DNA of 64,000 bases. It comes from Escherichia phage W22. This document shows positions 1 through 64,000 of the stretch, piece after piece; the stretch's first letter is position 1; each line of letters starts with the position of its first letter. Below the pieces are notes generated by a model, which was not told the DNA's origin, did no database searches, and saw only the letters and a program-made list of their open reading frames with translations. The translations under genes and the position numbers were made by a program. Where the stretch lies: sequence record PV159336. One strand, written 5' to 3'.

Positions 1-1
1 G

Positions 2-112
2 ATCACAGGCTGGGGTTTTGGTGATAAGAAAGAACTTCGTGGTGCTTGGTATTGGTCTGCTCCGCTACAATATTACATTAATGGTAGGTGGATAACAGTA
101 ACCAACGTTTAG
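2..112 (+). CDS. partial CDS (3' end; 5' part lies outside window), product unknown
   Basis: Frame open from window edge to TAG at 110-112 (...RWITVTNV*); RBS of next gene follows directly. Confidence 0.35.
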   Translation: MTGWGFGDKKELRGAWYWSAPLQYYINGRWITVTNV

Positions 113-124
113 TAAGGAGAACAC

Positions 125-676
125 ATGAAAAAAGATGTTATTTACACTGGCTTTGAACTATATCAACCAGAATTGACAGAAGAAAATGTCATGTATCTTT
201 CAATAGGTGCTGGTTTTCTTAAAGATAAAGATGGTAATGATTGGTACGAAATTCAGAAATATTTATCCAAAAATTACCCTGATGCCTATTTCTTAACTCT
301 AGATCACAACAATGTAGTTGTTGCAGTTACGAAAGATGTTTCTACATATTTTCCTGCTGGTCTTACTGTTCTTGTAACGTATAATGTTCCAGATAAAATA
401 GAAGAAGAAAGCAATCTAGGATCGTGGAAATATGATAATGGTAAGTTTATTTCTTATAATGGGTTTGCAATAGAAGATGCCAACCTTAAAATGGAAAAAG
501 AATTAACTTGGGCCACAAATCAAATATCTGCAATGCAAGATTTAGAGGAATTACAAGGTTTATCTGAAGAACAAAAAGATTGGTTAGGAAAAGTTAAACT
601 ATATCGTGCAACACTGATTCAAATTAACGTTGAAGATGCACCTAATATAACTTGGCCTACAAGACCTAAGAAATAG
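125..676 (+). CDS. hypothetical protein (183 aa), probably virion/tail-associated
   Basis: ATG preceded by TAAGGAGA at 113-120; no recognisable motif; sits in fibre gene block. Confidence 0.5.
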   Translation: MKKDVIYTGFELYQPELTEENVMYLSIGAGFLKDKDGNDWYEIQKYLSKNYPDAYFLTLDHNNVVVAVTKDVSTYFPAGLTVLVTYNVPDKIEEESNLGSWKYDNGKFISYNGFAIEDANLKMEKELTWATNQISAMQDLEELQGLSEEQKDWLGKVKLYRATLIQINVEDAPNITWPTRPKK

Positions 677-685
677 GGGTAATGT

Positions 686-1027
686 ATGGAGCTAACAGAA
701 GTATGGGATATCGCTAAAGAGGCGATTATCCCTCTTATTGGTGTAATCTGGGTGGTCTTCAAACAGAAGATAGATGATATGGCAAGTGATTTGGATAAAA
801 TGGAAGACAAATACCGTGAACTAGAAAAGAAGTTGGTGTTTGTTGAATCCACTTATGCTACCAAAGCAGAACTTGCTCAAATGCTTAACCAGATCAACTC
901 TACATTAATGGCAAATAATACTGCCTTAGAACAGAAGATTGAAAAAATAATGGATTTAAAAAATGCTCCTGTTCAATTAATGCTAGAGGAGATTACGAAG
1001 CGCACACAAAGTAAGGACAAAAATTAA
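686..1027 (+). CDS. hypothetical protein with N-terminal hydrophobic segment and coiled-coil
   Basis: AGGGG RBS; hydrophobic AIIPLIGVIWVVF then heptad-like charged region; stop overlaps next start (TAATG). Confidence 0.5.
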   Translation: MELTEVWDIAKEAIIPLIGVIWVVFKQKIDDMASDLDKMEDKYRELEKKLVFVESTYATKAELAQMLNQINSTLMANNTALEQKIEKIMDLKNAPVQLMLEEITKRTQSKDKN

Positions 1028-3441
1028 TGGCGAATTTTCCAACATATCCTGCTACGACACTAGAACAAGGTGTTGATCTGGTTATATTCTCGTCTAACCA
1101 GATGCATGATGTTATTAACGGGGATGCTACAGCAACTGTAGAAACCGAAACAGGTTTAATACCTACACTGCGTAAAGCACTTGTTGATAACTTCTTCTTT
1201 AAGAGTCCTGTTGCTTGGTCAGCAGGATCAACTGAAACTGTATTTAACCAGTTACGTTATTTTGAAAACGGTATCTTGAGTGGGTACTACTATGCCCCAT
1301 CTGCCACTACTGCGAACCCTGTACCTATGCAGGGTACACCTGTAGGAGACAGTAACTGGACTCTGTACGCTCTTAAAACTGAACAGTTAGCTTCAGATGT
1401 GTATCCTTGGTATTTTAAAGGTGCTACAGGATATGAAACAGAAATCAGTCCTCCTTATATCTTTGATAATGCTATTGTCACCATTAACGGTGTAATTCAG
1501 ATTCAAGGTGAAGCATTTACTATCAAAGATAGTAAAATTATTCTGGCAGAACCATTAGGTTTAGATCCGTCTACTGGGCTACCTAACAAATTGTTTGCTT
1601 TTATTGGTAAAACAACAGCCTCTACTTCTTACGTAGAGAAAAACCTTTTGTCATCTACCACTGGTGCAGCAATGGTTGGTCTTCCATCTGGAGGCAACCT
1701 GTTACAAGCTCAATACTTTGTAACGCCTGAACAGTTTGGTGCAATTGGTGATGGAGTTACCGATGATACTCAAGCAATTTTAAAAACCATTACTTTCGCT
1801 AACACGAATAACATTCAAGTACGTGCAGATAAGAATTATAGATTCACAAGCTCAATTGCTATGTCTGGTATTCGTTGGTATGGTGGTACATTCACTGGTA
1901 ACGGTGGAACAATGATTTCTACTGTGTCCTGTTGGATTGAAAACGTTCGCTTTGAAAAATGTTATGTTAAGATGTTAGGTGGGGATTGCCGATTCTATCG
2001 TAATATCTTCTCCAACGCAACATCTACAGCAGCATTCTTAATGCAAGCGATGACAAGTGAAGGTACGTTGGACTTCAGTTACAACGAAATGTATGGTTGT
2101 AAATATGCGATCCTGCAACAAGGTACTGGAGAAGTAATGACCTATGGGCGTTACTCTAACAACTACATTCACGATATCAAAGGTGATGCTATTGAACTTA
2201 ACGTAGTTCAAAAACACTACACTGAAGGTTTGATCATCGAGAATAACCACATTGCTAACGTAGATGCTTCTGGACAAGGGGCAAACTGGGGTATTGGTAT
2301 TGGTGTAGCAGGTAGTGGCCCATATGGTGTTGATGCTCCTGATTCACAATATGTACGTAACTTCAGTATCGTTGGGAATAGGGTTTACAATTGCCGTCAA
2401 TGTTTACACGTTGAAATGGGTAAAAACTTTACGATACGTGATAATGAAGTTTATCCTAACACAGCAGTTTCAACAGGTACAGGTTTAACTACTTGTGGTG
2501 TTGCATTATACGGATGCCAAGACTTTGAAGTTGATGGTTTAACTGGTTATCTGCTTAATGATCCGTCTGTTTCAACACGCATGGTCTTTATTGACTGGGG
2601 TGTTAACAGTGGAAGATATGCGGGGCCACCAATTAACTTTACAATTAAGAATTTGGATATTCCAGAATCTTCAATTGAAATTGCAACGGCTGGATCAGAT
2701 GCCTGGGAAAACTCTACAATTGTTAGTAACATCAATTGTAATGTTTTTAAATGGCGTGGACTACCATCTAGCTCTACCTTTAATAATATTCGTTGCCGTA
2801 GTATTGACTTTATTGGTCAACACGGAAGCGGAGAAGGAAGTGGTGGCGGTTTCTATACTCGCAGCCAATTCACTTATATGAAGTGGGTAGGATGTACAGC
2901 ACTTAGCGGAGATGAAACAACAGTTTCTTTTGCTAAAATCTACACGGATCGTTGCGATCAGGTTGGAAATAACTTTGGTGTTCCAACTGCTGTTGATGGT
3001 ACAGGTCATCGTGGGCCAGTCTTAACCACTATTTCTGAACAATATTTTACAGATTATGATGAATTCCCAGGTGGGCGTGACTTCCCTACTGGAACAGTTA
3101 TTCATTGTGCAAGCGGTAAAAAACACGTTGTTACAGTAGGTGGTGCTTTCTTTAGTAATAATGAGAAAATAAAAGCAACTGTTACAGGTCAAACCTATCT
3201 ACAGTCTAATGCTTTAAACTGGGCTAGTAATGGCTACGCTAAAGCGGCAGGTACTAAGATTGTTATTCCAGGTGCAGGAGCAAATGGTGGCGATCTTGTG
3301 ACAACTATAGCACGTGCTACGTATGTGACAAATAGTTTGTACACAATAGATATTGCAGATCCAATTGTAACACCTACAGCAGAGAATACACAAATTAAAG
3401 CTCTGAACCCTGTTACTTTTGTTACTGTCAATAATGCTTAA
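1027..3441 (+). CDS. tail fibre/tailspike protein with predicted right-handed beta-helix (depolymerase-like) domain
   Basis: 804 aa; repetitive Gly/Asn/Thr-rich beta-helix-like repeats (NNHIANVD, GNRVYNC, NFTIRDNEVY); fibre gene context; family assignment from pattern, not search. Confidence 0.55.
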   Translation: MANFPTYPATTLEQGVDLVIFSSNQMHDVINGDATATVETETGLIPTLRKALVDNFFFKSPVAWSAGSTETVFNQLRYFENGILSGYYYAPSATTANPVPMQGTPVGDSNWTLYALKTEQLASDVYPWYFKGATGYETEISPPYIFDNAIVTINGVIQIQGEAFTIKDSKIILAEPLGLDPSTGLPNKLFAFIGKTTASTSYVEKNLLSSTTGAAMVGLPSGGNLLQAQYFVTPEQFGAIGDGVTDDTQAILKTITFANTNNIQVRADKNYRFTSSIAMSGIRWYGGTFTGNGGTMISTVSCWIENVRFEKCYVKMLGGDCRFYRNIFSNATSTAAFLMQAMTSEGTLDFSYNEMYGCKYAILQQGTGEVMTYGRYSNNYIHDIKGDAIELNVVQKHYTEGLIIENNHIANVDASGQGANWGIGIGVAGSGPYGVDAPDSQYVRNFSIVGNRVYNCRQCLHVEMGKNFTIRDNEVYPNTAVSTGTGLTTCGVALYGCQDFEVDGLTGYLLNDPSVSTRMVFIDWGVNSGRYAGPPINFTIKNLDIPESSIEIATAGSDAWENSTIVSNINCNVFKWRGLPSSSTFNNIRCRSIDFIGQHGSGEGSGGGFYTRSQFTYMKWVGCTALSGDETTVSFAKIYTDRCDQVGNNFGVPTAVDGTGHRGPVLTTISEQYFTDYDEFPGGRDFPTGTVIHCASGKKHVVTVGGAFFSNNEKIKATVTGQTYLQSNALNWASNGYAKAAGTKIVIPGAGANGGDLVTTIARATYVTNSLYTIDIADPIVTPTAENTQIKALNPVTFVTVNNA

Positions 3442-3444
3442 TTA

Positions 3445-3468
3445 AAAGGGGCGAAAGCCCCTTTATAA
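3445..3468 (+). terminator. rho-independent terminator
   Basis: AAAGGGGC-GAAA-GCCCCTTT hairpin followed by TAT-rich tract, directly after stop at 3441. Confidence 0.6.
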
Positions 3469-3481
3469 AAGGAGTAGTAAA

Positions 3482-5443
3482 GTGATTTTAACACGTCCAA
3501 ATAGTGCCATTGCAGACATGGTAGAGTCTCGCTATAGAAAGCGTAGAAGTTTTGCAAGTGGTTTTACCTTAAGAGATGCTCGTGAAGCATTGCTCTTTGA
3601 AGCTGACGGTAACTACTATCAGTGGAAAGGCTCTCTACCTAAAGTTGTACCTGCTAACTCTACTCCTACATCTACTGGAGGGATTTCAGATACAGCTTGG
3701 AAAAATGTGGGTAATGCAGATGACATTGCTCAAATAGAATCAGAATTAGATGCTATTGAAGCTGAAATTGAAGATCTTAGAGAATCCATCCCAGAAGCTG
3801 GTAAATCAGCTTACCAGATTGCCGTAGACAATGGTTTCCAAGGTACTGAGACACAGTGGTTGGCTTCTTTAAAAGGTGATCCAGGTGCTCCATTAAAGCT
3901 ATTAGGGACACTATCTAATACCAACCAATTACCTACAAGTGGAAACAATGCAGGGGATGCATGGATTGTAGGCGAGAATATGTATGCTTGGGATGGTACT
4001 GCTTGGAGAAAAGTAAACTCACAGGGGCCAGAAGGTAAATCTGCTTATGAAGTATGGCTTGCAGCAGGAAATGAAGGTACAGAACTAGATTATCTTGCTT
4101 CAATTAAAGGTGATAAAGGGGAGCCTGGCCCAGAGGGGCCACAAGGTGTGCCAGGTAATAATGCTAATGGTTTTGATTACCAAGGCGCAGCTAATTCCGT
4201 TTCAGATCTTCCTTCTGCATCTCATGGAAACACATCTCAAGCATGGAGTGTTGGTACATATCTATACGTGTCAAACGGTGTAGAATGGATCAATATGGGT
4301 GCTATAGTGGGGCCAAAAGGAGATAAAGGCGACAAAGGTGATAAGGGTAACACTGGTGATTCAGCTTATCAAGTCTGGTTAAATGCTGGTAACGTTGGTA
4401 CTATTGATGAATATATTGCCTCTCTGAAAGGAGAAAAAGGTGATAAGGGAGACAAGGGTGATCAAGGTGCACAGGGTATACAAGGCTTGACGGGGCCAAC
4501 TGGTGCAGGGTTGACCATTATTGACATTCTTACTAGCACTTCTGAACTACCACAAACTGGAGAAGAGGGTGATGGTTATCTAATCAATAATGAACTTTGG
4601 GTCTGGTTGCAAGGAGCCACAGAGTGGACAAATGTTGGTCGTTTAGCTGGTACTCCAATCACTGCAAAAGGACACGTTGCGTCTGCAAGTGCACTTCCTC
4701 CTACAGCTAATTACGGTGATGCTTATCTGACGGAAGATACAGGTCATCTTTACATTTACACCTATGATGAACAAACTCAAACTGCTGAATATGTAGATAT
4801 GGGTAGTTTGAAAGGTGATAAGGGTGAAAAAGGTGACGCTGGTACTAACGGTACAGACGGTGCAACTTGGATTGTTAAAACAACAGATCCAATCTCTAGT
4901 GATGGTAAACAAGGTGATTATGCCTTTAATATCTCCACTGGCGAGGTGTTCTTAAAAACATCTGCAACTGTCTGGACTTCTCAAGGTACACTACCTAGTA
5001 TCACAGATGCACCTAGTGATGGTAAGACTTATGCTCGTAAAGATGGGGCATGGGAAGAACTCACTAATTCTGTAGATGGTCAAGATATAGTTCCAACAAA
5101 AGTAACAACTAATTTTATAGAGGTTACAGCATATACCAACAATTCTGTTACAGGCGACTGGACACCTCCAGGAACACATAACATGAATGTGTTGAATCTT
5201 ACTGGTAACTCTACTATAAAAGCATGGCCTGGTGTCGAAGATAGCACAAAACCTAAACCATTCTCTGCAATAGTTTATCTTATCCAAGATGCCACTGGAG
5301 GTCATACTGTTACTTTAGATCCATCTTACAAAGTAATTGGTTCTAGTGATATTAATACAGATCCTAACGGAGTAACAATACTACAACTAACATATTGTGG
5401 TGTTGGCGATTACGTGGATGCTATTGTTGCTAAACGCACATAA
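3482..5443 (+). CDS. collagen-like repeat tail fibre protein
   Basis: GTG start with AAGGAG RBS; multiple G-X-Y runs (KGDKGEPGPEGPQGVPG, GPKGDKGDKGDKGNTGD, KGEKGDKGDKGDQGAQGIQGLTGPTGAG). Confidence 0.7.
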   Translation: MILTRPNSAIADMVESRYRKRRSFASGFTLRDAREALLFEADGNYYQWKGSLPKVVPANSTPTSTGGISDTAWKNVGNADDIAQIESELDAIEAEIEDLRESIPEAGKSAYQIAVDNGFQGTETQWLASLKGDPGAPLKLLGTLSNTNQLPTSGNNAGDAWIVGENMYAWDGTAWRKVNSQGPEGKSAYEVWLAAGNEGTELDYLASIKGDKGEPGPEGPQGVPGNNANGFDYQGAANSVSDLPSASHGNTSQAWSVGTYLYVSNGVEWINMGAIVGPKGDKGDKGDKGNTGDSAYQVWLNAGNVGTIDEYIASLKGEKGDKGDKGDQGAQGIQGLTGPTGAGLTIIDILTSTSELPQTGEEGDGYLINNELWVWLQGATEWTNVGRLAGTPITAKGHVASASALPPTANYGDAYLTEDTGHLYIYTYDEQTQTAEYVDMGSLKGDKGEKGDAGTNGTDGATWIVKTTDPISSDGKQGDYAFNISTGEVFLKTSATVWTSQGTLPSITDAPSDGKTYARKDGAWEELTNSVDGQDIVPTKVTTNFIEVTAYTNNSVTGDWTPPGTHNMNVLNLTGNSTIKAWPGVEDSTKPKPFSAIVYLIQDATGGHTVTLDPSYKVIGSSDINTDPNGVTILQLTYCGVGDYVDAIVAKRT

Positions 5444-5445
5444 TC

Positions 5446-5471
5446 AAAGCCCCTTCGGGGGCTTATTATTT
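5446..5471 (+). terminator. rho-independent terminator
   Basis: AAGCCCC-TTCG-GGGGCTT hairpin then ATTATTT, 3 nt after stop. Confidence 0.65.
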
Positions 5472-5482
5472 AAGGAGATTAA

Positions 5483-8302
5483 ATGTATCCTATTCCTTTA
5501 TTTATGTCAACAACATCAGCTTCAGTAGTAACAGCTACATCTATAACCACTTCCTCTATTGGTATTGCAATAGTTGGTAGTAAAAAGCAACTGACATACA
5601 CAGTTTCACCGGAAGATGGTGCGTTATTTGATATAGCTTTTTCATCTTCAGATAATACCAAAATGGTTATAGATAATAACGGTATGATGGAGTTTGTTGC
5701 TGAAGGCGGTTTTGATGCAATAATGACAGCTAAAAATAATTTAGGTGCTGTCTTAACTGATCAGTCTGGTGGCTATGCTTCAGAATTAAGTGTGTACACT
5801 GAAAGTCTGTCTGCTATGGATGCAGGAACTACTCAACAATTGGTTGCTACAATCAGTCCAGAAGGTGCTAAAGACCTTCCAGACATGGTAATTACGTACA
5901 CCACAACAGATCCAGAAGTAGCTACTGTAAGCCCTACAGGATTAATAACTGCTCTTAAAGATGGCAGTTGCCGTATAGGTTGCACTGCAACTTATCAAGG
6001 AACAGTGGTGGCCTCTGATAGTTCTTATTTAGGTGTTAATGCTGTTCCTGTTATTTCTAATGTAACAGCCGTGGCAAACAGCTATGGAGACATTCGTGTT
6101 GCTTGGGATGTAGCTGATCCGCTAGATGGTGATACTTATACTGTAGAAGTATTAGATTTAAGTAATAACAGTGTCCAGTGGACTACAACAACCACGAATA
6201 CTTACGCCTACTTTGATATCTCTGACTCTATTCCTCTTTATGGGTTTGCTCCAACATACCTTAAAATTAGCGTTAAGAGCACCAAAGCAGCAGCCGTTAT
6301 CTTTAATAACTCAATAGCTACAGATGATTCATTCATTAAAGAAGTTATTGTCTTTGCTGGACAAGATAACGTAAATGCACACTTTACAGAACTATCTGGT
6401 GCAAATAAAGCAGCAATGAGTAGCACAACAGCCCGTAATGCATATGCTACGCAACGTGGTTTAGCAAATGCTGAAGTTCTCCCGTTAAATACAGCTTCTG
6501 GATCATCAGCAGCAGATAAATATGCAGATGATAAAGCCGGAACAGGTACACCAGACAACTACTGGTATGATCTGGATAACACAGCAGATGGGCCATGCTT
6601 AACTAACTTTATCACTAAAGTCACACCTTATGCAAGTAAGGTTAAAGCAATTATTTGGGGACAAGGTGAAAATGATGCTGTATCAGCATCTTCGACTGTT
6701 GCAGGAAGATACAGTAACACTACACGTTACCATGATGCTACGATAGCTATCTTTGATAAGATGCGTACAATAGTTCCTGCTTCTCAAGCAAAAATTGTTT
6801 GGCAGATCCTAGGACGTTCTTATCTGTATGGTGTAGAAGTTAATGGTGTGGATTGGCAGAAATACAGAAATGTACAAAGAACCATCTCTACAGCACGTGA
6901 CGATGTTATCATTGGTTCTTGGGTAGATGGTGCTGAACGTTACAGTGGTTATGTTTATGAAGAAGGTATTGATGGTCGTATCCATTATATTTCTTCTGTA
7001 TACCAGACAGCAGCTACAAAACTTGCTAAATCAGCAGCAGACGGTACAGACCTAACATCAACGTCACCTGTTTGGGTTGATATGGCTGTTCCAACTGGAG
7101 CAACAGCTACTTCCCAACCTAATCAAGATACAATCTTAGCATGGGATGCTCAAGGTTATAGTAAACACTACTTCCGTAATATTAACGTCTTAACAGCATC
7201 TGTATTAACTGAACAAACGCTTAATACGAACAGTTATACGTTTACCTATGCAGATCAAGTAGAACAATATGGTTTTGCAGCAGGTACTACGATATTTGAT
7301 GTTGCATATTATGACGAAGCAAATGATGTGTTATCTCCTTTAGTACGTTTTAATGTTAGCGTTACAGCAGGAAAAGTAGAAGATAAACCTGTCGTGATGG
7401 ACTATGATTTGACGCAAGAAACTCTCCCATCAGATGTTAAGGTTAATGGTGGAAACTCTTTTGCTCGTGCTTCTGGAGATACACTTGTAGCCACTAACAC
7501 CTTGGTTGCTCCGTTGGAGTATGTTGGCACTACCCCTGTAGGTAGACGTGTAACAGCTAACACAGCTACACAAATTTTTGTCAACAACGCCTTAACAAGC
7601 GCAAGCCCGTGGGTAAAGACCAACTTAACTGTTGCAGCTTCATCTGATAAATCTCCGGCTGGAACTACTGCTAATGTATTCAAATTAACTCCGACTACAA
7701 CCTCTGGTAGTCATATCTTAACTGCAACATATACTAACGCGTACAACATATCTGCCGGACGTAACTGGTCTGCCTCTGTTTTCTTGAAAGCGAACGGGAT
7801 TACTAAGGCCAAACTAAGATTAAAAGCAGGGACTGAAGTTAATGAAGGTACTTTTGATTTAGCAGCAGGTACATTCACAGGAAGTGAAGCTAATATTATA
7901 TCTATGGGCAACGGTTGGTATCGTGCTATTCTGCATAAAACAGGGATAGCCAAACAGTCCTCCATAAGTTTTGAAATAATTGCCTTGGATGCTACTGGTG
8001 CGGAGATTTTCGCTGGGGATGGTACTAGTAACCTTGCAGTTTGGTTGCCACAGCTTGAAGGTGCTTCTACAGGAGAAACATCAAAAGCTGGATCGCCTTA
8101 TGTCTGCACATATCCTGGAAATTTAGGAGGAGTATCCTTCACTATACCAAGGAACGGACATACTGGTGTGGATGTTTACTATTCCAACGGAGACGTTGTT
8201 CGTGACGTATTCTCTGGTACGGCATCTACTTGGACAATAAACTACTCCAGCTTGTACGATTGGGGATCAGTCTTTATTACAGGTTTGAAATATTACGACT
8301 AA
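5483..8302 (+). CDS. tail fibre protein with Ig-like (BIG2-type) repeats and SGNH/sialate-O-acetylesterase-like domain
   Basis: 939 aa; N-terminal Ig-like repeats; internal IIWGQGENDA resembles the W-x-QGESN esterase motif; AAGGAG RBS. Confidence 0.5.
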   Translation: MYPIPLFMSTTSASVVTATSITTSSIGIAIVGSKKQLTYTVSPEDGALFDIAFSSSDNTKMVIDNNGMMEFVAEGGFDAIMTAKNNLGAVLTDQSGGYASELSVYTESLSAMDAGTTQQLVATISPEGAKDLPDMVITYTTTDPEVATVSPTGLITALKDGSCRIGCTATYQGTVVASDSSYLGVNAVPVISNVTAVANSYGDIRVAWDVADPLDGDTYTVEVLDLSNNSVQWTTTTTNTYAYFDISDSIPLYGFAPTYLKISVKSTKAAAVIFNNSIATDDSFIKEVIVFAGQDNVNAHFTELSGANKAAMSSTTARNAYATQRGLANAEVLPLNTASGSSAADKYADDKAGTGTPDNYWYDLDNTADGPCLTNFITKVTPYASKVKAIIWGQGENDAVSASSTVAGRYSNTTRYHDATIAIFDKMRTIVPASQAKIVWQILGRSYLYGVEVNGVDWQKYRNVQRTISTARDDVIIGSWVDGAERYSGYVYEEGIDGRIHYISSVYQTAATKLAKSAADGTDLTSTSPVWVDMAVPTGATATSQPNQDTILAWDAQGYSKHYFRNINVLTASVLTEQTLNTNSYTFTYADQVEQYGFAAGTTIFDVAYYDEANDVLSPLVRFNVSVTAGKVEDKPVVMDYDLTQETLPSDVKVNGGNSFARASGDTLVATNTLVAPLEYVGTTPVGRRVTANTATQIFVNNALTSASPWVKTNLTVAASSDKSPAGTTANVFKLTPTTTSGSHILTATYTNAYNISAGRNWSASVFLKANGITKAKLRLKAGTEVNEGTFDLAAGTFTGSEANIISMGNGWYRAILHKTGIAKQSSISFEIIALDATGAEIFAGDGTSNLAVWLPQLEGASTGETSKAGSPYVCTYPGNLGGVSFTIPRNGHTGVDVYYSNGDVVRDVFSGTASTWTINYSSLYDWGSVFITGLKYYD

Positions 8303-8303
8303 T

Positions 8304-8335
8304 AAAAAAGGAGCCATTAGGCTCCTTTTCTTTTA
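8304..8335. terminator. bidirectional rho-independent terminator between convergent genes
   Basis: AAGGAGCC-ATTA-GGCTCCTT hairpin flanked by A-run upstream and T-run downstream; lies between + gene stop 8302 and - gene stop 8338. Confidence 0.65.
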
Positions 8336-8337
8336 TC

Positions 8338-8769
8338 TTAATCAGTGAAAATTACGCTCACATCTTCTTTAGAGAAGAGTTTATGATCTTCGCCTTTTGT
8401 CTCAAGAGTTTCATACAGGTTAAGAAGTTCTGAAACATCTTTCTCTACCAGTTTCTTCAATGTTGCAATTTTCTGTTTGCGACTCTTAATACGTTCAGCT
8501 ACAACCTTACGTTGGTATCCAGCAGTACGATAACCTGAGAAAGTTACACCAGTAAGACTTGCAGTTACAGGATCGTAGTGACGTTCAATCTGAAATTTAT
8601 TAAAAGGTACAGCGTCATCACGAATAATCTTACCGCCATTACTTACTTGACGAAGACCAGTAACTTGTTCCAGTCGTGCCATAGAAATCTTTGGAGACAG
8701 ACCAGAGTCCAAATTCATACCGTTGTTAATCAGTGCTTTCAGGGTGATTTTGCTGTTCATTGTACTCAT
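8338..8769 (-). CDS. hypothetical protein
   Basis: ORF of 143 aa; 5' end overlaps stop of upstream MTase gene so true start may be an internal Met. Confidence 0.4.
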   Translation of the reverse strand: MSTMNSKITLKALINNGMNLDSGLSPKISMARLEQVTGLRQVSNGGKIIRDDAVPFNKFQIERHYDPVTASLTGVTFSGYRTAGYQRKVVAERIKSRKQKIATLKKLVEKDVSELLNLYETLETKGEDHKLFSKEDVSVIFTD

Positions 8770-9457
8770 TTAGTCGTTCCTCCGCTTGCTTAAAAATATT
8801 TACATCGGCTTCACAGCCTAAGTATTCTCTACCTGTTAAAAGTGCCGCAACTTGTGTTGTTGCACTTCCAGAGAAGAAGTCTAAGACTACATCTCCTTCG
8901 TTGGTATGTATATTAATAAGGTCACAAAACAAAGTCAAGTGTTTTTGTGTTGGATGAAAACGATCTGCTCCTTGATAGATAGGATACTCAAACACACCCT
9001 TATGGTAGGAAGCATTGAAGGTTGGCTTCGAACCTTTAACACAAACAATAGCCATCTCTTTAGCGTTACTAAGGTAGTTAACACCACTGTTGATGGGTAC
9101 AGGGTTTGTTTTAATCCATTCAATAGTACGGAACATACGAAAACCAAGCGGTTCAAGGATTTCACGTAGCTCCTGGATCTTCCAGATATCATACCAAACT
9201 ATGCAAGTACCACCTTTTCTAAGCACCCTATAGGCTTCTTTGAATACTTCTTTAAAGTAAGGAATATCTACAACGTCCCAGTCACCAAAGTTGTAAGATA
9301 CACGGAATCTATCCGTATCTTTTCCAGTAGGCTCTCCAGATTGAAAATTTGTGTCACGAGAAATAGCATATGGTGGGTCAGTAAGAATCAAATCTACACT
9401 ATTGCTTTCGAGGGTTTGCAGGTAGTTTAATGCAGTGTTGTTTACAAATTCGCTCAT
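8726..9457 (-). CDS. DNA methyltransferase (N6-adenine/N4-cytosine class, motif IV before motif I)
   Basis: ILTDPPY catalytic motif near N-terminus and VLDFFSGSATT AdoMet-binding motif near C-terminus; GGAGAT RBS. Confidence 0.8.
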   Translation of the reverse strand: MSEFVNNTALNYLQTLESNSVDLILTDPPYAISRDTNFQSGEPTGKDTDRFRVSYNFGDWDVVDIPYFKEVFKEAYRVLRKGGTCIVWYDIWKIQELREILEPLGFRMFRTIEWIKTNPVPINSGVNYLSNAKEMAIVCVKGSKPTFNASYHKGVFEYPIYQGADRFHPTQKHLTLFCDLINIHTNEGDVVLDFFSGSATTQVAALLTGREYLGCEADVNIFKQAEERLNEYNEQQNHPESTD

Positions 9458-9475
9458 TATATCTCCTTCAAAGAA

Positions 9476-9495
9476 AAGGAGCCGTTAGGCTCCTT
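9476..9495 (-). terminator. hairpin terminator downstream of SSB-like gene
   Basis: AAGGAGCC-GTTA-GGCTCCTT hairpin, near-identical to the 8310-8325 hairpin; U-rich tract on - strand. Confidence 0.5.
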
Positions 9496-9517
9496 ATATT
9501 CACACAATATTTAACTA

Positions 9518-10465
9518 TTAGAAACAGTGCAGGAAGTTTCGACCATATTGCAAACCAATAGGAGCAAACGGGATATCATCATCGAAATCTTGAACAACAG
9601 GTTCTGGTTCTTTCGGTGCTGGCTCTTTCTTCTCTACTTTTTTAGTTTCTTTCTTAACATCTTGTACTGGAGTAGACATTCCACGGATAGCAGCAGCTAC
9701 TTTATCAGACAAAGCAAGAACTTCACGAGCAGCTTCAATAATCTCTTCTGCCGTTACAGTTTTACCTGTATGATCACGACAAGCGTTAAGAATTGCGTGT
9801 CCAACTGAAGCACCAAGATCATAGTCAGTCACATCAACACCACGATCTTTAGCAATTTCAGCTTTCAGAGTAACAGTTGCAGATTGTACCACACCAGCCA
9901 AATCGAAAGCATCACCTTTCACACCAGCACGTAGAAGCTCCAGAGCGCCGTTTACAGCGTGTCCTGTTTCAATCCCTACGGTATCACGTTTTTTGTAGTT
10001 AGGCTTGTTACCGTCATTATTAGATGGCTTATTTCCACCTTTTGAAGAGGATTGCGCTTGCTGAACACCTTCTGTTGAAAGAATAGTGATTTTACCTTTA
10101 GAGGAGTTGTAGTATGTTTTACCATTCCATTCGGAAGGTTTAACATCCATAGTTAGTTCTACGCCTTTTTCGATAGTAACCCACTTATCACCATCTTTAA
10201 CTTGCAGGTTTTCATGTTCTGGGTGCAGTTTAACTTCACCTAGGCTAACCCAAACACCTTTATCATCAGCACCAGCACCTTTCTCTTTAATAAGCAGAGA
10301 TGCTTTGTGAGTTGATTCAATTTTCTTATCTGGCTGACCTGCAACCTTAATATAAGAGACTTTCATTTCATCAAACTTATCTAGCTTGACATATTCGACA
10401 ATACCTTCAGCCCAGAATGCTTCTTTTTTAGTACGACGGTCGATTTCAGAATTAATTACTGGCAT
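9518..10465 (-). CDS. putative single-stranded DNA-binding protein
   Basis: AGAGGAG RBS; acidic DFDDDIPF motif typical of SSB C-terminal tails, here followed by 15 extra residues; low-complexity Gly/Ser/Asn linker. Confidence 0.45.
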   Translation of the reverse strand: MPVINSEIDRRTKKEAFWAEGIVEYVKLDKFDEMKVSYIKVAGQPDKKIESTHKASLLIKEKGAGADDKGVWVSLGEVKLHPEHENLQVKDGDKWVTIEKGVELTMDVKPSEWNGKTYYNSSKGKITILSTEGVQQAQSSSKGGNKPSNNDGNKPNYKKRDTVGIETGHAVNGALELLRAGVKGDAFDLAGVVQSATVTLKAEIAKDRGVDVTDYDLGASVGHAILNACRDHTGKTVTAEEIIEAAREVLALSDKVAAAIRGMSTPVQDVKKETKKVEKKEPAPKEPEPVVQDFDDDIPFAPIGLQYGRNFLHCF

Positions 10466-10481
10466 AAATTCTCCTCTATAA

Positions 10482-10880
10482 TTACATTACTTTAACACAA
10501 AACTCTCGTAAAAGAGTAGCGTCAGTTTCTTCCAACAGGTATTTACCAAGACCAATACCAAATCCTATTTCACCACTTTCAAAATGGAGAATTTGTATCT
10601 TTTCTCCACCAAGGTTAATTACTTTTGCTTTTCCAGGATTGTCCAAAACATCTCGTATTGTGTCCTGTAGTAGCATTAGTTCACGTTTTGTGATAGTGGT
10701 TTCAGATATCTCTTTGTCTTCTACCCGCACTGTTAAACGGTTGTATCCACCAAAGAGACATAGTATTTGAATAAAAAAGGTATTATCTTGAGGTTCAACA
10801 TCTTTTTTAGTTAGTTCAAGACGATTAGTTTCTCTACTGTAGAACGTCTCGACTAAGATTTTAGAACGATTGTCTGTCAT
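10482..10880 (-). CDS. hypothetical protein
   Basis: 132 aa ORF with GAGGA RBS. Confidence 0.45.
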   Translation of the reverse strand: MTDNRSKILVETFYSRETNRLELTKKDVEPQDNTFFIQILCLFGGYNRLTVRVEDKEISETTITKRELMLLQDTIRDVLDNPGKAKVINLGGEKIQILHFESGEIGFGIGLGKYLLEETDATLLREFCVKVM

Positions 10881-10923
10881 TCAAGTCCTCATAATAACAC
10901 ATAATTGTAAGGTTTGTCAACAC

Positions 10924-11517
10924 TTAAATCTTAAATTCTTCGTTGTTAAATGAATCCAGTGTACGTACTTCTGGTTCTTTGGGAATGAAAACGTCTTTTA
11001 CAAAGCGGAACATAGGGAAACGTTCTGCCATTTTACGGACGTGTGCTTCTTTACCTGTGTATCGGTGATTAATAGTGCAAATATTAGTTTTCAATGCAAA
11101 TTCAAAATCTGGATGATATACATAATTTTGACCATCCCAGTAACACAGGCAAATAGCTACGTCAAAGTTCCATACGATTTCACTGCGTACACCTTCTTCC
11201 ATGATCATAAAGTTAAACTTAAGGTCTTTATAGTATGCTTCAAATACCCATTTCAAATGTGGTAGTTCGGCATAAGTGTGTTCTGTTTGCTTAGTAAGTT
11301 GTTTAACATTACGTGCACCAACACCCAACATCAAAAATTTCTCTACTAGCACGAGTGTATTGTGGTTAGGCATACGCAAGTAAATGTCAATGTTTTGTGC
11401 AGGTTTCTCTAATCGCCAATCACGTACAGCGCCGCCAGCTACAATTGCAAACGGATCTACCAGTTGGCACATACGTAATACTTCTAAAGCGCGTACTTTT
11501 TGATCTTCAATATTCAT
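10924..11517 (-). CDS. nucleotidyltransferase, CCA-adding/poly(A) polymerase head-domain-like
   Basis: Start refined to ATG 11517 (AGGAGA RBS); IVAGGAVRDW motif plus NIDIY acidic pair resemble GGxVRD and DxD of class II CCA enzymes. Confidence 0.5.
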   Translation of the reverse strand: MNIEDQKVRALEVLRMCQLVDPFAIVAGGAVRDWRLEKPAQNIDIYLRMPNHNTLVLVEKFLMLGVGARNVKQLTKQTEHTYAELPHLKWVFEAYYKDLKFNFMIMEEGVRSEIVWNFDVAICLCYWDGQNYVYHPDFEFALKTNICTINHRYTGKEAHVRKMAERFPMFRFVKDVFIPKEPEVRTLDSFNNEEFKI

Positions 11518-11525
11518 ATTTTCTC

Positions 11526-12122
11526 CTATCGTGTCCACTCTTTATGTTGTTCTACATGCTCAAGCATTTCATTATACAGTGCTTTAAGATGTGGAACAAC
11601 TCTTTCATCTTCAGTTTCAAAGAATTTTGTAAGCTGTTCTGCTTTAGCTTTCAACCAGCAAAGATGCGCTTCAATTTCAGTATTAAAACGCCCCAGCGTT
11701 TTCATGCGACCGTCTACTTTTATATTGGCTTTGTATTTATTACGATCTTTTTCGTAACTACAGCCTACCATAGTTCCATGAGATCTTTTACTTACTCTAT
11801 AAGCTAAGAACTTATTAAGATCTCCTGTTACTAAAAGACAGGTATCGGGAGAGTAAACCCTCCCTCCTATAATATCTTTATCAAGTTCTAAGTTTTCCCA
11901 GTTTTCCCAAGTTTGCAACCAGGAGTAGAAATTTGAGAACAGTTTCCATTCTTCACAAACCGTCACCCCCTTATAACAAGGATCACGTTCTTGTTGGCAA
12001 GGGGAGTAACACCTCCCCAACATAGCCATCCATTTCATATAATGCGGCGTTAGTTTCTTACTACCAGGTAGTGTACTCTCGCCTTCCAAATCATTAATAC
12101 CTTCACCATATACGGTAAGCAT
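11526..12122 (-). CDS. putative AP2-like DNA-binding / homing-endonuclease-like protein
   Basis: C-terminal KYKANIKVDGRMKTLGRFNTEIEAHLCW resembles AP2 domain pattern; free-standing between replication genes; weak call. Confidence 0.3.
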   Translation of the reverse strand: MLTVYGEGINDLEGESTLPGSKKLTPHYMKWMAMLGRCYSPCQQERDPCYKGVTVCEEWKLFSNFYSWLQTWENWENLELDKDIIGGRVYSPDTCLLVTGDLNKFLAYRVSKRSHGTMVGCSYEKDRNKYKANIKVDGRMKTLGRFNTEIEAHLCWLKAKAEQLTKFFETEDERVVPHLKALYNEMLEHVEQHKEWTR

Positions 12123-12149
12123 AAAAACTCCTTTAAAATCAAAGAGATG

Positions 12150-14729
12150 TCAGTGACAAGTTGACCATGAACTACCAACATCGTAACCAGCAGTGAGAGG
12201 TACATTAAGATTGTAATACTCACCAGCTTTATTAACAGCGATAGATGCTAATTCTCCAGCACGACTGTAGGCTGTAAACCAACCACCTTTCGGAGATTCA
12301 TGTACGTTAGCCCAAATCTTGCCAGTACGTTTCTCTTCCTCTTCTTTCCAGGCGTTAACTTTATCCAAACATTCTTTATCAATTTTCTTTTGTTCTTCTG
12401 GATCATCAACTTGAGTCCAACCTAAAGATTCTTTAGAGAACCATTTAAAATGCACCAGATCACGAGTTACTTCAAGCTGTGCTTCATCGTGATATGCAAT
12501 CATTTGTTGAACGAATGACTTATTTTTCCAGTCATCAACAAAAAAGTCAACAGCTAATCCTTCTTCTTCGATAAGATCATCGTAGATAACCATTGCTCTT
12601 TTTGCACAAATAACACCACCACTCTGGAACAGAGAGTTAAGTATTGCGTGTGCAGATCGTGTAGGTACTTTCCTACCATCAATACCAAGAATGTATTTCT
12701 TACCTGTTTTAACCCAAAAATCATGCAGACGTTCTTTAAGAAGAGCAAGAGGCTTTGCAGCTTCCCAGAAAGCATCGTATACAAGCTGTCCTGTATACAT
12801 ATCACTACCAATAGTTTTTGCTACTTTTGCAGCTTGAGCACCATAAGTAATGCCATACTTAACAGATTTAGCAGGGCTTCGTTCAAACTTGCGACCAATA
12901 GTGTCAGAAATACGTCGAGCCATCATTGTATGAACATCATTAGGTTTTTCCAACAATAGAGCATTACAATATTCGTGTGGTTCCTGCTCGTACCGCCAAC
13001 AGTAGTGTGATTCTATTTTTGCCTCAAGAGAATCAAAATCATAACCAATTTGGAAGTATTTTGGAACTTCTACACCAAATAAGTTACGCATTTCATATCC
13101 GTACAGAGATGTTACACGTGGGATATTTGCTACTAGCCTATGCTTCATACGAGACGTAGCTGCATCACACGTTGCAGCAGGAGTTGGTATACGACCATCA
13201 GCCCTTACTGCCGCCAGATAACCTTTATCGTAATCCTCTTCATCTTCTTCCCAATCAGCGCCACCACCTAGAATAGAGTTTCTACGATGTTTATACGTAA
13301 GATACTGCACAATCTGCGTAGCATAAGGAAACTTTTCACCTAGTGCTTCCAAGTTAGGACAAATATCCTTCTCTTGCCCTTTTGTAAAGGAAGGGTTAGT
13401 AAGCACTTTAACACCACGACCTTTAGCTTTAGCAATACGATCTCTTAGTTTCCATTCCAAAGTTTCTGGTGTGCACTCCAGATGATCACATCTGTCCTGG
13501 CAGAAATTAGATGCTAATGTTTGATCAACATAGTCACGAATAGCCTTCTCCATTTGTGCTTCATCTTTCTTAATCTTAGTGCCAGATTTAAGAGTGATAT
13601 CTTTATCTTTATATTCAGATGGACTCCAACCTAAACCAACTAACCAATTTTTAATATGTGTAGTGTCGTCTAAAGTAGCAGGTACTGTAGGATCACAAAT
13701 AGGTTCTTCTGCTGGAATAGGTAGTTTAAACTCTTTACCTAATGCAAATAACCACCAACCATCTTCTTTTTGTACAAGTTCACCAGAATGTTTCTCTGCA
13801 AACTTTATCATGTTACTTGAAGGTTCACCATTCTTTTTAAACTGTAGTTTAGGTGGAATGAATGATTTCAAATAACCTTTAGTAGCAGGTTTAGGAGGTA
13901 GCACAGGTTCTGCCTCTAAACGACATGCTTCCATTCGAGCATCCAGATCACGAATATTATCTTCTGCTTGTTTCATATTGAAAGCAAAGCCACGGTGCTC
14001 TTGACGTGTAATAATATCAGCTACACGTTGTTCTAAGTTAAATGGTTCAGACCACTTGTTATAATCACCCCACTCTTCCATCAAATAACGGAACACTGCG
14101 GTGTTAGCTTTGTTATCGTAAATACAGTAATACAGCATATCTGCTGCAAATGTTCTAAATCTTTCAGTTTCAGGAATGTTTTTTCTAAAATCAATTTTAA
14201 CATCCCCTCCAGCTTTCTTAGATAACTCTGCCAGACTATGACCACCGAAGCGATCAGGGTTTAGTGTCTTACTTAAGATCATAGTATCACAAATTTCAAT
14301 GTTACTATTACCCCAAGTATTGTACTTAATACTGTAGTTGAGTTTAAAAAATAATTTAATTGCCAGTAAGTCGAAGTTAATGATGTTGTGTCCAACTACT
14401 TTGGTAATTTTATAGTTTGAATTACCTTTAAATTTACCTGTTCCATTTACAAAATCAGGAAAATCTTTAAGAGGGAAATGGGTATATTCTAAATGCTCAT
14501 ATTCCTCCAGTCGGTATTCATACTTTCCGTCAGTCTCAATATACGGACGACCATCGAAAAGATATTTATCACCATCATGGAAAGCAATAATCTCTCCAGT
14601 ATCATGACTTTCGCACACAATACAGTGCATTGCAAAACTATCTTTTAAACGATATGGACTTGCCAAGTAATCTACACTTTCGTCATTAAGCAAGTTGTTA
14701 CTTTCAATGTCGAAAGTAAAAGCTCCCAT
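12150..14729 (-). CDS. DNA polymerase, family A (T7 gp5-like) with 3'-5' exonuclease domain
   Basis: 859 aa; N-terminal FDIESNNLL (Exo I), motif B KSVKYGITYGAQAAK, motif C YHDEAQLE, T7-like C-terminus ...SWSTCH; GGAGGG RBS. Confidence 0.9.
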   Translation of the reverse strand: MGAFTFDIESNNLLNDESVDYLASPYRLKDSFAMHCIVCESHDTGEIIAFHDGDKYLFDGRPYIETDGKYEYRLEEYEHLEYTHFPLKDFPDFVNGTGKFKGNSNYKITKVVGHNIINFDLLAIKLFFKLNYSIKYNTWGNSNIEICDTMILSKTLNPDRFGGHSLAELSKKAGGDVKIDFRKNIPETERFRTFAADMLYYCIYDNKANTAVFRYLMEEWGDYNKWSEPFNLEQRVADIITRQEHRGFAFNMKQAEDNIRDLDARMEACRLEAEPVLPPKPATKGYLKSFIPPKLQFKKNGEPSSNMIKFAEKHSGELVQKEDGWWLFALGKEFKLPIPAEEPICDPTVPATLDDTTHIKNWLVGLGWSPSEYKDKDITLKSGTKIKKDEAQMEKAIRDYVDQTLASNFCQDRCDHLECTPETLEWKLRDRIAKAKGRGVKVLTNPSFTKGQEKDICPNLEALGEKFPYATQIVQYLTYKHRRNSILGGGADWEEDEEDYDKGYLAAVRADGRIPTPAATCDAATSRMKHRLVANIPRVTSLYGYEMRNLFGVEVPKYFQIGYDFDSLEAKIESHYCWRYEQEPHEYCNALLLEKPNDVHTMMARRISDTIGRKFERSPAKSVKYGITYGAQAAKVAKTIGSDMYTGQLVYDAFWEAAKPLALLKERLHDFWVKTGKKYILGIDGRKVPTRSAHAILNSLFQSGGVICAKRAMVIYDDLIEEEGLAVDFFVDDWKNKSFVQQMIAYHDEAQLEVTRDLVHFKWFSKESLGWTQVDDPEEQKKIDKECLDKVNAWKEEEEKRTGKIWANVHESPKGGWFTAYSRAGELASIAVNKAGEYYNLNVPLTAGYDVGSSWSTCH

Positions 14730-14797
14730 TCTCCCTCCTTAAAATATTTCTAAAGTCTTAATTTGTTAATACTGTACCATAAATTAATTGTTTTGTA

Positions 14798-14815
14798 AAG
14801 GGGCTTTCGCCCCTT
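14798..14815 (-). terminator. intergenic hairpin (possible terminator or attenuator) upstream of DNA polymerase gene
   Basis: AAGGGGC-TTTC-GCCCCTT hairpin between stop 14820 and pol start 14729; weak U-tract on - strand. Confidence 0.35.
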
Positions 14816-14819
14816 CTTG

Positions 14820-15215
14820 TTATTTATTGTCAGCACTTAATTGTACTTTAATAAGGCAATTAGGGACACCATTGGTATTTCTCAAGCCTACACGTTCAAT
14901 TTTAACTGTCCCTGTTAAGCCACTAAAAGTGGAAACAATGTTATTAATGTTTTCATCCTTACTAGCTATATCAAGAACAACCTTATCACTAACATTTTTC
15001 AGCATACGATCTACAAGCTCTCCCACAAAACCACTGGTAGTTTGAATGAGAAGGTATAGGCAACCATCCTCAAACCACAAATGTTCACCATAAGCATAAC
15101 CGTATGGTTCTAACTCCGATCCATCTTGAAATTTAAACTTAGCAACAGTTTTCGTATAATCATACCCTAACGCAGAAGGGGATACCCCATAAAGGATATT
15201 TTCGTTGTCTTTCAT
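14820..15215 (-). CDS. hypothetical protein (131 aa)
   Basis: Start refined from track 15344 to ATG 15215 with AAGGAGA RBS, just downstream of primase stop. Confidence 0.45.
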   Translation of the reverse strand: MKDNENILYGVSPSALGYDYTKTVAKFKFQDGSELEPYGYAYGEHLWFEDGCLYLLIQTTSGFVGELVDRMLKNVSDKVVLDIASKDENINNIVSTFSGLTGTVKIERVGLRNTNGVPNCLIKVQLSADNK

Positions 15216-15225
15216 ATTTCTCTCC

Positions 15226-16998
15226 TTAATAAGAACCATCAGGAATATTCTCTGGGTTACTTGTGTATTGATCGTAATCGTGAAGTGTAGCTGTTTTAAT
15301 CTCATAGAAGAAACTACCTGCTGCACCAGTTTCTGAGAACTCACGGTTCTTTAGAATGTAGCAATATGTGCGGTTACGTTCCATAGGATCTTCAGCTTGT
15401 TTATCACGCTCCAGCGCAATTGTGATACCAGCACCTTTAGCAAGGAAGCTACTACCCATTGCATCATCTTCTACAATATGTTCATTACTATTGTTAGAAG
15501 ACTTTTTAACGTGTGAAATTACAACAATGGTAATTGCGTACTCTTTCATAATGCGTTTGAGCCACGTCGCAAGTTCCTCTTGTTGTGACACGTCCATACC
15601 AGAAAGCAAGTCAGAATAAGGGTCGATAACAAGAATGGTTACTCCGAAATAAATAATCATTTCCAGAACCTTCTCTTTAATCACATCTACGTTAGCTCCA
15701 CGATCATCACAAACATAGAAACGTGGTGTTCCATCTTCTCGTTCGTAAAAATCACGAATCTTTTCTTCATTATCTTTTAAAATCTTTTCCTTCTCTTCTT
15801 TTGTTTTACGGTGAAGAGGGATGTGCAAGAATGAAGACAGTAAGTTACGAGAATACTTCTTATACGTTGCCTCCAAAGATAAAATACCAAGAGTATGTTC
15901 TGGGTGTGCAAGAATAATGTGCTTCGTAATCTCGTTAACCAACAGTGTTTTACCGATACTTGTTTTTGCAAGTATAACAGTAATTTCTTCTTCTACCAAG
16001 CCTCCACCTAACATATTAGAAGCAACACGCATGAATGGAGGAAGGGTGATCATTTTAGCTTCCAGGCATTCCAAGGCTGCTTCATACAGTACGTTAGAAG
16101 CATAAACACCAGCAGGTGTGTACAGTTTAGCTTTGAAAAAGCGATCAAGAAAGTGATCAATTTTTCCTTCTACTAGTGCCTGGTTAGGATCTTTAACATC
16201 CGTTAGTTCCATCACGTAAACTTTATTACGTGGTAAGATTTTAACACATTTCTCAACTGCTGCACGTCCAGCTTCATCATTATCCATACACAGAACAATC
16301 TTTTTAAATTGATCTAAGAATTTATAACGATGTTGAAGCTGCTTATGCAGAGATGTTTCGCCACAAGTACCAGATACTACAGCAGGAACAGGATATTTAC
16401 CGCCCTTGTTATAATCTTTTAGCATCTGTGTTGCAGCCAGCATATCGTGTTCACCACCAACAATTAGAATAGTACCGCTGTGGTTACGATATTTAAACTC
16501 ACCAAAAAGATCACAATCCTTTCCTGTTTCACCAATAGGATGCGAAAAATCTTTTGGATCGATACGTTGTTTATACCCAGCAATATTGTAATCTTTAGTT
16601 GTAGGGTATAATGTTGAAATTACTTCGCCAGTAGCTTCATCGTACATATAGCGTACACCGAAAGGTTTAGAGATATCTTCACGAATACCGCGATAACCTT
16701 TTGGATTAGTTCCAGTGCTGGCTTTTAGTTTATCATGTACTTCTGGATTAAACTCACTACCCAAGATATCCTCCTCTTCAATTTCTTCGCCGTGTGCATT
16801 TAACCATTTTTGATCAGGGATAGTAAAGCCACAAGAAAAACAATGTGCGCCTCGATGGTCTTCATCGGCATCTAAGCCATATACCATCAAATTGTTTTGT
16901 GATCGATCACGCCCTCCTTTCATACAACGAGGACACCCAGTATGTCCTTCTTGACTTAGATCAATGTTATACCCATATTTATTTACAACATAAGACAC
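15226..16998 (-). CDS. DNA primase/helicase (T7 gp4-like)
   Basis: GTG start with AGGAGA RBS; N-terminal Cys4 zinc ribbon (CPRC...CFSC); C-terminal DnaB-like helicase with P-loop AKTSIGKT. Confidence 0.85.
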   Translation of the reverse strand: MSYVVNKYGYNIDLSQEGHTGCPRCMKGGRDRSQNNLMVYGLDADEDHRGAHCFSCGFTIPDQKWLNAHGEEIEEEDILGSEFNPEVHDKLKASTGTNPKGYRGIREDISKPFGVRYMYDEATGEVISTLYPTTKDYNIAGYKQRIDPKDFSHPIGETGKDCDLFGEFKYRNHSGTILIVGGEHDMLAATQMLKDYNKGGKYPVPAVVSGTCGETSLHKQLQHRYKFLDQFKKIVLCMDNDEAGRAAVEKCVKILPRNKVYVMELTDVKDPNQALVEGKIDHFLDRFFKAKLYTPAGVYASNVLYEAALECLEAKMITLPPFMRVASNMLGGGLVEEEITVILAKTSIGKTLLVNEITKHIILAHPEHTLGILSLEATYKKYSRNLLSSFLHIPLHRKTKEEKEKILKDNEEKIRDFYEREDGTPRFYVCDDRGANVDVIKEKVLEMIIYFGVTILVIDPYSDLLSGMDVSQQEELATWLKRIMKEYAITIVVISHVKKSSNNSNEHIVEDDAMGSSFLAKGAGITIALERDKQAEDPMERNRTYCYILKNREFSETGAAGSFFYEIKTATLHDYDQYTSNPENIPDGSY

Positions 16999-17010
16999 AT
17001 GATTCTCCTA

Positions 17011-17280
17011 CTAAAATGATTCGTTTGTCTCCATAATATATTGCATTTCCAAATCTTCCATATGTTTCTTAAATTGGTAAACAATTTCCGATGGGGAAAT
17101 ATCTATATCAAAAAGTTCTTTTGTACCAGAATAAAACCTAATACCGTCAACAATAAGTCCACCATAATAATCCCAATCACTTTCTCGTGAGAAAGGATTA
17201 GGTTCTTCATAATAGTAATCTACTTCAACAATAATAGGTTCTTTATTATCTTGTTTATACTCAAAATCAAAAGTGTTCAT
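17011..17280 (-). CDS. hypothetical protein
   Basis: 89 aa ORF; stop/start packing with neighbours. Confidence 0.4.
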   Translation of the reverse strand: MNTFDFEYKQDNKEPIIVEVDYYYEEPNPFSRESDWDYYGGLIVDGIRFYSGTKELFDIDISPSEIVYQFKKHMEDLEMQYIMETNESF

Positions 17281-18224
17281 TATAAATCCTCGATAAGCAG
17301 TCTGCGGGTTTCATTTAAATCATCAATATTGTAGTTATCTCTTACATATTTAGCAAGAGCCAATCCTTTCTCAATACAAACATCAGGAGATTCGATTAAG
17401 TATTCTACAATATCTTTCCACTCTTTAACTGAATCAGCAAAGAAGATTAGATCTTTAAATTCTTCAGTATAGTAGTTCTCTCGTGGAGAACAAACGAGTG
17501 GCAAACCTTTAGCACCAGCCTCAAGAATTTTTAAATTACTTTTGGCATTATTAAAATGATTATTTACTAATGGAGCTATGGAGATTTGATGACCATCGTA
17601 TGCTTCCATATAACACTCATAAGGACGAATACCTTCATAAACACAATCTGGTTGAATCTCTTCTTTAATTTGCAACCATTGAGCACTACTTAACTCTTCG
17701 TGATCTCTACGAAATCCACATAAAGTTAAATCTTTACCAAAAGCAGGAAGAATTGCTAAATCATGTTTATGTGTTTCACTTCCCGCCCAAACCAGTGGGC
17801 TTTTAGAATAACGATCTTTAGTAAGAACAAACTGCCCTTCATCAAAAGGTAGTCCGTTAGGCACAATATGTACATTATCATTGTATTGGCTTAATTCAAC
17901 CTTTAATGCTGGAGTTGTTGTAGTTACAAGATCGCTTCTTTCAAGGAACCATTTTAGGTCATCTCGGATTTGACTTTCAAATAATCCTTCCAGCATATGC
18001 CCTTCAGGAATAATTAAAGAATCATCCAGATCCATTACCAATTTAAACCCAAGTTGTTTAAGAGCCAGGAAACCTGGCTTTCCACGAGTTGGTACTCCAT
18101 TGAATACAAAAATATTATGCTTAGGATTAATAGTCAGTTTGCGTTTATATGGCAAAATGATTCTATGAAAATCACATACACTATACCTTTCATGTCCACG
18201 TGTGTCAAGAATAATATTAGGCAT
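17280..18224 (-). CDS. glycosyltransferase (GT-B fold-like), paralogue A
   Basis: AAGGAG RBS; shares YDGH-IAPLV-N-FNN-KSNLKILEAGAKGLP block with adjacent paralogue. Confidence 0.5.
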   Translation of the reverse strand: MPNIILDTRGHERYSVCDFHRIILPYKRKLTINPKHNIFVFNGVPTRGKPGFLALKQLGFKLVMDLDDSLIIPEGHMLEGLFESQIRDDLKWFLERSDLVTTTTPALKVELSQYNDNVHIVPNGLPFDEGQFVLTKDRYSKSPLVWAGSETHKHDLAILPAFGKDLTLCGFRRDHEELSSAQWLQIKEEIQPDCVYEGIRPYECYMEAYDGHQISIAPLVNNHFNNAKSNLKILEAGAKGLPLVCSPRENYYTEEFKDLIFFADSVKEWKDIVEYLIESPDVCIEKGLALAKYVRDNYNIDDLNETRRLLIEDL

Positions 18225-18235
18225 ATGGCTCCTTG

Positions 18236-19210
18236 TTAAAGACTTTCAATAACTTGACGACGCAGTTCATTGGCATCTGCAAGATTATAATTAAGACGAA
18301 CGTGTTCTGCAAGCATCATACCACGATCTTCTGTGTATCTAGGGTTCCTCATTAGCTTGACAACTTCATAATGCCAAGATGCTTTAGAGTCTGCATAAAT
18401 AACAGCCTTTGCATCTACCGGATTGAAGTACGGCAGCACAGGAGAACAGATAATAGGAAGACCCTTTGCACCTGCTTCCAAAATCTTCAAATTGCTTTTA
18501 CAGTTGTTGAAGTCATTATCTACCAGAGGAGCAATTGCAATACTGTGACCGTCATACACAGACATATACTCACCTAAATTTTTAATAGCTGGTTTATACT
18601 GTGCATTTGGAATTTTACGTTTTACTTTAACCCACTCCGCAGTAGTTAGATACTGACTATTATTTCCAACAGGTGCAGAAGGATACACTTCATACCCTGC
18701 AATTGTCAATAGCGTATCATCAAATGTGTTAGCTACAAGAGATAAATCAGGTTCATGGCTTGCTCCTCCAGCCCAAACGATAGGCGTGTCAGAATAACGG
18801 TCTTTTGTCAAAGTAAATTGACCTTCATCGTAAGGTAGTGCGTTTCTAATAACGACAACATTACGATTTAAATGACGAATTTTGTAAGCTAGGTATTCTG
18901 TTGTTACAGTAACAACATCTGCTAACTTAACCATCTCTACAATAGTCTTTGAGTGATTAGTAAATACGCCAGCCATATAATGTTCAGGATTAAGCGAATA
19001 AAAGTCATCTAAATCAACAATAATCTTAACACCTTGTGCCTTCAGGCGTTTAACTTCGTCTGATCCACGAGAATACACTCTATTAAAAACTAAAACGTCT
19101 TTCTTAGGCTTAAACGTATTTCCCGCAAATGGCATTACAATACGATGGTAATCACAACCACTGCCTAACTTATTATCACACTTAAGTACAGGAGTATTAG
19201 GATTTACCAT
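18236..19210 (-). CDS. glycosyltransferase (GT-B fold-like), paralogue B
   Basis: Start refined to ATG 19210 (GAGGAGG RBS, overlaps stop of upstream gene); clear paralogue of 17280-18224. Confidence 0.5.
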   Translation of the reverse strand: MVNPNTPVLKCDNKLGSGCDYHRIVMPFAGNTFKPKKDVLVFNRVYSRGSDEVKRLKAQGVKIIVDLDDFYSLNPEHYMAGVFTNHSKTIVEMVKLADVVTVTTEYLAYKIRHLNRNVVVIRNALPYDEGQFTLTKDRYSDTPIVWAGGASHEPDLSLVANTFDDTLLTIAGYEVYPSAPVGNNSQYLTTAEWVKVKRKIPNAQYKPAIKNLGEYMSVYDGHSIAIAPLVDNDFNNCKSNLKILEAGAKGLPIICSPVLPYFNPVDAKAVIYADSKASWHYEVVKLMRNPRYTEDRGMMLAEHVRLNYNLADANELRRQVIESL

Positions 19211-19883
19211 ATTTTTGAGCCTCCTCATAAGAGATAAAAGTTTTACCATTGCGAAGATCCTCCAGTGATTGTTTATATTGTTCCCAGTTTACACCAATCC
19301 CCTGTTCTTTCTCTTCTTTTGACAGATTCGCAAAAGGTAAAGGGTTGTCTCCAAACACATCATCAGGATGGATAAACGCCATAATTCGAATAGGACATGG
19401 TACGCCCTGAATACCTCGGTTCAAACCTGCTAGTGGAACGCGCTGAATCCACTCTGCATCTTCATATCCATAACCGTGGGTGTATGAGCGGAAATAGCCA
19501 GCTTTCTCAATAACTGCACGGGAATACATACCAAACTGGCACATACCTAGTTCCCAAATAACCACTTCACCTTCAATACCTTTTACTTTATCTTTAAAGT
19601 ATTCAGGCATACCAAAGAAATCCCAGCCATTTTCCTTAGCTTGTTTTACAAAATATGTTTCCCAACCTGGCACAACCGGATAGCAATCATCATCAAAAAT
19701 AAACCAGTAATCATACCCTTCATCATAAAACTTTTTCATCAGTTCATTACGAGCATATGCAACACCTTTTCGTTCCCGATCATACTGTACAACAAAAGTA
19801 GCATTAGGATCAGTCACAAGATAATCTTTAAGAGGACGCTTACCTACAGTAATAACACCAACACCAATTTTTGTATTTTCCAA
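19197..19883 (-). CDS. glycosyltransferase (GT-A fold-like, DxD)
   Basis: TTG start with AAGGAG RBS; FIFDDDCYP acidic motif typical of nucleotide-sugar transferases. Confidence 0.45.
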   Translation of the reverse strand: MENTKIGVGVITVGKRPLKDYLVTDPNATFVVQYDRERKGVAYARNELMKKFYDEGYDYWFIFDDDCYPVVPGWETYFVKQAKENGWDFFGMPEYFKDKVKGIEGEVVIWELGMCQFGMYSRAVIEKAGYFRSYTHGYGYEDAEWIQRVPLAGLNRGIQGVPCPIRIMAFIHPDDVFGDNPLPFANLSKEEKEQGIGVNWEQYKQSLEDLRNGKTFISYEEAQKYGKS

Positions 19884-19892
19884 AATAACTCC

Positions 19893-20456
19893 TTAAATAA
19901 TTTTATTCATGTCTTGACAATGTAAAAGGTGTGAAACAGCTTTTCTAGGATCATCATTACCTAAACGGTATGTGTGAAATAAATATAACCCACGTAGTAA
20001 ACCTAGCCTTTTATTGTTAGCGTGTAATGCTTTAGAGAAAATTATATCAAACTGTATTGATCTTTCCTCAAAAGGGATTTCATTCCACAAACTCTTACGA
20101 AAGAGAAGAAAGAATCCTGCTAAGATAGCATCTGTAGGTACTTCCTCTATTGAGTTTCCCCATTCTAGATGTGCTCTTTTTGCAATCTCAATGTGGTGTA
20201 ATATATTTGGATCTTCACTTCTTTCATTATTAAATAATTGATATGTTGATCCCAGTCTATTACAAGATGCACCAAGAACATCAAAATCAGGATTTGAACG
20301 GACTATTGATTCCAACCAAGCAGGTTGTTCTGGAAGAAGAAACATTGTATCAATGTCTCTTAGGCAAATCCAACTATCTTCTGGTAAGACACTTATTGTG
20401 TCATTGATACCTTTTCCAATATCTCCAGAAAGATAGGGAGTTATGTGAAATATCAT
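19893..20456 (-). CDS. putative glycosyltransferase/nucleotide-sugar transferase
   Basis: GGAGGG RBS; CLRDIDTMF acidic motif; fourth member of the transferase cluster; weak call. Confidence 0.35.
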   Translation of the reverse strand: MIFHITPYLSGDIGKGINDTISVLPEDSWICLRDIDTMFLLPEQPAWLESIVRSNPDFDVLGASCNRLGSTYQLFNNERSEDPNILHHIEIAKRAHLEWGNSIEEVPTDAILAGFFLLFRKSLWNEIPFEERSIQFDIIFSKALHANNKRLGLLRGLYLFHTYRLGNDDPRKAVSHLLHCQDMNKII

Positions 20457-20513
20457 ACTCCCTCCGTATTATTACTTTAGCATTTTTAGACTAAAAAGTC
20501 CAAATGGTTTTAC

Positions 20514-20708
20514 CTATTGATTACGTTTTGCGAGTTCCATTTGGATAGCTAAACTGTGATCTCGTGCTTCCATATACTCTTTATATGTTTCATTAAGATG
20601 ATCACGACAAACATCACGCAGTTTAATCAGTTTATCTGTAGGGATACCACTAAGATCATCCCAAGACTTTACAACTTCACCAGTATCATTGATCCCAATG
20701 GTTTTCAT
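20514..20708 (-). CDS. hypothetical protein
   Basis: 64 aa ORF. Confidence 0.35.
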   Translation of the reverse strand: MKTIGINDTGEVVKSWDDLSGIPTDKLIKLRDVCRDHLNETYKEYMEARDHSLAIQMELAKRNQ

Positions 20709-20916
20709 CTACAACCTCCTTAATTGCTACAGCACAGTTTTTGCAGATACACTGCCCTTTACCTTTAGAAATCTGGATGTAAGGTTCATTTTCATTTTCG
20801 CCCTTACGTGAGTCATATATTACAGAATTGAAGCACACAACGCAAATATTTTTTAAGATTGTATACTTATCAACTTTCTTTTTTGTTTTAAAGTTAACTT
20901 CAATAACATCAGCCAT
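20686..20916 (-). CDS. small zinc-ribbon protein
   Basis: Start refined to ATG 20916 (TGATG overlap with upstream stop); two CxxC pairs (CVVC...CICKNC). Confidence 0.4.
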   Translation of the reverse strand: MADVIEVNFKTKKKVDKYTILKNICVVCFNSVIYDSRKGENENEPYIQISKGKGQCICKNCAVAIKEVVDENHWDQ

Positions 20917-21194
20917 CAGTGTAACACTCCCAGTATGTTGTTTTGTGACATAACCATAGAACATTCAACATTATCGTGACTACGTGAAAAACGTTCCCAA
21001 ACATCTTCATCGACTCGTAAAGCTATACAAGGATAGACGTTATCATTGATCATTTCAATTGAATAAACATCCACATTGTCTTCGTCCTCGATGAACATCA
21101 TTGCAAACTGTTCTAAATGTTTCCTAATGTAATGTACATCCTCTTCTGTAAGACCAATAACAAGATAACTTGCAACGATAACGCCATCTTTCAT
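20916..21194 (-). CDS. hypothetical protein
   Basis: 92 aa ORF, translationally coupled to downstream gene. Confidence 0.4.
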   Translation of the reverse strand: MKDGVIVASYLVIGLTEEDVHYIRKHLEQFAMMFIEDEDNVDVYSIEMINDNVYPCIALRVDEDVWERFSRSHDNVECSMVMSQNNILGVLH

Positions 21195-21204
21195 CTATAT
21201 CTCC

Positions 21205-21714
21205 TTAGCGATAGAATTGATGTTCTTTGTAGCGGTACACCAGAACCATATCTTTTTCCCAGTGTGCTCTTATTGTAGATTTTTTAAAGTATAATGCTCC
21301 TTTTGTAATATCTAATGCAATTCGTAATTCTGGAAAATGGTTATCGAGATAAAGTAGACGTTCTGCTATAGCTTTAGCGTCTTTCCACTTATCGTGTTCC
21401 ATAACGTTGAATGTCTTCGTGTAAGAGAATTGTCCTTTCTGAAACAAAACTTCTTTTATAGTATCAGGGAAATATGAATCTCTAGCCCTATTCAATACTA
21501 CATTACCAACAGCAGACATACCGCGCTTTCCTTGATTACGACTTTCTGCATAGATTGCACAAGCTAATAGATTTTCTTTACTATCACGCTTTGTACACTT
21601 GTGAACTACTTTAGCAGTTTTTACGTTTGCAGCTTCGGCTTGCGCCACAACAGGTGTAAATGTAAAAGCAGTTAAGGATAGTAACGCAATTGCGACAAAG
21701 GTTTTTATTGACAA
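21205..21714 (-). CDS. secreted cell-wall hydrolase (SleB/CwlJ-type), candidate endolysin
   Basis: TTG start with AGGAGG RBS; signal peptide MSIKTFVAIALLSLTAFTFTPVVAQA; CAIYAESRNQ...AVGNVVLNRA...FPDTIKEVLFQKGQFS block. Confidence 0.65.
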   Translation of the reverse strand: MSIKTFVAIALLSLTAFTFTPVVAQAEAANVKTAKVVHKCTKRDSKENLLACAIYAESRNQGKRGMSAVGNVVLNRARDSYFPDTIKEVLFQKGQFSYTKTFNVMEHDKWKDAKAIAERLLYLDNHFPELRIALDITKGALYFKKSTIRAHWEKDMVLVYRYKEHQFYR

Positions 21715-21745
21715 ACTTGCCTCCTATTTTGTTAAACGAACTTTT

Positions 21746-21774
21746 ATTGTAACACAGAAGAGGCTATTTTGCAA
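21746..21774 (-). promoter_or_regulatory. sigma70-like promoter for cell-wall hydrolase gene
   Basis: On - strand TTGCAA (21769-74), 17 nt, TACAAT (21746-51), about 30 nt upstream of start. Confidence 0.5.
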
Positions 21775-21806
21775 GTGGAGGGGGACTATCCCCCTCTTAC
21801 ACTCTG

Positions 21807-22409
21807 TTAGATATTGTAAACCTTTGTATGAGTTACTACACCATCTTCTACAAAATCAATACGTTCTTGATCCGTGACTAGTGCAGACAACACTTTAAAT
21901 TTAATTTTTACACGTTCAAAAGCTGGTTGACCATCTTTAAGATAATTATGTTCGGTTGTCACTGTCTTGTTTACAAAATCAACTTTCGCTTTACCGTTTT
22001 CGCGTAGGTGGAATGTTTTTCCTGCTTTGTACACAATTTCAACATTACCTTCGAGAGTAATTCCTTCAAAAAGTTCACCCTCTTCTTCATTTTCTTCACT
22101 TTTGAACAGACGACGAAACTCTTCCATATCAAGATAAACAACATCTTCAGAAGAACTATCAGTAAGATATGTCTTACCCTCCATCAACCCGAAATATTGC
22201 CAGATTGCCGAATAAACATCACTAGATGATCCAAGGGTTTCTCTGAGTTTAGTTCCACGGATTACTTCATAAACTTCAAAATTGAAACCAGACTGCAAAG
22301 CATCAAACAGCACATCACTAACTTCTAAAGCATAATCTTCATCGCTGTCAATATCTACAAGAAAATTGCCGCTACGAATAAGTTTTTGACCTTCTAAAGT
22401 AATACCCAT
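21807..22409 (-). CDS. hypothetical acidic protein
   Basis: 200 aa ORF with AGAGGAG RBS. Confidence 0.45.
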   Translation of the reverse strand: MGITLEGQKLIRSGNFLVDIDSDEDYALEVSDVLFDALQSGFNFEVYEVIRGTKLRETLGSSSDVYSAIWQYFGLMEGKTYLTDSSSEDVVYLDMEEFRRLFKSEENEEEGELFEGITLEGNVEIVYKAGKTFHLRENGKAKVDFVNKTVTTEHNYLKDGQPAFERVKIKFKVLSALVTDQERIDFVEDGVVTHTKVYNI

Positions 22410-22436
22410 TGTTTTCTCCTCTTTTATTTCAAATAT

Positions 22437-22452
22437 GCGCCCCGAAGGGCGC
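22437..22452 (-). terminator. hairpin terminator downstream of TerD-like gene
   Basis: GCGCCC-CGAA-GGGCGC hairpin followed by AT-rich tract on - strand. Confidence 0.4.
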
Positions 22453-22473
22453 TATGATTTATTACTTGACGTC

Positions 22474-23070
22474 TTACTCGAACCAATCGTCGCCAGCGCC
22501 AAACGCTTTAACTACATCGTAAATGTCAAGCCCAGCTTTACCTACACCATATGCTTTCAGTTTCCATTCGCTATCTTCTCGCACCAGGGAGGCAACGTGG
22601 CAAATGGTGTTACCTGCAAGTTCTGGAGCCAAGAAGTCAAAGTCCAGCAGTTCAACATTACGTTCATCATCGAAGATTTTAAGGAAACCTTCGGTAGCGT
22701 GACCAAGGCGTTTCTTACCCGTTTCGTCATCAATAGTAATTACGAATGCAATTTCCTGTGCTTCAGCAGAGATATTATCCAGTGTAACATCAATCTGCTC
22801 CATCTGTCCTACACCATCACGAACATCTTCACCTGCAAAAGTAGAACGTTCAGGATCAAATTTCTGCGCGTAGCACACCAGGTGACGAGGAGACAACAGT
22901 TCCGGCAGACCAGATGCATTGTGTCGGCAAATCAGAGCACTAACATCCAGATCCAGTTTTTCGTTAGATTTCCAAGAGAATTCCAGACGAATGCGTTTCA
23001 GTGCTGGTGCGATCTTTTTCAGAGAAACTTTTTCGCTAGAACCTTTTTTCAGGGAAATTTTCTGAGTCAT
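22474..23070 (-). CDS. TerD-family protein
   Basis: AAGGAGA RBS; ISLKKGSSEKVSLKK, LDLDVSAL, acidic GEDVRDGVG, EIAFVITIDD and EWKLKAYGVG blocks match TerD pattern. Confidence 0.8.
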   Translation of the reverse strand: MTQKISLKKGSSEKVSLKKIAPALKRIRLEFSWKSNEKLDLDVSALICRHNASGLPELLSPRHLVCYAQKFDPERSTFAGEDVRDGVGQMEQIDVTLDNISAEAQEIAFVITIDDETGKKRLGHATEGFLKIFDDERNVELLDFDFLAPELAGNTICHVASLVREDSEWKLKAYGVGKAGLDIYDVVKAFGAGDDWFE

Positions 23071-23142
23071 AATTTATTATCTCCTTTGTTGTTAATTTAC
23101 GTTGTCTATTTTACTAATCTTTTCTACAAAGTCAAGCGTTTT

Positions 23143-23937
23143 TTACGCTTTTGCTCCGAATTTTTTAACCCACTCACCAAACTCTTCGGATAACAGTTTA
23201 TCGTAAAGTTCTTCATCAGACAAGGACAAATCTGCAATACCGATAAAATCAACATTATCGTACTCTTTTGCCAAGTCTTTCAGGAATTTAAAGTTTGCAT
23301 TACCTACACCAACCATAAACCAGTAAACAGGCGTATTGCGGTGTTTGTTCAGTAAGCTACGTACTGCTGAAGTATCCATGTTTTCCCCGTCAGTTTGGAA
23401 GAAAATCATTGCAGGAGTACGATCAACTTGTGCATCAGTATCTACAACCTGTTCTACAACAGTACGTGTTACTTCTACAAGTTCTTTTTTACCAGTTAGT
23501 TTAGCAAGGAAACCCTTAGCCGGGACTTCTTCATACTCAACGACTTCACGTGTAATATTTTTCATAGGTACACTACCGAAGTATGTATCATAGATCTCTT
23601 GCATTACTGGAGCATAAGCAGTACCACCGTTGATGCAAACATTAGACATGCAAGAGCCGACATAATCATCATACACATCAGCCGTTGCAGGAGGCAGTTC
23701 AAAAGAAGAACTATTGAAAGCCCACATGTCAATCTGTGCATTATCATCAAACTTCATACCAAACGGCAGCAGTTTACCTACAAAATCACTAACAGTGCCA
23801 TCACGATACAGCTCACACATACTACCCGAAATATCTAAGGCGCTACCGACACGAAGAACAACATCGTTAATCTTTTTCTTACGCAGAGATACAGTAAGAG
23901 TTTCTTGACGTTTTTTAAGACTGATTTTATTGGACAT
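23143..23937 (-). CDS. von Willebrand factor A (vWA) domain protein
   Basis: AAAGGAGA RBS; MIDAS-like DISGSM and downstream GGTAY; N-terminus ISLKK...VSLRK resembles TerD N-terminus. Confidence 0.5.
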   Translation of the reverse strand: MSNKISLKKRQETLTVSLRKKKINDVVLRVGSALDISGSMCELYRDGTVSDFVGKLLPFGMKFDDNAQIDMWAFNSSSFELPPATADVYDDYVGSCMSNVCINGGTAYAPVMQEIYDTYFGSVPMKNITREVVEYEEVPAKGFLAKLTGKKELVEVTRTVVEQVVDTDAQVDRTPAMIFFQTDGENMDTSAVRSLLNKHRNTPVYWFMVGVGNANFKFLKDLAKEYDNVDFIGIADLSLSDEELYDKLLSEEFGEWVKKFGAKA

Positions 23938-23938
23938 A

Positions 23939-24208
23939 TTATTTCTCCTTTCTGAGTGTAATGTTAGTAACTTCTAAATCCACTTCTACCACTTCTGTAT
24001 CATATAAAATACAGTTAAGTTGACCTCTTTGTGAACCGTTCAGACACATTGCTTGGTTTGTATTAACTTTAATAAACACTAAGTTTCTGAACGTATCTAA
24101 ACCAGAATCTTGATACGCAACATAATATACGAATGTATCACCTGCGTCAAGTTCTCCAAAACATTTAGGTTCATCTGATTTATCGTCTTTGATATTAAAT
24201 TTAAGCAC
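23939..24208 (-). CDS. hypothetical protein
   Basis: 89 aa ORF tightly packed. Confidence 0.4.
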   Translation of the reverse strand: MLKFNIKDDKSDEPKCFGELDAGDTFVYYVAYQDSGLDTFRNLVFIKVNTNQAMCLNGSQRGQLNCILYDTEVVEVDLEVTNITLRKEK

Positions 24209-24764
24209 TGTCTTCTCCTTTACCTGCCATCCAGCCTAAATAGAAAGCCTCTCTGGTGATCTTTTGCAACTCGTTTAAAGAGATAGTTACAACTAAATCA
24301 TCTTCAATTTCTAGCTTTGAGTCTTCTTCTGTCTCAATGCAAGTATTATGCACTTTGTGGTAAGGATTGTCAACACGTTTAAATTTATTATTTTCAGTGC
24401 TGAAGAAGCAATCTGGATCTTCTTCTCCATCACCCCAACCCTGGTTAGGGTCTTCTTCAGATCTTTCTGTTGGGATCTCACCTGTAAAGTGCTCTTCTAA
24501 TACCATAGCGATACCATCTCCAAGATCGGAAGAGAACATCAAATTACAAACTTCTTCCCAAGGCATAGACCACTTAAATCTTTTACGATTGCCATGTTTA
24601 TCTTCTTCGTTAGAGAAAACACTACCATAGCTATCATAATTGCCATACATCTCTTCAACAACTTTACCACCTTTCAAAAGAAATAGGTAGCAAGGAGAAC
24701 CATCGAAAGAGGTAGAAAGAGCAGCATTACCAGACTCTTTGCACAAGAAACTAAAACACCCCAT
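24201..24764 (-). CDS. hypothetical acidic protein
   Basis: 187 aa ORF. Confidence 0.4.
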   Translation of the reverse strand: MGCFSFLCKESGNAALSTSFDGSPCYLFLLKGGKVVEEMYGNYDSYGSVFSNEEDKHGNRKRFKWSMPWEEVCNLMFSSDLGDGIAMVLEEHFTGEIPTERSEEDPNQGWGDGEEDPDCFFSTENNKFKRVDNPYHKVHNTCIETEEDSKLEIEDDLVVTISLNELQKITREAFYLGWMAGKGEDSA

Positions 24765-24964
24765 TATACACCAGCCTTAAGATCAATTAAAGCCAAAGTT
24801 GTTTCAGAATGTGTTTGCTCGTCTACAGGTGCAGTCATATGATAATACAAAAAGTCTTCGGCATCATACCAATCTGACTCTTGACCTTGTTTCCAACCAT
24901 CAATGAAAGCATCTTCCATAATGGTTTGTAATTCTTCACGAGTTAAGTGAATATCTTTATTCAT
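24764..24964 (-). CDS. hypothetical protein
   Basis: 66 aa ORF, start/stop coupled. Confidence 0.35.
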   Translation of the reverse strand: MNKDIHLTREELQTIMEDAFIDGWKQGQESDWYDAEDFLYYHMTAPVDEQTHSETTLALIDLKAGV

Positions 24965-25197
24965 TACACATTCTCCTCTTTTACCAATTCCATCGTTGAA
25001 CTATCAAAACCATCTTTAGAAGAATAGGTATAGACAGAACGTAGTTCTCGCAGGACAGTAAATACATTAGGATCATCTAACCAAGCATCCTGGAGGAGAA
25101 CATAACGATCTTCATTGTCGTACTGGACAGCGATCATAGAACCAGACAGTTTGTAAATTTTAATATTCATAATATATTGCTCCTTAAAGTAGACCAC
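24964..25197 (-). CDS. hypothetical protein
   Basis: 77 aa ORF. Confidence 0.35.
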   Translation of the reverse strand: MVYFKEQYIMNIKIYKLSGSMIAVQYDNEDRYVLLQDAWLDDPNVFTVLRELRSVYTYSSKDGFDSSTMELVKEENV

Positions 25198-26287
25198 GTT
25201 TAACAGTTTGAATCATACCATCTTCAAGAGATTGCACTTCTTGAATATAATCAATACGAGCAGCACGGGCTTCAGTGTTGATTCGGTTAGTTTCTTCCAA
25301 CATTTTAACTAAGTTTTCTTGATCGCGACGTAATGTTTCAATATCCAATACTTGACGATTAGCAAGTTGCGTAGCTTCAATTTGGTTTTGTGAAGCCAGA
25401 TCACTACCCATTGCAATAGCAGCATTAAATTCATTCAGTACATTGTTCTGTGTATCGGCTGCTTTCTTCTGGCGTAGACTTTCAATATACATAGAAAAGT
25501 TTGCAGAGTAAGCAGGGATAACATTATTCACAATGTTACGTGCTGATCGCATCAAACTTGCAGATACTTTCTGCATACTTTGTACACGTGGCCCCATCTG
25601 AACACACAGTAAACGCAAGGCTTTCAGGTCTGCAATACGAATTTCAAGCAGATCCATAGTATCACGAGTACGTTGACGCTCTTCTACTTCATTTTCAGGT
25701 AGTGTATTAAGGCGAACTTCTTCTTTTTCATAAGTAGCTGTTAGAAGCTCTATATCCCTGTTTAAGCTAAGAGCATATTTTGCAATAGCCTCTTCTAAAC
25801 GTTGCAGATATCGTAAAGAATCTTCTTCTTTTTTCAAGTCTGTTTGGAGTGTCTTTACCAAACCTTCAATACGATTATTGATGGTGTCAAATTCACCAAA
25901 CAAATCTTCTTTCATACCTAATACTTTCTTAACTAGTTTACCTAAGCCTTTAGATTGTTTAATAGAGTTAGGATCAAGTTGCTTTGCTTGCTTAATAAGT
26001 GCAGTTAAACGTTCACTCATTTCATCTCCCTGAGATGAACGCTGGTGTTTAAGCACTTCAGCATTAAGGTTACGAAGAGTAAGTCCTGCATCAGCACCAA
26101 CTTGTTCAATCTCTTCACGAGACATTGGAGGCAGCATTTGTACAGGTCGTGCAACAGCAGGGGCATATACAGGGCTTGCATCCATAGCACTTGGAGCAAA
26201 CAAAGACTTACTTTTTTCTGTTGTTGCCGTGAATACACTCATTTCAGACGGTTTGCTTTTTACGGCACTGATAAAAGGACTGGACAT
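25184..26287 (-). CDS. TelA-like (toxic anion resistance family) helical protein
   Basis: GGAGGA RBS; 367 aa, alpha-helical, coiled-coil-rich; similarity judged by pattern and by context with TerD/TerC; unverified. Confidence 0.4.
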   Translation of the reverse strand: MSSPFISAVKSKPSEMSVFTATTEKSKSLFAPSAMDASPVYAPAVARPVQMLPPMSREEIEQVGADAGLTLRNLNAEVLKHQRSSQGDEMSERLTALIKQAKQLDPNSIKQSKGLGKLVKKVLGMKEDLFGEFDTINNRIEGLVKTLQTDLKKEEDSLRYLQRLEEAIAKYALSLNRDIELLTATYEKEEVRLNTLPENEVEERQRTRDTMDLLEIRIADLKALRLLCVQMGPRVQSMQKVSASLMRSARNIVNNVIPAYSANFSMYIESLRQKKAADTQNNVLNEFNAAIAMGSDLASQNQIEATQLANRQVLDIETLRRDQENLVKMLEETNRINTEARAARIDYIQEVQSLEDGMIQTVKRGLL

Positions 26288-26355
26288 TCAATTTCCTCCA
26301 TATTCTTTAGTAGATGGTGATACCTCTGTACCACCATCATAACACAAATTAAGTA

Positions 26356-27207
26356 TTAAACAAACATATCTAAATAATTTGTAGTAATAAATGCTCCATC
26401 TGCTTCCAGATTAACATAACCAGTAGCATTAGTGGTTAAGAAATCCAGATCGAAGGATTCTTTAACACCCCGTACCTCAACACGAGAGATATCGAATACA
26501 GGTAGTGTAACAGCCTCTTCGTGCAATACCGTACCTTTGTAGGTTGCCTTAATGATAAACTTGATATTACCCGTTCCCGCATCATACAAAACACTTTCAA
26601 ACCCTTTGAGAGTATACTTATCACCAGAAGTGAAGTGCAAAGTGGCTTTGTTTACAGTACGTTTTTTACGAGGAGTTCCTTTCACACGTTTATGATCACT
26701 ACGTTTTTTGTATTTAGGAGTGAATACAAACGATACACTCTCAAGAAAGGTATCAACATCAAGGATTTCAATATCCTCTGTTGCAGCAAATTTTGAAGTC
26801 GTTGCATCAAAATGCTTTCCCCTGCGATCATACATAAAGATATCAAACCGATCTTCTACATCAAACAAATTATGTATCTTAATTTCAGAATGCTTGCACA
26901 TTGCAGCAACCTTAAACTCTTCAAAACGTGGGTGTTCTACAAGCTCTTCAAGTTTTACACCAAAGACAGTATATTGTTTCGAAGTTTTTTCTGGCGTTGG
27001 CATTACAGAAGCATAATCACCGATTGCGCTTTTAAAGCAAAATTGTTCTTGACCTGTATTTTTACCAACGAATTTACAGTATTCGTCATCGTGCATACTT
27101 TCTTTGGTAGTACCAACAAACTCAAAACCATCTTTATTCTTCTCAAGAATTTCTTGATTAAAGATCCAACCTTCCAGGCGATACACTTTACCAACTTCTA
27201 GTTTCAT
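26356..27207 (-). CDS. hypothetical protein
   Basis: 283 aa ORF. Confidence 0.45.
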   Translation of the reverse strand: MKLEVGKVYRLEGWIFNQEILEKNKDGFEFVGTTKESMHDDEYCKFVGKNTGQEQFCFKSAIGDYASVMPTPEKTSKQYTVFGVKLEELVEHPRFEEFKVAAMCKHSEIKIHNLFDVEDRFDIFMYDRRGKHFDATTSKFAATEDIEILDVDTFLESVSFVFTPKYKKRSDHKRVKGTPRKKRTVNKATLHFTSGDKYTLKGFESVLYDAGTGNIKFIIKATYKGTVLHEEAVTLPVFDISRVEVRGVKESFDLDFLTTNATGYVNLEADGAFITTNYLDMFV

Positions 27208-27242
27208 CTGTTTCTCCTTCTTATTTAATCTGTATTAAATTA

Positions 27243-27833
27243 TTAACGACGACGTGAGCTACTAAAACTACGTTTCGACGAAGAATAACTTTTCGAAGAC
27301 TTACTATAAGAGCTAATAGGGCTTGAGTAAGACTTACGAGCAGAGTAATTACTATTCACTTTTGTTGTTGATGGGCGTGAATACGTTTGTACACTTTGCT
27401 GCTTAATTGTGTTTTGTTTAGTGGTTGTATATGTATTCCCTTGTTTATCATAAAAACTATGCTTTTGTGTTGTATATGCTTTACTGTTAGTTGTAGGAGC
27501 AGCGTTGTTATTAATAATTGTTGTATTGCTACCGCCATCTCTATAACCACCACCGCCACTATTACCACTCAACATATGACCAAGAAGCATACCTGTAGCA
27601 AACTCACCTACACCAGAAGAACCACTGCCGCCTCCTTGCACAACAACTGTTGAAGGTTGTGCAGGTGCTGCTTGAACAACTTGAGGTGCAGGTTGATTTA
27701 CATATTGTTCATCTACCATCTGATTTGGTGTTTGTTGGTAACGTTGGTTTTGTACATTTTCAGAATCATCACAACCTACCAGCAATGCACTGCCTAAAAC
27801 AACTGCAACAATAAAAGATTTAATGTTTTTCAT
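27243..27833 (-). CDS. lipoprotein with glycine-zipper-like segment and Ser/Tyr/Lys-rich tail
   Basis: Start taken at MKNIKSF; signal peptide with lipobox LLVGC; GMLLGHMLSGNSGGGG. Confidence 0.5.
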   Translation of the reverse strand: MKNIKSFIVAVVLGSALLVGCDDSENVQNQRYQQTPNQMVDEQYVNQPAPQVVQAAPAQPSTVVVQGGGSGSSGVGEFATGMLLGHMLSGNSGGGGYRDGGSNTTIINNNAAPTTNSKAYTTQKHSFYDKQGNTYTTTKQNTIKQQSVQTYSRPSTTKVNSNYSARKSYSSPISSYSKSSKSYSSSKRSFSSSRRR

Positions 27834-28026
27834 TTGTAACCCTCTCATTTAAAGTCTCAACACAATTTTTAAAATCTCTAGAGAAACAATACATCTGTTC
27901 TCCGTTCCTGTTGATAGTAATTGTATGGTTATCAATATATGTTGTCAATATAAAAATCAAACAAAATAGCCCTAAAGCAAAACAAATATTTTCAAACAGA
28001 ATCCAAAGAACACGTAAAACCACCAT
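27820..28026 (-). CDS. small hydrophobic protein
   Basis: 68 aa ORF with hydrophobic core. Confidence 0.3.
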   Translation of the reverse strand: MVVLRVLWILFENICFALGLFCLIFILTTYIDNHTITINRNGEQMYCFSRDFKNCVETLNERVTNEKH

Positions 28027-28029
28027 CAG

Positions 28030-28060
28030 ATCACCTCAACAAAGCCCCCGAAGGGGCTTA
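28030..28060 (-). terminator. rho-independent terminator after TerC-like gene
   Basis: AAGCCCC-CGAA-GGGGCTT hairpin then UUUGUUG on - strand. Confidence 0.55.
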
Positions 28061-28065
28061 ATGAA

Positions 28066-29043
28066 TTAAGCAACAGCCTGGTCTTCTTTTTCAGGGAAGA
28101 TTAAACTTGCAATAACACCCAGCCCCAGAGTACCTAACACAATATACATACTGATCGTCGGATCAATGTGTGCTGGCAGGAAACTCACTTTTGCGTGCAG
28201 AGTTTCTGCAAACGGGTGATACATCAGTTTTACACCCACAAATACCAGGACTACGATAACTGCTTTCTCCAGATGAACCAAATATTTCAGTGCAACACTA
28301 AGGACAAAGAACAGAGCACGTAGACCTAAAATTGCACACAGCATTGAAGAAAATACAAGCAGAGGTTCTTGTGTCACTGCAATTACTGCTGGAACAGAGT
28401 CTACTGCAAAGATTACGTCAACCATTTCCATTACAAACACACAAACCAATGCAGGAGTTGCTACACGAACACCATTTTTGATTGTGAAGAACTTCTCACC
28501 ATCCATCTGATCAGATACAGGGAACAGCTTACGAACAATGCGAGTAGCCCAGTGTTTAGAGTAATCAACTTCTGCGTCATTATCTCCAGCGAATACCATT
28601 TTAGCTGCACAGAAAAGGATGACCGCACCGAAGAAGATATTAACATACCAGCCCAAACTCAACAAGTAAGTACCTACTGCTACAAACACACCTCGGAAGA
28701 CAATCGCACCTGCAATACCCCAAAGTAGAATCTTGTGTTGCAAGTGTGTACTTTTAATACCAAAACTTGCGAATACTGCCACAAATACTACTAAGTTATC
28801 TACAGAAAGAGATTTCTCCAACACATACCCACTCAAGAACAAGCTCGCAAAATCAGCACCGTGTTGGAAGTATACAAAACCATAGTAGGCTAATGATACC
28901 CCAATCCAGAAAATTGACCAGCCAATTGCAGATTTAAATGAAATTTCTTTGTTTTCCCTGTGTCCAAAGAAATCAATACAAATCGACAAGACTAAAATAC
29001 CCACTAAAACAACCACATCAATAATTGGGAAACCCAGTTGCAT
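28066..29043 (-). CDS. TerC-family integral membrane protein
   Basis: AGAGGAG RBS; multi-TM; signature LEKSLSVDNLVVF. Confidence 0.8.
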   Translation of the reverse strand: MQLGFPIIDVVVLVGILVLSICIDFFGHRENKEISFKSAIGWSIFWIGVSLAYYGFVYFQHGADFASLFLSGYVLEKSLSVDNLVVFVAVFASFGIKSTHLQHKILLWGIAGAIVFRGVFVAVGTYLLSLGWYVNIFFGAVILFCAAKMVFAGDNDAEVDYSKHWATRIVRKLFPVSDQMDGEKFFTIKNGVRVATPALVCVFVMEMVDVIFAVDSVPAVIAVTQEPLLVFSSMLCAILGLRALFFVLSVALKYLVHLEKAVIVVLVFVGVKLMYHPFAETLHAKVSFLPAHIDPTISMYIVLGTLGLGVIASLIFPEKEDQAVA

Positions 29044-29120
29044 TCTTTTCTCCTCTTTAATGCGGAGGACAATCCTCCGCTCTATGTCGTATACTATAAA
29101 CTGTTTTTAAAGAAAGTCAA

Positions 29121-29369
29121 CTAGTTCAGTTCTGTAATTTTAAGTTTATCTTCTTTGTTAATGATAGGGAAAGCTACAGCATCACCTACATCATCAATAA
29201 AGCAAACAGCAAGACCACCTTCCACTTTGCTAACCTGGCCATTAAAGGCGTGATACGGGGCAGGAACAATATCTCCATCTTCAAGGAGAATAGCCTCATA
29301 AACCTTACCAACAGTACAATCACGAGTGTTTATAAATTTTTCAAGCACTTCAACATTTACTTTACGCAT
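29121..29369 (-). CDS. hypothetical protein
   Basis: 82 aa ORF. Confidence 0.4.
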   Translation of the reverse strand: MRKVNVEVLEKFINTRDCTVGKVYEAILLEDGDIVPAPYHAFNGQVSKVEGGLAVCFIDDVGDAVAFPIINKEDKLKITELN

Positions 29370-29383
29370 ATAAAAATCCTCTC

Positions 29384-29590
29384 TTATTTGTTAGATTGAA
29401 AGATACCACGAAGTACCGCAAGAATGAACGTCACACAGACTACACTCCAAAACGTTACAGGAACATGATGCCAGTCTAAACCGATAATGTCAATCATATA
29501 GTTGTATGCTAAAAGCAGTAGCCAACTAGGGATTAACACAATCAAGAATACAACAATAAAACAACCTAATACTGCTAAAACACCTGCCAT
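29384..29590 (-). CDS. small membrane protein
   Basis: 68 aa, two hydrophobic segments. Confidence 0.4.
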   Translation of the reverse strand: MAGVLAVLGCFIVVFLIVLIPSWLLLLAYNYMIDIIGLDWHHVPVTFWSVVCVTFILAVLRGIFQSNK

Positions 29591-29599
29591 ACTTTCTCC

Positions 29600-30316
29600 T
29601 TATTTCAGTTTGTAAACAATTACATTTAAACCTTTGTTTACTAGAGTTTCTTCGATCATAAGTTTTACAATATTCCAAGAACCTCCAGCCAAACCACAAC
29701 CAAGCATTGGTAAACCTACAATTTTACCGCCTGAAGATACAACATCGTCTCCCATACTATCTAACGCATTGTAGATAGCTTCATAATTCAGGTCACGCTT
29801 ACCTTCCTCACGACGACTATAACCATATTGTCCATATAAATTATAAATTGTCAAATTGTTTTCTGTATACTTAGTAAACGTACCTAATTTTTTATAATCA
29901 CCACGTTTAGTGGCACAATCTGCTTTAAACGCACCAGGCCACTTGCTTTTAATTTTTGGTGCAATACCACTACCCATAGTGCAAAAACAGTTACAGCAGT
30001 GTGCTATAGCGTCTATATCGCCTCTCTCGGCTGCTGCTAAAAGATCACCGTATACCTCAATGATACCTGCTGGATAACTTGTTACAATTTCATCTTCCCA
30101 GTACATTTGCTCTACACCACCGATCAGTGCAAAGTTTTGTGTAATGCGATCATCAATATAATTAAGACCTGAAACATACACAGCATATTCATCCTGTGCT
30201 GTAATGCCTTGTACACGAATTCTTAAGACACCATCTTTATCTGTTGCTACACGCCCAAAATCTTTTTCTGTAATATTGGTGATAGGATCTCCGAAAGTCG
30301 TCACTTTATTAGACAT
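29600..30316 (-). CDS. Macro-domain protein (ADP-ribose binding/processing)
   Basis: Start refined to ATG 30316 (overlaps PRTase stop as ATGTCTAA); DAIAHCCN...MGSGIA and KIVGLPMLGCGLAGGSW fit macro-domain glycine-rich blocks. Confidence 0.45.
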   Translation of the reverse strand: MSNKVTTFGDPITNITEKDFGRVATDKDGVLRIRVQGITAQDEYAVYVSGLNYIDDRITQNFALIGGVEQMYWEDEIVTSYPAGIIEVYGDLLAAAERGDIDAIAHCCNCFCTMGSGIAPKIKSKWPGAFKADCATKRGDYKKLGTFTKYTENNLTIYNLYGQYGYSRREEGKRDLNYEAIYNALDSMGDDVVSSGGKIVGLPMLGCGLAGGSWNIVKLMIEETLVNKGLNVIVYKLK

Positions 30317-31166
30317 AATAATCCCCTTTAACATTAGATTTGTTGATAATGTTGCTTTCAAAAAATTGACGCAGGAAATCAAAGTTCTCTTTGTATTTTT
30401 CAATATTATTGTAACCTTCTGCAAGGCAACCAAAGAACAGTTGTTCTACATAATACAAAGGAAGTTGTGAAAGTGCAATTTTAAAATCAACTTCGCTTTG
30501 ACTCATTAGATACTTAATAGGACGAACCAAACATTTAGCATCAGTTTCTTGCTTAATCATTTTAATAAAAGCTGCCAGGTTATTGATATAGTTGAAGTTA
30601 AGTGCAGCTTCGGTGTTGGCTTCTGTACCTTCATACTTTGCAAAGTACAGGAAAAACGTATCGTTTTCAACACCTTCTTTGTCTAAAATTTCAATAAGTT
30701 TTTCTTCGTGTGTTCCTGTAATATTAACATCATCAATGAAAATCAGAGTTTTATTACCCCAGAAATCACGATTGATAGAGAAAGTGTCACCATCGATCAA
30801 AGCCTTACGATCTTCTTTGCTAAGAAATCCATAATCATTGATATAACTCACTTTACGATGAACGATATCCCACTCTACTGCTTTACCTCCTTTGATAGAG
30901 ATTAGGTAGTTGAGGTGATCTACAAAATGTTCAGATAACACTGTAGCTGCATTTTTCACATAGTTATATGGAGATGGAATAACAACAAAACTTTCATTTA
31001 CTAGTCGTTCTTCATATTTAGAAAAGAAACTTTCAGCCAGAATGCGTCCCATTCTTTTTGCTGCCTGGTTACTACCAAACTTTAGTTTGGAATAATCTGC
31101 AATGTTAAATTTTGCTTCCTTCAGGTTAGTAAAAGTATTAGCAAAATGTTGAATTTGATTACGCAT
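30309..31166 (-). CDS. phosphoribosyltransferase (type I PRTase-like)
   Basis: AGAGGA RBS; PRPP-binding-like KTLIFIDDVNITGTHEEK. Confidence 0.5.
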   Translation of the reverse strand: MRNQIQHFANTFTNLKEAKFNIADYSKLKFGSNQAAKRMGRILAESFFSKYEERLVNESFVVIPSPYNYVKNAATVLSEHFVDHLNYLISIKGGKAVEWDIVHRKVSYINDYGFLSKEDRKALIDGDTFSINRDFWGNKTLIFIDDVNITGTHEEKLIEILDKEGVENDTFFLYFAKYEGTEANTEAALNFNYINNLAAFIKMIKQETDAKCLVRPIKYLMSQSEVDFKIALSQLPLYYVEQLFFGCLAEGYNNIEKYKENFDFLRQFFESNIINKSNVKGDYYV

Positions 31167-31815
31167 TAATAAGTTCCTCTTTTTTAAGTTTAGCCAACAA
31201 GTCTTCTGGATTAATAATATGACAGAACTTCATCCCTATGTCAACAGCTTTTCCATCATAAATCAAACTATCTCCAACGTGTAAAATCTCCTCTGGTGCG
31301 AGATCAAACGTTACCATTTCATCAAAAGAGAGTTTAAAAAACCTAGGATCTGGTTTACACAAGCAAAACTCATCAGAAAAATGCATAAAGTCAAATGGTA
31401 ATTTTGTTAAGCCAGAATATACAGCTAAGAAACTACCTGGTACAAAATTAGTATTGCTCTTAATACTCAAAGAATAGATTGAACTTAGCTCTTCCAACTT
31501 CTTGCAAAGCTCAGGGTTCAATATTGGAGGATGTTTTATAAACATTGCTAAACAGTCTCTTTTTAACCCATCTACTTTATCAAGATCAATGTTCAAACGA
31601 GTAGAAAGTGTTTCCCAAGCATTCCTAGACGTTCCACAAATGCCTTTTTCTGCTTTTAAATCCAGGAGAGTTTTTACCTCTTTATATACAGTAGCTGCTT
31701 CTGCCTCAGAACAAGAGGCATACTCGGCAATAACCTTGTTGCGTTCTTCTGCATACAAAGGATTAGCAGTAATAAGAGTATTCCATACATCAAAAGAAAT
31801 ATGCTTAACAGTCAT
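31159..31815 (-). CDS. HAD-superfamily hydrolase
   Basis: Start refined to ATG 31815 (GGAGGA RBS); motif I ISFDVWNTL (second Asp replaced), motif III CKPDP, motif IV VGDSLIYDG. Confidence 0.55.
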   Translation of the reverse strand: MTVKHISFDVWNTLITANPLYAEERNKVIAEYASCSEAEAATVYKEVKTLLDLKAEKGICGTSRNAWETLSTRLNIDLDKVDGLKRDCLAMFIKHPPILNPELCKKLEELSSIYSLSIKSNTNFVPGSFLAVYSGLTKLPFDFMHFSDEFCLCKPDPRFFKLSFDEMVTFDLAPEEILHVGDSLIYDGKAVDIGMKFCHIINPEDLLAKLKKEELINA

Positions 31816-31984
31816 TTTTAATCCTCCGTCCAAAAGAATATCATCTGCTTAATTTTATTGATCTCTTGATGTAGTAACTTTCCAGCATGTGATTGATCTT
31901 TAATATTGATAGCAAGAATTTCAAGCTCCGTTAGTTTTTCTTGGATAGCTTTATATTCATCATCTGTAAGCATTTTCTTCCCCT

Positions 31985-32188
31985 TTAGAATGGTAATCTT
32001 TGTATGTCACTTATCCCCACACCCAGAAGTCTAGCAATATCCTTATCTAAAAGCAACTCTTTTTGTTCTAAAATGTTAATCAAATCTCCTAATACTTCTT
32101 TAATGTCACGATCATTTTTAGCAACGTGACCACCTGCGGTATCAACTTTATCTTTAAAAACAAAATAATGATCCATAATACCCTCCAT
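31985..32188 (-). CDS. hypothetical protein
   Basis: 67 aa ORF. Confidence 0.35.
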   Translation of the reverse strand: MEGIMDHYFVFKDKVDTAGGHVAKNDRDIKEVLGDLINILEQKELLLDKDIARLLGVGISDIQRLPF

Positions 32189-32195
32189 ATAAATA

Positions 32196-32215
32196 AAGGA
32201 GGCTTTCGCCTCCTT
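32196..32215 (-). terminator. hairpin terminator after ATPase gene
   Basis: AAGGAGGC-TTTC-GCCTCCTT hairpin with flanking A/T runs. Confidence 0.5.
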
Positions 32216-32222
32216 TTATCAC

Positions 32223-33383
32223 TTAGTAAGAACGACCACCAAACACATACTCTGTGTAGTTTTTACGTTCTTTGTTTTTAATAACAACTTCAATGTTGTT
32301 ACCTTTATCATCGGTGAACATAAAGTGATAACCGTCACCACCCATTGTACGAATGTGTTTTTCATCATACGTTAGCAAGATACGGTCTACACCCCAGTAG
32401 TAGTCACCTTCTTCATCTTTATCTTCTACGGTAACAATCCCTTCCATTTCAGGAAGATGCTCTTCTCCTGACTTATGATCTACAGCTACAACATAACGAT
32501 TACCGCTAAACAAACCTTGTGCTGTCATACCGTCAATATCGGTATCTGACGAAACATCTGCTGTACGATCTACACCGTTAACTTTCAGAAGTTTAACTTC
32601 TTTTGCAGCATAGCGGTGTTCAGTAATACTGATACCCATTAATGCAAGTGCATCAGAGAATTTGTCATTAGGATAACGGTTAAGTTCTTCTACTAATGAC
32701 TGAACAATATCAAAGTTCAAATCCACGGAGAGATTATAAAGCGTTTCAAAATCTGGTAAGAAGGCTTTGTTCTCCAGATTTTTAGCCAGATAATCATCCA
32801 TAGTAGCTTTAGGTAGTTTCTTATAACTAAAACTGTAGAAAATACGGCTAGGACGATTACGCAAAAATTCTGATACATAACCATCATTTTTAGTCAATAC
32901 AAACAGCTTGTCATAACCACCAACACCATCCAGCAGGGTAAGCAAACCGTCTTGTGCATCTTTTTCAGCATACAGTTTATCAAATTCATCGATCATAATC
33001 ATCACAGGTTGTGTGATTTTAGACATAAAATTGATAAAGCCTTCACCATTAAAAGCACTACCGATAGAAATAGTAGGAATACCCATTTCACGAAGAGCAG
33101 AAGACAGCATTTTAGCTTGCAAAGTTTTACCGCTACCTTTCGTACCCTCAAGGAGAACACCTGTGTTTTTACCTTTGCGGCTAAGGAACGTCTTGATAAT
33201 ACGTTCTGATTTATCATCAGTATCACCGTATGTTACTGAAGGGACTTCCATATCGTTTTTAGGATACAGGAAGAACTCGCCACTTTGAGTAACACCTACA
33301 CCAAAAGTTCCTGCTGGAATTTCTTCAATATCTGTACCAGACTTCTGACGCAGGAAGATTTGATTGCCGAATACTGTAAACAT
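32223..33383 (-). CDS. P-loop NTPase (AAA-type ATPase), paralogue 1
   Basis: AGAGGAG RBS; Walker A GTKGSGKT, Walker B IMIDEFDK; paralogous to 49186-50313. Confidence 0.6.
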   Translation of the reverse strand: MFTVFGNQIFLRQKSGTDIEEIPAGTFGVGVTQSGEFFLYPKNDMEVPSVTYGDTDDKSERIIKTFLSRKGKNTGVLLEGTKGSGKTLQAKMLSSALREMGIPTISIGSAFNGEGFINFMSKITQPVMIMIDEFDKLYAEKDAQDGLLTLLDGVGGYDKLFVLTKNDGYVSEFLRNRPSRIFYSFSYKKLPKATMDDYLAKNLENKAFLPDFETLYNLSVDLNFDIVQSLVEELNRYPNDKFSDALALMGISITEHRYAAKEVKLLKVNGVDRTADVSSDTDIDGMTAQGLFSGNRYVVAVDHKSGEEHLPEMEGIVTVEDKDEEGDYYWGVDRILLTYDEKHIRTMGGDGYHFMFTDDKGNNIEVVIKNKERKNYTEYVFGGRSY

Positions 33384-33403
33384 AGTTTTCTCCTCTATTT
33401 AAT

Positions 33404-33874
33404 TTAGTCAGATTCCCAAATGTTGTCTTTCTTAACCCACATTCGTTGATTATCTGAACCTCTATAACGTTTCGTTGTTGGTTGATTCATATCATACTTA
33501 CCATCTATCACTATGTCAACCAGTTTTTTAATTTTCTCTGGAATTTCTTCAAAAAGATATCCTGTATATAAGACAATATCTTTTTTGTTTCCAAAACAAT
33601 CTCTTACCTTCTCAAGAACATACTCTACAGTGTCAATGTTCTCTTTGTCAAGAGGTTCACCACCTAAAACTGTTAATCCTTTAATGAAAGGTCGAGATAA
33701 ATCTTCCAAGATAAGATCTAATGTTTCAGCAGTGAACTCTTGTCCGTAATTATACGACCAGGCTTTCTGGTTAAAGCAGCCACGGCAACCGTGGCTACAA
33801 CCGCTCACCCACAAAGAGCATCTTACACCGTCACCGTTGAGCATGTCAACAGGTTCATATCCGGCGTAATTCAA
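33404..33874 (-). CDS. nrdG: anaerobic ribonucleotide reductase activating protein (radical SAM)
   Basis: CSHGCRGCFN Cys cluster; ATGA overlap with nrdD stop. Confidence 0.85.
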   Translation of the reverse strand: MNYAGYEPVDMLNGDGVRCSLWVSGCSHGCRGCFNQKAWSYNYGQEFTAETLDLILEDLSRPFIKGLTVLGGEPLDKENIDTVEYVLEKVRDCFGNKKDIVLYTGYLFEEIPEKIKKLVDIVIDGKYDMNQPTTKRYRGSDNQRMWVKKDNIWESD

Positions 33875-35670
33875 AAATGTTTCTCCCTTTCTAGTACCTC
33901 TTGCATTTTACCTTTGTTATAAGGGCGAGAGTTAGGGGCAGAAAGGTATCCTGACACTCTTCTGATCACAGATATGGATTCTTCTTCATGATTACCACAA
34001 CTTGGACACTCGAAGCCTTTAGCTGTTGCCTTAAATTCACCATGAAAACCACATTTGAAACACTGATCTACAGGTTGGTTCACGCCAAAATAAGGAATTT
34101 TATTGTAGGCATAATCTACAAGAGTTTCCAGTGCTTGCAAGTTATTTTTAAGGTTTGGTGTTTCTACATAACCTATGTTCCCACCATTACTAATTTGTGC
34201 AAAACCTTCCTCATAATCCCACTTTTGGAACGGGGTAGTGTGCATCCATACAGGTTGATGGAAAGAGTTTGTCAAGTAGTCACGATCAATAGAGCCAGGA
34301 TAGCGATCATTTAACGCTTTGGCAAATTTATAGCACAAGGATTCTGCTGGTGTTCCATACAAACTAAAAGCTAAACCAGAACGTTCTTTAAATGTGCAAC
34401 AGATATCCTTCATATATTGAAGGATGTTTTTACCCATTGCTTTTGGATTGGTGTTATTTGGGTATAAAATCTCCATAGCTTCTGCTAAACCTACATAACC
34501 GATACTAATAGAGGCATAACCACCTTCAAATAGTTTACCAATCTCTTCATTAGCTTCTAGTCGAGCTAAAGCACCTTCCATAAACAATGTAGGGTTTTGA
34601 GATGCTTTGGTATGTCTAATACGGTTAACACGTAGCATATGTGCCTTATACGCCATCTCCATATGTTGTTCCAACAGTTCAGTAAATAAGATGCCCTTTT
34701 CACGGGACTCTGCTGCAATGATAGGTAAGTTTAAAGAAACTACGCCTAAGTTGAAACGACCATCATATTTTTCACCTTGCTCTGTTGCATAGTATGACAA
34801 GAAACTACGGCAACCCATGCTTGTGACGCGACCATCTGAAGATCCTGTAACTTCTTTGTTTAAAGGTACAGAGATAAAATCAGGATAAATGCGTTCAGCA
34901 CAACACTCCATTGCCAGTTGCTTCAAATCATAGTTTGGATCGCCAGCTTTCATGTTAACACCATCTTCCAAGAAGAAGATAACTTTAGGAAACACAGGAG
35001 TTACCCTATCTTTTCCTAATCCTTGTTTGTGCACCATTAGGTAGTTTTTAGTGATCATTCTACCAAAAGCAGAGGTATCCAAACCTAAACTAATTGTTAT
35101 AAAAGGTGACTGACCATTTACACTCATTAGAGTGTTCACCTGGTAGATTAAAGTTTGCATTGCATCATAGACCTGTTTATCTACCATACGCATAGCAATA
35201 TCATAATCGCCAACATCGGCATATATTTTATTAAAACTTGCTTTAACGTATTGACTAAGCCCAGTATCAACATGTGCACAAGTTTGTCCACCATATTGGC
35301 TAGAGGCTACTGCTTGAATAATTTGAGTTAGGACAGTAGTCGCTACACCGATAGATTTTGGTTTTTCAATATGTGCATTACCAATACGGAAACCGTTCTC
35401 AAGCATATCTTGGTAATTTACCAGGCAACAATTAGTTAAAGGTGAGAGTAAATAATCTAAATCGTGAATGTGACCATACCCACTTTTATGCCATTCTGCT
35501 AAATCTTCAGGTAAAATATGGGTCATTGCCATGTGCTTGCTTAGGATACCTGCTAGTAAATCTCGGTGAGTATTAACAATCATTGCAGGTTTGTTTGCAT
35601 TTTCACGAGTAAATTCTTCGGATGTTTGTTCGAGGAATCCGATTACATCCTCATATAGTTTTTGGGTCAT
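33871..35670 (-). CDS. nrdD: anaerobic ribonucleoside-triphosphate reductase
   Basis: 599 aa; C-terminal zinc ribbon CFKCGF...CPSCG and glycyl-radical-type RRVSGYLS; CGGAGG RBS. Confidence 0.9.
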   Translation of the reverse strand: MTQKLYEDVIGFLEQTSEEFTRENANKPAMIVNTHRDLLAGILSKHMAMTHILPEDLAEWHKSGYGHIHDLDYLLSPLTNCCLVNYQDMLENGFRIGNAHIEKPKSIGVATTVLTQIIQAVASSQYGGQTCAHVDTGLSQYVKASFNKIYADVGDYDIAMRMVDKQVYDAMQTLIYQVNTLMSVNGQSPFITISLGLDTSAFGRMITKNYLMVHKQGLGKDRVTPVFPKVIFFLEDGVNMKAGDPNYDLKQLAMECCAERIYPDFISVPLNKEVTGSSDGRVTSMGCRSFLSYYATEQGEKYDGRFNLGVVSLNLPIIAAESREKGILFTELLEQHMEMAYKAHMLRVNRIRHTKASQNPTLFMEGALARLEANEEIGKLFEGGYASISIGYVGLAEAMEILYPNNTNPKAMGKNILQYMKDICCTFKERSGLAFSLYGTPAESLCYKFAKALNDRYPGSIDRDYLTNSFHQPVWMHTTPFQKWDYEEGFAQISNGGNIGYVETPNLKNNLQALETLVDYAYNKIPYFGVNQPVDQCFKCGFHGEFKATAKGFECPSCGNHEEESISVIRRVSGYLSAPNSRPYNKGKMQEVLEREKHF

Positions 35671-35681
35671 TAATCCTCCGT

Positions 35682-35712
35682 GGAAAATAAAAGCCAGCTT
35701 AATGCTGGCTTT
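35682..35712 (-). terminator. rho-independent terminator upstream of nrdD
   Basis: AAAGCCAGC-TTAAT-GCTGGCTTT hairpin with U-rich tract on - strand. Confidence 0.55.
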
Positions 35713-35759
35713 AGGGTGGATCTTTATTTTAAATCTTTTTCGTAAGATTGTCCTTGATC

Positions 35760-36710
35760 TTAGTCAAGGTTTTTGGTAATACGTGTACAACCGTCAGAAG
35801 TCAAACCGTCAACTTGAGTTTCCCAAGTGCCATGAATATTTCGGAACAATGTTGTTACACCTTTTGGTTCATTAATAATGATTGCCATAACAAGTTTAGG
35901 ATCGATAACAGACATAATCTTTTCCTCAATACCCTCTGTAATAACATTATTGCGCACAATATTAATTGCATCTTCTTGTACAGTAAGAGCACTTACGTTC
36001 TTAAGAGTATATACCTGCTGTGTAGTGTAAATGATACGAACATAACTTACAGAACGAGTAGGCACAGGTTTACGCGGTCGGCGAAAACGTGATTTTGGTG
36101 AAGATTCAGTCTTACTTTCATGTTTTGAATAATACTCCTCAAACAGTTTAGTAAATGTTTTTACATCAACTACAAACCGATCTTTCCGGTATGGAGAATT
36201 CTTATGTGCACCATTAATACCACTGTTTTCATCGAAGAAAGTAATGTTTTCTTCAGTTGAATACATTAGATAATGATCTGCATTTTTCCAATGTGGTTGT
36301 GGACAACGAGAATTACAAACGGAAAGCAGATAATTAATATTTTCTTCCGTGGCCTCAGTATCCAGGAAACACGTATTATGCACAGTCAGTTGTACTTTTT
36401 CAGCCATATCTTTTTCTTTATCCTCTTTAGCAAGATATTCAGTACGAATAATCTCCAGAAAACCTTCAGGTGTTACTTCCATAAATGTATATTCAGGATG
36501 AAGTTCCATATATTCAAATCCACAACCATCTAATTGCTGTAGAAAGTTAGGGTAGAAGAACAAATCATTAACACTGTGAATCAGATCATTGATTTCTGCT
36601 TCAGTTGTGTAACCAAAACTCTTGTGAATTGCTTCGTTAAGAACATGCAGGATACCCATCTCTTCTGCTGCTTTTTTAACTTCCAGTTTATTAGCGTAAA
36701 ATGCAATCAT
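35760..36710 (-). CDS. hypothetical protein
   Basis: 316 aa ORF. Confidence 0.45.
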   Translation of the reverse strand: MIAFYANKLEVKKAAEEMGILHVLNEAIHKSFGYTTEAEINDLIHSVNDLFFYPNFLQQLDGCGFEYMELHPEYTFMEVTPEGFLEIIRTEYLAKEDKEKDMAEKVQLTVHNTCFLDTEATEENINYLLSVCNSRCPQPHWKNADHYLMYSTEENITFFDENSGINGAHKNSPYRKDRFVVDVKTFTKLFEEYYSKHESKTESSPKSRFRRPRKPVPTRSVSYVRIIYTTQQVYTLKNVSALTVQEDAINIVRNNVITEGIEEKIMSVIDPKLVMAIIINEPKGVTTLFRNIHGTWETQVDGLTSDGCTRITKNLD

Positions 36711-36727
36711 TATGTTTTCCTTCTAAA

Positions 36728-37162
36728 TTAGTTTAAAATTTCTTTTGCAATGGTAGAAGCAAGTTTTCCATCGTATTGATTCGGATACTCTGCTTTAAGG
36801 TGTTTCATCATATCTGGCATTTTCTTGCCTGTCAAGGCAAATTCTTCAGCAATAGCTCGAAGATCATCTTCAGATAGCATTTCTGGCAAATATTTTTCCA
36901 GAGTGGTGATATCACGCATAGCTCGCTCACATTTGCTAATGGAGGCATTAACTTTCTTAAGCGAGTCTAGTTCCTCTTTAGCGTGTGCAATACCAATCTT
37001 AACAATGTTAATCATAATATCGTCTTCTGATTTGTTTAGATTTGCCTTTTGAGTACGAGCAAGGTCAAACTCACCAATAATATTAGTTAACAAAGCAAAA
37101 GCACCCTTATCGGTTGTACGTGCTAAGATACGATCTGCTTTCATTTGTGTCACAATAGACAT
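36728..37162 (-). CDS. GatB/YqeY-domain protein
   Basis: LEKYLPEMLSEDDLRAIAEEFA...GKKMPDMMKHLKAEYPNQYDGKLASTIAKEILN resembles YqeY pattern. Confidence 0.45.
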   Translation of the reverse strand: MSIVTQMKADRILARTTDKGAFALLTNIIGEFDLARTQKANLNKSEDDIMINIVKIGIAHAKEELDSLKKVNASISKCERAMRDITTLEKYLPEMLSEDDLRAIAEEFALTGKKMPDMMKHLKAEYPNQYDGKLASTIAKEILN

Positions 37163-37174
37163 TCTATTCTCCTC

Positions 37175-37747
37175 TTATTTGCTAATGCTTTGAATGTTAT
37201 TTACAACACGGTTTATTGCCAGTGAAGCCCTAGGCTCCGCAATACCTGTTGCATAGATATAAGGATGACCTTTTGGAGACTCCCTCATACCGAATGAACC
37301 TAATTCTAAACCATATTCATCCTCTACGTCAACCCCAATATTAGTGGGTACTAAATATGTTTTAACTCCATAATAAGTAGAGAAGAAACAGCGCATAGCG
37401 TTAGCATACTCTTCAATTGTAGCATCAGGGTAGAACTCAATCAACTCCAATTTCAAGAAAATATTAAAATGGGTATCATCTAAATTTTCTTCTGTACGGT
37501 AACATGGCGTTAGTGCCATATACGGATTACCTGCTGCAAATTCAAAACCATCCTTCTCCATTTGCAGGAAAGATTGTTCTGCACTAGCTACATAGTATTT
37601 ACCGTTAGGATGCCCTAATGGGCGATCCTCTTTATTTTCTGGTAGTGTGTACGCCAGTATATCAGCATCCACGAGATATGGAACTTCCAACATTTGTGCA
37701 AACCGACCATAGTAATCAATAGCTTGAGCTATTACTGCAACATTCAT
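37175..37747 (-). CDS. hypothetical protein
   Basis: 190 aa ORF; no confident motif. Confidence 0.45.
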   Translation of the reverse strand: MNVAVIAQAIDYYGRFAQMLEVPYLVDADILAYTLPENKEDRPLGHPNGKYYVASAEQSFLQMEKDGFEFAAGNPYMALTPCYRTEENLDDTHFNIFLKLELIEFYPDATIEEYANAMRCFFSTYYGVKTYLVPTNIGVDVEDEYGLELGSFGMRESPKGHPYIYATGIAEPRASLAINRVVNNIQSISK

Positions 37748-37995
37748 GATCGACCTCCATTGCGGAATGCACGTTTAGTAATGTTTGACATAGTGATCAA
37801 ATCTTGAAGCGTCATATCAGGAAAATGCTGTTCAAGAACACCTTCAACAGCGCCTACAATATCTGATAACTCAATAAGTTGCATCAGCTTGCAATCTTGA
37901 TCAATAGCATCTTGAAGTTCATAAAGCTCTTCTTGAATCTTAGCAACAGAACCATATTCCTCTTTGCTAATCTCCTTCAAATGATACCCTGCCAC
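37744..37995 (-). CDS. MazG-like nucleotide pyrophosphohydrolase (small)
   Basis: GTG start with AGGGGG RBS; KIQEELYELQDAI...LIELSDIVGAV resembles MazG EExxE/D core; weak. Confidence 0.35.
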   Translation of the reverse strand: MAGYHLKEISKEEYGSVAKIQEELYELQDAIDQDCKLMQLIELSDIVGAVEGVLEQHFPDMTLQDLITMSNITKRAFRNGGRS

Positions 37996-38005
37996 TTTAA
38001 CCCCC

Positions 38006-40780
38006 TTAGTTTACCAGTTTATTTATGTCTGGTAAAAGATTTATTTCACCTAAGAAATCACCTTCACCTTCCTCTAGCCAACTCTCATATGCTTGTGCAT
38101 GATTATAGTTACCATCAAAAGAATCTGCAACAAATTTTTCTACAGTTTTTCGAGATGTGCCAGCGCCAAATACACCAAGTTTAATACCATTGATCGGTAA
38201 AGTAGGGCTTGTTGGTACTTTCTCTGTTGCAACACGGTTGATATCTATAATCTCCTGTACGGTTGTATTCCATTGTAAGCATTTAACACAACGGGTGTGC
38301 GCTACATACAGTAGGTTTCGCTCTGCCTCTTCTAGTCCTACCCATTCACCAGTCTTTTTATCATAGTTGGAAGGAAAATCATTAGCAACAATAACCTGAT
38401 CCCACTCCAAACCTTTAGACTTATGTGCTGTAGTCAGTGTGACTTTTGCTGTAGGAGAATTTCTATGCGTTCTAAGTGTATGTGCTATAGTGTTTGCCTT
38501 ACCAGAAACTACAATGTTTAACAAGCGTTTAGCATCTGGATCAGCCTCTGCACACTCAACAAATTCATTCCAGTCTGCGTAAGGTAATACAGTTTCATGT
38601 TTTACTTTCTCAATATCTCCTCTCCGAAGAGCATTAACACTATCTACCATAGAGATAAAATCCCTGGTATCTACGTTAATAATAATTTCTTCCCCATCTG
38701 CAATACGATCCATTGCCTCCATAAGCAAGGTTAAATTCTTGCGAAAGATGATAGTGTAAGGTTTTGTATAGTCTACAACATCTGATTTGTAGCTACCTAC
38801 TACAGTATCAAAGCCTTTACCAACCAAAGGATGACGCAAAGGTTCTTTATCACTTAAAATCATATTCGCAATGTTTGCCACTTTGGGGCCAAAACGGAAG
38901 CAAGCAGTTAATGGAAGCTCTGCCCCATACTTAGCTGTTTCAATCATCATATTAGAGCTACCTCTAAATTGATAAATGCAGTTATGGCTAAGAATTTCAT
39001 TGCCAAAGAAGTTAGCAGTATCCTCTACTTCAATATCATAATAGATACCATCACTATCTACAATGTCCACAATTTCTTCTGCCGTTACAGTATCACCATC
39101 TTTTACTAACACAGACATGCCTTTAAACAAACCCGCTGCCGGAATTAAATTATATTTGGCAGTGTTCACAGAGGACATGCATTCTTTTAAAGATGCAAAC
39201 GGAACTATTTCAAGGATCTTTTGTGCAAAACTCAATGCTTCACGATAAGAATTGAAATATTTACGTACACGGTAACGACCTTCCAATTTAGCAACACTTA
39301 CGCTTACACCTGCTTCAATGAGTGAGGCATAGATTGGCATTTCACTTTCTGTCCACTCAAAGCTAACTTGTGTTCCTTTACAACCTTGTGCTCGCAAAGT
39401 CACTGTTAACATTTTTCTTGCATCTACTGTACAATTGATGCTGTGCCAATGTGGATAAGCAAAATGATAATCTTTATCCTCTAAAAGTTTAAAACCATTT
39501 TGTCCGAATTGTTCAAAGATATTGTTGATCCTTTCTTGATTAATACCGCGTGAACTTGCCTCAAATACACAAGTAGGAATGCCATATTGTAAACTGTATG
39601 CCATTTCTTTTTCCATAGCAGCTTCACGGTTTTCAACAATATCCAACACCCACAACTTCTGTGCTTTTTCAGAACGTGTACGTTGCCCCAGTTTAGAAAA
39701 ACCTTCTTTATCATCGAATTTGTTAGTGATCCCTACTCGGAAACCTAAATCTTTTCTCCACATTAGGTATACCACCATCTGATCATCTTTCAGAACATAA
39801 GGTGAAGCCCAAATACGATGGTTATGTGTCATATCTAAAGTCTTACCTTTAGCAGTAATAATATTCCTACCTTTTGTACGTGTAGATAAAGTTTTATTTG
39901 TTACTTTTCTAAATGTAACTTTACCGTTAGAATAAGACTCTACCTTATCACCGATTTGCAGGTCTTTCATTGTAACCTGACCATTTTCGGTATTAAGTAC
40001 CGTGTTTTCTGACACACATTGGAATTCATCACCAACTACCACAATTTGTTTGGCAGATTTAGCATTCCGCAGAATAGACAAGAATGCAGGGTTAACATCC
40101 TGGAATTCATCCCCAAAAATAATGTCATAACCAAGATCAGCACCAGACAATTCAAACAATTTTACATAGGTGTCATGCGTCATCAAAGTATCTGTGTTAG
40201 GGTCAATGCGCTCTCGCCACAATTGTTTTGCATACTTAACTACTTCTGTAATTAGTTTGTGTTCGTTAATACCTTTTCTTTTAATATCTGCAAGATGTAC
40301 ACTAGGAAAATGTTTACGGCTGATAAAAGGATCATCCGAAAATTCAAACTTACCTACGGTTTGCTTGATCATTAAACCAATCATAGCACGAGTTAAAAGT
40401 GTTTTCCCTCGTTTATCAATAAGATTATTAATCTTAAATTTCTTTGCTATCTCACTACCTGTACCTGCAACGTTAACATACTGTCCTTCTGGTCGTGACA
40501 GTTTTGCACGTAAACGATGATCCAGGAATTGATAGCAAATGGAATGCAATGTACGGCATTCTACATTTGGTGGCATCTTACGCCGTGCTTCTTCTGCCAT
40601 GCTTTTATTGAAAGCTAAGTAAAGAATGCGATCTTCTGTACTGTTAGCCAGCAAATAAAGTGTTGACGTTTTTCCTGATCCAGATTTAGCTTGGATAGTT
40701 AAAAACCGATGATCTGGAAAAGCCTCCTTAATAGCTGTTTGCTCTTCTGTTGGAGTAAAACTCAACTCTTTCTTAGCCAT
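38006..40780 (-). CDS. SF1 DNA helicase (UvrD/Dda-like) interrupted by an intein
   Basis: Start taken at MAKKEL; Walker A AKSGSGKT, motif II GDEFQD, motif III split as VVGDEFQ / CIYQFRGS by a 346-aa insert. Confidence 0.8.
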   Translation of the reverse strand: MAKKELSFTPTEEQTAIKEAFPDHRFLTIQAKSGSGKTSTLYLLANSTEDRILYLAFNKSMAEEARRKMPPNVECRTLHSICYQFLDHRLRAKLSRPEGQYVNVAGTGSEIAKKFKINNLIDKRGKTLLTRAMIGLMIKQTVGKFEFSDDPFISRKHFPSVHLADIKRKGINEHKLITEVVKYAKQLWRERIDPNTDTLMTHDTYVKLFELSGADLGYDIIFGDEFQDVNPAFLSILRNAKSAKQIVVVGDEFQCVSENTVLNTENGQVTMKDLQIGDKVESYSNGKVTFRKVTNKTLSTRTKGRNIITAKGKTLDMTHNHRIWASPYVLKDDQMVVYLMWRKDLGFRVGITNKFDDKEGFSKLGQRTRSEKAQKLWVLDIVENREAAMEKEMAYSLQYGIPTCVFEASSRGINQERINNIFEQFGQNGFKLLEDKDYHFAYPHWHSINCTVDARKMLTVTLRAQGCKGTQVSFEWTESEMPIYASLIEAGVSVSVAKLEGRYRVRKYFNSYREALSFAQKILEIVPFASLKECMSSVNTAKYNLIPAAGLFKGMSVLVKDGDTVTAEEIVDIVDSDGIYYDIEVEDTANFFGNEILSHNCIYQFRGSSNMMIETAKYGAELPLTACFRFGPKVANIANMILSDKEPLRHPLVGKGFDTVVGSYKSDVVDYTKPYTIIFRKNLTLLMEAMDRIADGEEIIINVDTRDFISMVDSVNALRRGDIEKVKHETVLPYADWNEFVECAEADPDAKRLLNIVVSGKANTIAHTLRTHRNSPTAKVTLTTAHKSKGLEWDQVIVANDFPSNYDKKTGEWVGLEEAERNLLYVAHTRCVKCLQWNTTVQEIIDINRVATEKVPTSPTLPINGIKLGVFGAGTSRKTVEKFVADSFDGNYNHAQAYESWLEEGEGDFLGEINLLPDINKLVN
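38981..40018 (-). other. intein (346 aa) within helicase motif III
   Basis: Starts CVSENTVLNT (block A), TxxH at MTHNH (block B), ends YDIEVEDTANFFGNEILSHN followed by +1 Cys; flanks rejoin as GDEFQ-CIYQFRGS. Confidence 0.7.
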
Positions 40781-40781
40781 T

Positions 40782-41258
40782 TCAACCTCTCTTAATTTGT
40801 TTAACAAGCATAGGAACAAAATCTCGTTTTAAAATTTGTTCAATAATATGATCAGGTAGCTGTTGGAAATTATAATTAAACGCTACTGTTTCACCTTTAG
40901 GTGTTTCTACCCGCACATATAACATGTTGCGAAGTTTATCCACTTGTGCTGTATATTCTAAACCACGTAATTGATGCATTGCAAACATCAAATCATCAGT
41001 TTCAGTTTGGAATCTATCCCTTGTCTGCATCAAGGATAAGGCAAAAGGTAGATTTTCCCTAAGAGCCACCTTCTTAGGCACTAGTGAAGGGAAATACTCC
41101 CCAATAACTTCCTGTGTAAGCTGAATACACTCTTTTTCAAGCTGGTTTTGTTCCTTGAGTTCACAAACACTTTTTTGTAAAGTGTTAACCTCTTTTTGCA
41201 AAGCTGCTAGTTGAGCACTTAACTTTCTTTTTTGATTACGACCGAAACGTTTAGACAT
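40782..41258 (-). CDS. hypothetical coiled-coil protein
   Basis: 158 aa ORF. Confidence 0.45.
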   Translation of the reverse strand: MSKRFGRNQKRKLSAQLAALQKEVNTLQKSVCELKEQNQLEKECIQLTQEVIGEYFPSLVPKKVALRENLPFALSLMQTRDRFQTETDDLMFAMHQLRGLEYTAQVDKLRNMLYVRVETPKGETVAFNYNFQQLPDHIIEQILKRDFVPMLVKQIKRG

Positions 41259-41266
41259 ATTTCCCC

Positions 41267-41782
41267 CTAGTAAAACCCCTTAACAATTTGTATTAACTCG
41301 GCACAACGGTTGACCAACTTTTCATCGTACAATACACGTTGTGGCATATGTTGTATAATATACTCCATTTGCTCATGCCATGTCCACTTTTCTTTTTTGT
41401 CTGGGATAACATCACTAGCACGAGAATTATCTTTTAATGTTTGTATAATCCAATTACTTGGAAAGTGCTCTCCACCTTTCTTAAATGGTTTATAGTGGCC
41501 TAGAGTGAATTGAGAATCCCCTGTTAGAGCACCCAATTTATTTAGATGGATAATCAAACTACGAAACACATAATATTCATAGATGTTATCCACCGTATAG
41601 CAAGCATAATATTTCAAGATACCCTTATCTCGCGGATACTTACCAACATCCAGATTACACCAGTTGACATTTTCTGGATCATAGTGGTGTTCCTTAAGCC
41701 ATATTTCTCTTTCATCAAAGTCTGGATATATTACCGCCCTACTTACAGAGTCAACAAGTGGAGATTGAGCATCAAAAAACAT
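41267..41782 (-). CDS. hypothetical protein
   Basis: 171 aa ORF. Confidence 0.45.
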   Translation of the reverse strand: MFFDAQSPLVDSVSRAVIYPDFDEREIWLKEHHYDPENVNWCNLDVGKYPRDKGILKYYACYTVDNIYEYYVFRSLIIHLNKLGALTGDSQFTLGHYKPFKKGGEHFPSNWIIQTLKDNSRASDVIPDKKEKWTWHEQMEYIIQHMPQRVLYDEKLVNRCAELIQIVKGFY

Positions 41783-41804
41783 TATATTTTTCCTTATTGG
41801 TTTA

Positions 41805-42170
41805 TTAAACGTTTTCTAAATCTTTTAAGGCATTACCCAACGTTAGAACAATAACATCGTTTGCTGCCTCTTCCCCATTGATATTGGTGAAATTTGGTGT
41901 GACAAAAGTAACCATATAAAACTCGTCCACCTGGAAGACAGCAATAACACCGTCCATCTTAACATCTTGACGAAAGGAAAAACCAATCATCTTCTCTTGC
42001 AAAGGCATATCCCCTTCCTTCATTACTGCCAGGGAGTTTTCAGGAATGTTATATTTATCTGCTCCGATGTAGATGTACGTAATGTTATCTTTATCGTGAT
42101 GATACAGGGTTGCTTTTTCCATATCTAAACCTGACAGATCAAATACGTTAATTTCTTGTGTAGTCTTCAT
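41805..42170 (-). CDS. hypothetical protein
   Basis: Start refined to ATG 42170 with GGGAGG RBS. Confidence 0.45.
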   Translation of the reverse strand: MKTTQEINVFDLSGLDMEKATLYHHDKDNITYIYIGADKYNIPENSLAVMKEGDMPLQEKMIGFSFRQDVKMDGVIAVFQVDEFYMVTFVTPNFTNINGEEAANDVIVLTLGNALKDLENV

Positions 42171-42534
42171 AAATATCCTCCCAAATCCAATAATCATCTG
42201 TGTAAGTAGGATGCCTTTTATCCCACTCTGTTCTAGCCCAAGCAACCGCTGCTACCAATACATCACCATGACAAGGTTGAGGTGAGCAGAAGCAAACTAA
42301 GTCTTTCCCTTCTAATTCTAACAAATCCTCAAGAGTGATTTTACCACAACGAATTTGTTCCCACAACCACTCTTTATATCTTTGTATAGTTGATCCTCGT
42401 GGTTCATCATCCTTTAACTTAAAAGGATTTGCAAACTTTGAGGCTTTTAACCCCATATGAGGCATAGCTCTGCCAATGTACACTGCACCTTCAGGTATTA
42501 CTTTACCTAAATGGTAGAAATTTAATACTTTCAT
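42148..42534 (-). CDS. DUF4326-like protein
   Basis: Start refined to ATG 42534; YIGR...NPF...Y.EWL...CFC...CH pattern. Confidence 0.45.
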   Translation of the reverse strand: MKVLNFYHLGKVIPEGAVYIGRAMPHMGLKASKFANPFKLKDDEPRGSTIQRYKEWLWEQIRCGKITLEDLLELEGKDLVCFCSPQPCHGDVLVAAVAWARTEWDKRHPTYTDDYWIWEDIYEDYTRN

Positions 42535-42535
42535 A

Positions 42536-42886
42536 TTAACCCAAACACATCTGTGCAATCAAGCCCTGTATAAATTTATTAGCTTCTTTACTGTCGTAAT
42601 CAGTTTCTTCTGGATATCCATCTTCATCGTACACAACTGTACCTTCAATATACCCTGCCTCAATTAAGGCACGGATCATATCAAATTGCCAGCATGAGTT
42701 ACCAAATGGACGTTTACCATTAAAACACTCTTCTTCTCTCCATAACGTAGAGAGTAGTTGTCGGAAATATTCCCGTACAGTGACAGTACCAAGATCTGAA
42801 TCCTCAAACATAACATCCAGGGCATCAGGATTGCTTTTCTCTACATAAGGAATATATTTAACACCATTAATAGTTACATCAAGCAT
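42536..42886 (-). CDS. hypothetical protein
   Basis: 116 aa ORF. Confidence 0.45.
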   Translation of the reverse strand: MLDVTINGVKYIPYVEKSNPDALDVMFEDSDLGTVTVREYFRQLLSTLWREEECFNGKRPFGNSCWQFDMIRALIEAGYIEGTVVYDEDGYPEETDYDSKEANKFIQGLIAQMCLG

Positions 42887-43249
42887 TTATTTCTCCTTAT
42901 CATCATATTCTAGGAACATATCTGCACGATATGCTTTACGCTCTTCAAACTTAGCAGGATCTACAACAATAAGCAATACAAGGTTAACATCTAAATACTT
43001 CTTAACAAATAGAAATAAATCTTTTCCACAGTTAAAACCTACACCAGTATAGGCATCCCCATATTGATCTACTGATTTAATCTTCTTACTAACCGTACAT
43101 TCTATGCTATTCTTTTCTTCTTGGTATAAGGCTTTCCCACCCCAATATGTAAAGAATTTAGTACCGTCAGCACCAAGTTTAAAACCTTCTGTTGCATGCA
43201 CAGCAAATGAAAGTAAACATAACCAAGTGATCATCAGGTACTTTAGCAT
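42887..43249 (-). CDS. secreted hypothetical protein
   Basis: Start refined to ATG 43249; signal peptide MLKYLMITWLCLLSFAVHA. Confidence 0.45.
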   Translation of the reverse strand: MLKYLMITWLCLLSFAVHATEGFKLGADGTKFFTYWGGKALYQEEKNSIECTVSKKIKSVDQYGDAYTGVGFNCGKDLFLFVKKYLDVNLVLLIVVDPAKFEERKAYRADMFLEYDDKEK

Positions 43250-43250
43250 T

Positions 43251-43733
43251 TTAACCACCCAATTGCAAATGTTTAGAAAGAACAATATCCCACTGATCAC
43301 CACAACCGTTATCTATGCGGAACATAATGTACGTATCATCTTCTTCTACAACATATAACACCTCATAGGAATTACAACAGCCTTCCCAATTTTTAACAGC
43401 CTCTGGTGTATCATGTGTAAAAATTTCATTACCATCATATGACCAAAACAAAGGGGTGAGGTTTTCGAACGTCAGTGAAGTAGGGTTCACTTCATCTTTA
43501 ACTGCTTCCTCATACTCCTTATGCGTTTGTACTGCTTTAGTTAGTGTACTCATGTCTATCTCCTTTTCTCCTTCTTGACTATGGAGGATAGCGAACTCTC
43601 TAAACTCCACTTCACGCCATGTTTTTAGGTAGTGCTTTATAATTTTATCAACATCTGCCTGTTCGACATTACTTTTCAAGCAATAGTAATCATGGTCTTC
43701 GCCCATTCTACCCCATATGCTGTACATTGTCAT
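43251..43733 (-). CDS. hypothetical protein
   Basis: 160 aa ORF. Confidence 0.45.
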   Translation of the reverse strand: MTMYSIWGRMGEDHDYYCLKSNVEQADVDKIIKHYLKTWREVEFREFAILHSQEGEKEIDMSTLTKAVQTHKEYEEAVKDEVNPTSLTFENLTPLFWSYDGNEIFTHDTPEAVKNWEGCCNSYEVLYVVEEDDTYIMFRIDNGCGDQWDIVLSKHLQLGG

Positions 43734-44001
43734 CTGATTGATCCTTTACATTGCTCTTGGTATACACAGGAATAACATCGTGTTGATCTTTATTACTTTC
43801 ATCTGTTAAAGCCCAAAACAACTTACCTGCTGGATGTTTAAAGATGTAGGCAATAGGTTCCTCTTCCTGTGCTTCTTTGCTACGGATACCATCCCGCCAG
43901 GCAAGCCAAGTGTAGATCATCACTTCTTGACGTTCTTCTTCGTTAGGCCACATATGTGGTGGGAAGGTTTTATCAAACCATTGCTTAAATTCTTCAGTCA
44001 T
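43708..44001 (-). CDS. hypothetical protein
   Basis: 97 aa ORF with AAGGAG RBS. Confidence 0.45.
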   Translation of the reverse strand: MTEEFKQWFDKTFPPHMWPNEEERQEVMIYTWLAWRDGIRSKEAQEEEPIAYIFKHPAGKLFWALTDESNKDQHDVIPVYTKSNVKDQSDDNVQHMG

Positions 44002-44011
44002 AATCTACTCC

Positions 44012-44176
44012 TTAGCGTACAAAGTTAACTTCTGCTTCTTTCAGCTTCGACACTTCTACATAACCACCATGATCATCTTTAATCCATTCTTTTCCTTTAC
44101 GGATGATAACAGGATATATAGAGTGAGTAAGTTTAGGCACAGATCTTTTTGTTTTAGTGATAGAAATGTTTTGCAT
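44012..44176 (-). CDS. small basic protein (54 aa), absent from ORF track
   Basis: ATG 44176 with AAGGAG RBS 6 nt upstream; ends TAA at 44012-14 just before next gene RBS. Confidence 0.4.
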   Translation of the reverse strand: MQNISITKTKRSVPKLTHSIYPVIIRKGKEWIKDDHGGYVEVSKLKEAEVNFVR

Positions 44177-44236
44177 AGTAGTCTCCTTAGTAAATTTTAC
44201 ATAGAGTCTAGATTATTTAGTAGATAGAGTCAATAA

Positions 44237-44503
44237 CTAATTACTGTTAGATCTGTACTCTGTCTTCCATTCACAATGGTAAACTTCAACAGGTTCTAAC
44301 TTCCAGTGTTCAGGAACTAATTCAGGGCAATATCTACAAAAGAGAAATAGATAGATAATTAAGACAGGTATTAAATAGTAAAATGGTATACGATCATAAC
44401 CATACTTACGAGATAACATGTAGACATAGAGATAGGGTATAACAATTAATCCTATAACTATAAGTAAGAAGAGAAGTATAAACCTTAGTGTAGTAACATC
44501 CAT
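44237..44503 (-). CDS. small membrane protein
   Basis: 88 aa with two hydrophobic helices. Confidence 0.4.
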   Translation of the reverse strand: MDVTTLRFILLFLLIVIGLIVIPYLYVYMLSRKYGYDRIPFYYLIPVLIIYLFLFCRYCPELVPEHWKLEPVEVYHCEWKTEYRSNSN

Positions 44504-44667
44504 AGTATTCTCCTATACAGTAATATACTCTGTTCCTGCCCCTCCATGAGTGACAGGAACAATATCTATAGAGAATACTAACTCGCTTCGCTCGTCACCT
44601 TTCAGGTTTAGGGTAGCATGTTTTTCTGAAAAAGTCAATACTCTCCACAAAACTTTACAAAATACTT

Positions 44668-44940
44668 TTACATAGGTACAACAGAGTCTGTTTTGAAGTC
44701 GTACATATGATTTACACCTGTGATTTTTGACATAGAGATTGCACGTTTAACACCTGCAATTACCTGGTCTGTCTTCTTAATCTCTTCACGGAACTTACGT
44801 ACAGTTAGAGAGAAGAAACGATGATCCATCCATTGACGATTCACACGATCACGTTTGAAGTGACGGAAATCTTCAATCTGTCTATTACGCAATCGGCGCA
44901 GTACATACAGTAATTCATAGTAAGGGTGTTTATTTTTCAT
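44668..44940 (-). CDS. hypothetical basic protein
   Basis: 90 aa ORF. Confidence 0.4.
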   Translation of the reverse strand: MKNKHPYYELLYVLRRLRNRQIEDFRHFKRDRVNRQWMDHRFFSLTVRKFREEIKKTDQVIAGVKRAISMSKITGVNHMYDFKTDSVVPM

Positions 44941-44943
44941 AAT

Positions 44944-45372
44944 TTATTCTCCAAATCGAAAATCGTCAATATCATCAAACCATACACAATGGCGAGTCCT
45001 TTCTTTTTCTGTTGCAGACATTGTTTCAACAGCTTTAGGACTAAGCACAACAGGAATGTAACGAATAGGTCGTTCATAATAGTAGCCATACTTTTCTGTA
45101 TTAGCTGCCTCAAAGACTTTACGGCGTTCTTCAAGATCTTCTATGGTGAATCCTACCATATAGCCATCATATTTGCTACCCCATCCTTCCTCGCTTTCAA
45201 CAACCGGGATATAAAAGCCGTTACGCGTCCCTGACGCTGGTTTTTCTTGAGCCTGAAGGCAAGCCTCCCATCCTGCTTTAAAGACGTTATAGAGCGATTT
45301 ACGCACGTTATGAGTGCCGCTTTCGCTTGCTGGATAGAGTTCATTAAATTTATCTTGGATTTGTTGTGTCAT
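44944..45372 (-). CDS. hypothetical protein
   Basis: 142 aa ORF. Confidence 0.45.
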   Translation of the reverse strand: MTQQIQDKFNELYPASESGTHNVRKSLYNVFKAGWEACLQAQEKPASGTRNGFYIPVVESEEGWGSKYDGYMVGFTIEDLEERRKVFEAANTEKYGYYYERPIRYIPVVLSPKAVETMSATEKERTRHCVWFDDIDDFRFGE

Positions 45373-45515
45373 ACTCGCCCCTTAGTGATTATTTGACCAG
45401 CTAAACAAATAGCTTGTAGTACAATAAAGAAGTAGCCTAATTTTACACTACCCAATACCCAGAATGCAATGTTTGCAAACAAACAAAAAGCAATATTAAG
45501 TCTAAAGAATAACAT
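45369..45515 (-). CDS. small hydrophobic membrane peptide (48 aa), absent from ORF track
   Basis: TAAATG coupling to upstream stop and ATGA overlap with downstream start; GAAGGGG RBS. Confidence 0.4.
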   Translation of the reverse strand: MLFFRLNIAFCLFANIAFWVLGSVKLGYFFIVLQAICLAGQIITKGRV

Positions 45516-45716
45516 TTAATCCCCTTCATATTTAGGTAAAGGCATATATGCCACAATAGGAGGGTAATCAAAGTGAAAATGATGGTTCACCACAATAATC
45601 TTACCAGACATACTTTTATGCACTTCACAATACCCTTTTTCACCATCTTCCATTACCACCACATACTCACCTAGTGGGATATCGTATGGATCTTCTACTT
45701 TTACCCATTCTGTCAT
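45516..45716 (-). CDS. hypothetical protein
   Basis: 66 aa ORF. Confidence 0.4.
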   Translation of the reverse strand: MTEWVKVEDPYDIPLGEYVVVMEDGEKGYCEVHKSMSGKIIVVNHHFHFDYPPIVAYMPLPKYEGD

Positions 45717-45748
45717 TTTGGAAATACCTCTTGTCCATCTTCATGCAT

Positions 45749-45982
45749 TTATAGTAAAGTTTCACAGATTTCATACACATCTTGGTATGTTACAACTGAG
45801 AGATCAGATTCTTGATCTTCGACAAGCATAGCACAAAGAGCTTTAATGTCAATACCTTTACAATGTTCCGTAGCTACACGGTACATTTCACCATCCTCCC
45901 AAACAATTGGTTGCGGGAGCAAAACATCTGTACCATCTTCACAAGTTACAATGTAGTCTGCAATATTATCACGAATTTTCAT
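45749..45982 (-). CDS. hypothetical protein
   Basis: 77 aa ORF. Confidence 0.4.
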   Translation of the reverse strand: MKIRDNIADYIVTCEDGTDVLLPQPIVWEDGEMYRVATEHCKGIDIKALCAMLVEDQESDLSVVTYQDVYEICETLL

Positions 45983-46236
45983 TGTACTACCCCCTTAAAT
46001 CCAGATGTACTGCCAGTTTTAACTTTTGCTTTAAGATGTTCCAACTCTACCATAGGTGTTGCTACTTGTATAGGATTTTCCTCAACCTCATAAATATAAT
46101 ATTCATAATAAGCATACTTACCAATAGAGTGCAGATACTTAATTGCATGTTCAGGCGAATCTGCTTCAACATACCCTAAATCTTTTGTGGTACGACCTTC
46201 GCAATCACCTTCGGTAGTTACATGATAAAGTGTCAT
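45979..46236 (-). CDS. hypothetical protein
   Basis: 85 aa ORF; last gene of - strand block before divergent region. Confidence 0.4.
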   Translation of the reverse strand: MTLYHVTTEGDCEGRTTKDLGYVEADSPEHAIKYLHSIGKYAYYEYYIYEVEENPIQVATPMVELEHLKAKVKTGSTSGFKGVVQ

Positions 46237-46366
46237 AAAACCTCCTCATAGTAAGGTAAAGCCTTGATCAGTTGTTCTGAAGTGCCATTTTGCACCCACG
46301 TAACACCATTGTCAACAGAAACATACCCTTTTTTTGTCAATAAATTTACGCAGACAACCAGTGAAC

Positions 46367-46546
46367 TTATTTTTGTAGATCATTTCTTCTTTCCTTTTTG
46401 ATTACAGCCCCGTCACTTCCTTGCCAAACTTCCGCTCTGAATTCCATCTCAAACCACTCACCACCGCAAAAACGGTTATGTTCAACACGTCTATCTTCCT
46501 TCATTGCTTCTTTAGCTTCGATAGAAGTTAGTTCGATGTTTTGCAT
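46367..46546 (-). CDS. possible small protein (59 aa) in divergent intergenic region
   Basis: ATG 46546 with AAGGAG RBS; longer track ORF 46367-46720 lacks RBS at its start. Confidence 0.3.
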   Translation of the reverse strand: MQNIELTSIEAKEAMKEDRRVEHNRFCGGEWFEMEFRAEVWQGSDGAVIKKERRNDLQK

Positions 46547-46664
46547 TTGTTTTTCTCCTTTCATTTGGTATGCGCTAATCTTAACAAAATAAAAATGTAT
46601 GTCAATACTTGATTTGAAATTAGTTTCTGGTACTCTGTGTGTATCGTAACAAAAGAGGTTAGAT

Positions 46665-46955
46665 ATGAACATCACACTAGCAACTAAGAATATTACAGAA
46701 ACTTTTGATGGTTTTGGCATTATTATTGCTGTTCATGGGCATAACGAAAAATGGTTAGCCTCTTTTGAAGAGGACAAAGAACGCAATGTACGTTTGAATG
46801 CACCAATCAAAGTTTTACACCAGGTAGGTGAGAATAAGAAACAATGGAGATCATATAAAGAGTGGAACATTACAAACGAGTTAATACACAAACTTGACAA
46901 AGTGATAAACATGTTCGACAATGCACCAAGCAGTGCAAAACGTGTCTTAATGTGA
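46665..46955 (+). CDS. hypothetical early protein
   Basis: 96 aa ORF with AGAGG RBS; first + strand early gene. Confidence 0.45.
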   Translation: MNITLATKNITETFDGFGIIIAVHGHNEKWLASFEEDKERNVRLNAPIKVLHQVGENKKQWRSYKEWNITNELIHKLDKVINMFDNAPSSAKRVLM

Positions 46956-46967
46956 GAGGAGAACCAA

Positions 46968-47255
46968 ATGTATTATTCACAAAATGAAGTAGCAAACATT
47001 AAACTGGCAGTGGGCGATCTTATTGTGTCACCTAACTACTATTGGGATAACACAGATTTGGTTGAAGTAGTAACCTATGTTGGAGTTGAAGGTATTGTGC
47101 TCTACACACTAGGTGGAGGTGTTGTTGGGGAAATGGAACGTTATACGACAACGAAGAAACTGGTAAGCTCTTATCGCATGTTTTTACACCAAGGTTCGGA
47201 AGAGTATACAGCTTTCTTGTTGAAATTAGATGCAGATCGGGAGAAGGCACGATGA
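46968..47255 (+). CDS. hypothetical early protein
   Basis: 95 aa ORF with GAGGAG RBS. Confidence 0.45.
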   Translation: MYYSQNEVANIKLAVGDLIVSPNYYWDNTDLVEVVTYVGVEGIVLYTLGGGVVGEMERYTTTKKLVSSYRMFLHQGSEEYTAFLLKLDADREKAR

Positions 47256-47605
47256 AAATTGTACACGATGAAATTCAATTTGAAGAGAGTGATCTTCTTG
47301 ATCTGGATGTGACACTAAGTAAACTGATCTACAACGCACTTTCTGCATATCGTGCAAAAGTGATAGCCACAAACAATGTTAAAATTCCTAGCGTGTTACT
47401 TCGTCGGATGTACCCACACGCTAAAGGTGACTATCTACCTTATATGGAAGAACGAGCAGCAGAACACTGGTTAGAAATTCTTGAAAAAATGGAGTCCTCT
47501 TTTAAAGATTCAACTCCACCGGAAGAAGTTAATGAAAAACAACGGCAAGAGCGTTTAGAAGGTCGTATTTTGTTTGCTAAGTATTTCCATAATTTGTGGA
47601 GCTAA
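47252..47605 (+). CDS. hypothetical early protein
   Basis: 117 aa ORF, ATGA overlap with upstream stop. Confidence 0.45.
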   Translation: MKIVHDEIQFEESDLLDLDVTLSKLIYNALSAYRAKVIATNNVKIPSVLLRRMYPHAKGDYLPYMEERAAEHWLEILEKMESSFKDSTPPEEVNEKQRQERLEGRILFAKYFHNLWS

Positions 47606-47685
47606 ACATATCTGGTAAAATCACTTATATGTTCTTAGTATACTTGTGTAAAGAAGTTATCGGTCTAATTAATTAAGGGGAAGAT

Positions 47686-47937
47686 ATGATTCAGTTTCAA
47701 AAAGGTCAAAAGATGACAGTTCACGATGCAGAGGAAATGGAGTTTGCACTTAAACTTCTCGAAAATGCTGGGTTTGTGTGGATCAACGGTGGAGAGAAGC
47801 CTACAGCTTGGCTTCCGCATGAGAAAATAGCCAACCACACCTTCCCTGATAGTATCAATTGGCATTCTGATGGTAAGATTTGCCGTGGAAGTTACCCAAC
47901 AGGTGTTGAGTGGACTATTAAATTAGGAGGGCTTTAA
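47686..47937 (+). CDS. hypothetical early protein
   Basis: 83 aa ORF with GGGGAAG RBS. Confidence 0.45.
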   Translation: MIQFQKGQKMTVHDAEEMEFALKLLENAGFVWINGGEKPTAWLPHEKIANHTFPDSINWHSDGKICRGSYPTGVEWTIKLGGL

Positions 47938-47938
47938 T

Positions 47939-48277
47939 ATGTTTAGTAAAGAAATGAGAGAAGTAATCGCCACTTTGGTAGTTGATCATGGTGTTGAAGT
48001 TGAGCGTCACGTTTGGAACGATGAACCTCCTTTCTTCGATTTGGCATCACGAGCTAAAAGTCATATGCACCTGCTGGAAGACGGTAATGAGTTTGTTCTC
48101 CGTATGCGTTATGATCGAGAGTTTCGAATTCCGCTTGACACTGAACCAGATGGTGTAGTAATGTGGTTGGCAGAACATTTCGCATACGATGCACTACATG
48201 GAAGAAGTTTTGGTAATGAGCGTTGGGATGCCATTTGTCGTAAGCATAATATTGAACCAGAGTACGGAGTTTTATAA
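47939..48277 (+). CDS. hypothetical early protein
   Basis: 112 aa ORF. Confidence 0.45.
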   Translation: MFSKEMREVIATLVVDHGVEVERHVWNDEPPFFDLASRAKSHMHLLEDGNEFVLRMRYDREFRIPLDTEPDGVVMWLAEHFAYDALHGRSFGNERWDAICRKHNIEPEYGVL

Positions 48278-48528
48278 TGTTAAGTATCAAACCTAAAATG
48301 ATAACAGCAGATGAAGCAGACTTTATTTTCAAATGTGGACGTGTATGGAGAGAATTCACAAAAGGGAATGAAGTGGTGGTTGTTGTCGAACACAAGATAT
48401 CTATCCAGGATCTGTTTGGACAATATGTTGATGTTATTAAATTAGGTATTGACAAGGGTTTAGTTGAGGTGTTAACATTAGATCAAGTTGAAGCAGAGCA
48501 CCTCGATAAAGTGGTGGTTGAATTTTAA
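48277..48528 (+). CDS. hypothetical early protein
   Basis: 83 aa ORF, overlapping start/stop. Confidence 0.45.
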   Translation: MLSIKPKMITADEADFIFKCGRVWREFTKGNEVVVVVEHKISIQDLFGQYVDVIKLGIDKGLVEVLTLDQVEAEHLDKVVVEF

Positions 48529-48548
48529 AATACAGACGGGAGAAAGGT

Positions 48549-48722
48549 ATGAGTTTCTTTGTTACAGTATTTATGGCTATCTGGATTGTAGTCTCACTCG
48601 TTCTTTTCCTGGTGGGTTGTCTGGAAGAGATTAAGAAAGCGGTTATTTGCGGTTTCTTTGGCTTTATTATCTCTCCTGCCTGGATGTGGTTCTTCATTAT
48701 GATTGGTTTCCTTAAAAGGTAA
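48549..48722 (+). CDS. small membrane protein (57 aa), absent from ORF track
   Basis: ATG 48549 with GGGAGAAAGG RBS; two hydrophobic segments. Confidence 0.4.
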   Translation: MSFFVTVFMAIWIVVSLVLFLVGCLEEIKKAVICGFFGFIISPAWMWFFIMIGFLKR

Positions 48723-48736
48723 GTGAGGAATAAAGA

Positions 48737-49174
48737 ATGAGTAAAACAAACGCAATCGCAGATAAAGCAACGGATGTACTTCTGAACATGGTTAACGTCA
48801 CTATTCAAACAATGAGTGATGTTGTAGAGTTTGGAAAACAACAAATTCCAGAAGTAATCCATCAATTATTAGTGTGGAAAGCAGTATCCGCAGGTTTATG
48901 GCAACTTTTTAGTATTTGCTTTATGTTTATTACTTTTATTGCTGTGCGGAACCTCGTAAAAGCAATTAAAGATAAAGAATGCCTGTGGTCACGAGATCGC
49001 TATGGTGAAGTATCTGCTTTACCTATTGTTGGTCTTGTTGTCTGTGCTTTCTTTTTCTTTTTAGGATTTGTTATTTTCTTTTCGAATTTTGATTGGCTAA
49101 AAATCATTATTGCACCAAAAGTGTATCTGATTGAATTTGCTGCTGATTTAATTCGTTCATCTCAACAAAAATAA
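48737..49174 (+). CDS. membrane protein
   Basis: 145 aa; GAGGAA RBS; multiple hydrophobic helices. Confidence 0.45.
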   Translation: MSKTNAIADKATDVLLNMVNVTIQTMSDVVEFGKQQIPEVIHQLLVWKAVSAGLWQLFSICFMFITFIAVRNLVKAIKDKECLWSRDRYGEVSALPIVGLVVCAFFFFLGFVIFFSNFDWLKIIIAPKVYLIEFAADLIRSSQQK

Positions 49175-49185
49175 AAGGGGTTAAA

Positions 49186-50313
49186 ATGAAATACACGATT
49201 TATGGTGATATTGTAAGTGTAAATAAAGATATGGGTGTGGAATCTAATTATCTTCCACCTGGATTCTATACTGTTAGTCGTGATCCCCTTGGCAATTATT
49301 TTTTAAGCCGTGGTAATCTAACAGGTGTACCGGATGTTCTGTATGGTGAAACAGAAAAACGAGCAAATCACGTTATCCGTACATTCCATCGCCGGAGTGC
49401 ACAAGGTAAAAATACAGGTTTGCTTCTGACAGGAACTAAGGGCAGTGGTAAAACTATGTTAGCCAAGCTCATTAGTCGTGACCTTGTAGAAGAAGGTATT
49501 CCAACTATTATGGTTACTCAAGCCTACAGTGATGCTAATTTCATTGAACTTATTAGCAAGATCACCGACAAAGCAGTGATTATTTTTGACGAGTTTGATA
49601 AAGTATATGAGAAGAAACAAGATCAAGAAGCACTTCTCACTTTGTTAGATGGTACTGGCAGTGGTAATAAACTGTTTATTCTAACTAAAAACAGTGGCTT
49701 TATCTCTGAATTCTTTCTAAATCGTCCTAGTCGTGTGTTTTATAATTTTAATTATGATAAAATCTCACTAGAAACTATGATTGACTATTTAGATAAAAAC
49801 CTGGATAACAAAGCACACTTTGATAATTTCCAAAGACTTTGGGATGTAAGTTTAGAGTTGTCCTTTGATGTGATCCAAGGTATAGTAGAAGAACTTAATT
49901 TCTACCCTGATTTATCCTTTAAAGAATGCATCTCTATGATGGGCGTTTCTTTGGGTGGTGGTAATAAATGGGATATCAGCAGTGTTGTTATTAATGGAAA
50001 ACTTCAGAAAGTTAGCTGGGTATCTAGTTGGCATAACTTCACACCTGCAATCTTTTTAGGTGGTTCGTGCACACTAGACGTGTACTTGTCATCTCCAAGT
50101 GATGCAGATTCTAAAGAAGCCCTTGCTAATAGCTCTTACGTGGTTTTTGATGATGAAGGCGATGCTCGAATTCCATTGAATGCGACAAAAATGAAAGCAG
50201 ATCTTATTACAGGCGGTAAAATCGTTGTGTTTAGTGATGATCCAGAAGATTCTTTCCGTATTGTTCTGGAACCAACTATCACCAATGGTGCAACTTTGGC
50301 AAGTGTGTTTTAA
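49186..50313 (+). CDS. P-loop NTPase (AAA-type ATPase), paralogue 2
   Basis: Walker A GTKGSGKT, Walker B IIFDEFDK; co-linear similarity to 32223-33383 (LLTLLDG, LFILTKN, NRPSRVFYNF). Confidence 0.6.
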   Translation: MKYTIYGDIVSVNKDMGVESNYLPPGFYTVSRDPLGNYFLSRGNLTGVPDVLYGETEKRANHVIRTFHRRSAQGKNTGLLLTGTKGSGKTMLAKLISRDLVEEGIPTIMVTQAYSDANFIELISKITDKAVIIFDEFDKVYEKKQDQEALLTLLDGTGSGNKLFILTKNSGFISEFFLNRPSRVFYNFNYDKISLETMIDYLDKNLDNKAHFDNFQRLWDVSLELSFDVIQGIVEELNFYPDLSFKECISMMGVSLGGGNKWDISSVVINGKLQKVSWVSSWHNFTPAIFLGGSCTLDVYLSSPSDADSKEALANSSYVVFDDEGDARIPLNATKMKADLITGGKIVVFSDDPEDSFRIVLEPTITNGATLASVF

Positions 50314-50327
50314 GTAAGCCAGTAAAT

Positions 50328-50354
50328 AAAAACCCGCTTCGGCGGGTTTTCTTG
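50328..50354 (+). terminator. rho-independent terminator
   Basis: AAAACCCGC-TTCG-GCGGGTTTT hairpin then CTTG. Confidence 0.7.
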
Positions 50355-50387
50355 TATTGATGCCAGATTTAATAAAAGGAGTAGTAG

Positions 50388-51365
50388 ATGGTAGCACCAA
50401 AATCATGGGAACAATATAAAGAAGAGTGTCAACCAATAGCAGAGAGTAAGCAAATCCAAATCTTAGGATGGACGGGACAATGGAAAGGGGGCCACACAAA
50501 ACTTGATTTGTTGTGCCATTGTGGTTATAAATGGGATACTACAAGTATTAACAGTTTTAAATGTGGTAGCGGTTGTCCACAATGTAAGAGGGAGAAACAA
50601 ACAATGTCCGACGATCAACATATTGCAGGTTTCTTTTCTACAGGGAAATTTAAGGAAGGCACTATCTTCACTAACACAGGAACACGGGGTAAAGGATGTA
50701 GGCATATTACCTGGATGGTTGAATGTCCTGTTTGCTCTCATGATGAATATGTTCAAGCAGGTGTTTGTGATGGTAAATTTTACTCTAAAGGACATCGCCT
50801 TAAACAAGGGTATATTCCGTGTCGTTGTGGGAACTATCAGTATACAGAAGACCAGATCACCTATAGGGTAAAAAAGGAAGTAGAAGGGAAAGGGTATGTC
50901 TGGGTAGATTGGATTACCAAACCCTCTTCTATAGGTAAGTTTAAATATCTTTGTCTTGTGCATGGTGAGCAGATAGGGAGTGCTCGTAATTTATTAAGCC
51001 TCGGTCAAGGTTGTCCACAGTGTGCTGGTCATAATCAACAGCAATTATATATTAATATTGTTAAAGATAATGATATTATAGTTGCTCTTAAGTTTGGTAT
51101 ATCTAAAGATAGTGATAGACGATTAAACGGTCAAAATAGCCGTAATCTGTTTTTTATGGAGCGTATTTGTTTATATGATTTTAGCACAGTGAAACAATGT
51201 AAGGCTGCTGAAAGAGCTATAAAGAAAAAATTAAAAACTGGTATTTTAACGGAAAGAGAGTTGAAAGACGGTTATACAGAAACAGTAAGTGTTTCTGATT
51301 TGGAAAATCTTCAAAAAATTATTACACAATATGGTGGCAAATTAGTATACAGTAAGGAGATGTAA
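50388..51365 (+). CDS. zinc-ribbon-rich protein with C-terminal T5orf172 (GIY-YIG-like) domain
   Basis: AAAGGAG RBS; repeated CxxC modules (CGSGCPQC, CPVCSH, CRCGNYQY, GCPQCAGH); C-terminal LKFGISKDSDRRLNGQNSRN. Confidence 0.4.
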   Translation: MVAPKSWEQYKEECQPIAESKQIQILGWTGQWKGGHTKLDLLCHCGYKWDTTSINSFKCGSGCPQCKREKQTMSDDQHIAGFFSTGKFKEGTIFTNTGTRGKGCRHITWMVECPVCSHDEYVQAGVCDGKFYSKGHRLKQGYIPCRCGNYQYTEDQITYRVKKEVEGKGYVWVDWITKPSSIGKFKYLCLVHGEQIGSARNLLSLGQGCPQCAGHNQQQLYINIVKDNDIIVALKFGISKDSDRRLNGQNSRNLFFMERICLYDFSTVKQCKAAERAIKKKLKTGILTERELKDGYTETVSVSDLENLQKIITQYGGKLVYSKEM

Positions 51366-51917
51366 ATGCGGATTACTGATAAGTATGTGTTCTTCTTCTC
51401 GGCAAAAGATGAATTTAGCAACTGGTATCTATCATCTTTTATTGAACCTTTAGCTCCCAAGTATAATAATTCTATTACAAGTTCTGTTGAATTTACTTGT
51501 GTGGAACAATATATGATGTGGAGAAAAGCATGTTTGTTTTATGATTACAGTATTGCATCTTCTATTTTAACCGGAGATCTAAGATATACAGGAGAAAAAG
51601 AACAAGCATATTATAAACGACTAGGCAGACTAGTTAAAGATTATGATGAAGATACCTGGACTTCTTTACGGGAGAAGATTGTCAAACGTGGTTTGTATCT
51701 TAAATACACACAAAATGAAGATCTCAAAAATAAACTTATAGCCTACGCAGATAAGGAGTTCGTAGAGGCAAGCCCTTATGATTCTATTTATGGTATCAAA
51801 ATGGGGATGTGGGATCGTGATGTGGAAAATAAGGACTGTTGGAAAGGACAAAATCTTTTAGGAAAATGGCATACAGACCTTGCTGTTTATCTAAAAGCAC
51901 AATCTGATATTTCCTGA
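51366..51917 (+). CDS. NADAR-domain protein (YbiA-like N-glycosidase / ADP-ribosyl-processing family)
   Basis: AGGAGA RBS; VFFFSAKDEFSNWY, CVEQYMMWRKACLF, EFVEASPYDSIYGIKMG, GQNLLGKW blocks. Confidence 0.7.
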   Translation: MRITDKYVFFFSAKDEFSNWYLSSFIEPLAPKYNNSITSSVEFTCVEQYMMWRKACLFYDYSIASSILTGDLRYTGEKEQAYYKRLGRLVKDYDEDTWTSLREKIVKRGLYLKYTQNEDLKNKLIAYADKEFVEASPYDSIYGIKMGMWDRDVENKDCWKGQNLLGKWHTDLAVYLKAQSDIS

Positions 51918-52132
51918 TATTTTGAAAATTTTTATTTTTATAAAAAGGGGTGTGGGTTTCATGTACAGAAATTCACCCTCTGCACAGTATATCCAGAGTA
52001 AATATTATTCTGTACTCTGTTAATAAAGTATTTAATTTGTTTGTTGGATTATGGTATCTGATCTTTAAAAGGCATACTATCTCTTAACTACTACTTATAA
52101 CAGAACAGTAAAATCATTTTTATAAAAAGGAC

Positions 52133-52340
52133 AAAATTATTTAAAGTTTTTACAGATTTTTGGGTACAAATTTTGAAAATGAAAAGTTCAAGTTTGGTCA
52201 AAATTATTTAAAGTTTTTGTACGTATTTCTATCCAGATTTTGAAAATGAAAACTTCAATTTTTTAAAAATTCCCCAGTTTATTTAAAGTTTTTTTGCCTT
52301 TTTCCGTAGAAAAATCAAAAATGAAAAGTTCAATTTCGTG
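52133..52340. repeat. three tandem AT-rich direct repeats (about 67-77 bp units)
   Basis: Each unit has ATTTAAAGTTTTT (52139, 52206, 52281) and TGAAAATGAAAA(G/C)TTCAA (52174, 52241, 52316). Confidence 0.7.
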
Positions 52341-52359
52341 TTTTTATGGGTATGCGTAT

Positions 52360-52470
52360 GATAATCATTCTCATTTGTAAATGAGAATCATTATCATTTA
52401 ATTATGTAAATGATAAGCATTCTCACTAAGAGAATGAGAATCATTAGCAAATGAGAATTTTTCTCATTTA
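52360..52470. promoter_or_regulatory. palindromic operator-like array built on TGAGAAT/ATTCTCA
   Basis: Three inverted repeats: 52360-52395 (17-bp arms), 52418-52436, 52449-52469; at least 7 copies of the 7-mer in 110 bp. Confidence 0.6.
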
Positions 52471-52730
52471 CAGAATAACGCGCAGGGGCGGTGTTTGTCT
52501 CGCGCTCCCGTGTCCCCTCGCCATACAATAAGAATAGCATAACCAACAACAAAAGCAAGCGATTATTTTTATCTTTACATTTCTTTACAAATTTATTTTG
52601 GACGAGCTACCGGCGATCAACCTTCCAACCAGTGCCCCCTGGTATGTTAGCCCCGCCTTTACGCCGTGGGGGTGGCGTTTCCTCTTCTGTATGTAAAACA
52701 GTATAAGCCCGATCCCTGGGCTTGTCAAGA

Positions 52731-52997
52731 TTATTTTTTGTTTTCTTGCCAGGATAGGACACCTAACCAAAAATACATGTCGCCCCGCGCCCCTGGCGGG
52801 ATCTTGCTTTCCCCGCCGCCACTGCAAGCCCATAAATAACCATCAGCGAACGGATCAAAGTGATCTATCTCTTCCACCTTATGATCGCCCAGGTTGAGAA
52901 CGGTTTCAACCTTTAAGCCCGTTGCGCTTGCTACCTGGTGCACCGTGCCGCCTTGCCAGCCCAATGAGTGCATGAGATGTAAAGGAGTATTTGTCAT
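52731..52997 (-). CDS. hypothetical protein encoded in GC-rich island
   Basis: 88 aa ORF with AAGGG RBS; local GC content far above surrounding phage DNA. Confidence 0.3.
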   Translation of the reverse strand: MTNTPLHLMHSLGWQGGTVHQVASATGLKVETVLNLGDHKVEEIDHFDPFADGYLWACSGGGESKIPPGARGDMYFWLGVLSWQENKK

Positions 52998-53108
52998 GGT
53001 ATCGCCCTTTCTTTGATGTGCGCCCTGGTTGGCGCGGTAGAAAGATAATAGCCGTTTCCTTTATAGATAGCAAGCAAAAAAGAAATGAAAAAAAGATTAA
53101 AAAAATGG

Positions 53109-53170
53109 TTGACGTTCCTCACCTGGTAGCGTAGTATTCATCTTGTCGAGGGGCGGCAATAGTGCCGCTC
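53109..53170 (+). promoter_or_regulatory. sigma70-like promoter plus 5'-UTR hairpin cassette
   Basis: TTGACG 53109-14, 17 nt, TAGTAT 53132-37; hairpin GCGGCA-ATAG-TGCCGC 53153-68. Confidence 0.6.
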
Positions 53171-53192
53171 ATAACAGAAGAGAGAAATAATC

Positions 53193-53465
53193 ATGGCATC
53201 ATATAGCGCATCAATGATCGTAAAGGGTATCACTGGTAAACCTATGCGCGGTGGCGGATCTTTCGCTAACATCAATATTGATGGACGTTTATCCCTGGAC
53301 GCAGCGATCACAGTGGCACGGGAAACGTTTAAAAAAGAATGTAATTTCAATAAACAAGATTATCTCGGTTTCGCTATTGAAAAAACCGCGCGATTTGTGG
53401 ATTATAAAAGCCCGAAAATGATCGACACTACACTAAAAGCGCAAGATGTAGCGTTTTTGCTTTAA
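53193..53465 (+). CDS. hypothetical early protein
   Basis: 90 aa ORF downstream of promoter-hairpin cassette. Confidence 0.5.
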   Translation: MASYSASMIVKGITGKPMRGGGSFANINIDGRLSLDAAITVARETFKKECNFNKQDYLGFAIEKTARFVDYKSPKMIDTTLKAQDVAFLL

Positions 53466-53468
53466 GTC

Positions 53469-53528
53469 TTGACACTGAAAAATAATTTGGTAATATATAC
53501 TCCATAAGGCGGGAAATGGTTTCCCGCC
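53469..53528 (+). promoter_or_regulatory. sigma70-like promoter plus 5'-UTR hairpin cassette
   Basis: TTGACA 53469-74, TAATAT about 53491-96; hairpin GGCGGGAAA-TGG-TTTCCCGCC 53508-28. Confidence 0.65.
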
Positions 53529-53550
53529 AAAACAAAGAAAGGGTAACACA

Positions 53551-53913
53551 ATGAGCAAGCAAATCAATACTATCATGTTAAACCTGGTATCTTTCCGCGA
53601 TGACGTGAAAAACCTTTCGCGTGATGCAGTGGATGCACGGATCGAAAGCTATCGCACACAGATCGCAACGTTACCGCTGAAACGTGATCAACATGCCGCT
53701 AATATGATGCTTGATGCTATGATTAAAAAGATGATTCAATGTGATCTTACCCTGGCTTATGAATATGCTGGCGATCTCTTTGTAACATATAGCAAGCCCG
53801 TTCCAGGTATGAGCACCACGGAAGAATTGCATGCCTTAAATCTGCGACAAGATGCATGGGATAACATGCGCCGTGTTATGGTATGGGTAGAAAGCGGTAA
53901 AATTTACGAATAA
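53551..53913 (+). CDS. hypothetical early protein
   Basis: 120 aa ORF after cassette. Confidence 0.5.
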   Translation: MSKQINTIMLNLVSFRDDVKNLSRDAVDARIESYRTQIATLPLKRDQHAANMMLDAMIKKMIQCDLTLAYEYAGDLFVTYSKPVPGMSTTEELHALNLRQDAWDNMRRVMVWVESGKIYE

Positions 53914-53919
53914 AAACGG

Positions 53920-53973
53920 TTGACATTGCACTAAAACCTGATAAGCTATCTTAAAGCGGGAATAGTTCCCGCT
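53920..53973 (+). promoter_or_regulatory. promoter-like -35 plus 5'-UTR hairpin cassette
   Basis: TTGACA 53920-25 with weak -10; hairpin AGCGGGAA-TAG-TTCCCGCT 53955-73. Confidence 0.5.
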
Positions 53974-53991
53974 TACATAGGATAAAACTTT

Positions 53992-54138
53992 ATGAAACAA
54001 TATGTAATGAGTATTCATACCAAAAACGGCGCTACTGTTACGACTCCGGCACGGTTTGCACTTGTAAACCGTTGCAAGAGACTAAAACGAGAGCTAAAAA
54101 ATAACCGTGCAACGGGCTTTAAACGCTGGGGAGGATAA
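53992..54138 (+). CDS. small basic protein (48 aa), absent from ORF track
   Basis: ATG 53992 after hairpin; K/R-rich; stop TAA 54136-38. Confidence 0.4.
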   Translation: MKQYVMSIHTKNGATVTTPARFALVNRCKRLKRELKNNRATGFKRWGG

Positions 54139-54140
54139 TC

Positions 54141-54401
54141 TTGTTTTTTCTAAAAGTTTTTGATAATGTGATCGCTTTTGAACATGCTACAACGTTCGAC
54201 CTGGCGAGATACGCTATCAGGTTTAAAGATAATGTTTATCCCCGTGCTGGCGGCGGTTACACTATTTTTAATCATCGCAACGCGCAACTGACTGATGTAA
54301 CTAATCCAGATCCTGGAGTGTATCGGATAGGCTGGCTACCGTCAAAAGACGCTGCAAGCATGTTTAAGGTATGTAAACTACTAACAGAAGAGGCGAACTA
54401 G
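54141..54401 (+). CDS. hypothetical early protein
   Basis: TTG start with GGGAGG RBS (GTG alternative at 54168); 86 aa. Confidence 0.4.
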   Translation: MFFLKVFDNVIAFEHATTFDLARYAIRFKDNVYPRAGGGYTIFNHRNAQLTDVTNPDPGVYRIGWLPSKDAASMFKVCKLLTEEAN

Positions 54402-54402
54402 C

Positions 54403-54957
54403 ATGGGGCGTGAATATGTGATCCAGTCCTGGGTAAAGCATGACGCAAATGATCCGCGCATAATACCAGATGACATGATCGATCACATGGTAGGGTATAG
54501 CGGGGAGCAGATAGGAAATCGAGCGGCAAAGAGCAACGGCAACACCAGGACGAGATCCGTTCGCCCTGGATGGCTGGCGAATGGTAACGCTGACATTGCA
54601 AGCGCCGCAGATCCAAGCGATGACGCTAAAAATAATCCCTTATACAGCATTGATCCGGCTTTTAAGGTGTTGGAAGAGTATCCCGCTAAATTAGCCGCAC
54701 TAGACAAGGCATACGAAGAAAAGCGCATGGCCTGGACTGTATACAACACCGCTAAAATGGTGCTAGATGCAAAACTAATTAAAGCCCAGGAGAAGATCAA
54801 TAAACTTGTTACCATAGCACAAGAGGAAGACCAGGGCGACCAGGAGGAAGAGGAAGAAATCATGCCTACCTTGGAAGAGGAAGAGATCCAGCCATACATG
54901 CCGACGGAAGAGGAAAAAAGACAAGCCTTAAAAAATTATGAAAATTGCATTGTGTAA
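54403..54957 (+). CDS. hypothetical early protein with acidic C-terminal tail
   Basis: 184 aa; start overlaps upstream stop (TAGCATG); C-terminus EEDQGDQEEEEE. Confidence 0.5.
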   Translation: MGREYVIQSWVKHDANDPRIIPDDMIDHMVGYSGEQIGNRAAKSNGNTRTRSVRPGWLANGNADIASAADPSDDAKNNPLYSIDPAFKVLEEYPAKLAALDKAYEEKRMAWTVYNTAKMVLDAKLIKAQEKINKLVTIAQEEDQGDQEEEEEIMPTLEEEEIQPYMPTEEEKRQALKNYENCIV

Positions 54958-54960
54958 GGC

Positions 54961-55016
54961 TTGACATATGCAAACAAGCACCGTAATATATACCACATAG
55001 AACGGGGCAACGCCCC
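54961..55016 (+). promoter_or_regulatory. sigma70-like promoter plus 5'-UTR hairpin cassette
   Basis: TTGACA 54961-66, 17 nt, TAATAT 54984-89; hairpin GGGGC-AAC-GCCCC 55004-16. Confidence 0.6.
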
Positions 55017-55038
55017 ATAAAGTGAAATAAAAAATCAC

Positions 55039-55066
55039 TTGACACCTGAAATCAGTAAGCTATAAT
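55039..55066 (+). promoter_or_regulatory. sigma70-like promoter (tandem, no hairpin)
   Basis: TTGACA 55039-44, 16 nt, TATAAT 55061-66. Confidence 0.65.
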
Positions 55067-55103
55067 GCTTATATAAATTAAAGCGTTACTAAGGAATAAA
55101 ATC

Positions 55104-55469
55104 ATGGCTAAAAATATCAATGTTTCTGCTTATGCTACCCTGGCTAACACTGCTAAAATTGAACTGTCCAGCATTGAAGCGGTACATATTAGCGCCCGTC
55201 GCTGGTTTCAAAAGTCTTATGGTAATACTTATTTCTCTTTGATGGTTGACGTTGAGATCGGCGGTAAACTGATTGAAGTCGTTAACGTTCCGTTTCAATA
55301 TGGCTATGGGGATCATTTTGATACCGTTGCCCTAGAAGAGTTTAGCAAGGTTATCAACCTGGAAGGTAAAGAGTTTTCAAATTATGCTTACCTTTCCCGT
55401 TTTTGCCGTGACAATGGGATCGCTGTATACAGTCATGCAAGCGATGTAAAACGTAAAAAAGATTTATAA
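55104..55469 (+). CDS. hypothetical early protein
   Basis: 121 aa ORF with AAGGAA RBS. Confidence 0.5.
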   Translation: MAKNINVSAYATLANTAKIELSSIEAVHISARRWFQKSYGNTYFSLMVDVEIGGKLIEVVNVPFQYGYGDHFDTVALEEFSKVINLEGKEFSNYAYLSRFCRDNGIAVYSHASDVKRKKDL

Positions 55470-55475
55470 AAAGCA

Positions 55476-55533
55476 TTGACAGCACGAATAAAAAGCATAT
55501 AATACTTATATCGAGAGCGGGAATAGTTCCCGC
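55476..55533 (+). promoter_or_regulatory. sigma70-like promoter plus 5'-UTR hairpin cassette
   Basis: TTGACA 55476-81, 16 nt, TATAAT 55498-55503; hairpin GCGGGAA-TAG-TTCCCGC 55517-33. Confidence 0.7.
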
Positions 55534-55557
55534 CTCACTGAAAAAGAGATTAACATC

Positions 55558-55797
55558 ATGGCTAAATCTAAAATGTACAACGGTCACAAAAATAAAACTC
55601 ATTGGAATGTAAGCCTTTGGATTAATAACGATCCAGGTTTTTATAATATGGCAAAAGAATTTATAGCCGTGAACAACAATAAAGATAACGCCGCGCGTGA
55701 AATGATGTCACTACTTAACGAAATGGGCCAAAATACTACGCCAGATGGCTATAAATTCAGTAAAACCAGTATCCGCGCCGCTATGGTAGGAATGTAA
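55558..55797 (+). CDS. hypothetical early protein
   Basis: 79 aa ORF. Confidence 0.5.
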   Translation: MAKSKMYNGHKNKTHWNVSLWINNDPGFYNMAKEFIAVNNNKDNAAREMMSLLNEMGQNTTPDGYKFSKTSIRAAMVGM

Positions 55798-55806
55798 TAA
55801 AAGCAG

Positions 55807-55866
55807 TTGACAACGTTTTTTAATCTGGTATAGTTTATCACATAGGGCGGGAAATGGTTTCCCGCC
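55807..55866 (+). promoter_or_regulatory. sigma70-like promoter plus 5'-UTR hairpin cassette
   Basis: TTGACA 55807-12, 16 nt, TATAGT 55829-34; hairpin GGCGGGAAA-TGG-TTTCCCGCC 55846-66. Confidence 0.65.
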
Positions 55867-55888
55867 AAATGAAAGAAAGGTTATCATT

Positions 55889-56116
55889 ATGGCTATCGTT
55901 ATTGTTCGCGTATCCGGCACGGTTGGAATCTCCCAGGTAGTAGCAGTTATCACCGAGAAGAAAGGGGATGATCTTCACTCCTCCTTGAATAGCTGGGCGG
56001 TCGCTAACTTTGGGCAATGGTCGAGCGTTGAGTACATCGAATCCTACCAGGTGCCAACGATTAGCCTGACCGATCTCAATGTTGATCGTCTGTTATGCCT
56101 GGATGAATTAATCTGA
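55889..56116 (+). CDS. hypothetical early protein
   Basis: 75 aa ORF. Confidence 0.5.
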   Translation: MAIVIVRVSGTVGISQVVAVITEKKGDDLHSSLNSWAVANFGQWSSVEYIESYQVPTISLTDLNVDRLLCLDELI

Positions 56117-56125
56117 AAAAGATTG

Positions 56126-56181
56126 TTGACACGGGAAAGAAAAAGAGTAAACTGTATTACGTAGGGCGGCAATAGTGCCGC
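56126..56181 (+). promoter_or_regulatory. sigma70-like promoter plus 5'-UTR hairpin cassette
   Basis: TTGACA 56126-31, 16 nt, TAAACT 56148-53; hairpin GCGGCA-ATAG-TGCCGC 56166-81. Confidence 0.55.
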
Positions 56182-56206
56182 TCATAACAGAAGAGAGATT
56201 ATCACG

Positions 56207-56422
56207 ATGGTTAATATCCGCACACTGTTAAAAAATGCAAGTCAAGTTTTATTTTCAGATGACGAGTATTTCAACAAAGACATTACAGGCGTGAAAAATT
56301 TAAAAGACGTGAAGGATGTTATCGGTATCCGTGGATCTTTACGTAAAGGTGACATATACGGTAACAAGGTGCAATATAAACTGTCAAAAGATTATGATTT
56401 TACTTTGACAATTATTTCATAA
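56207..56422 (+). CDS. hypothetical early protein
   Basis: 71 aa ORF. Confidence 0.5.
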   Translation: MVNIRTLLKNASQVLFSDDEYFNKDITGVKNLKDVKDVIGIRGSLRKGDIYGNKVQYKLSKDYDFTLTIIS

Positions 56423-56428
56423 AACTAC

Positions 56429-56489
56429 TTGCAAACCTGGTAAAATAAAGTAAACTATATTCATTAAGGCGGTGGAATAGCCCACCGCC
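56429..56489 (+). promoter_or_regulatory. sigma70-like promoter plus 5'-UTR hairpin cassette
   Basis: TTGCAA 56429-34, 16 nt, TAAACT 56451-56; hairpin GGCGGTGG-AATAGC-CCACCGCC 56468-89. Confidence 0.5.
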
Positions 56490-56512
56490 TAACAAAGAGA
56501 AGAGGAAACATC

Positions 56513-56683
56513 ATGATCACTTTCGCTACCCGTGAAGCCGCTCGCAACGTTGCACGTAAAGTTAATGCCGCCAACCTGGGCGCTACGCTTAAAGCCCCGG
56601 TTAAAGATGAATCAGGAAAATGGATCTTCCCTGGTCTGCGTCACGCTGATAAGCTGGGAACATTAACGTTAAAAAATAAATAA
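56513..56683 (+). CDS. small protein (56 aa), absent from ORF track
   Basis: ATG 56513 after hairpin; GAGGAAA RBS. Confidence 0.4.
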   Translation: MITFATREAARNVARKVNAANLGATLKAPVKDESGKWIFPGLRHADKLGTLTLKNK

Positions 56684-56690
56684 TATTCGC

Positions 56691-56749
56691 TTGACAGTAG
56701 CATCATTTATAAGTAAAGTAACAACAACGGCGGGAAATGGTTTCCCGCC
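56691..56749 (+). promoter_or_regulatory. sigma70-like promoter plus 5'-UTR hairpin cassette
   Basis: TTGACA 56691-96, 17 nt, TAAAGT 56714-19; hairpin GGCGGGAAA-TGG-TTTCCCGCC 56729-49. Confidence 0.6.
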
Positions 56750-56769
56750 ATCAATAAAGAGATAAGATT

Positions 56770-57129
56770 ATGAAATCAGTAAAAGCAATTAAAACTTACA
56801 TTGTGTCGGCTATTTCTTTTGATGGTACTACAACCGAAAAAGAAAAGATCACCGAACTGATGCGCCGTTTTAACTCTGAATACTGGTATCAATCTAATCG
56901 TGATCGTTATAATAACAATATGGTACAAGGTGTCAAAAGCTGGTTACAAGGTTTACCGTCAGATATCAATATCGCTTTTAATTATAACGAGATCGATCAA
57001 TTATTAATTGAATGGAAGTACATAAAAGAAACAAGCAAAGAAACAACCGTTACCCGTGAGCGGGAAAATTATTGGTTATATATTGCAAGCATGATCGTAA
57101 CTTTGGCAAAATATCATAACGTAGCGTAA
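56770..57129 (+). CDS. hypothetical early protein
   Basis: 119 aa ORF. Confidence 0.5.
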   Translation: MKSVKAIKTYIVSAISFDGTTTEKEKITELMRRFNSEYWYQSNRDRYNNNMVQGVKSWLQGLPSDINIAFNYNEIDQLLIEWKYIKETSKETTVTRERENYWLYIASMIVTLAKYHNVA

Positions 57130-57143
57130 TCGAGAGGAAAAAC

Positions 57144-57281
57144 ATGAACGCATCACAGCAGATCGAAAAATTCAACCGCAATAAAGCGCGTAAAGATTGG
57201 AACGAAGAGATCACCAAGAAAGGCGACAAGCGGAACAAAACAAAAAGAGATCGCAGCAGCAAAAGATACTGGAACGAATAA
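57144..57281 (+). CDS. small highly basic protein (45 aa), absent from ORF track
   Basis: ATG 57144 with GAGAGGAAA RBS; K/R-rich; followed by terminator. Confidence 0.4.
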   Translation: MNASQQIEKFNRNKARKDWNEEITKKGDKRNKTKRDRSSKRYWNE

Positions 57282-57283
57282 CA

Positions 57284-57308
57284 AAAAGGGCGCAATAAGC
57301 GCCCTTTT
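57284..57308 (+). terminator. rho-independent terminator
   Basis: AAAAGGGCGC-AATAA-GCGCCCTTTT. Confidence 0.7.
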
Positions 57309-57398
57309 AGCTTATATAGAGGCTTGTTGCTTATAGGCAAGGGTAACGCCAGGATAAGCCTATAAACCACGTTAGACGGCTTTACAGGAGCTTTAAAA

Positions 57399-57581
57399 AT
57401 GAAATTAGAGGAAATAAGCAAGGCACTAGCCCAGGGGCAAAGGTTATGCGCCCGATATCGTGATCAATATGGTTTCATAACTAGCGGCGTGATCCTGGGG
57501 ATTGAAGACAATAAGATTTTTATTGACACGTTGAAAAACGTTGTATATAGTGACAATATAATCTCAATAAAACATATATGA
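57399..57581 (+). CDS. hypothetical early protein
   Basis: 60 aa ORF with CAGGAG RBS. Confidence 0.4.
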   Translation: MKLEEISKALAQGQRLCARYRDQYGFITSGVILGIEDNKIFIDTLKNVVYSDNIISIKHI

Positions 57582-57589
57582 GGCAAGAA

Positions 57590-57991
57590 ATGAAAAAATT
57601 ATTGATAGCTGGTTTAATCTCTTTTGGCATGGTTGGAACATCTAGCGCGGCGATATCCTCCACAGTAGCAGAATTAAGCGCCGTTGATGCAATGGAAAAC
57701 GTCATGATCATTAATAATGCGATCCCCGATGAAATCATGGAGGATTCACACATGATCGCTTATGGTGCTGTTACACAATTAACGGCAAAAATAGATAAAT
57801 CTATTGTTAATGGCTTAAATGAAGATGTACCATGTGAAATTATTACCAGTGTGCTAACGACTCAAAATTTTACGCCGTGGTTAAAAAGTATTCAAAAAGT
57901 ACACAGTACAGCCGCAGATCGTAGCAATGAAAAACTAGTGTCAGCACTTGCAACGTATACCCTAGCAAAATGCACCGAAATAAAAGATTGA
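57590..57991 (+). CDS. secreted early protein
   Basis: Start taken at MKKLLIAGL (GAGG RBS); signal peptide ending SSAAIS. Confidence 0.5.
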   Translation: MKKLLIAGLISFGMVGTSSAAISSTVAELSAVDAMENVMIINNAIPDEIMEDSHMIAYGAVTQLTAKIDKSIVNGLNEDVPCEIITSVLTTQNFTPWLKSIQKVHSTAADRSNEKLVSALATYTLAKCTEIKD

Positions 57992-58016
57992 CAACATAGA
58001 AAGCACGTTATAAGAT
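57988..58016 (+). promoter_or_regulatory. sigma70-like promoter (no hairpin)
   Basis: TTGACA 57988-93, 17 nt, TAAGAT 58011-16. Confidence 0.5.
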
Positions 58017-58038
58017 ACACACAACAAAGGAGAACTAC

Positions 58039-58341
58039 ATGAACGGCATAGCTAAAACGTTTTTTCTTTTTTCTGGTGTAAATGACCCATCAATAAAAGT
58101 CGATAGCGTAAAAGAAAACAATACTATCACCGCTAAATTATTTCAAGATGAAACAAATAACGTGCTAATCATTAATCTTAAAGAAATAACAAAAGGTTAT
58201 TATACTATTGCTTACCATGCGATCTATAATGCTGATACTAGTGAGGAAGTGCAAACAAGCAACAACGAAAGCGCGGCGCTACCTGGTGATCTGGTGCTGG
58301 GCGTTATCAGTTTAATTGTCAATGATTTTTTTAAGGAGTAA
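58039..58341 (+). CDS. hypothetical early protein
   Basis: 100 aa ORF with AAGGAG RBS. Confidence 0.5.
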   Translation: MNGIAKTFFLFSGVNDPSIKVDSVKENNTITAKLFQDETNNVLIINLKEITKGYYTIAYHAIYNADTSEEVQTSNNESAALPGDLVLGVISLIVNDFFKE

Positions 58342-58345
58342 AACC

Positions 58346-58441
58346 ATGCCCTATTTACATTTATTTTTCGGGATCTTATTGACAGGATCTTTTTTCTTCT
58401 GTATGCTTGTTTCTATTGTAAACCACGTTTTAAAACATTAA
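58346..58441 (+). CDS. hydrophobic micro-protein (31 aa), absent from ORF track
   Basis: ATG 58346 with TAAGGAG RBS; single predicted TM helix. Confidence 0.35.
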   Translation: MPYLHLFFGILLTGSFFFCMLVSIVNHVLKH

Positions 58442-58599
58442 GGAAACAGCATGAAAATTATTCCCGTACAGTATAGCGTAATAAATCCAGCATATGAGGA
58501 AGGAAGGAAAACAAGCATGGCTTTATGTTGTATTGCTACTATAGCCATGTTATTATACACTGTGTTTTAATAGGTTTTATAGTTGTACGCTTTAAAGGC

Positions 58600-58627
58600 T
58601 TGACAATTTTTTGTTATGCTTTAAAAT
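58600..58627 (+). promoter_or_regulatory. sigma70-like promoter (no hairpin)
   Basis: TTGACA 58600-05, 16 nt, TAAAAT 58622-27. Confidence 0.45.
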
Positions 58628-58670
58628 ATATCTTGAAAACGGCAAAGGCCGCAAACAAAAGGGTAAAATT

Positions 58671-58994
58671 ATGAAATCTGTGATCGGTGTTTATTTGGAT
58701 AACTCTGATTTTTTCTATCATCGTGCGCGTTTACTTGATGCGATTGAAATGATAGAATCAGGCTTTAAAGAGTATCGCCTTGCACATGATGACCTGGAAG
58801 CATTACAGGGCAATAGTGTTTTTACATTGCAAGCTAAAGCACTATGTAAAAGCCGGATCGACATTGCAAGCAAAAAGATAGAACGCGGCATGTCCTGGTT
58901 GCGCACCGCAGAAATCAACATGGGGCAATGGTACGGCGAAAACTTAGAAAATAAACTCACTTTTGTAAATGTAGAAAATATTAAAGATTATTGA
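58671..58994 (+). CDS. hypothetical early protein
   Basis: Start taken at MKSVIGV, downstream of promoter; 107 aa. Confidence 0.45.
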   Translation: MKSVIGVYLDNSDFFYHRARLLDAIEMIESGFKEYRLAHDDLEALQGNSVFTLQAKALCKSRIDIASKKIERGMSWLRTAEINMGQWYGENLENKLTFVNVENIKDY

Positions 58995-59056
58995 TTGACA
59001 GCACACCTGATAAGTAATATATTGTATCTCATAGAGCGGGGAAATGGTTTCCCCGC
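58995..59056 (+). promoter_or_regulatory. sigma70-like promoter plus 5'-UTR hairpin cassette
   Basis: TTGACA 58995-59000, -10 TATATT about 59018-23; hairpin GCGGGGAAA-TGG-TTTCCCCGC 59036-56. Confidence 0.6.
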
Positions 59057-59076
59057 CTTAACAGAAGAGATAAGAT

Positions 59077-59361
59077 ATGAAGATCACAAAAGCACTTTCC
59101 AACTATGCAGCACGTCGCGGCTTATGCTTAACCGTTGAAAACTTAGGGAAAGAAGATTTTTTGTGCTTTTGGGAGCTTGAGAATGATAATGAGTGGATCT
59201 TCTCTTATTCTATCTGCAAAGATCAAAATGGTTGCTTGTTAACCTGGCGCGGTAATATCTATTTGCCGGAAGAAATAAAACAAGAATTACCAGGCACGAT
59301 CATGACTGAGAAACAGCTTAAGGAAGTGATCAATTTTGTAGGGCAAAACATTAAAAAATAA
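59077..59361 (+). CDS. hypothetical early protein
   Basis: 94 aa ORF. Confidence 0.5.
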   Translation: MKITKALSNYAARRGLCLTVENLGKEDFLCFWELENDNEWIFSYSICKDQNGCLLTWRGNIYLPEEIKQELPGTIMTEKQLKEVINFVGQNIKK

Positions 59362-59362
59362 T

Positions 59363-59423
59363 TTGACAGTAGGCAAACAACGTAGTAAAGTTTATCACAT
59401 AGGGCGGGAAATGGTTTCCCGCT
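59363..59423 (+). promoter_or_regulatory. sigma70-like promoter plus 5'-UTR hairpin cassette
   Basis: TTGACA 59363-68, 17 nt, TAAAGT 59386-91; hairpin GGCGGGAAA-TGG-TTTCCCGCT 59403-23. Confidence 0.6.
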
Positions 59424-59445
59424 CACAGCAGAAGAGAAACAAATC

Positions 59446-59616
59446 ATGATCCCAACTATGTTTTACGTATCGCGCAAAGGTCACAATATTTTTTGGTCTG
59501 AAGATTTAAATGAAGCCATGACGTTTGCCCGTGATCGTGTTGCTATCGGTGGCGTTAATATTACCGTAACCGATGAAAACGGCATTGAATACTATAACGG
59601 CGACGATGAAGAGTAA
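59446..59616 (+). CDS. small protein (56 aa), absent from ORF track
   Basis: ATG 59446 after hairpin; acidic C-terminus. Confidence 0.4.
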   Translation: MIPTMFYVSRKGHNIFWSEDLNEAMTFARDRVAIGGVNITVTDENGIEYYNGDDEE

Positions 59617-59623
59617 TTAATAA

Positions 59624-59644
59624 GGCGGGGGAGTATTCCCCGCC
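59624..59644 (+). promoter_or_regulatory. stand-alone 5' hairpin (no recognisable promoter)
   Basis: GGCGGGG-GAGTATT-CCCCGCC between two ORFs; may terminate upstream or mark a processed 5' end. Confidence 0.45.
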
Positions 59645-59663
59645 ATCAATAAAGAGATAAATC

Positions 59664-59933
59664 ATGAAAATATCATTGGACGTTGCAATCAAGGCCATCG
59701 AATCCGGTTACACCCTGGTAAAAGATGATAAGGCTAAAATAGTGCATCATGTTAGCAAGGAAACAGGCGAAAGCATGATCACATATAAAGCCGCCTACTT
59801 TCTCCAATCAGTAGCAGATCCGCGCGTACAGCGCCAGGTCACGGCGGCTATTGCTAAAAAATTATGTGCTTTACAGGGCACAAGTTTTAACGAGATCCCG
59901 CCGTGTTTTGACTGGTCGAGCTTGAAAAAATAG
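59664..59933 (+). CDS. hypothetical early protein
   Basis: 89 aa ORF. Confidence 0.5.
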   Translation: MKISLDVAIKAIESGYTLVKDDKAKIVHHVSKETGESMITYKAAYFLQSVADPRVQRQVTAAIAKKLCALQGTSFNEIPPCFDWSSLKK

Positions 59934-59934
59934 T

Positions 59935-59990
59935 TTGACAATAATTATAAATAGGGTAGAATGTATTGCGTAGGGCGGCAATAGTGCCGC
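59935..59990 (+). promoter_or_regulatory. sigma70-like promoter plus 5'-UTR hairpin cassette
   Basis: TTGACA 59935-40, 16 nt, TAGAAT 59957-62; hairpin GCGGCA-ATAG-TGCCGC 59975-90. Confidence 0.65.
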
Positions 59991-60013
59991 TCACAACTAA
60001 AAGAGAAATCATC

Positions 60014-60208
60014 ATGGCGCTTAAAAAACTAACAAGCAATACTCGTTGGGATGAAATTGACGGGGAAGTATACATTTTCGCCCGTAAACCAGGTGATCAA
60101 AAATGGTCAAAGGCTTTTACTTGTCACCCTGCAACAATAGATCTAATAAAAAGTAAAGGTTTTCGTGAAGCAGTAGCGAGAAGTTTACTGATCCCTTGTA
60201 AAAAATAG
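60014..60208 (+). CDS. hypothetical early protein
   Basis: Start taken at MALKKL (track ORF runs through the hairpin); 64 aa. Confidence 0.45.
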   Translation: MALKKLTSNTRWDEIDGEVYIFARKPGDQKWSKAFTCHPATIDLIKSKGFREAVARSLLIPCKK

Positions 60209-60209
60209 T

Positions 60210-60269
60210 TTGACAATATGCGGTTATCTGGTAAAGTGTACCACGTAGGGCGGGAAATGGTTTCCCGCC
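60210..60269 (+). promoter_or_regulatory. sigma70-like promoter plus 5'-UTR hairpin cassette
   Basis: TTGACA 60210-15, 16 nt, TAAAGT 60232-37; hairpin GGCGGGAAA-TGG-TTTCCCGCC 60249-69. Confidence 0.6.
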
Positions 60270-60287
60270 AGAATAGAGAGAACTAAA

Positions 60288-60392
60288 ATGATTATTCTTA
60301 CCATGATGTGCGCGGCGGTTATTATTCCTTTGATAACGCTTATTGTTTCTGAGATCGATGATCTTCTCTTTGAAAGAAGTTTAAAAAAGTAA
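60288..60392 (+). CDS. hydrophobic micro-protein (34 aa), absent from ORF track
   Basis: ATG 60288 after hairpin; single TM helix. Confidence 0.35.
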   Translation: MIILTMMCAAVIIPLITLIVSEIDDLLFERSLKK

Positions 60393-60455
60393 TTGACAAC
60401 GGCTAATAAGCTGATAATATGTATCACATAGGGCGGGGCAATAAGGCAACGCCCA
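60393..60455 (+). promoter_or_regulatory. sigma70-like promoter plus degenerate hairpin
   Basis: TTGACA 60393-98, 16 nt, TAATAT 60415-20; imperfect hairpin GGGCG...CGCCC 60431-55. Confidence 0.5.
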
Positions 60456-60472
60456 CTAATGAGGGTAGCATC

Positions 60473-60577
60473 ATGTTAGAGAAAATTTTCACGGTTGTAA
60501 TAGTGGGCCTGGCGTTATCGGTTGGAGTGATTGCAACTATGGCTAACATGATCCTATCTTCCCACGGTATTGGATAA
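60473..60577 (+). CDS. hydrophobic micro-protein (34 aa), absent from ORF track
   Basis: ATG 60473; single TM helix. Confidence 0.35.
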   Translation: MLEKIFTVVIVGLALSVGVIATMANMILSSHGIG

Positions 60578-60587
60578 GGTGAAACAA

Positions 60588-60803
60588 ATGATCACGAATA
60601 AGACAGGTAAAACGGAATTTTTACGCGGCTTGCAAATAGGTAAACCTGAGATCTGGTATTGCACTAAAACACCACGTGACGAAATGAAAGACTTTACCGC
60701 CACGCTGAAGCGGGTAAAGATATCTATTACGCAGAAAAAAGCCTTGATAGTAGTAGAAAACGAGATCCCGCAAACCATTATTATTGTTGAGCGTACAGCA
60801 TGA
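60588..60803 (+). CDS. hypothetical early protein
   Basis: Start taken at MITNKTGK with AAGGTGAAA RBS; 71 aa. Confidence 0.45.
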   Translation: MITNKTGKTEFLRGLQIGKPEIWYCTKTPRDEMKDFTATLKRVKISITQKKALIVVENEIPQTIIIVERTA

Positions 60804-61186
60804 AAACAGAAATCATTAACGAAATGATCAACGGCTATAAAGAAGCCTTTATTTTTGCTGAACCAGCGACGGATCACAATGGGGAATATATTGAGAATCT
60901 AGACGATTATGATTTTTCTTCTAGCGCCCTGAAACGTATTACCAGCGATGTGACCGCCTTTTGTAATGCCAATGTTGCCGCTATCTCTGAGGCAATGAGC
61001 GACGGCGCTACAGCAAACCAGATCGGGAATGATTTACATTTTACCCGTAACGGTCACGGCGTAGGCTTTTGGGATCGCCCTGAAATATACACCACTAACA
61101 CGGCGAACCGCCTAACAAATGCCGCTAAATTAATGCCATCGGTGCATGCTTACATTGGTGAAGATAATTTGATTTATATTGAATAA
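60800..61186 (+). CDS. hypothetical early protein
   Basis: 128 aa; ATGA overlap with upstream stop. Confidence 0.5.
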   Translation: MKTEIINEMINGYKEAFIFAEPATDHNGEYIENLDDYDFSSSALKRITSDVTAFCNANVAAISEAMSDGATANQIGNDLHFTRNGHGVGFWDRPEIYTTNTANRLTNAAKLMPSVHAYIGEDNLIYIE

Positions 61187-61192
61187 AAAGTA

Positions 61193-61251
61193 TTGACACC
61201 GATCCCCAGTATGGTATTATTTACCACGTAGGCGGGAAATGGTTTCCCGCC
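61193..61251 (+). promoter_or_regulatory. sigma70-like promoter plus 5'-UTR hairpin cassette
   Basis: TTGACA 61193-98, 16 nt, TATTAT 61215-20; hairpin GGCGGGAAA-TGG-TTTCCCGCC 61231-51. Confidence 0.65.
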
Positions 61252-61274
61252 AGGTAATCAAAAAGGTAAATACT

Positions 61275-61664
61275 ATGCGCAACCTGGTTTCTGTTTCTAA
61301 CGTTGAAAAATTCCAATCCTTGCAGGGTATCGTTAACAACGTAGCGCCTTTTTTAGTCAATGGCTTGATTGCAAAGATGAAAAATAAACATCATGCCGCA
61401 TGGTCTGCTTACTGCTTTGACAATGATGAAAAAGCGGCTGAAATGATGTTAAATATGCTGTTAGACAGTGTAGAATCATCTTTACCGGAAAACATCGCAG
61501 AAGAGATCACCTATCGTTATAATATGGCGATCACTTACCAGGAGGTTGCGCAATTTAATATGATGGACGATGACGAACAACAGGATCAGGAAATTTTCTG
61601 GGAGTATGCTGATCGTCAATCGGCTTTTGATGAAAAGTTAGCGATGTATTATAATGAATATTAA
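61275..61664 (+). CDS. hypothetical early protein
   Basis: Start taken at MRNLVSV after the hairpin; 129 aa. Confidence 0.5.
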   Translation: MRNLVSVSNVEKFQSLQGIVNNVAPFLVNGLIAKMKNKHHAAWSAYCFDNDEKAAEMMLNMLLDSVESSLPENIAEEITYRYNMAITYQEVAQFNMMDDDEQQDQEIFWEYADRQSAFDEKLAMYYNEY

Positions 61665-61676
61665 TACACGGTAAAA

Positions 61677-61705
61677 GAAAGGGGCGCACTAAGCGCCCTT
61701 TTTTG
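61677..61705 (+). terminator. rho-independent terminator
   Basis: GGGGCGC-ACTAA-GCGCCC then TTTTTTG. Confidence 0.7.
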
Positions 61706-61978
61706 TATTCTTTTTTCACGATGGAAACAACACGTAAAGAATAGGCGTAAAGGTGGCGTAAAACAGCCTAAAACCGATTATAACCGCTTAAACAAGGTAG
61801 GGATGATTAATCACCTTACCAGGATGAAAAAGCCGTTATAAAGCTATCTAGAGCGTTTAAAGCACATAGGGAATAATTTGCTTTTTATCTTGCCTTTTAT
61901 TCTGCTTTTGATTATTATTATGGAACGGGCGGCACCTGGGGACAGGGGAAGATAATCACCGGACGACCCCGCTATATA

Positions 61979-61999
61979 TTGATAGCTAACATCTATCAA
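61979..61999. promoter_or_regulatory. inverted repeat, candidate operator
   Basis: TTGATAG-CTAACAT-CTATCAA, 50 bp upstream of promoter at 62049. Confidence 0.35.
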
Positions 62000-62048
62000 A
62001 CAACAAAACATCAAAGAAATAAACTATCAAATCTTTACAATCTCATCT

Positions 62049-62077
62049 ATTGACCGATAAATCATAGCAGTTTAATA
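62049..62077 (+). promoter_or_regulatory. sigma70-like promoter (no hairpin)
   Basis: TTGACC 62049-54, 17 nt, TAATAT 62072-77. Confidence 0.55.
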
Positions 62078-62126
62078 TTGTTTTTAGAGGGTAGAACATA
62101 CCCAAAACGAAAACAGGAAAAAGAAA

Positions 62127-62363
62127 ATGAAAGAAGTCATGATCCTCAAAAAATCACCTATTTTACGTGGTGGCTTTATCGCTTACTCTGATGATCTGTT
62201 AATTGCAACGGTTGCAAAAATACTAAAATCAGAAGAGGATAGTAAAAACGGCGTTTATCGTATCTGTTTCACCCGTGGGAAATTGCAAGGCAAGATCGCC
62301 TATGCTTTTGATTTACAAGATGTAAATGATAAAATCTGCGCTGTTATTGATTATGCAAAATAA
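62127..62363 (+). CDS. hypothetical early protein
   Basis: 78 aa ORF with AGGAAAAAGAAA RBS. Confidence 0.5.
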   Translation: MKEVMILKKSPILRGGFIAYSDDLLIATVAKILKSEEDSKNGVYRICFTRGKLQGKIAYAFDLQDVNDKICAVIDYAK

Positions 62364-62375
62364 TGAACTTTCTTA

Positions 62376-62404
62376 TTGACACCGGATCACGCTTACATTA
62401 TTAT
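62376..62404 (+). promoter_or_regulatory. sigma70-like promoter with lost hairpin
   Basis: TTGACA 62376-81, 17 nt, TATTAT 62399-62404; conserved CACGTAGGGC start motif present but stem absent. Confidence 0.5.
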
Positions 62405-62450
62405 TTATCACGTAGGGCAAATCATTTTAAACGGTAAACGAGGAAACACC

Positions 62451-62834
62451 ATGAGCAATATCATCAACCTGGCAGCGACTGTAAACGGTAAAGACTTTAA
62501 CGGCGCTGTAGACCGTGATCCTATGTGGTGCTTATCAGTGTTTAAAGGCGACCTGGTTGAAGTTAGAACAACCGAAGGGTATAGCGATGATTATAAATGC
62601 GAGATCCATTTACATAACTGGTACACGGGTAAAACTTATGCGCTGAATCACGCGTTTATCGGGAAAATTGAATATCGCGAAATGATCGACGAAGAAACGG
62701 GGCAAGATTTTAGCGATTATGTTTATATTCGTTCCGAAACATTAGCCGAACGGTTGATCGAGAAAATGAAAGCAAAAAATAAAATTAATTTATCTCATTG
62801 GATTGATATAACAAACGATCCAGCTTATCAGTAA
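62451..62834 (+). CDS. hypothetical early protein
   Basis: Start taken at MSNIINL; 127 aa. Confidence 0.5.
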   Translation: MSNIINLAATVNGKDFNGAVDRDPMWCLSVFKGDLVEVRTTEGYSDDYKCEIHLHNWYTGKTYALNHAFIGKIEYREMIDEETGQDFSDYVYIRSETLAERLIEKMKAKNKINLSHWIDITNDPAYQ

Positions 62835-62848
62835 ATAACATTCCATAC

Positions 62849-62876
62849 AAGGGCGCAATAAGCGCCCTTTCTTTTT
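62849..62876 (+). terminator. rho-independent terminator
   Basis: GGGCGC-AATAA-GCGCCC then TTTCTTTTT; same hairpin as 57288-57304. Confidence 0.7.
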
Positions 62877-63169
62877 ACCTCAATAAAGATGATAGCTTTT
62901 ACCTATCAAAAACGTTCACCGAAAAAAGTGAATAGATCGCGGTATCGAGCTAATCAAGGAGCAGATGAATAACCATACCATGAAGATCATAAGGCGCTTA
63001 CAACGTGTTTTAGACCGCTTATTTTTAATTTCTCCATGTAACTATCTGGCAAAAACAGCCTTTTTCTTATCTTTCCTCTTAAATAATAATCATTCTCATT
63101 TATAGCTGATTATTTATGCAATAAACTGAATAATGCAATAATGATAATCATTCTTAACTTAAGACCATC

Positions 63170-63480
63170 TAACCTATAAAATAATAAGTTATCTAACTAA
63201 ATTAAAACTAATTATCTTACTTTTATTTATAACTTACTGTTACTATCTCATTGATAACCTTATATTAAACAACAATAACTAATATAAATCATTACTAAGC
63301 TAAATATAATCTATCTAACCTTTAAAACTATAACTATAATCTATTTAATTATTGCACAAAGTAACTATTAAATCGTTAGTAACATTACTAAATAATTAAT
63401 ATCCTATCTATTTATGATCTAATCTTTACCTTACTATCTATTACCTAAATAATCATTTCATACCGTAATCATTTCATACA
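63170..63480. repeat. G-depleted, extremely AT-rich low-complexity tract
   Basis: About 10 G in 300 nt on + strand; built from CTAA/TTAT/ATCT-type words; no ORF. Confidence 0.7.
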
Positions 63481-63523
63481 ATAATTATAACAAGAAATAT
63501 AATTCGCAAGCGTATCATTAGCA

Positions 63524-63692
63524 GCCTATGCCGGACACATAGGCGGCTAATAATAACGCAACTACACACCTCACATAATAACTATCACCGATAGTTATTA
63601 TCTGTGCTTATGTAGCTTGCAACAATTGCAAGCGCAACAATATACACGGTATATTGTATTCCCTTACATTGTTGCGGTGCGTTATTATTAGC
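63524..63692. repeat. cluster of nested inverted repeats (cruciform/structured-RNA candidate)
   Basis: GCTAATAATAACGC 63546-59 pairs with 63679-92; inner IRs at 63524-44, 63576-63600 (11-bp arms), 63615-33, 63633-76. Confidence 0.65.
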
Positions 63693-63900
63693 TAATGTTT
63701 AGAACATTGGCTATAATATAAGCTATCCAATAATAAACATAGTGAATAATGACCCTGATGATCATAATGCGCCACCTTCCAGGGGGCGCTATGTGAACAC
63801 AAAGAAATCTTTCTTGTCAAGAAAAATATTACCATTATTGCGCAAAATTATTTACATCTGAATAGATGGTTTTTCATACTATTGGCCCAATGTAACTTGT

Positions 63901-64000
63901 CATTTGTTGAGCATAGTTATAGCCTATTTGTTGCAATGTATCTTCCTATTTGTTGCCCTAACTATTGCTATTTGTTGGGTACAACTATTCCTATTTGTTG
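63901..64000. repeat. iteron-like array: five copies of C(T/A)ATTTGTTG at 22-23 bp spacing, running off window edge
   Basis: Copies at 63901, 63924, 63946, 63968, 63991. Confidence 0.7.

Follow-up and report, generated by a model that had tools for sequence, protein, structure and literature searches.

A GC-rich island in the genome of Escherichia phage W22 very probably holds a functional structured RNA gene together with a real protein gene, and is not a moron. The island lies in the 64,000-nucleotide stretch of sequence record PV159336 that we analysed (referred to here as the window). We think it likely that both genes belong to a conserved leftward module, in which a small protein gene is followed by a pseudoknotted small RNA and then by a second promoter and hairpin that lead into Fur-like sites and iterons. 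Such a module would be transcribed leftward while wedged between two rightward gene blocks. Read along the minus strand, it comprises a predicted promoter with a hairpin-containing leader; the gene for a small, all-helical protein of the gp224 family; the putative terminator hairpin of that gene, which lies within the spacer of a sigma-70 promoter close to consensus; a non-coding RNA of ~100 nucleotides (nt), named here RNA A; and a second promoter and GC hairpin, followed by Fur-box-like sites and three iterons of ~70 bp (Table 1). Within the RNA, a hairpin loop pairs with a G-run bulged from a second covarying helix, forming an H-type pseudoknot that precedes an invariant tail. The layout and conservation of these parts, the coding nature of the ORF and the fold of the RNA are shown by the analysis, whereas the transcription of the RNA and its mode of action are inferred.

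Table 1. Features of the locus, in window coordinates. The predicted start of RNA A is at about 52694 (RNA 52694-52593), and its nucleotides are numbered as n = 52695 minus the window coordinate.
Feature	Position	Strand	Basis or detail
Sigma-70-like early promoter, TTGACG-17-TAGTAT	53109-53137	+	Consensus scan
Promoter-like site for the protein gene, TTGCTA-17-TATTAT	53045-53073	-	Consensus scan, 9/12
GC-rich hairpin GCGCCAACCAGGGCGC in the 5' leader of the protein gene	53020-53035	-	Read from the sequence
88-aa protein gene, homologue of phi92 gp224 (PHROG 19316)	52731-52997	-	ORF, homology, synteny, dN/dS
Predicted strong sigma-70 promoter for the small RNA, TTGACA-17-TATACT	52700-52728	-	Scan, 11/12
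Structured small RNA (RNA A), ~100 nt	52593-52697	-	Covariance model, covariation, conserved promoter
RNA A, purine-rich leader	nt 1-16	-	Structure model
RNA A, P1	nt 17-21:30-34 = 52678-52674 : 52665-52661	-	Near-invariant, so hardly tested by covariation
RNA A, H-type pseudoknot, P1 loop with G-run	nt 25-28:41-44 = 52670-52667 : 52654-52651	-	Covariation
RNA A, P2/P3 hairpin	52647-52639 : 52632-52625; P2 nt 48-51:67-70, P3 nt 53-56:63-66	-	Covariation
RNA A, invariant 18-nt tail AAGGUnnAUCGCCGGnAG	nt 71-88 = 52624-52607	-	Alignment
Two direct copies of TGTAAAGA (TTTGTAAAGAAATGTAAAGA) just past the RNA core	52572-52589	-	Conserved
Second promoter-like site, TTGCTT-16-TATTCT	52531-52558	-	Read from the sequence; below scan threshold
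Element B, GC-rich imperfect hairpin with conserved loop GAGACAAACACC	52475-52523	-	66% GC, outer-stem pairing
Four adjacent Fur-box-like sites	52354-52448		15-16/19 match to the E. coli Fur consensus GATAATGATAATCATTATC
Three ~70-bp iterons	52116-52336		Tandem direct repeats, spacing 67-75 bp

We assign the window to a phi92-like virulent myovirus (Justusliebigvirus, Stephanstirmvirinae) because the 900 bases around the locus share 99.6% identity with Escherichia phage EC.P2 and 97% with phi92. Sliding-window analysis bore out the GC-rich island described in the first-pass annotation of this DNA. The GC content of the whole window is 0.378, and the 500-bp maximum of the 64 kb starts at 52471 (52471-52970, 0.504; mean 0.378, s.d. 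0.032, ~3.9 s.d.); the 200-bp maximum (0.57) is at 52781. The earlier figure of ~60% GC for 52781-52840 was conservative, as the measured value is 66.7%. The 88-amino-acid (aa) open reading frame (ORF) on the minus strand is present exactly as it had been described, and so are the flanks, with a palindrome array on the left (52354-52470) and a plus-strand sigma-70-like promoter on the right. A second 500-bp peak of nearly equal height (0.496 at 54241) lies in an early gene ~1.7 kb rightward, which makes the island the top peak and not a unique one. By GC content the island is composite, with 66% at 52471-52520, 24% at 52521-52599, 56% at 52600-52730 and 50.6% in the ORF. In six distant relatives, a GC peak covers the homologous gene and ~300 nt downstream and is followed by a trough of 20-30% GC; the peak is thus a conserved property of the locus and not peculiar to this genome. 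Two sources would account for it. One is the RNA, with its G+C-rich helices, together with the hairpins; the other is the third-position composition of the protein gene, which resembles that of E. coli. The high GC content can be explained without recent import.

The window ORF is the orthologue of phi92 gp224 (95% identity, same length and same position), which is annotated as 'hypothetical protein', and matches PHROG 19316 over its full length (E = 3e-58). A word-indexed search returned homologues in 21 clusters, with lengths of 87-93 aa down to ~45% identity, and a full profile search returned 209 clusters (50% identity clustering, E up to 0.001); length and N-terminus are kept down to 40-50% identity. 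The N-terminal ~40 residues of the family (LHLMHSLGWQGGTVHQVASATGLKVETILNL) are conserved, and the C-terminal half is variable, with at least three unrelated versions. Over the N-terminal 31 codons of 20 distinct genes, the mean difference per site is 0.59 at synonymous versus 0.17 at non-synonymous sites. Full-length dN/dS between type-1 genes is 0.10-0.27, and the family values of 0.1-0.3, with synonymous sites saturated, point to purifying selection. A confident AlphaFold model of the window protein (pLDDT 94, pTM 0.87) is all-helical, with five helices. Given the conserved length and N-terminus, the 209 clusters, these dN/dS values and the pLDDT of the model, the ORF is a real protein gene.

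Sequence searches of Pfam, NCBIfam and the PDB with gp224 returned nothing, as did a Foldseek search of the model against the PDB, and the model retrieved its own family alone from BFVD. The conserved segment has a helix-turn-helix look, which we treat only as a lead because no family or fold matched. Homologues that carry a name are proteins of phages or lie on contigs of phage size. The leucine-rich-repeat proteins that turn up at the distant end of the profile search are probably spurious, the N-terminus being rich in leucine. The contig that carries one distant homologue is only 834 bp long.

The first-pass annotation had regarded the ORF as typical of a horizontally acquired moron. A moron from a higher-GC donor, kept for the benefit of the phage or the host, would fit several of its features. 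Consensus matches give the ORF its own promoter-like site (53073-53045) and terminator (hairpin and T-run at 52723-52705), it lies on the strand opposite its neighbours, and its composition is deviant (third-position GC content (GC3) of 0.545 versus 0.303 for 50 window ORFs, s.d. 0.075; z = 3.2). Furthermore, gp224 is absent from many relatives that keep the RNA, for example phages of Cronobacter, Erwinia and Aeromonas, and its C-terminal half occurs in unrelated versions, as described above. The distribution of the gene argues against this origin. A tblastn search placed gp224 in 151 phage records, at the same site in two subfamilies and not as a sporadic insertion in close relatives; the indel that does separate close relatives concerns another cassette, located rightward of 53157. 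A lone, opposite-strand gp224 between co-directional blocks is found in nepoznato (Phapecoctavirus), Av-05 (Avunavirus) and phiTE (Certrevirus), and likewise in LTH01, one Klebsiella phage and one Shigella phage. In these six distant phages it is always followed by ~800 bp without genes, and the position is common to Stephanstirmvirinae and Vequintavirinae. Synteny across two subfamilies, together with saturated synonymous sites, implies that gp224 has been at this locus for a long time and argues that it was not recently acquired.

In composition, which had been proposed as a check on the moron reading, the ORF does deviate, but GC3 is also raised in the early genes to its right (0.36-0.51), such that the deviation looks regional rather than the mark of one import. 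The GC3 of E. coli is ~0.55, and genes that are expressed first, before the tRNAs of the phage itself, may be selected towards host-like codons. Only one ORF in the window exceeds gp224 in GC3 (22435-23193 (+); GC1 0.38, GC3 0.57), and we take it to be a spurious antisense frame because of its odd GC1/GC3 profile and its strand, which is opposite to that of its neighbours. A search for homology in bacterial DNA, another of the proposed checks, found none in E. coli: the RNA segment, used as the query in place of the ORF, had neither a homologue nor a complement in 5,426 complete E. coli genomes. Overall, we consider it very improbable that the ORF is a moron. The first-pass annotation had also offered a structured non-coding RNA as an alternative to the moron, and this part holds for a separate gene within the island, on the minus strand and with a predicted promoter of its own; the ORF itself codes for a protein.

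The promoter-like site of the protein gene is divergent from the plus-strand early promoter. The arrangement TTGCT..-TAT.AT is also found upstream of the gene in three homologous loci (L004, L006 and L009), all of which have a near-identical hairpin leader. At the other end of the gene, the best promoter match of the region begins two bases past the stop codon of the ORF. A GC hairpin (52705-52723) forms the spacer of this promoter; it is terminator-like by the same scan, with a T-run after the hairpin, and also looks like the terminator of the protein gene. Across homologues, the sequence of the spacer hairpin changes and its pairing is kept. Of 42 distinct upstream regions, 39 contain a promoter with at least 9 of 12 consensus positions, and its distance from the reference point hardly varies (11-14 nt).

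Alignment of the loci of distant relatives showed that the DNA past the stop codon is more alike than the C-terminal half of the protein. The 271 nt of non-coding DNA after the ORF are found in 245 phage records (blastn), compared with 151 for the protein. A core of ~125 nt is 84-85% identical in phages of Cronobacter (CR3, CR8 and CR9), Klebsiella, Pectobacterium and Enterobacter, and can be recognised in part in those of Erwinia and Aeromonas. Using pattern scans of viral, genome and metagenome collections and a covariance model (R1), we identified 65 copies of the RNA, 51 of which are distinct, with one copy per locus (the window and 64 other loci). The model scores 108 bits on the window (E = 1e-35), where the copy is single with filters off and the next best score is 12 bits. 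In Aeromonas phages (Plateaulakevirus), the RNA stands alone in an intergenic gap of ~285 nt. It has a TTGCTT-17-TATAAT promoter of its own, and 40-80 nt past the core comes a clear GC hairpin with a U-run after it; there is no gp224 near these homologues, nor are there Fur-like sites or repeats. When 185,579 bacterial and archaeal genomes were scanned with the pattern, 12 matches were obtained, which is about the chance expectation. The covariance model confirms one of them (L079, 95.6 bits) and rates another as borderline (L080, 22 bits). The confirmed match is probably phage DNA, because the 4-kb metagenome-bin contig on which it lies also carries gp224. A 'tRNA-Ile' annotation under one hit belongs to a real tRNA, which is encoded on the opposite strand and only adjoins the matched segment.

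Support for the fold comes from covariation, as energy gives no signal: a 236-nt minus-strand stretch folds no better than shuffled sequences (z = 0.11). In the 51 distinct sequences, standard pairs fill 83% of cells, compared with 25-46% when the partners are slid by 1-3 columns, and 11 of the 21 pairs have changed on both sides. The covariation score is 0.180, versus 0.085 (s.d. 0.006) for shuffles, none of 500 of which reach it. Compensatory changes therefore maintain pairs above the level of the controls, as is required of a structured RNA. Most of the covariation is carried by P2/P3, in which one pair is A-U in 37 sequences and G-C in 14. The pseudoknot taken alone also covaries (0.158 versus 0.037; 0 of 500 shuffles), with one position changing from C-G in 37 sequences to A-U in 10 with a single break. 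Its partners, aligned by eye, differ by clade (CCCC:GGGG, CCAA:UUGG, CCAG:CUGG and CCAU:AUGG). The G-run of the pseudoknot is bulged out of a longer helix that consists of 39-40:74-75, 45-46:72-73, P2 and P3. G-U cells outnumber A-C cells (54 versus 19), which favours the modelled minus strand as the RNA strand. The invariant tail is probably single-stranded; a long-range pairing of CGGCG (3' strand of P1) with CGCCG of the tail, proposed by RNAalifold as an alternative, is possible, and all of its columns are invariant.

RNA A appears to be an undescribed family, that is, a phage small RNA in a new form. A search of Rfam 15 with cmscan under permissive filters (51800-53300, E up to 1) gave two chance microRNA matches, both in palindromes, and a scan of four homologous loci (E up to 0.1) gave nothing at the RNA. 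ARAGORN found no tRNA and no tmRNA in the window, and the searchable literature, including searches with exact sequence strings, contained no description of the RNA. Within the 64-kb window there is no second copy or complement of it with up to 3 mismatches, and no extended complementarity. The tail is no more complementary to the 16S, 23S and 5S rRNA or the tRNA-Glu of E. coli than are shuffled tails; its best match, 9 nt at 23S positions 104-112, is equalled by 11% of shuffles. The P2/P3 hairpin and the tail bear a likeness to 16S helix 45 and 4.5S RNA that other clades do not share, and this lead was set aside. We also rejected a coding reading: the 51-aa frame is broken, since loop lengths vary by 1-2 nt between close relatives and these changes are not multiples of three. 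No conserved ORF lies downstream on the minus strand, as one would if the RNA were the 5' leader of a riboswitch-controlled gene.

Downstream of the RNA, the copies of TGTAAAGA are present in nearly all enterobacterial-phage homologues. At the second promoter-like site, homologues keep the -35 TTG and the -10 TAnnnT and vary in the sequence of the spacer (for example, TTGCAA-17-TATATT and TTGACC-17-GATAAT). Element B begins at the predicted start of the second transcript and abuts the first Fur-box-like site. Its outer stem is 91% paired, compared with 24-60% for slid partners, and has one compensatory pair; this weakly supports a hairpin structure, for which RNAalifold gave no consensus and fold z-scores were -0.5 to -1.3. 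The terminator candidate for the RNA in the window is element B alone, followed by UUAUUCUGU, and falls below the level at which the scan makes a call. Matches to the Fur consensus on both strands with up to 5 mismatches number ten in 553 bp, versus 0.15 expected; the stretch 51918-52470 has a GC content of 25%. Tandem repeats in AT-rich DNA, as at an iteron-type origin, are present here, and relatives have three-copy arrays of other sequence. The Fur-like motif is conserved between Escherichia, Klebsiella, Pectobacterium, Cronobacter and Erwinia phages, whereas the iterons differ by clade, which suggests that a host factor may bind the former and a phage factor the latter. In enterobacterial phages, the RNA is without exception directed towards the Fur-box and iteron region, an arrangement that fits a cis role at an origin.

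The promoter, start site and 3' end of the RNA are predicted from sequence, and on that basis host RNA polymerase would make it at the start of infection. The pseudoknotted body would stabilise the RNA and present the invariant tail to a conserved partner from the host or the phage, be it protein or RNA. We tentatively favour such a trans-acting early small RNA over an origin primer, because the Aeromonas core is found alone with its own promoter and terminator, away from gp224, Fur-like sites and repeats. A cis role is the main rival, and the less likely reading. The RNA and the second transcript would then be parts of a replication origin, serving as a leading-strand primer (through an R-loop, like T4 oriF/oriG and ColE1 RNA II) or an origin activator (like those of lambda and T7), and the RNA structure would control hybrid formation or processing. 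All enterobacterial homologues have two tandem promoters that face the 25% GC region with its iterons and palindrome array, there is no ORF downstream on the minus strand, and the iterons are clade-specific within a kept architecture, as expected of initiator-specific repeats. The Aeromonas homologues, however, keep core, promoter and terminator in a short gap without nearby repeats, and conservation within the RNA peaks in a short tail, not in a long stretch capable of hybridising to DNA. The 'non-coding' box drawn for rV5 is presumably this region. The rV5 genome paper, in which the box carries this label, sought the origin by skew analysis only. It is unlikely, in our view, that RNA A founds a new class of phage regulatory RNA that, with the second transcript, the Fur sites and the iterons, makes up a transcription-primed or transcription-licensed origin gated by host iron status, or that the multi-copy sites titrate Fur while the genome is replicated; we found no description of an RNA of this fold or of a Fur-gated origin in a virulent phage.

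Two further readings concern the fold and the DNA itself. A riboswitch-like sensor of a ligand or signal, deciding read-through into the Fur-box and iteron region, would suit an H-type pseudoknot that is compact, has a third loop rich in A and leaves many invariant nucleotides unpaired, as small riboswitch aptamers do, and the tail could pair with the 3' strand of P1 in a mutually exclusive manner. That pairing is invariant and hence has no covariation support, no Rfam riboswitch matches, no ORF follows, and the Aeromonas homologues end in a terminator that leaves nothing to regulate, all of which makes a sensor quite improbable. Alternatively, the GC-rich blocks could act as DNA, as a pac signal or as sites for replication or partition proteins. 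Several relatives have records that begin or end within 1-2 kb (the LTH01 record ends inside the RNA gene), and two palindromes, GATC and CCGG, occur in the invariant tail. Where a record starts is usually arbitrary, however. Selection on double-stranded DNA does not predict compensatory changes that keep the helices and the pseudoknot, a strand preference for G-U or a promoter conserved at a fixed distance, and we give this reading the least credence of all.

Phages of this group have been isolated widely; among them are phi92, rV5, PVP-SE1, CR3, phiTE and many that infect Klebsiella, Salmonella and Cronobacter. Several are under investigation for use in therapy and biocontrol. The large 'non-coding' region of these genomes has so far been drawn as an empty box. 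The RNA is 84-85% identical where the neighbouring proteins have diverged to ~50%, and occurs once per genome from Escherichia to Aeromonas phages. This places it among the most constrained elements of these genomes and suggests an important role early in infection. For RNA biology, it offers a new pseudoknot fold that is compact and carries a clear invariant tail, and adds one more well-supported structured phage RNA outside the Rfam release that we searched; for phage biology, it offers a handle on the putative origin and regulatory region. For annotation, the lesson is that this GC island is not to be read as imported DNA.

In preQ1-I, SAM-II and fluoride riboswitch aptamers and in the pseudoknot of the ToxI antitoxin, as in RNA A, bases of a hairpin loop pair across an A-rich linker with a strand further downstream, and the fold is compact with many invariant unpaired bases. 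RNA A differs from these small H-type pseudoknot RNAs in that it has no Rfam match and does not lie in a 5' untranslated region, and from ToxI in that it is not a tandem repeat. The published ToxI repeat is not seen in this region of phiTE, and the pseudo-ToxI RNA of that phage looks like a different locus. The putative Fur sites resemble the Fur boxes of Enterobacterales in their match to the consensus; unlike those boxes, they lie downstream of promoters rather than over them, in the genome of a virulent phage. Phage small RNAs with their own promoters include lambda OOP, P22 sar, P1/P7 c4 and the T4 stable RNAs C and D. RNA A would share with them a short non-coding transcript, a host-type promoter and a stem-loop body. 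OOP, sar and c4 act as antisense regulators on phage genes next to them, whereas RNA A has no complementary partner in the 64 kb and is folded as a pseudoknot. Transcription-dependent origins are known from T7 (the primary origin, with two tandem promoters and AT-rich DNA), T4 (oriF and oriG, with an R-loop), ColE1 (RNA II) and lambda. The locus is like those of T7, T4 and ColE1 in having two tandem promoters that face an AT-rich, repeat-containing region, and unlike them in that its RNA core is kept in Aeromonas phages away from repeats.

The terminator-like hairpin of gp224, the gene encoding an 88-aa protein on the minus strand, varies in other clades in a way that retains its structure: the sequence is changed and the pairing is kept (for example, GCCCGGCGAAAGCTGGGC and CGCCCCAGGGAATGGGG). 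In the putative structured small RNA downstream, near-identical phages differ in the length of the G-run in the loop of helix P3 (52632–52639), which reads GGGGCA, GGGGGCA or GGGGGGGCA; this variation points to slippage at a site where the loop can accommodate it. The RNA copies at three loci (L013, L014 and L066; Aeromonas phages 4L372XY and 4L372D) carry an insertion of approximately 47 nt in the linker from helix P1 to the pseudoknot strand, which is absent from the related copies of L036 and L053.

Homologues of gp224 share one conserved N-terminal domain, whereas their C-terminal halves fall into at least three types unrelated to one another (...GYLWACSGGGESKIPP..., ...HGLKAVKMCVVDICGAAY... 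and ...NTPRRQGRIDADEKCVKAVY...); the annotated ORF of the phiTE homologue is longer, at 143 aa. We also observed a second small ORF of about 60 aa on the RNA strand, directly upstream of the RNA promoter in several clades. It occurs alongside gp224 or in its place, and its product ends in ...ENGEVIADSWE or ...NGEVIADTLKY.

Features in and around the module (window coordinates unless a locus of a related phage is named)
Feature	Position	Strand	Remarks
CapR-homology plus T5orf172 domain protein, 325 aa	within 50388–51917	+	
NADAR-domain protein, 183 aa	within 50388–51917	+	E = 3.5e-36
Direct repeats, 3 copies, ~70 bp	52116–52336		TTATTTAAAGTTTTT and GAAAATGAAAAGTTCAA shared by each copy
Putative Fur boxes, palindromic	52354–72, 52377–95, 52406–24, 52430–48		match to E. 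coli Fur-box consensus
Terminator-like hairpin of gp224 gene	52705–52723	−	inside 17-nt spacer of next promoter
Early units of common design	53109–53195, 53469–53550, 53921–53991	+	
184-aa early ORF	54403–54957		contains second GC peak; GC3 0.51; C-terminus acidic, E-rich
~60-aa ORF	L010 1269–1454; L007 1754–1930		also upstream of RNA in L043, L049, L067

To the right of the module, the early transcription units share a design in which a near-consensus sigma-70 promoter is followed by a short GC hairpin and then by an A/G-rich ribosome-binding stretch; one early leader, ACAGAAGAGAGAAA (53174–53187), is similar to the 5′ leader of the small RNA, ACAGAAGAGGAAAC. At 53157–53158, an additional cassette made up of a promoter and a small gene is present in many close relatives; it measures about 255 bp in alia (L002) and about 560 bp in phi92 (L001), where it includes gp225. 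The window lacks this cassette, and most BLAST matches are therefore split into two pieces. Its second-highest GC peak (49.6%) lies at 54241–54740.

Five database records named ‘Campylobacter phage’ are 93–97% identical over the region to this E. coli phage, as are single records named as Pseudomonas, Acinetobacter and Serratia phages. Identity this high to an E. coli phage suggests that the hosts are mislabelled or that the records reflect contamination.

Two plus-strand genes precede the non-coding region, in which the stretch holding the three direct repeats has a GC content of 25%. Relatives also have three repeats in the same place, of quite different sequence (for example, ...AAAAATTTTTT...CGATCGAGAACC), and the arrangement looks like that of a replication origin. 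Next to the repeats, four to five neighbouring palindromes (52354–52470) each match the E. coli Fur-box consensus at 15–16 of 19 positions. Such matches are heavily clustered, with 10 observed compared with 0.15 expected (553 bp, both strands, up to 5 mismatches), and the motif AAATGAGAATGATTATCATT is retained in relatives from Klebsiella, Pectobacterium, Cronobacter and Erwinia hosts. An array of putative Fur sites is unusual for a virulent phage.

Follow-up and report, generated by a model that had tools for sequence, protein, structure and literature searches.

The early region of Escherichia phage W22 (PV159336) carries a long series of promoters, most of which are followed by a hairpin and a small open reading frame (ORF), and this raises the question of whether these hairpins belong to the early transcripts and what they may do there. 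The window (the whole stretch of 64,000 nucleotides that was analyzed) derives from a phi92-like myovirus (Justusliebigvirus) and has 97% identity to Justusliebigvirus phages. The array has the replication genes on one side and the AT-rich genome end on the other; in phi92, the corresponding array adjoins the right terminal repeat.

Promoter and hairpin cassettes of the early region

Promoter-like sites were defined by a −35 hexamer with at most one mismatch to TTGACA, a spacer of 16–18 nt, and a −10 hexamer of the form TAnnnT with at most two mismatches to TATAAT. For positions 53001-62500, 20 sites were identified on the + strand and four on the − strand, compared with 2.4 ± 1.6 (maximum of 8) in 200 dinucleotide shuffles. 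The array of near-consensus sigma70 promoters proposed in an earlier, sequence-only reading is thus real, and its limits were exact, with 53109 being the first base of the first −35 (TTGACG) and 62404 the last base of the last −10 (TATTAT). Strong hairpins follow 15 promoters (−35 starts at 53109, 53469, 53920, 54961, 55476, 55807, 56126, 56429, 56691, 58995, 59363, 59935, 60210, 60393, and 61193), including 54961, with only 5 bp, and 56429, with TTGCAA as its −35; weak hairpins of 4–5 bp follow two others (58600 and 62050), which agrees with the number of about 17 cassettes given previously. The claim that every early transcript begins with a hairpin was overstated, as four or five array promoters lack one (the hairpin-less promoters are 55039, 57523, 57988, and 62376) and one hairpin (59624-59644) has no promoter.

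The region comprises about 20 copies of a module of about 80 bp, consisting from 5' to 3' of an A/T-rich upstream tract, a strong promoter of the host type, a conserved start region (..CAC-R-TAG..), a GC-rich hairpin of 7–10 bp at the predicted transcript start, a short, purine-rich, unstructured leader of 17–24 nt, a weak Shine-Dalgarno (SD) sequence, and ATG. The genes behind the modules are small ORFs of unknown function. The features are listed below, with promoters written as −35 hexamer, spacer length, and −10 hexamer.

53109-53192, +, cassette 1: TTGACG-17-TAGTAT, hairpin 53151-53170 (GGGCGGCAATAGTGCCGCTC, one G.U), leader, ORF 53193-53465
53469-53550, +, cassette: TTGACA-16-TAATAT, hairpin 53508-53528 (GGCGGGAAATGGTTTCCCGCC), ORF 53551-53913
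53920-53991, +, cassette: TTGACA-16-TAAGCT, hairpin 53954-53974 (AAGCGGGAATAGTTCCCGCTT), ORF 53992-54138
54961-55103, +, double cassette: TTGACA-17-TAATAT, 5-bp hairpin at about 55003-55015, ORF 55104-55469
55039-55066, +, second promoter of the double cassette: TTGACA-16-TATAAT, consensus, no hairpin
55476-55557, +, cassette: TTGACA-16-TATAAT, hairpin 55517-55533 (GCGGGAATAGTTCCCGC), ORF 55558-55797
55807-55888, +, cassette: TTGACA-16-TATAGT, CACATAG, hairpin 55846-55866, ORF 55889-56116
56126-56206, +, cassette: TTGACA-16-TAAACT, hairpin 56164-56183 (GGGCGGCAATAGTGCCGCTC), ORF 56207-56422
56429-56512, +, cassette: TTGCAA-16-TAAACT, hairpin 56467-56490 (AGGCGGTGGAATAGCCCACCGCCT), ORF 56513-56683
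56691-56769, +, cassette: TTGACA-17-TAAAGT, hairpin 56729-56749, ORF 56770-57129
57284-57308, true intrinsic (two-way) terminator: AAAAGGGCGCAATAAGCGCCCTTTT, closes transcription unit 1
57523-57589, +, hairpin-less promoter: TTGACA-17-TATAGT, within ORF 57399-57581, then ORF 57590-57991
57988-58038, +, hairpin-less promoter: TTGACA-17-TAAGAT, short leader, ORF 58039-58341
58600-58670, +, cassette with weak 4-bp hairpin: hairpin 58640-58651 (CGGCAAAGGCCG), ORF 58671-58994
58995-59076, +, cassette: TTGACA-17-TATATT, hairpin 59036-59056 (GCGGGGAAATGGTTTCCCCGC), ORF 59077-59361
59363-59445, +, cassette: TTGACA-17-TAAAGT, hairpin 59402-59424 (GGGCGGGAAATGGTTTCCCGCTC), ORF 59446-59616
59617-59663, +, promoterless hairpin and leader: hairpin 59624-59644 (GGCGGGGGAGTATTCCCCGCC), ORF 59664-59933
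59935-60013, +, cassette: TTGACA-16-TAGAAT, hairpin 59973-59992, ORF 60014-60208
60210-60287, +, cassette: TTGACA-16-TAAAGT, hairpin 60249-60269, ORF 60288-60392
60393-60472, +, cassette: TTGACA-16-TAATAT, interrupted hairpin 60431-60455 (GGGCG..GC..GC..CGCCC), ORF 60473-60577
61193-61274, +, cassette: TTGACA-16-TATTAT, hairpin 61231-61251, ORF 61275-61664
61676-61704, +, true intrinsic terminator: T-run, closes transcription unit 2
62050-62126, +, promoter with weak 5-bp hairpin: TTGACC-17-TAATAT, hairpin 62089-62103, ORF 62127-62363
62376-62450, +, hairpin-less promoter: TTGACA-17-TATTAT, CACGTAGGG retained, ORF 62451-62834 (phrog_1507; Gp30.8-like protein in the phi92 annotation)
62849-62869, +, true intrinsic terminator: T-run, closes the array
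29044-29120, −, isolated cassette outside the array: TTGACT-16-TATAGT, CATAGA, hairpin 29080-29062 (GCGGAGGATTGTCCTCCGC), leader, ATG 29043

Sigma70-like promoters elsewhere in the window have short leaders and no hairpins, so that the hairpin design is specific to the array; the isolated − strand cassette (29044-29120) is of the same design as the array cassettes.

Structure and conservation of the hairpin

The stable hairpins noted after the promoters were confirmed by folding. In the 40 nt after the −10, a minimum free energy (MFE) of −12 kcal/mol or lower was obtained for 14 of 21 sites; the same threshold was reached by 1.1% of 40-mers after shuffling and by 1.25% of those taken from the rest of the window. 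The strong hairpins had energies of −13 to −19 kcal/mol. Each folded UTR contained a single 5' hairpin and an unpaired leader (z-scores of −2.9 to −5.2), with the leader and ribosome-binding site (RBS) predicted to be unpaired in 16 of 16 UTRs. The commonest hairpin, GGCGGGAAATGGTTTCCCGCC, does recur, in five exact copies and one with a single mismatch, all on the + strand of the array (chance expectation of 0). Motifs similar to the start motif CAC(A/G)TAGGG were found ahead of 10 hairpins or promoter sites. The reported distances were too long: the hairpin begins 6–13 nt past the −10, mostly 10–11 nt (not 10–15 nt), and the RBS lies about 7–14 nt past the hairpin (not 15–25 nt), 17–24 nt being the distance from the hairpin to the ATG.

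Among 72 unique cassettes from 11 phages, the hairpin was downstream of the −10 in every case, with a gap of 10–11 nt in 48, and the hairpins are therefore transcribed. In the same set, position 7 after the −10 was C in 53 cassettes and position 8 was a purine in 66. Transcription would thus start at this conserved purine at position 8, and a start at the C–purine step (7–8 nt past the −10) is predicted to leave only 3–4 unpaired nt ahead of the stem. A literature search for transcript 5' ends or half-lives for these phages retrieved none. The 10 nt past each hairpin contained 0–2 T, in contrast to the T-runs at the three real terminators of the array; as the U-tract is missing, the hairpins are not ordinary terminators.

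The same promoter–hairpin design is present in Phapecoctavirus, Vequintavirinae (rV5, A5-4, PVP-SE1, and CR3), and the unrelated jumbo phage PBECO4. Three lineages of large enterobacterial myoviruses have conserved the cassettes, and the stems covary: the stem sequences vary while complementarity is kept, and at a given position the hairpins of orthologous genes have different stems from phage to phage. For example, the A5-4 ortholog of ORF 59664-59933 has a promoter and a different hairpin. The loop of hairpin 53954-53974 is inverted or changed in EC.P2 and phi92. For 44 distinct hairpins, 93% of cells were paired, a percentage that is partly circular because the set was pre-selected for pairing, and seven of nine pairs had double-sided changes; the covariation score was 0.55, whereas shuffles gave 0.23 and slid controls no more than 0.19. 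This pattern suggests that the hairpin is selected as a structure. The earlier view of a 5' stem-loop therefore stands insofar as the hairpins are transcribed, lie at a tightly fixed distance, and keep their pairing across subfamilies, but not in its extension to every transcript.

Clusters of RpoD-like promoters with UP-like elements before short hypothetical early ORFs were reported for rV5 (PMC3606486) and jumbo phage CBB (PMC5259590). The genomic setting is the same, rV5 also belongs to the same phage supergroup, and the promoters were predicted by consensus; however, these papers give only promoters and rho-independent terminators, with no 5' UTR hairpin (PMC3606486, PMC5259590).

Gene exchange at the cassettes

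Homology breakpoints against phi92, ZCKP1, and ESCO13 were located inside cassettes, often in the hairpin, which is partly trivial because the cassettes are the intergenic regions; two breakpoints (54403 and 60795) were at gene junctions without a cassette. In phage nieznany, ORF 56207-56422 is deleted and a chimeric cassette is left, with the crossover within a shared 15-nt stretch. Cassette 1 of the window is a fusion of two phi92 cassettes, and cassette variants differ between orthologous genes of related phages. The window phage and the unrelated PBECO4 have an ORF and its cassette in common, and ORF 55558-55797 (phrog_871) is common to PBECO4. Among related phages, the cassettes are the sites where small genes are gained, lost, and swapped. 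Such gene-shuffling joints between relatives are an aspect that the sequence-only reading missed.

The closest named concept for these cassettes is the promoter-early stem-loop (PeSL) of T4-like phages, described for RB49/phi1, T4/PST, and KVP40/nt-1 (Arbiol et al. 2010, PMC2839356; Comeau et al. 2014, PMC4122927). PeSLs are likewise conserved intergenic modules, about 100 bp long, in which an AT-rich tract and a strong early promoter of the sigma70 type are combined with a GC stem-loop, an SD, and the start codon (ATG) of a small ORFan; copies are numerous and grouped in plastic early regions, and the modules hold the ends of insertions, deletions, and replacements between close relatives. 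The suggested precedent in large virulent enterobacterial phages fits in this respect, but the architecture differs. In PeSLs, the stem-loop is found immediately before the promoter, in the spacer between the −35 and −10, or overlapping the −10, and it has been demonstrated to act as a terminator of upstream transcription (PMC2839356, PMC4122927), whereas the array hairpin is part of the transcript, 6–13 nt past the −10, and lacks a U-tract. The array phages also belong to lineages with no relationship to T4-like phages, and their hairpins have other sequences. Morons, the promoter–gene–terminator units of lambdoid phages (discussed in PMC2839356), are similarly self-contained small expression units moving between phage genomes; however, they are independent of conserved flanking repeats and carry their own terminators, whereas the array cassettes are a repeated family without a terminator per gene.

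Possible functions of the hairpin

Our preferred reading, to which we give slightly less than an even chance, is that the 5'-proximal RNA hairpin stabilizes or insulates the early mRNAs and that the cassettes also act as recombination joints. Given the predicted start site, each early mRNA would have the hairpin 3–4 nt from its 5' end, where it would act as an RNA structure and not as a terminator. RppH and RNase E, whose attack depends on the 5' end, would be restrained by the hairpin on its own transcript; within read-through transcripts, the hairpin would form an intercistronic block to 3' exonucleases and would insulate each leader and RBS, keeping them unpaired. The T7 gene 10 leader carries a 5'-terminal stabilizing stem-loop. 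Others are present in the E. coli ompA and papA mRNAs (cited in PMC3997798, refs 92-95), where a stable hairpin a few nt from the 5' end is likewise followed by an unstructured leader and RBS, a placement that would hinder 5'-end-dependent decay. These are, however, single-gene cases with measured effects on half-life, whereas the array hairpins form a repeated family that shares a conserved apical sequence, and their 5' end is a predicted one at which 3–4 unpaired nt may remain. As 2–3 unpaired nt suffice for RppH-type enzymes (PMC3997798) and a stem-loop set back from the very 5' end hardly protects against scanning RNase E (PMC11194081), this predicted end would be borderline for protection and counts against stabilization. 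The array promoters that manage without a hairpin also speak against the preferred reading, as does the wobble test, in which 44 unique stems contained 12 G.T and 13 A.C (symmetric count) and therefore no sense-strand signature of RNA-level selection.

The hairpin could instead be the RNA recognition site of a dedicated trans-acting factor that controls all early transcripts jointly, which we consider rather unlikely; such a factor, from the phage (an early or middle protein) or from the host (a protein shared among enterobacteria), might act, for example, through timed shut-off of translation or through cleavage, through selective protection during phage-accelerated decay of host mRNA, or through RNA polymerase modification. 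About 16 independent transcripts share one cis-element at fixed distances from the promoter and the start codon. Of 88 unique hairpins, 39 have the apical (A)AU(G/A)G, always in the same orientation and never as its reverse complement. RAAUGGUUY persists, with covarying stems around it, in Stephanstirmvirinae, in Vequintavirinae, and in the unrelated jumbo phage PBECO4; such a motif fits sequence-specific recognition better than a generic stabilizer. Against this, the loops at orthologous sites are not invariant (TAG, CTA, TTG, CAC, and TAC), no candidate binding protein was found, and common descent with horizontal transfer of cassettes could explain the loop similarity. Lambda nut boxB and HK022 put are small nascent-RNA hairpins just downstream of phage early promoters that modify RNA polymerase. 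The array differs in having one hairpin per gene and not per operon, loops of UGG or AUAG and not a purine pentaloop, no boxA found at the cassettes, and no match for the hairpin in Rfam; to our knowledge, there is no N-like protein for the array phage.

An attenuator or terminator as in PeSLs, limiting upstream read-through so that each gene depends mainly on its own promoter, is improbable. The RB49 PeSL stem-loop reduced downstream lacZ as strongly as rrnB T1 (PMC2839356), about 20 tandem promoters here share only three canonical terminators, and the promoterless hairpin (59624-59644) directly follows the stop codon of the upstream ORF. However, given its location past its own promoter, the hairpin would terminate that promoter's transcript just as much, and neither its position nor the 0–2 T that follow it resembles, respectively, the PeSL or the real terminators of the array. 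We regard as quite improbable that the hairpin is a recombinogenic palindrome traveling with the promoter, with no expression function of its own, providing only DNA homology for shuffling, its uniformity being maintained through frequent recombination or gene conversion from one cassette to another. Breakpoints and chimeric cassettes inside hairpins, the TAG to CTA loop inversion typical of DNA palindromes, the absent wobble bias, and the promoters without a hairpin are consistent with this; the fixed position downstream of the −10 in 72 unique cassettes, pairing maintained in distant lineages with quite different stems, and the maintained loop orientation argue against it, and homology for recombination needs no palindrome. 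A DNA operator centered near +15, at which a dimeric phage repressor would shut off early transcription, is very improbable. The near-perfect inverted repeat has the position from which operators such as lacO1 work, shut-off could be coordinated through one site at each early promoter, and the mismatches have no strand bias; however, the GCGG..CCGC half-site spacing varies over 8–12 bp, the half-site and stem sequences differ among cassettes and phages, the central loop is asymmetric and kept in a single orientation, and the promoterless hairpin is retained.

The region is best read as an early-gene array of a phi92-like myovirus that would depend on host RNA polymerase and be built of modular cassettes. 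Besides the mRNA stabilization or insulation that we prefer for the hairpin, the conserved cassettes would serve, as a second role or a consequence, as homologous recombination joints that shuffle ORFs between phages, as PeSLs do in T4-like phages.

Anatomy and genomic setting of the promoter–hairpin array

Twenty-nine small ORFs (median 79 aa) are packed along 53109–62450 (+) of the window, and most are preceded by a similar intergenic module of ~80 bp (hereafter, cassette), consisting of a sigma70-type promoter, a GC hairpin at the predicted transcript start, a short leader, and the ATG of the ORF. Promoters were searched using TTGACA (≤1 mismatch), a spacer of 16–18 nt, and TAnnnT (≤2 mismatches to TATAAT). 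This strict pattern was found at 20 sites on the plus strand and four on the minus strand, compared with 2.4 ± 1.6 in 200 dinucleotide shuffles, and the 12 nt 5' of the −35 were 78% A/T in the cassettes. A strong GC hairpin followed 15 of the array promoters and a weak one followed two, while four had none. The minimum free energy within 40 nt past the −10 was −12 kcal/mol or lower at 14 of 21 sites, a level seen in 1.1% of 40-mers from shuffles and 1.25% of 40-mers from the rest of the window. These counts confirm the array of about 17 promoter–hairpin cassettes proposed in the sequence-only reading.

The window hairpins have stems of 7–10 bp and loops of 3–4 nt (6 nt in one case), with energies of −13 to −19 kcal/mol. 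The first paired base lies 6–13 nt (mostly 10–11 nt) after the −10, and 17–24 nt separate the hairpin from the ATG; the layout described in that reading stood, while its distances (10–15 nt to the hairpin and 15–25 nt from there to the RBS) were slightly off. The predicted UTR folds contained a single 5' hairpin with the leader and RBS unpaired (z-scores of −2.9 to −5.2). The hairpin held to be the commonest, GGCGGGAAATGGTTTCCCGCC, was present in five exact copies and one copy with one mismatch, where none would be expected by chance, and the CAC(A/G)TAGGG motif said to precede it often was borne out by a motif count. One hairpin has no promoter, and three terminators split the array into three units:

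57284–57308: canonical terminator with a T-run
59624–59644 (+): hairpin without a promoter, directly 3' of the stop codon of the preceding ORF
61676–61704: canonical terminator with a T-run
62849–62869: canonical terminator with a T-run

The array region showed 95–97% identity to Justusliebigvirus (phages such as EC.P2, KKE7M, and phi92) and patchy identity of 85–88% to Phapecoctavirus. The phi92 array forms the last 10 kb ahead of an AT-rich non-coding stretch, which is followed by the right terminal repeat. Genes for replication and nucleotide metabolism lie upstream of the array on the opposite strand. In a PHROGs scan of 20 array ORFs, 18 fell into families (function unknown in every case) and two went unmatched. 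The remaining sigma70-like promoters of the window mostly precede minus-strand genes with short leaders and have no hairpins, with one exception at 29120–29044 (−):

29044–29120 (−): isolated cassette of the array design before a gene of the minus strand, amid the replication genes, with the stem GCGGAGGA/TCCTCCGC

A covariance model run over the whole window retrieved the array, the additional cassette at 29.1 kb (−), and opposite-strand echoes of the palindromes; no filter can remove these echoes, so the model was not used for cross-phage alignment.

GATC occurs 31–35 times per 4 kb at 52000–64000, about twice the 13–22 per 4 kb elsewhere in the window, and in JohannJBalmer, a close relative, the replication genes upstream of the array include one for a Dam-like N6-adenine methyltransferase. 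The stretch 3' of the array (62870–64000) is non-coding, with 29% GC, is rich in short direct and inverted repeats, and carries iteron-like CTATTTGTTG repeats with a 22–23 bp period (63923–64000) that continue past the window end. Its phi92 counterpart precedes the right terminal repeat, and the stretch is a candidate origin or packaging/terminus region. At 61890–61985 (+), ~55 nt of non-coding sequence, GGGCGGCACCTGGGGACAGGGGAAGATAATCACCGGACGACCCCGC, come after a separate sigma70-like promoter (TTGCCT-17-TATTAT) and are kept across subfamilies (A5-4, rV5, and CR3); the consensus fold of this sequence is weak, with no compensatory pairs, and it could represent a small RNA or a site bound by protein. 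The hairpin GGGGGAtagTCCCCC (~21760–21800, −) stands directly 5' of a TTGCAA-17-TACAAT promoter, which is the order of the promoter-early stem-loop (PeSL) modules of T4-like phages and the reverse of that in the array.

Distribution of the cassettes and shuffling of genes

The motif search of related phages suggested in the sequence-only reading was run, and the promoter–hairpin–leader design recurred in phi92-like phages, Vequintavirinae, and PBECO4. It was present in phi92, ZCKP1, ESCO13, nieznany, and UP17 and, among the Vequintavirinae, in A5-4, rV5, PVP-SE1, and CR3. PBECO4, an unrelated jumbo phage (Asteriusvirus, 348 kb; NC_027364, 142863–159001), contains a separate array, with at least nine cassettes in ~8 kb laid out as TACTTGCAA-N17-TATAAT-gttttACATnn-hairpin-SD-ATG with hairpins such as GGGGAGAAATGGTTCTCCC. 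The phrog_871 ORF of the window (55558–55797) is also found in PBECO4, with a cassette of like design. An exact hairpin scan of IMG/VR returned three loci on two contigs. The cassette had no match in 5,426 E. coli genomes and is thus no copy of a host element. An Rfam search of 52000–64000 (E ≤ 1) retrieved no family for the hairpin, giving only a chance BsrG match in an AT-rich region. We conclude that the module is real, highly non-random, widely conserved, and regulatory.

Two sets of database records were conspicuous in these searches. The Enterococcus phage heks (siphovirus, MT119359) carries two Phapecoctavirus-like genes and a promoter–hairpin cassette in bases 1–900; this start is probably an assembly chimera, as heks came from Danish wastewater, the same source as the coliphage nieznany. 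Seventeen "Campylobacter phage" records (MG0656xx, stated host C. jejuni) were ~96% identical to these coliphages by megablast (53000–62500 and 55800–55891), and their host labels therefore look doubtful.

BLAST alignments of the window with phi92, ZCKP1, and ESCO13 broke nearly always within cassettes, often in the hairpin, although such a pattern is in part to be expected where cassettes make up the intergenic regions:

53151/53153, 53527, 56729, 59439, 59629/59645, 60254, 61243/61250, and 62054: breakpoints in cassettes

Of the eight internal phi92 breakpoints, six were in cassettes; the other two were located 10 nt 5' of a cassette and at a gene junction lacking one. In nieznany, the 216-nt ortholog of ORF 56207 is missing and a chimeric cassette stands instead; its promoter half is that of the cassette upstream of the lost ORF, its hairpin and leader are those of the next cassette, and the crossover lies within the shared AGTAAACTGTATTAC. 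In the first cassette of the window, a phi92 promoter (locus position 6110) is fused at AGGGG/CGG to the hairpin of the cassette that follows it in phi92, and the phi92 gp225 segment is missing at this fusion. Judged by their sequences, these two chimeric cassettes are direct footprints of recombination, and a recombination role of the cassettes is well supported by the genome comparisons.

Conservation and predicted position of the hairpin

The hairpin is conserved with covarying stems. Stem sequences vary among phages (e.g., GGCGGGAAA, GGGCGGCA, GCGGAGGA, GGGGAGAA, GGCCGGGGAA, GGGGCAA, and GTGGGGAA) with the arms still complementary, and the variant at a given position differs between phages even before orthologous genes. 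Hairpins were aligned in fixed windows; MAFFT on mixed 3-nt and 4-nt loops put the pairs out of register. Across 44 distinct triloop hairpins, 93% of the cells were paired, which is partly circular because the sequences were picked for pairing; the informative part of the set is the two-sided changes, observed in seven of nine pairs. The covariation score was 0.55, compared with 0.23 in shuffles (0 of 500 reached 0.55) and at most 0.19 with partners slid. Counted symmetrically, transition mismatches came to 12 G·T and 13 A·C, so this count gave no sense-strand wobble signature and does not separate selection on RNA from selection on DNA.

The loop is strand-specific: of 88 unique hairpins, 39 had (A)T(A/G)G and none had the reverse complement. 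The apical RAAUGGUUY is kept across lineages although the stems change. Loops at orthologous sites are not invariant (TAG, CTA by inversion, TTG, CAC, and TAC). The EC.P2 ortholog of the 53954–53974 hairpin keeps the stem but has CTA, the reverse complement of TAG, as its loop; phi92 has TTG there. Small loop inversions of this kind are typical of DNA palindromes.

The hairpin started 6–14 nt downstream of the −10 in all 15 window cassettes and in all 72 unique cassettes of relatives. In the 72 unique cassettes, position 7 after the −10 was C in 53 and position 8 was a purine in 66 (A in 40 and G in 26). From this C–purine step, which is a start-site pattern by sequence, transcripts are predicted to start R-U-A-(G), with the stem beginning at +4 or +5 and 3–4 unpaired nt ahead of it.

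Possible roles of the hairpin and relation to known systems

Reasoning from this anatomy, we infer that the cassette promoters would be early promoters for the host polymerase and that the hairpin, forming 3–4 nt from the predicted mRNA 5' end, may work in RNA as a stabilizer and insulator. It would impede entry of RppH and RNase E at the 5' end, halt 3' exonucleases in read-through transcripts, and leave the purine-rich leader accessible to ribosomes. The 5'-terminal stabilizing stem-loops of ompA and papA, along with the one in the T7 gene 10 leader, would be functionally comparable. The ompA type requires a hairpin within ~0–4 unpaired nt of the 5' end, compared with 3–4 nt from the predicted start in the array, and lengthens mRNA half-life in dependence on RNase E/RppH. 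We favor this stabilizer reading only tentatively, because 3–4 unpaired nt is borderline and non-terminal stem-loops protect poorly: 2–3 unpaired nt suffice for RppH-type enzymes (PMC3997798), and stem-loops away from the 5' terminus are poor protection against scanning RNase E (PMC11194081).

The conserved and oriented loop speaks for recognition of the hairpin by a trans-acting RNA-binding factor, which we nevertheless consider unlikely. Its broadest form is similarly doubtful: the apical RAAUGGUUY/AAUAG hairpin would be an unrecognized RNA signal of several unrelated large virulent enterobacterial phage lineages (Stephanstirmvirinae, Vequintavirinae, and Asteriusvirus), tagging early transcripts for one factor, most simply a common host protein or a widely exchanged phage protein, that protects, silences, or processes all early mRNAs together. 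PeSL stem-loops were shown to terminate transcription (PMC2839356, PMC4122927), and the array hairpin could be a similar attenuator; however, it sits after its own promoter and lacks a U-run, with 0–2 T in the 10 nt 3' of all 15 hairpins, compared with the T-runs of the three real terminators. The missing U-run led us to drop an intrinsic-terminator reading, and attenuation is improbable. A functionless recombinogenic palindrome, for a hairpin in which breakpoints often fall and whose loop is oriented, is quite improbable. As a DNA operator, the palindrome would offer outer GCGG-CCGC blocks spaced 8–12 bp apart with variable half-sites, which speaks against a rigid dimeric DNA-binding site; a DNA operator was dropped as very improbable.

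Other candidates were also rejected. A lambda nut/boxB antitermination site was dismissed, as no boxA-like sequence was present on either strand of 53001–62900, the loops (UGG, UAG, AUAG, or AUGG) are not a purine-rich pentaloop, and Rfam gave no match. An N4-type hairpin promoter was dropped, as a complete sigma70 promoter stands 5' of the hairpin and no virion RNA polymerase is known to us from these phages. The stems, at just 7–10 bp, do not fit an RNase III site. Translation of a small ORF from the AUG in the AAAUGGUUU loop (e.g., 55854–55940) would concern one hairpin type only, has no SD, and falls in frames that differ between cassettes. For a CsrA-type site, the GGA is in the stem or missing in the main hairpin types.

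The nearest described system is PeSL, in which a conserved promoter and stem-loop flank ORFans in the hyperplastic regions of T4-like phages and mediate modular shuffling (PMC2839356, PMC4122927). Both share a promoter with an AT-rich tract, a plastic ORFan-rich setting (the gene content of the array region differs among close relatives), the SD and ATG of the following ORF at the end of each cassette, and indel or replacement junctions in the elements that leave chimeric elements behind. The stem-loop of a PeSL sits 5' of its promoter, in the spacer between the two hexamers, or across the −10, whereas the array hairpin is always downstream of the −10 and part of the transcript from its own promoter. 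Excised mini-circles detectable by inverse PCR are a further PeSL trait, and the array phages, unlike PeSL carriers, are unrelated to T4. The array cassette is a PeSL-type mobile regulatory cassette of other phage lineages with the hairpin shifted into the 5' UTR. The rV5 genome report (PMC3606486) and one on the jumbo phage CBB, from the same wider group as PBECO4 (PMC5259590), describe clustered RpoD-like promoters before small early ORFs and leave a 5' hairpin unmentioned. The literature searched, which excluded the phi92 genome paper, yielded no account of a hairpin in the 5' UTRs of these phages.

The PeSL concept of modular shuffling now reaches past T4-like phages, and the cassettes explain the mosaic early regions, as genes are deleted, inserted, and exchanged there, even across phage families. 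About 290 sequenced phi92-like, phAPEC8-like, and rV5-like phages carry such arrays, many of them therapy candidates, and almost all genes in the arrays are of unknown function. Testing the element is easy, as its predicted transcription start, stem, and loop are defined to the nucleotide. Should the stability or timing of all early mRNAs depend on the hairpin, it would provide a compact portable promoter/5'-UTR part for E. coli expression and a single way into the host take-over by these phages.

Follow-up and report, generated by a model that had tools for sequence, protein, structure and literature searches.

Hairpin cassettes upstream of small genes

The window, a stretch of 64,000 nucleotides from Escherichia phage W22 (PV159336), belongs to a Justusliebigvirus (phi92-like coliphage) with 96.6% identity to Escherichia phage EC.P2. 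Between 53.1 and 61.3 kb it carries small genes, nearly all with a GC-rich hairpin just 3' of the promoter, and these hairpins belong to a small set of interchangeable versions. When the 8.2 kb were scanned for perfect hairpins (stem of at least 6 pairs, at least 4 of them GC), we found 15, compared with 1.5±1.3 expected from 200 dinucleotide shuffles; with stems of at least 8 the numbers were 10 and 0.1. The hairpin element is real and conserved, and its cassette was also found in A5-4, rV5, Serratia phage Kashira and Cronobacter phage CR3.

All hairpins listed in a preliminary description of the sequence were recovered where it had placed them (e.g. GCGGCA/ATAG/TGCCGC at 53153, 56166 and 59975). 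Its count of at least six copies of GGCGGGAAA/TGG/TTTCCCGCC was slightly generous: five are perfect (53508, 55846, 56729, 60249 and 61231), and the sixth, at 59404, has G.T as its outermost pair. Two members were absent from it, GGGCG-14 nt-CGCCC at 60431-60454 and the weak CGGC/AAAG/GCCG at 58640-58651.

The hairpin is the third module of a repeated cassette of ~90 nt, present in about 17 copies per genome, which runs from an A/T-rich upstream stretch through a near-consensus sigma-70 promoter, a spacer of 11-12 nt (TAYCACRTAG) and the GC-rich hairpin to an unstructured, purine-rich leader, in which AGAGA or AAGG forms the ribosome-binding stretch, and the ATG. The members in the window are:

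53109..53192 (+), cassette, ATG 53193: promoter TTGACG-17-TAGTAT (53109-53137); hairpin G.GCGGCA/ATAG/TGCCGC.T (core 53153-53168); leader (fold dG -14.3, z -3.25); synteny breakpoint at 53153-53159
53469..53550 (+), cassette, ATG 53551: promoter TTGACA-16-TAATAT; hairpin GGCGGGAAA/TGG/TTTCCCGCC 53508-53528; synteny breakpoint at 53503
53920..53991 (+), cassette, ATG 53992: promoter TTGACA-16-TAAGCT; hairpin AAGCGGGAA/TAG/TTCCCGCTT 53954-53974, including GCGGGAA/TAG/TTCCCGC, a variant common to 55517; loop flipped to CTA in relatives L001, L004 and L047
54961..55016 (+), orphan cassette, no ORF: promoter TTGACA-17-TAATAT; hairpin GGGGC/AAC/GCCCC 55004-55016; second promoter directly 3' (55039-55066); additional 180-nt ORF at this site in L001 and L047
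55476..55557 (+), cassette, ATG 55558: promoter TTGACA-16-TATAAT; hairpin GCGGGAA/TAG/TTCCCGC 55517-55533; synteny breakpoints at 55497-55512
55807..55888 (+), cassette, ATG 55889: promoter TTGACA-16-TATAGT; hairpin GGCGGGAAA/TGG/TTTCCCGCC 55846-55866
56126..56206 (+), cassette, ATG 56207: promoter TTGACA-16-TAAACT; hairpin GCGGCA/ATAG/TGCCGC 56166-56181; loop flipped to CTAT in L004
56428..56512 (+), cassette, ATG 56513: promoter TTGCAA-16-TAAACT; hairpin AGGCGGTGG/AATAGC/CCACCGCCT 56467-56490, with outer pair (A)GGCGGTGG/AATAGC/CCACCGCC(T); leader fold dG -18.7, z -5.2; loop flipped to GCTATT in L008; uncompensated variants in L004 and L047
56691..56769 (+), cassette, ATG 56770: promoter TTGACA-17-TAAAGT; hairpin GGCGGGAAA/TGG/TTTCCCGCC 56729-56749
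58600..58670 (+), weak member, ATG 58671: promoter TTGACA-16-TAAAAT; short hairpin CGGC/AAAG/GCCG 58640-58651
58995..59076 (+), cassette, ATG 59077: promoter TTGACA-17-TATATT; hairpin GCGGGGAAA/TGG/TTTCCCCGC 59036-59056
59363..59445 (+), cassette, ATG 59446: promoter TTGACA-17-TAAAGT; hairpin GG.GCGGGAAA/TGG/TTTCCCGC.TC 59402-59424, one G.U pair
59624..59663 (+), hairpin without promoter, ATG 59664: GGCGGGG/GAGTATT/CCCCGCC 59624-59644; directly 3' of the upstream ORF's stop codon
59935..60014 (+), cassette, ATG 60015: promoter TTGACA-16-TAGAAT; hairpin GCGGCA/ATAG/TGCCGC 59975-59990; synteny breakpoint at 59983
60210..60287 (+), cassette, ATG 60288 (34-aa ORF): promoter TTGACA-16-TAAAGT; hairpin GGCGGGAAA/TGG/TTTCCCGCC 60249-60269; synteny breakpoint at 60254
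60393..60472 (+), cassette, ATG 60473: promoter TTGACA-16-TAATAT; long-loop hairpin GGGCG-GGGCAATAAGGCAA-CGCCC 60431-60454; synteny breakpoint at 60411 in four relatives
61193..61274 (+), cassette, probable ATG 61275: promoter TTGACA-16-TATTAT; hairpin GGCGGGAAA/TGG/TTTCCCGCC 61231-61251
29041..29120 (-), cassette on the opposite strand, beyond the 53.1-61.3 kb stretch, scoring 20.3 bits: TTGACT-17-TATAGT; spacer ATACGACATAGA; hairpin GCGGAGGA/TTG/TCCTCCGC 29062-29080; GAGGAG; ATG

Among 114 distinct cassettes, the distance from the -10 element to GCGG was exactly 12 nt in 71 and that from stem to ATG 19-25 nt in 106. Spacer position -5 was C in 71 of 95 and position -4 was A or G in 80 of 95, which corresponds to the Y-R pattern of a start site. 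Each of 15 predicted leaders folded into a single 5' hairpin (-14 to -19 kcal/mol, z-scores -3.2 to -5.4) that left the ribosome-binding site open. Most likely, the hairpin lies at the 5' end of early mRNAs. The promoter-less copy at 59624 retains the usual leader and ATG spacing, which ties the hairpin to the mRNA and its ribosome-binding site, not to the promoter.

Pairing and exchange of hairpin versions

Comparison between phages supported that the pairing of the hairpin is kept. We aligned 95 distinct promoter-linked hairpins from 14 phages by structure; 92% of the cells in this alignment paired, and both arms differed jointly between versions with pairing retained, as the preliminary description had observed. 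Covariation was found as double changes at three upper-stem pairs (G-C/C-G/U-A; A-U/G-C; A-U/G-C) and exceeded every one of 500 shuffles and every slid register, but it comprises few independent events because the rows were chosen for pairing and are related paralogues. Among orthologues with the same version, 1 of 182 stem columns was variable; in the neighbouring spacer and leader the number was 19 of 368 (P=0.006), and single-arm substitutions in the stem were ~10 times rarer than substitutions in the flanks. Uncompensated stem mutations were infrequent in relatives (9 one-arm differences in 137 comparisons), which does not refute the earlier view that structure is selected. The common version GGCGGCGGA/ATGG/TCCACCGC has a conserved C.A mismatch. 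Among distinct cores, a test for the strand that folds, RNA or cruciform, counted 16 G.U and 11 A.C (P=0.09 for the energy asymmetry); RNA was not clearly favoured, and the counts give no clear support to a function in the transcript.

Joint change of both arms had initially been read as compensatory mutation and thus as a signature of selection on structure rather than sequence. Orthologous sites gave a different picture: whole hairpin versions were exchanged between identical flanks (four different versions at the site of 59363..59445), loops or entire hairpins were inverted to their reverse complement, and paralogous hairpins were homogenised within a lineage. Swaps, inversions and homogenisation are single DNA-level events, so that both arms change at once and not by stepwise compensation. 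We conclude that the joint change consists mostly of block swaps.

Nor was the sequence free to vary. The stem base GCGG/CCGC was identical in 152 of 187 hairpins, and a T-R-G-type loop occurred ~117 times in one orientation and four times flipped. Stem base and loop are conserved across two phage subfamilies, and both persist in Serratia and Cronobacter phages. The suggestion that loop classes define regulatory subsets of early genes was not supported, as the loop of one and the same gene can be TGG, ATGG, CCAT or ATAG depending on the phage. Each lineage had its own loop variant in all paralogues (ATAG in Justusliebigvirus, ATGG in Phapecoctavirus).

Of 21 synteny breakpoints, 7 lay no more than 30 nt from a hairpin centre (2.2 expected; P=0.003). 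A precise 156-bp cassette deletion/indel (60255-60410) is bounded by CAYRTAGGGCGGG repeats, and direct repeats of 13-15 nt accounted for the cassette junctions.

A predicted 5' stem-loop on a recombinogenic cassette

We consider it somewhat probable that the cassette is an early-gene expression unit of phi92/rV5-like phages and that its 5'-proximal stem-loop, carried on this recombinogenic unit, stabilises or insulates early mRNAs. The conserved C-R step, 8 nt past the -10 element, is the predicted start of transcription; the RNA would open with 5'-RUA(G), immediately followed by the stem. Placed 3-4 nt from the 5' end, the stem-loop would hinder RppH as well as 5'-end-dependent attack by RNase E. 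Against this, the 3-4 unpaired 5' nucleotides predicted here lie at the upper limit for protection reportedly found by Emory et al. in 1992. The stem-loop would also equip each small gene with an identical structured 5' end and an open ribosome-binding site, irrespective of the ORF behind it. The conserved spacer and left arm may provide the short homologies for gain, loss and exchange of genes in a PeSL-like manner, while short-patch conversion would copy hairpin versions between cassettes and template switching at the palindrome would flip loops. Change in both arms would then arise mainly from one-step DNA events, with unpaired stems removed by selection, and not from paired point mutations. 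In general, 5' secondary structure protects against RppH and RNase E (review PMC3997798). We found no transcriptome study of these phages in the literature.

The conserved base and loop would be superfluous for a purely steric 5' block, which hints at a specific partner. The hairpin might be an RNA operator whose GCGG/CCGC base and U-R-G loop are recognised by a phage or host RNA-binding protein, switching the early gene set on or off post-transcriptionally (translation, decay or antitermination). Conservation beyond the needs of pairing, including the invariant base, is consistent with this, as are the single loop orientation despite recurrent flips, the recurrence of loop and base in Serratia and Cronobacter phages, the lineage-specific loops in all paralogues and the fixed distance to ATG. 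However, no candidate protein was found, the hairpin matched no Rfam family, protein-binding hairpins included, and orthologous sites tolerate flipped loops, loops of 3-14 nt and several stem lengths; moreover, gene conversion by itself can account for homogenisation and orientation bias. We regard such an operator as unlikely. Far more improbable is a double-stranded DNA operator at which a dimeric repressor shuts off early promoters. The palindrome, an inverted repeat whose outer half-sites GCGG/CCGC are conserved, overlaps ~+4 to +25 of many promoters, but the half-sites are 8-14 nt apart and hence rotated against each other, which fits a stem and is incompatible with one dimeric binder, and the 59624 copy has no promoter at all.

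Alternatively, the palindromes may act purely in DNA, as recombination or template-switch hot spots (single-stranded hairpins or cruciforms) at which ORFan cassettes are shuffled, and be transcribed incidentally. We think this improbable, as it leaves unexplained the fixed position relative to -10 and ATG, the leader spacing of the promoter-less copy and the strong loop-orientation bias; homologous recombination needs conserved flanks only and no palindrome, and stems of 6-9 bp are short for cruciform extrusion. In its favour are the inversions of loops and whole hairpins, the swaps between identical flanks, the breakpoints within hairpins, the lack of a clear strand preference in the G.U versus A.C test and the mapping of PeSL recombination to the stem-loop (PMC2839356). 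A role as terminator or attenuator has been proposed for PeSL; the hairpin would halt or dampen upstream read-through and possibly its own transcript, with each small gene expressed from its own promoter. Stem-loops of RB49 PeSL cut lacZ expression like a strong terminator (PMC2839356), and the present hairpins sit between tandem genes, the 59624 copy directly after a stop codon. Yet they lie downstream of the -10 element, where efficient termination would abort their own transcript after ~25 nt, and are followed by an A-rich tail without a U-tract (mostly one or two T in the 9 nt 3' of the stem), indicating that they are not intrinsic terminators. No promoter-linked hairpin qualified in terminator scoring of the + strand, and the true terminators nearby differ (AAAGGGCGC-loop-GCGCCCTTTT at 57284, 61676 and 62849). 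Termination is therefore a very doubtful function.

Comparison with known systems

Integron attC sites, as an analogy only, are likewise imperfect palindromes on small gene cassettes that are gained and lost, with structure conserved more than sequence. They measure 60-140 nt, lie 3' of promoter-less ORFs and are acted upon by the integrase as folded single-stranded DNA. For the present cassettes we know of no recombinase or attI equivalent, and the short direct repeats account for their junctions.

Stem-loops at the 5' end that stabilise E. coli mRNAs (ompA, papA) are said to have been described by Emory, Bouvet and Belasco in 1992, and the phage T7 gene 10 leader has one likewise. These are single, experimentally tested leaders, whereas here ~17 copies per genome, with a 5' end that is predicted only, come in interchangeable versions with conserved base and loop. 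In ompA and papA the hairpin lies a few nucleotides from the 5' end and the ribosome-binding site is open, as predicted here, and the proposed mechanism is a block of RppH and of the RNase E 5' sensor (PMC3997798). Promoter-coupled terminators also combine hairpin and promoter in the same short intergenic DNA, but terminate ~10 bp upstream of the start site with a T-tract that doubles as promoter element (Fletcher et al. 2026 preprint, 10.64898/2026.08.19.745784), whereas our hairpin is 3' of the predicted start site and has no T-tract.

The closest system is the PeSL cassettes of T4-like phages (RB49/phi1, PST, nt-1; Arbiol et al. 2010, PMC2839356; Comeau et al. 2014, PMC4122927). These, too, are ~100-bp repeats of A/T-rich stretch, consensus sigma-70 early promoter, GC-rich stem-loop, Shine-Dalgarno and ATG that sit 5' of small ORFans in a hyperplastic region, and where close relatives differ by indels or replacements, the junctions fall within the cassettes and at times inside the stem-loop. 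The RB49/phi1 stem-loop is positioned between -35 and -10 or overlapping -10, and has been interpreted as terminating upstream transcription; in our phages, which belong to a different family (Stephanstirmvirinae/Vequintavirinae), the hairpin lies 11-12 nt downstream of -10, within the transcript of its own cassette and without a U-tract. The stems differ as well, GCGG...CCGC with T-R-G loops here and polyG-loop-polyC in PeSL. T4-like phages already provide promoter/stem-loop cassettes of this kind, of which the hairpin cassette is a variant.

Results

Hairpins and their cassettes

Across 53.0–61.3 kb, Escherichia phage W22 is 96.6% identical to Escherichia phage EC.P2 over the full length. 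The region is matched by 287 phage records, nearly all of them Stephanstirmvirinae coliphages (Justusliebigvirus and Phapecoctavirus, the phi92/phAPEC8 group), and rV5-like Vequintavirinae give short matches. In every annotated relative it is a + strand array of 20–40 small 'hypothetical' genes, and 10 of 10 region proteins tested fall in PHROGs of unknown function. This coliphage region is also 86–96% identical to seventeen GenBank entries titled 'Campylobacter phage' (host C. jejuni) and to records labelled as Acinetobacter and Serratia phages; these host labels look doubtful. GATC sites are about twice as dense in 52000–64000 (98 in 12 kb) as in the remainder of the window (~17 per 4 kb).

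All hairpins listed in a preliminary description of the sequence were recovered, at the coordinates given there, when perfect inverted repeats were searched for exhaustively. That description credited GGCGGGAAA/TGG/TTTCCCGCC (stem arm/loop/stem arm) with at least six copies; five are perfect and the sixth, at 59404, has a G.T outermost pair. Two members had been overlooked, one with a 5-bp stem and a 14-nt loop (60431–60454) and a weak one at 58640. The 8.2 kb hold 15 GC-rich perfect hairpins, against 1.5±1.3 in dinucleotide shuffles; stems of at least 8 number 10, against 0.1, and hairpins are 4.4 times as dense here as elsewhere in the window. A further strong hairpin, GAGGGGGA/CTA/TCCCCCTC, lies at 21778–21796, matches the hairpin model weakly and has no clear promoter adjoining it.

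The elements around each hairpin follow one order: near-consensus sigma-70 promoter, conserved spacer, hairpin, purine-rich leader, ATG. The promoter (TTGACA-16/17-TAnnnT) is present in 15 of 17 cassettes, and the 20 nt 5' of the -35 are 65–90% A+T. Geometry was counted in 114 distinct cassettes from 14 phages. The distance from the -10 to the conserved stem GCGG is exactly 12 nt in 71 of them, the stem base begins 11–12 nt past the -10 in 89, and 19–25 nt separate stem and ATG in 106. The leader is 49% A, and its ribosome-binding stretch is usually AGAGA/AAGAG (62/114) or AAGG (23/114) rather than GGAG. Hairpin-less genes at 57.1–58.5 kb appear to use ordinary GGAG-type sites.

The spacer has the consensus T-A-Y-C-A-C-R-T-A-G, with a C followed by A/G 8 nt past the -10, the position expected for a start site. 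If transcription indeed starts at this C-R step, the RNA would begin with 5'-RUA(G) and enter the stem after 3–4 nt. Folding from the predicted start to the ATG gave one hairpin near the 5' end in 15 of 15 leaders (-14 to -19 kcal/mol, z -3.2 to -5.4), with the ribosome-binding region open.

The 9 nt 3' of the stem contain mostly one or two T and no U-tract, and a + strand scan for intrinsic terminators scored no cassette hairpin; we therefore rejected an intrinsic terminator on anatomy. The same scan did score three hairpins that differ in look from those of the cassettes and have the motif AAAGGGCGC-5 nt-GCGCCCTTT(T) in common:

57284–57308, + strand scan, terminator-like hairpin
61676–61704, + strand scan, terminator-like hairpin
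62849–62869, + strand scan, terminator-like hairpin

These three make up another repeated hairpin family, distinct from that of the cassettes, and their sequence suggests that they could act as bidirectional terminators.

Several cassettes depart from the common plan. The hairpin at 59624 has no promoter and directly follows a stop codon, with the usual leader and ATG spacing kept, and one cassette lies on the opposite strand at ~29.06–29.12 kb. At 54961–55016 a promoter and a GGGGC/AAC/GCCCC hairpin are followed by no ORF and directly by a second consensus promoter (to 55066). This orphan cassette (54961–55066) resembles a cassette-deletion scar, since EC.P2 and phage ESCO8 carry an additional 180-nt ORF at its site. 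At 62376–62420 lies a decayed, hairpin-less cassette that retains its consensus promoter and conserved spacer (TTATCACGTAGGGC) but lacks the right arm; a synteny breakpoint common to four relatives falls within it, at 62402. An ATG lies in the loop of the commonest hairpin (AAATGG; window 61239–61241, EC.P2 locus 9897), and at this ATG the GenBank annotation of EC.P2 begins a CDS (9897–10322). The ATG at window 61275, 36 nt beyond the loop ATG and after the usual leader, seems the likelier start.

Every Justusliebigvirus and Phapecoctavirus locus examined carries the cassette, as does phage A5-4; the 187 promoter-linked hairpins in the loci examined represent 58 distinct stem-loops. Phage rV5 carries a few copies, and Serratia phage Kashira and Cronobacter phage CR3 have the cassette with the same stem base and a TGG/ATGG loop. 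The exact 21-mer of the commonest version was confined to this clade in an IMG/VR scan, and an IMG/VR search by neighbouring protein returned three close relatives, the remaining 36 loci being from unrelated phages. Rfam 15 covariance models, run at permissive E-values, gave no relevant match at E≤1 on either strand of 52–64 kb. Our own covariance model of the hairpin (R1) retrieved every copy, yet the reverse strand of the palindromes also scored well, and for this reason the model was not used for alignment.

Maintenance of pairing

An alignment of the raw hairpins by MAFFT was dropped for pair counting because gaps fell in one arm only. In the structural alignment used instead, 95 distinct rows were anchored at the stem base, and padding with N let MAFFT return the alignment gap-free. 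Standard pairs fill 92.4% of its cells, and three upper-stem pairs are doubly changed (G-C 49/C-G 35/U-A 1; A-U 73/G-C 18; A-U 45/G-C 10), with doubly changed cells and covariation score above 500 of 500 shuffles and every slid register, in rows that were chosen because they pair and that mix paralogues with orthologues, so that few independent events are represented.

A less circular test compared orthologues of the same hairpin version. Variable columns amounted to 1/182 in the stem, 2/42 in the loop, 19/368 in spacer plus leader and 43/308 in the promoter part (stem versus spacer plus leader, Fisher P=0.006). Among 137 orthologue hairpin comparisons, 56 were identical, 14 differed in the loop only, 9 in one arm and 4 by a flipped loop, one was absent or weak, and both arms differed in 53, a count that is approximate as the automatic parser sometimes chose another helix. 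Frequent uncompensated stem changes in related phages, which by the preliminary description would speak against selection on structure, were thus not seen (9/137). A strand-asymmetry test on distinct cores counted 16 G.U-type versus 11 A.C-type appositions, the + strand folds were slightly more stable than those of the - strand (P=0.09), and one common hairpin version retains a C.A mismatch.

The preliminary description held that structure rather than sequence is selected. This does not agree with the stem base GCGG/CCGC, identical in 152 of 187 hairpins, or with T-R-G-type loops, which occur in one orientation in ~117 instances versus 4 flipped. Base and T-R-G loop are also found in the distant relatives Kashira and CR3. 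We rejected the proposal that loop class may mark a regulatory subset of genes, since it differs at orthologous genes between phages.

Origin of the both-arm changes

Both arms differ together between versions with pairing kept; by the orthologue table, most such cases are not paired point mutations. The site 5' of the gene at 59446 has near-identical promoter, spacer and leader in all phages, and between GGCGG and CCGCT it takes four forms:

Form 1, GAAATGGTTTC: window, L001 (EC.P2) and L010
Form 2, CGGAATGGTCCA: L002, L003 and L049
Form 3, an inverted copy of the CGGAATGGTCCA version: L004
Form 4, CAATAGTG: L008, L047 (ESCO8) and L048 (muut)

where L numbers denote homologous loci of related phages. 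With CAATAGTG, the first 10 nt of the leader switch too, to the form paired with that version elsewhere in the genome, which marks this form as a short patch copied in from a paralogous cassette.

Four sites differ by inversion: on an unchanged stem, the loop or the entire hairpin stands as its exact reverse complement (TAG/CTA, AATAGC/GCTATT, ATAG/CTAT and ATGG/CCAT), with orthologues in L001, L004, L008 and L047:

Window 53954–53974, flip site
Window 56166–56181, flip site
Window 56467–56490, flip site
L004 9117–9140, flip site

Small hairpin-loop inversions are well known from chloroplast DNA, and those seen here carry the signature of template switching at a palindrome. Flips recur between genomes that are 94–98% identical, so the bias in loop orientation suggests that flipped loops are removed, whether through selection on one strand, which would point to RNA, or because the majority form converts them.

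Paralogous hairpins are also homogenised within lineages. The GCGGCA version has the loop ATAG in Justusliebigvirus (16 versus 1 copies) and ATGG in Phapecoctavirus (30 versus 3); GCGGGAAA-TGG is the usual form in the former genus and GCGGGAA-GTGGT more frequent in the latter. Because swaps, flips and homogenisation are one-step DNA events that alter both arms, covariation here overstates selection on independent compensatory mutations. Both-arm changes give weak evidence of a selected RNA structure as long as independent events have not been counted.

Recombination at cassettes

The window was aligned colinearly with each of six close relatives, and the breakpoints were merged. Of the 21 merged breakpoints, seven fall no more than 30 nt from a hairpin centre, compared with 2.2 expected (P=0.003), and 12 no more than 45 nt. 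The 156-bp segment 60255–60410 encodes a 34-aa hydrophobic peptide and is present in the window and EC.P2; ESCO8 and muut lack exactly this segment. It is flanked by a 13-nt direct repeat, CAYRTAGGGCGGG, belonging to two neighbouring cassettes, and in ESCO8 and muut the shared CAYRTAGGGCGGG is where one cassette's promoter joins the following cassette's hairpin. In the promoter-early stem-loop (PeSL) cassettes of T4-like phages, recombination has likewise been mapped to the stem-loop region (PMC2839356; PMC4122927).

Discussion

The best-supported model is that the stem-loop protects early mRNAs at their 5' ends and standardises their 5' context. If transcription starts where the spacer predicts and the leader folds in vivo as computed, the 5'-proximal stem-loop would shield early mRNAs from RppH and from 5'-end-dependent RNase E, a principle reviewed in PMC3997798, and so would stabilise them. 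The same cassette would give any following ORF a standard 5' context and would double as homology for modular shuffling.

That the hairpin keeps a fixed position with respect to both the -10 and the ATG argues for action in the transcript, as do the open purine-rich leader, the lack of a U-tract and the leader geometry kept in the promoter-less copy. A purely DNA-level role of the palindromes, to which their recombination might be ascribed, is less likely given this constant geometry. Likewise less likely is a double-stranded DNA operator of a dimeric repressor, a candidate that we rejected because the spacing between the conserved half-sites, from GCGG to CCGC, varies (8, 9, 11, 12, 13 or 14 nt). 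Attenuation is also less likely, as no U-tract follows the stem and the + strand terminator scan scored no cassette hairpin.

The chief alternative, suggested by the conserved stem base and loop, is that a specific RNA-binding partner recognises the hairpins. In a regulon-wide switch, a dedicated factor would read the GCGG/CCGC base and U-R-G loop on ~20 early leaders, stabilising, silencing or antiterminating all of them in concert, and the lineage-specific loops (ATAG versus ATGG) would reflect co-evolution with that factor. We consider such a switch improbable; if true, it would mean that phages of the large rV5/phi92 group time gene expression post-transcriptionally by a new mechanism.

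Phages of the phi92/rV5 group are in wide use for therapy and biocontrol, and small early genes of unknown function make up about a fifth of each genome. If it works by 5' protection and standardisation as proposed, the cassette would be a standard plug-and-play expression unit for these genes, which would explain their strong, even expression as well as their gain, loss and exchange, and annotators would have a rule by which to place start codons and delimit transcription units. Knowledge of the cassette helps both annotation and the study of ORFan turnover. The analysis also holds a caution: in repeated palindromes, seemingly compensatory changes can arise in one step, by conversion between copies or template switching.

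The literature covered on phi92, rV5, phAPEC8 and PVP-SE1 phages yielded no description of the element and no transcriptome; the phi92 genome paper (J Virol 2012), outside that coverage, may mention it. The rV5 paper lists only promoters and terminators.

Among known systems, several invite comparison. Stabilisers of the ompA type have a hairpin at most about 2–4 unpaired nt from the mRNA 5' end, and the start predicted here, from sequence alone, leaves 3–4 unpaired nt before the stem. In stabilisers of this type, mRNA half-life falls when the stem is opened and recovers once pairing is restored. The lambda nut site combines boxA with boxB, a 5-bp stem with a GNRA-like pentaloop that is bound by N protein, whereas the cassette loops are by inspection UGG, AUAG or AUGG and not GNRA-like.

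The closest likeness is to PeSL cassettes. Both have a consensus sigma-70 early promoter with an A/T-rich stretch 5' of the -35 (here 65–90% A+T), a stable stem-loop adjoining the promoter, and a Shine-Dalgarno stretch with an ATG closing the unit on its 3' side; both flank ORFans in a hyperplastic region and have indel or replacement junctions within the cassettes (here P=0.003 and the 156-bp indel). PeSL systems are further characterised by a stem-loop with a terminator or attenuator role and by minicircles of excised cassettes. In the PeSLs of RB49 and phi1, the stem-loop lies between the -35 and -10 or overlaps the -10, upstream of the start site of the cassette itself (PMC2839356). In contrast, the stem-loop described here lies downstream of the -10 (by 11–12 nt in 89/114) and not within or before the promoter, and it has no U-tract or other sequence features of an intrinsic terminator. 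With these differences, the cassette is PeSL-like by its architecture, its genomic setting and its recombination behaviour.
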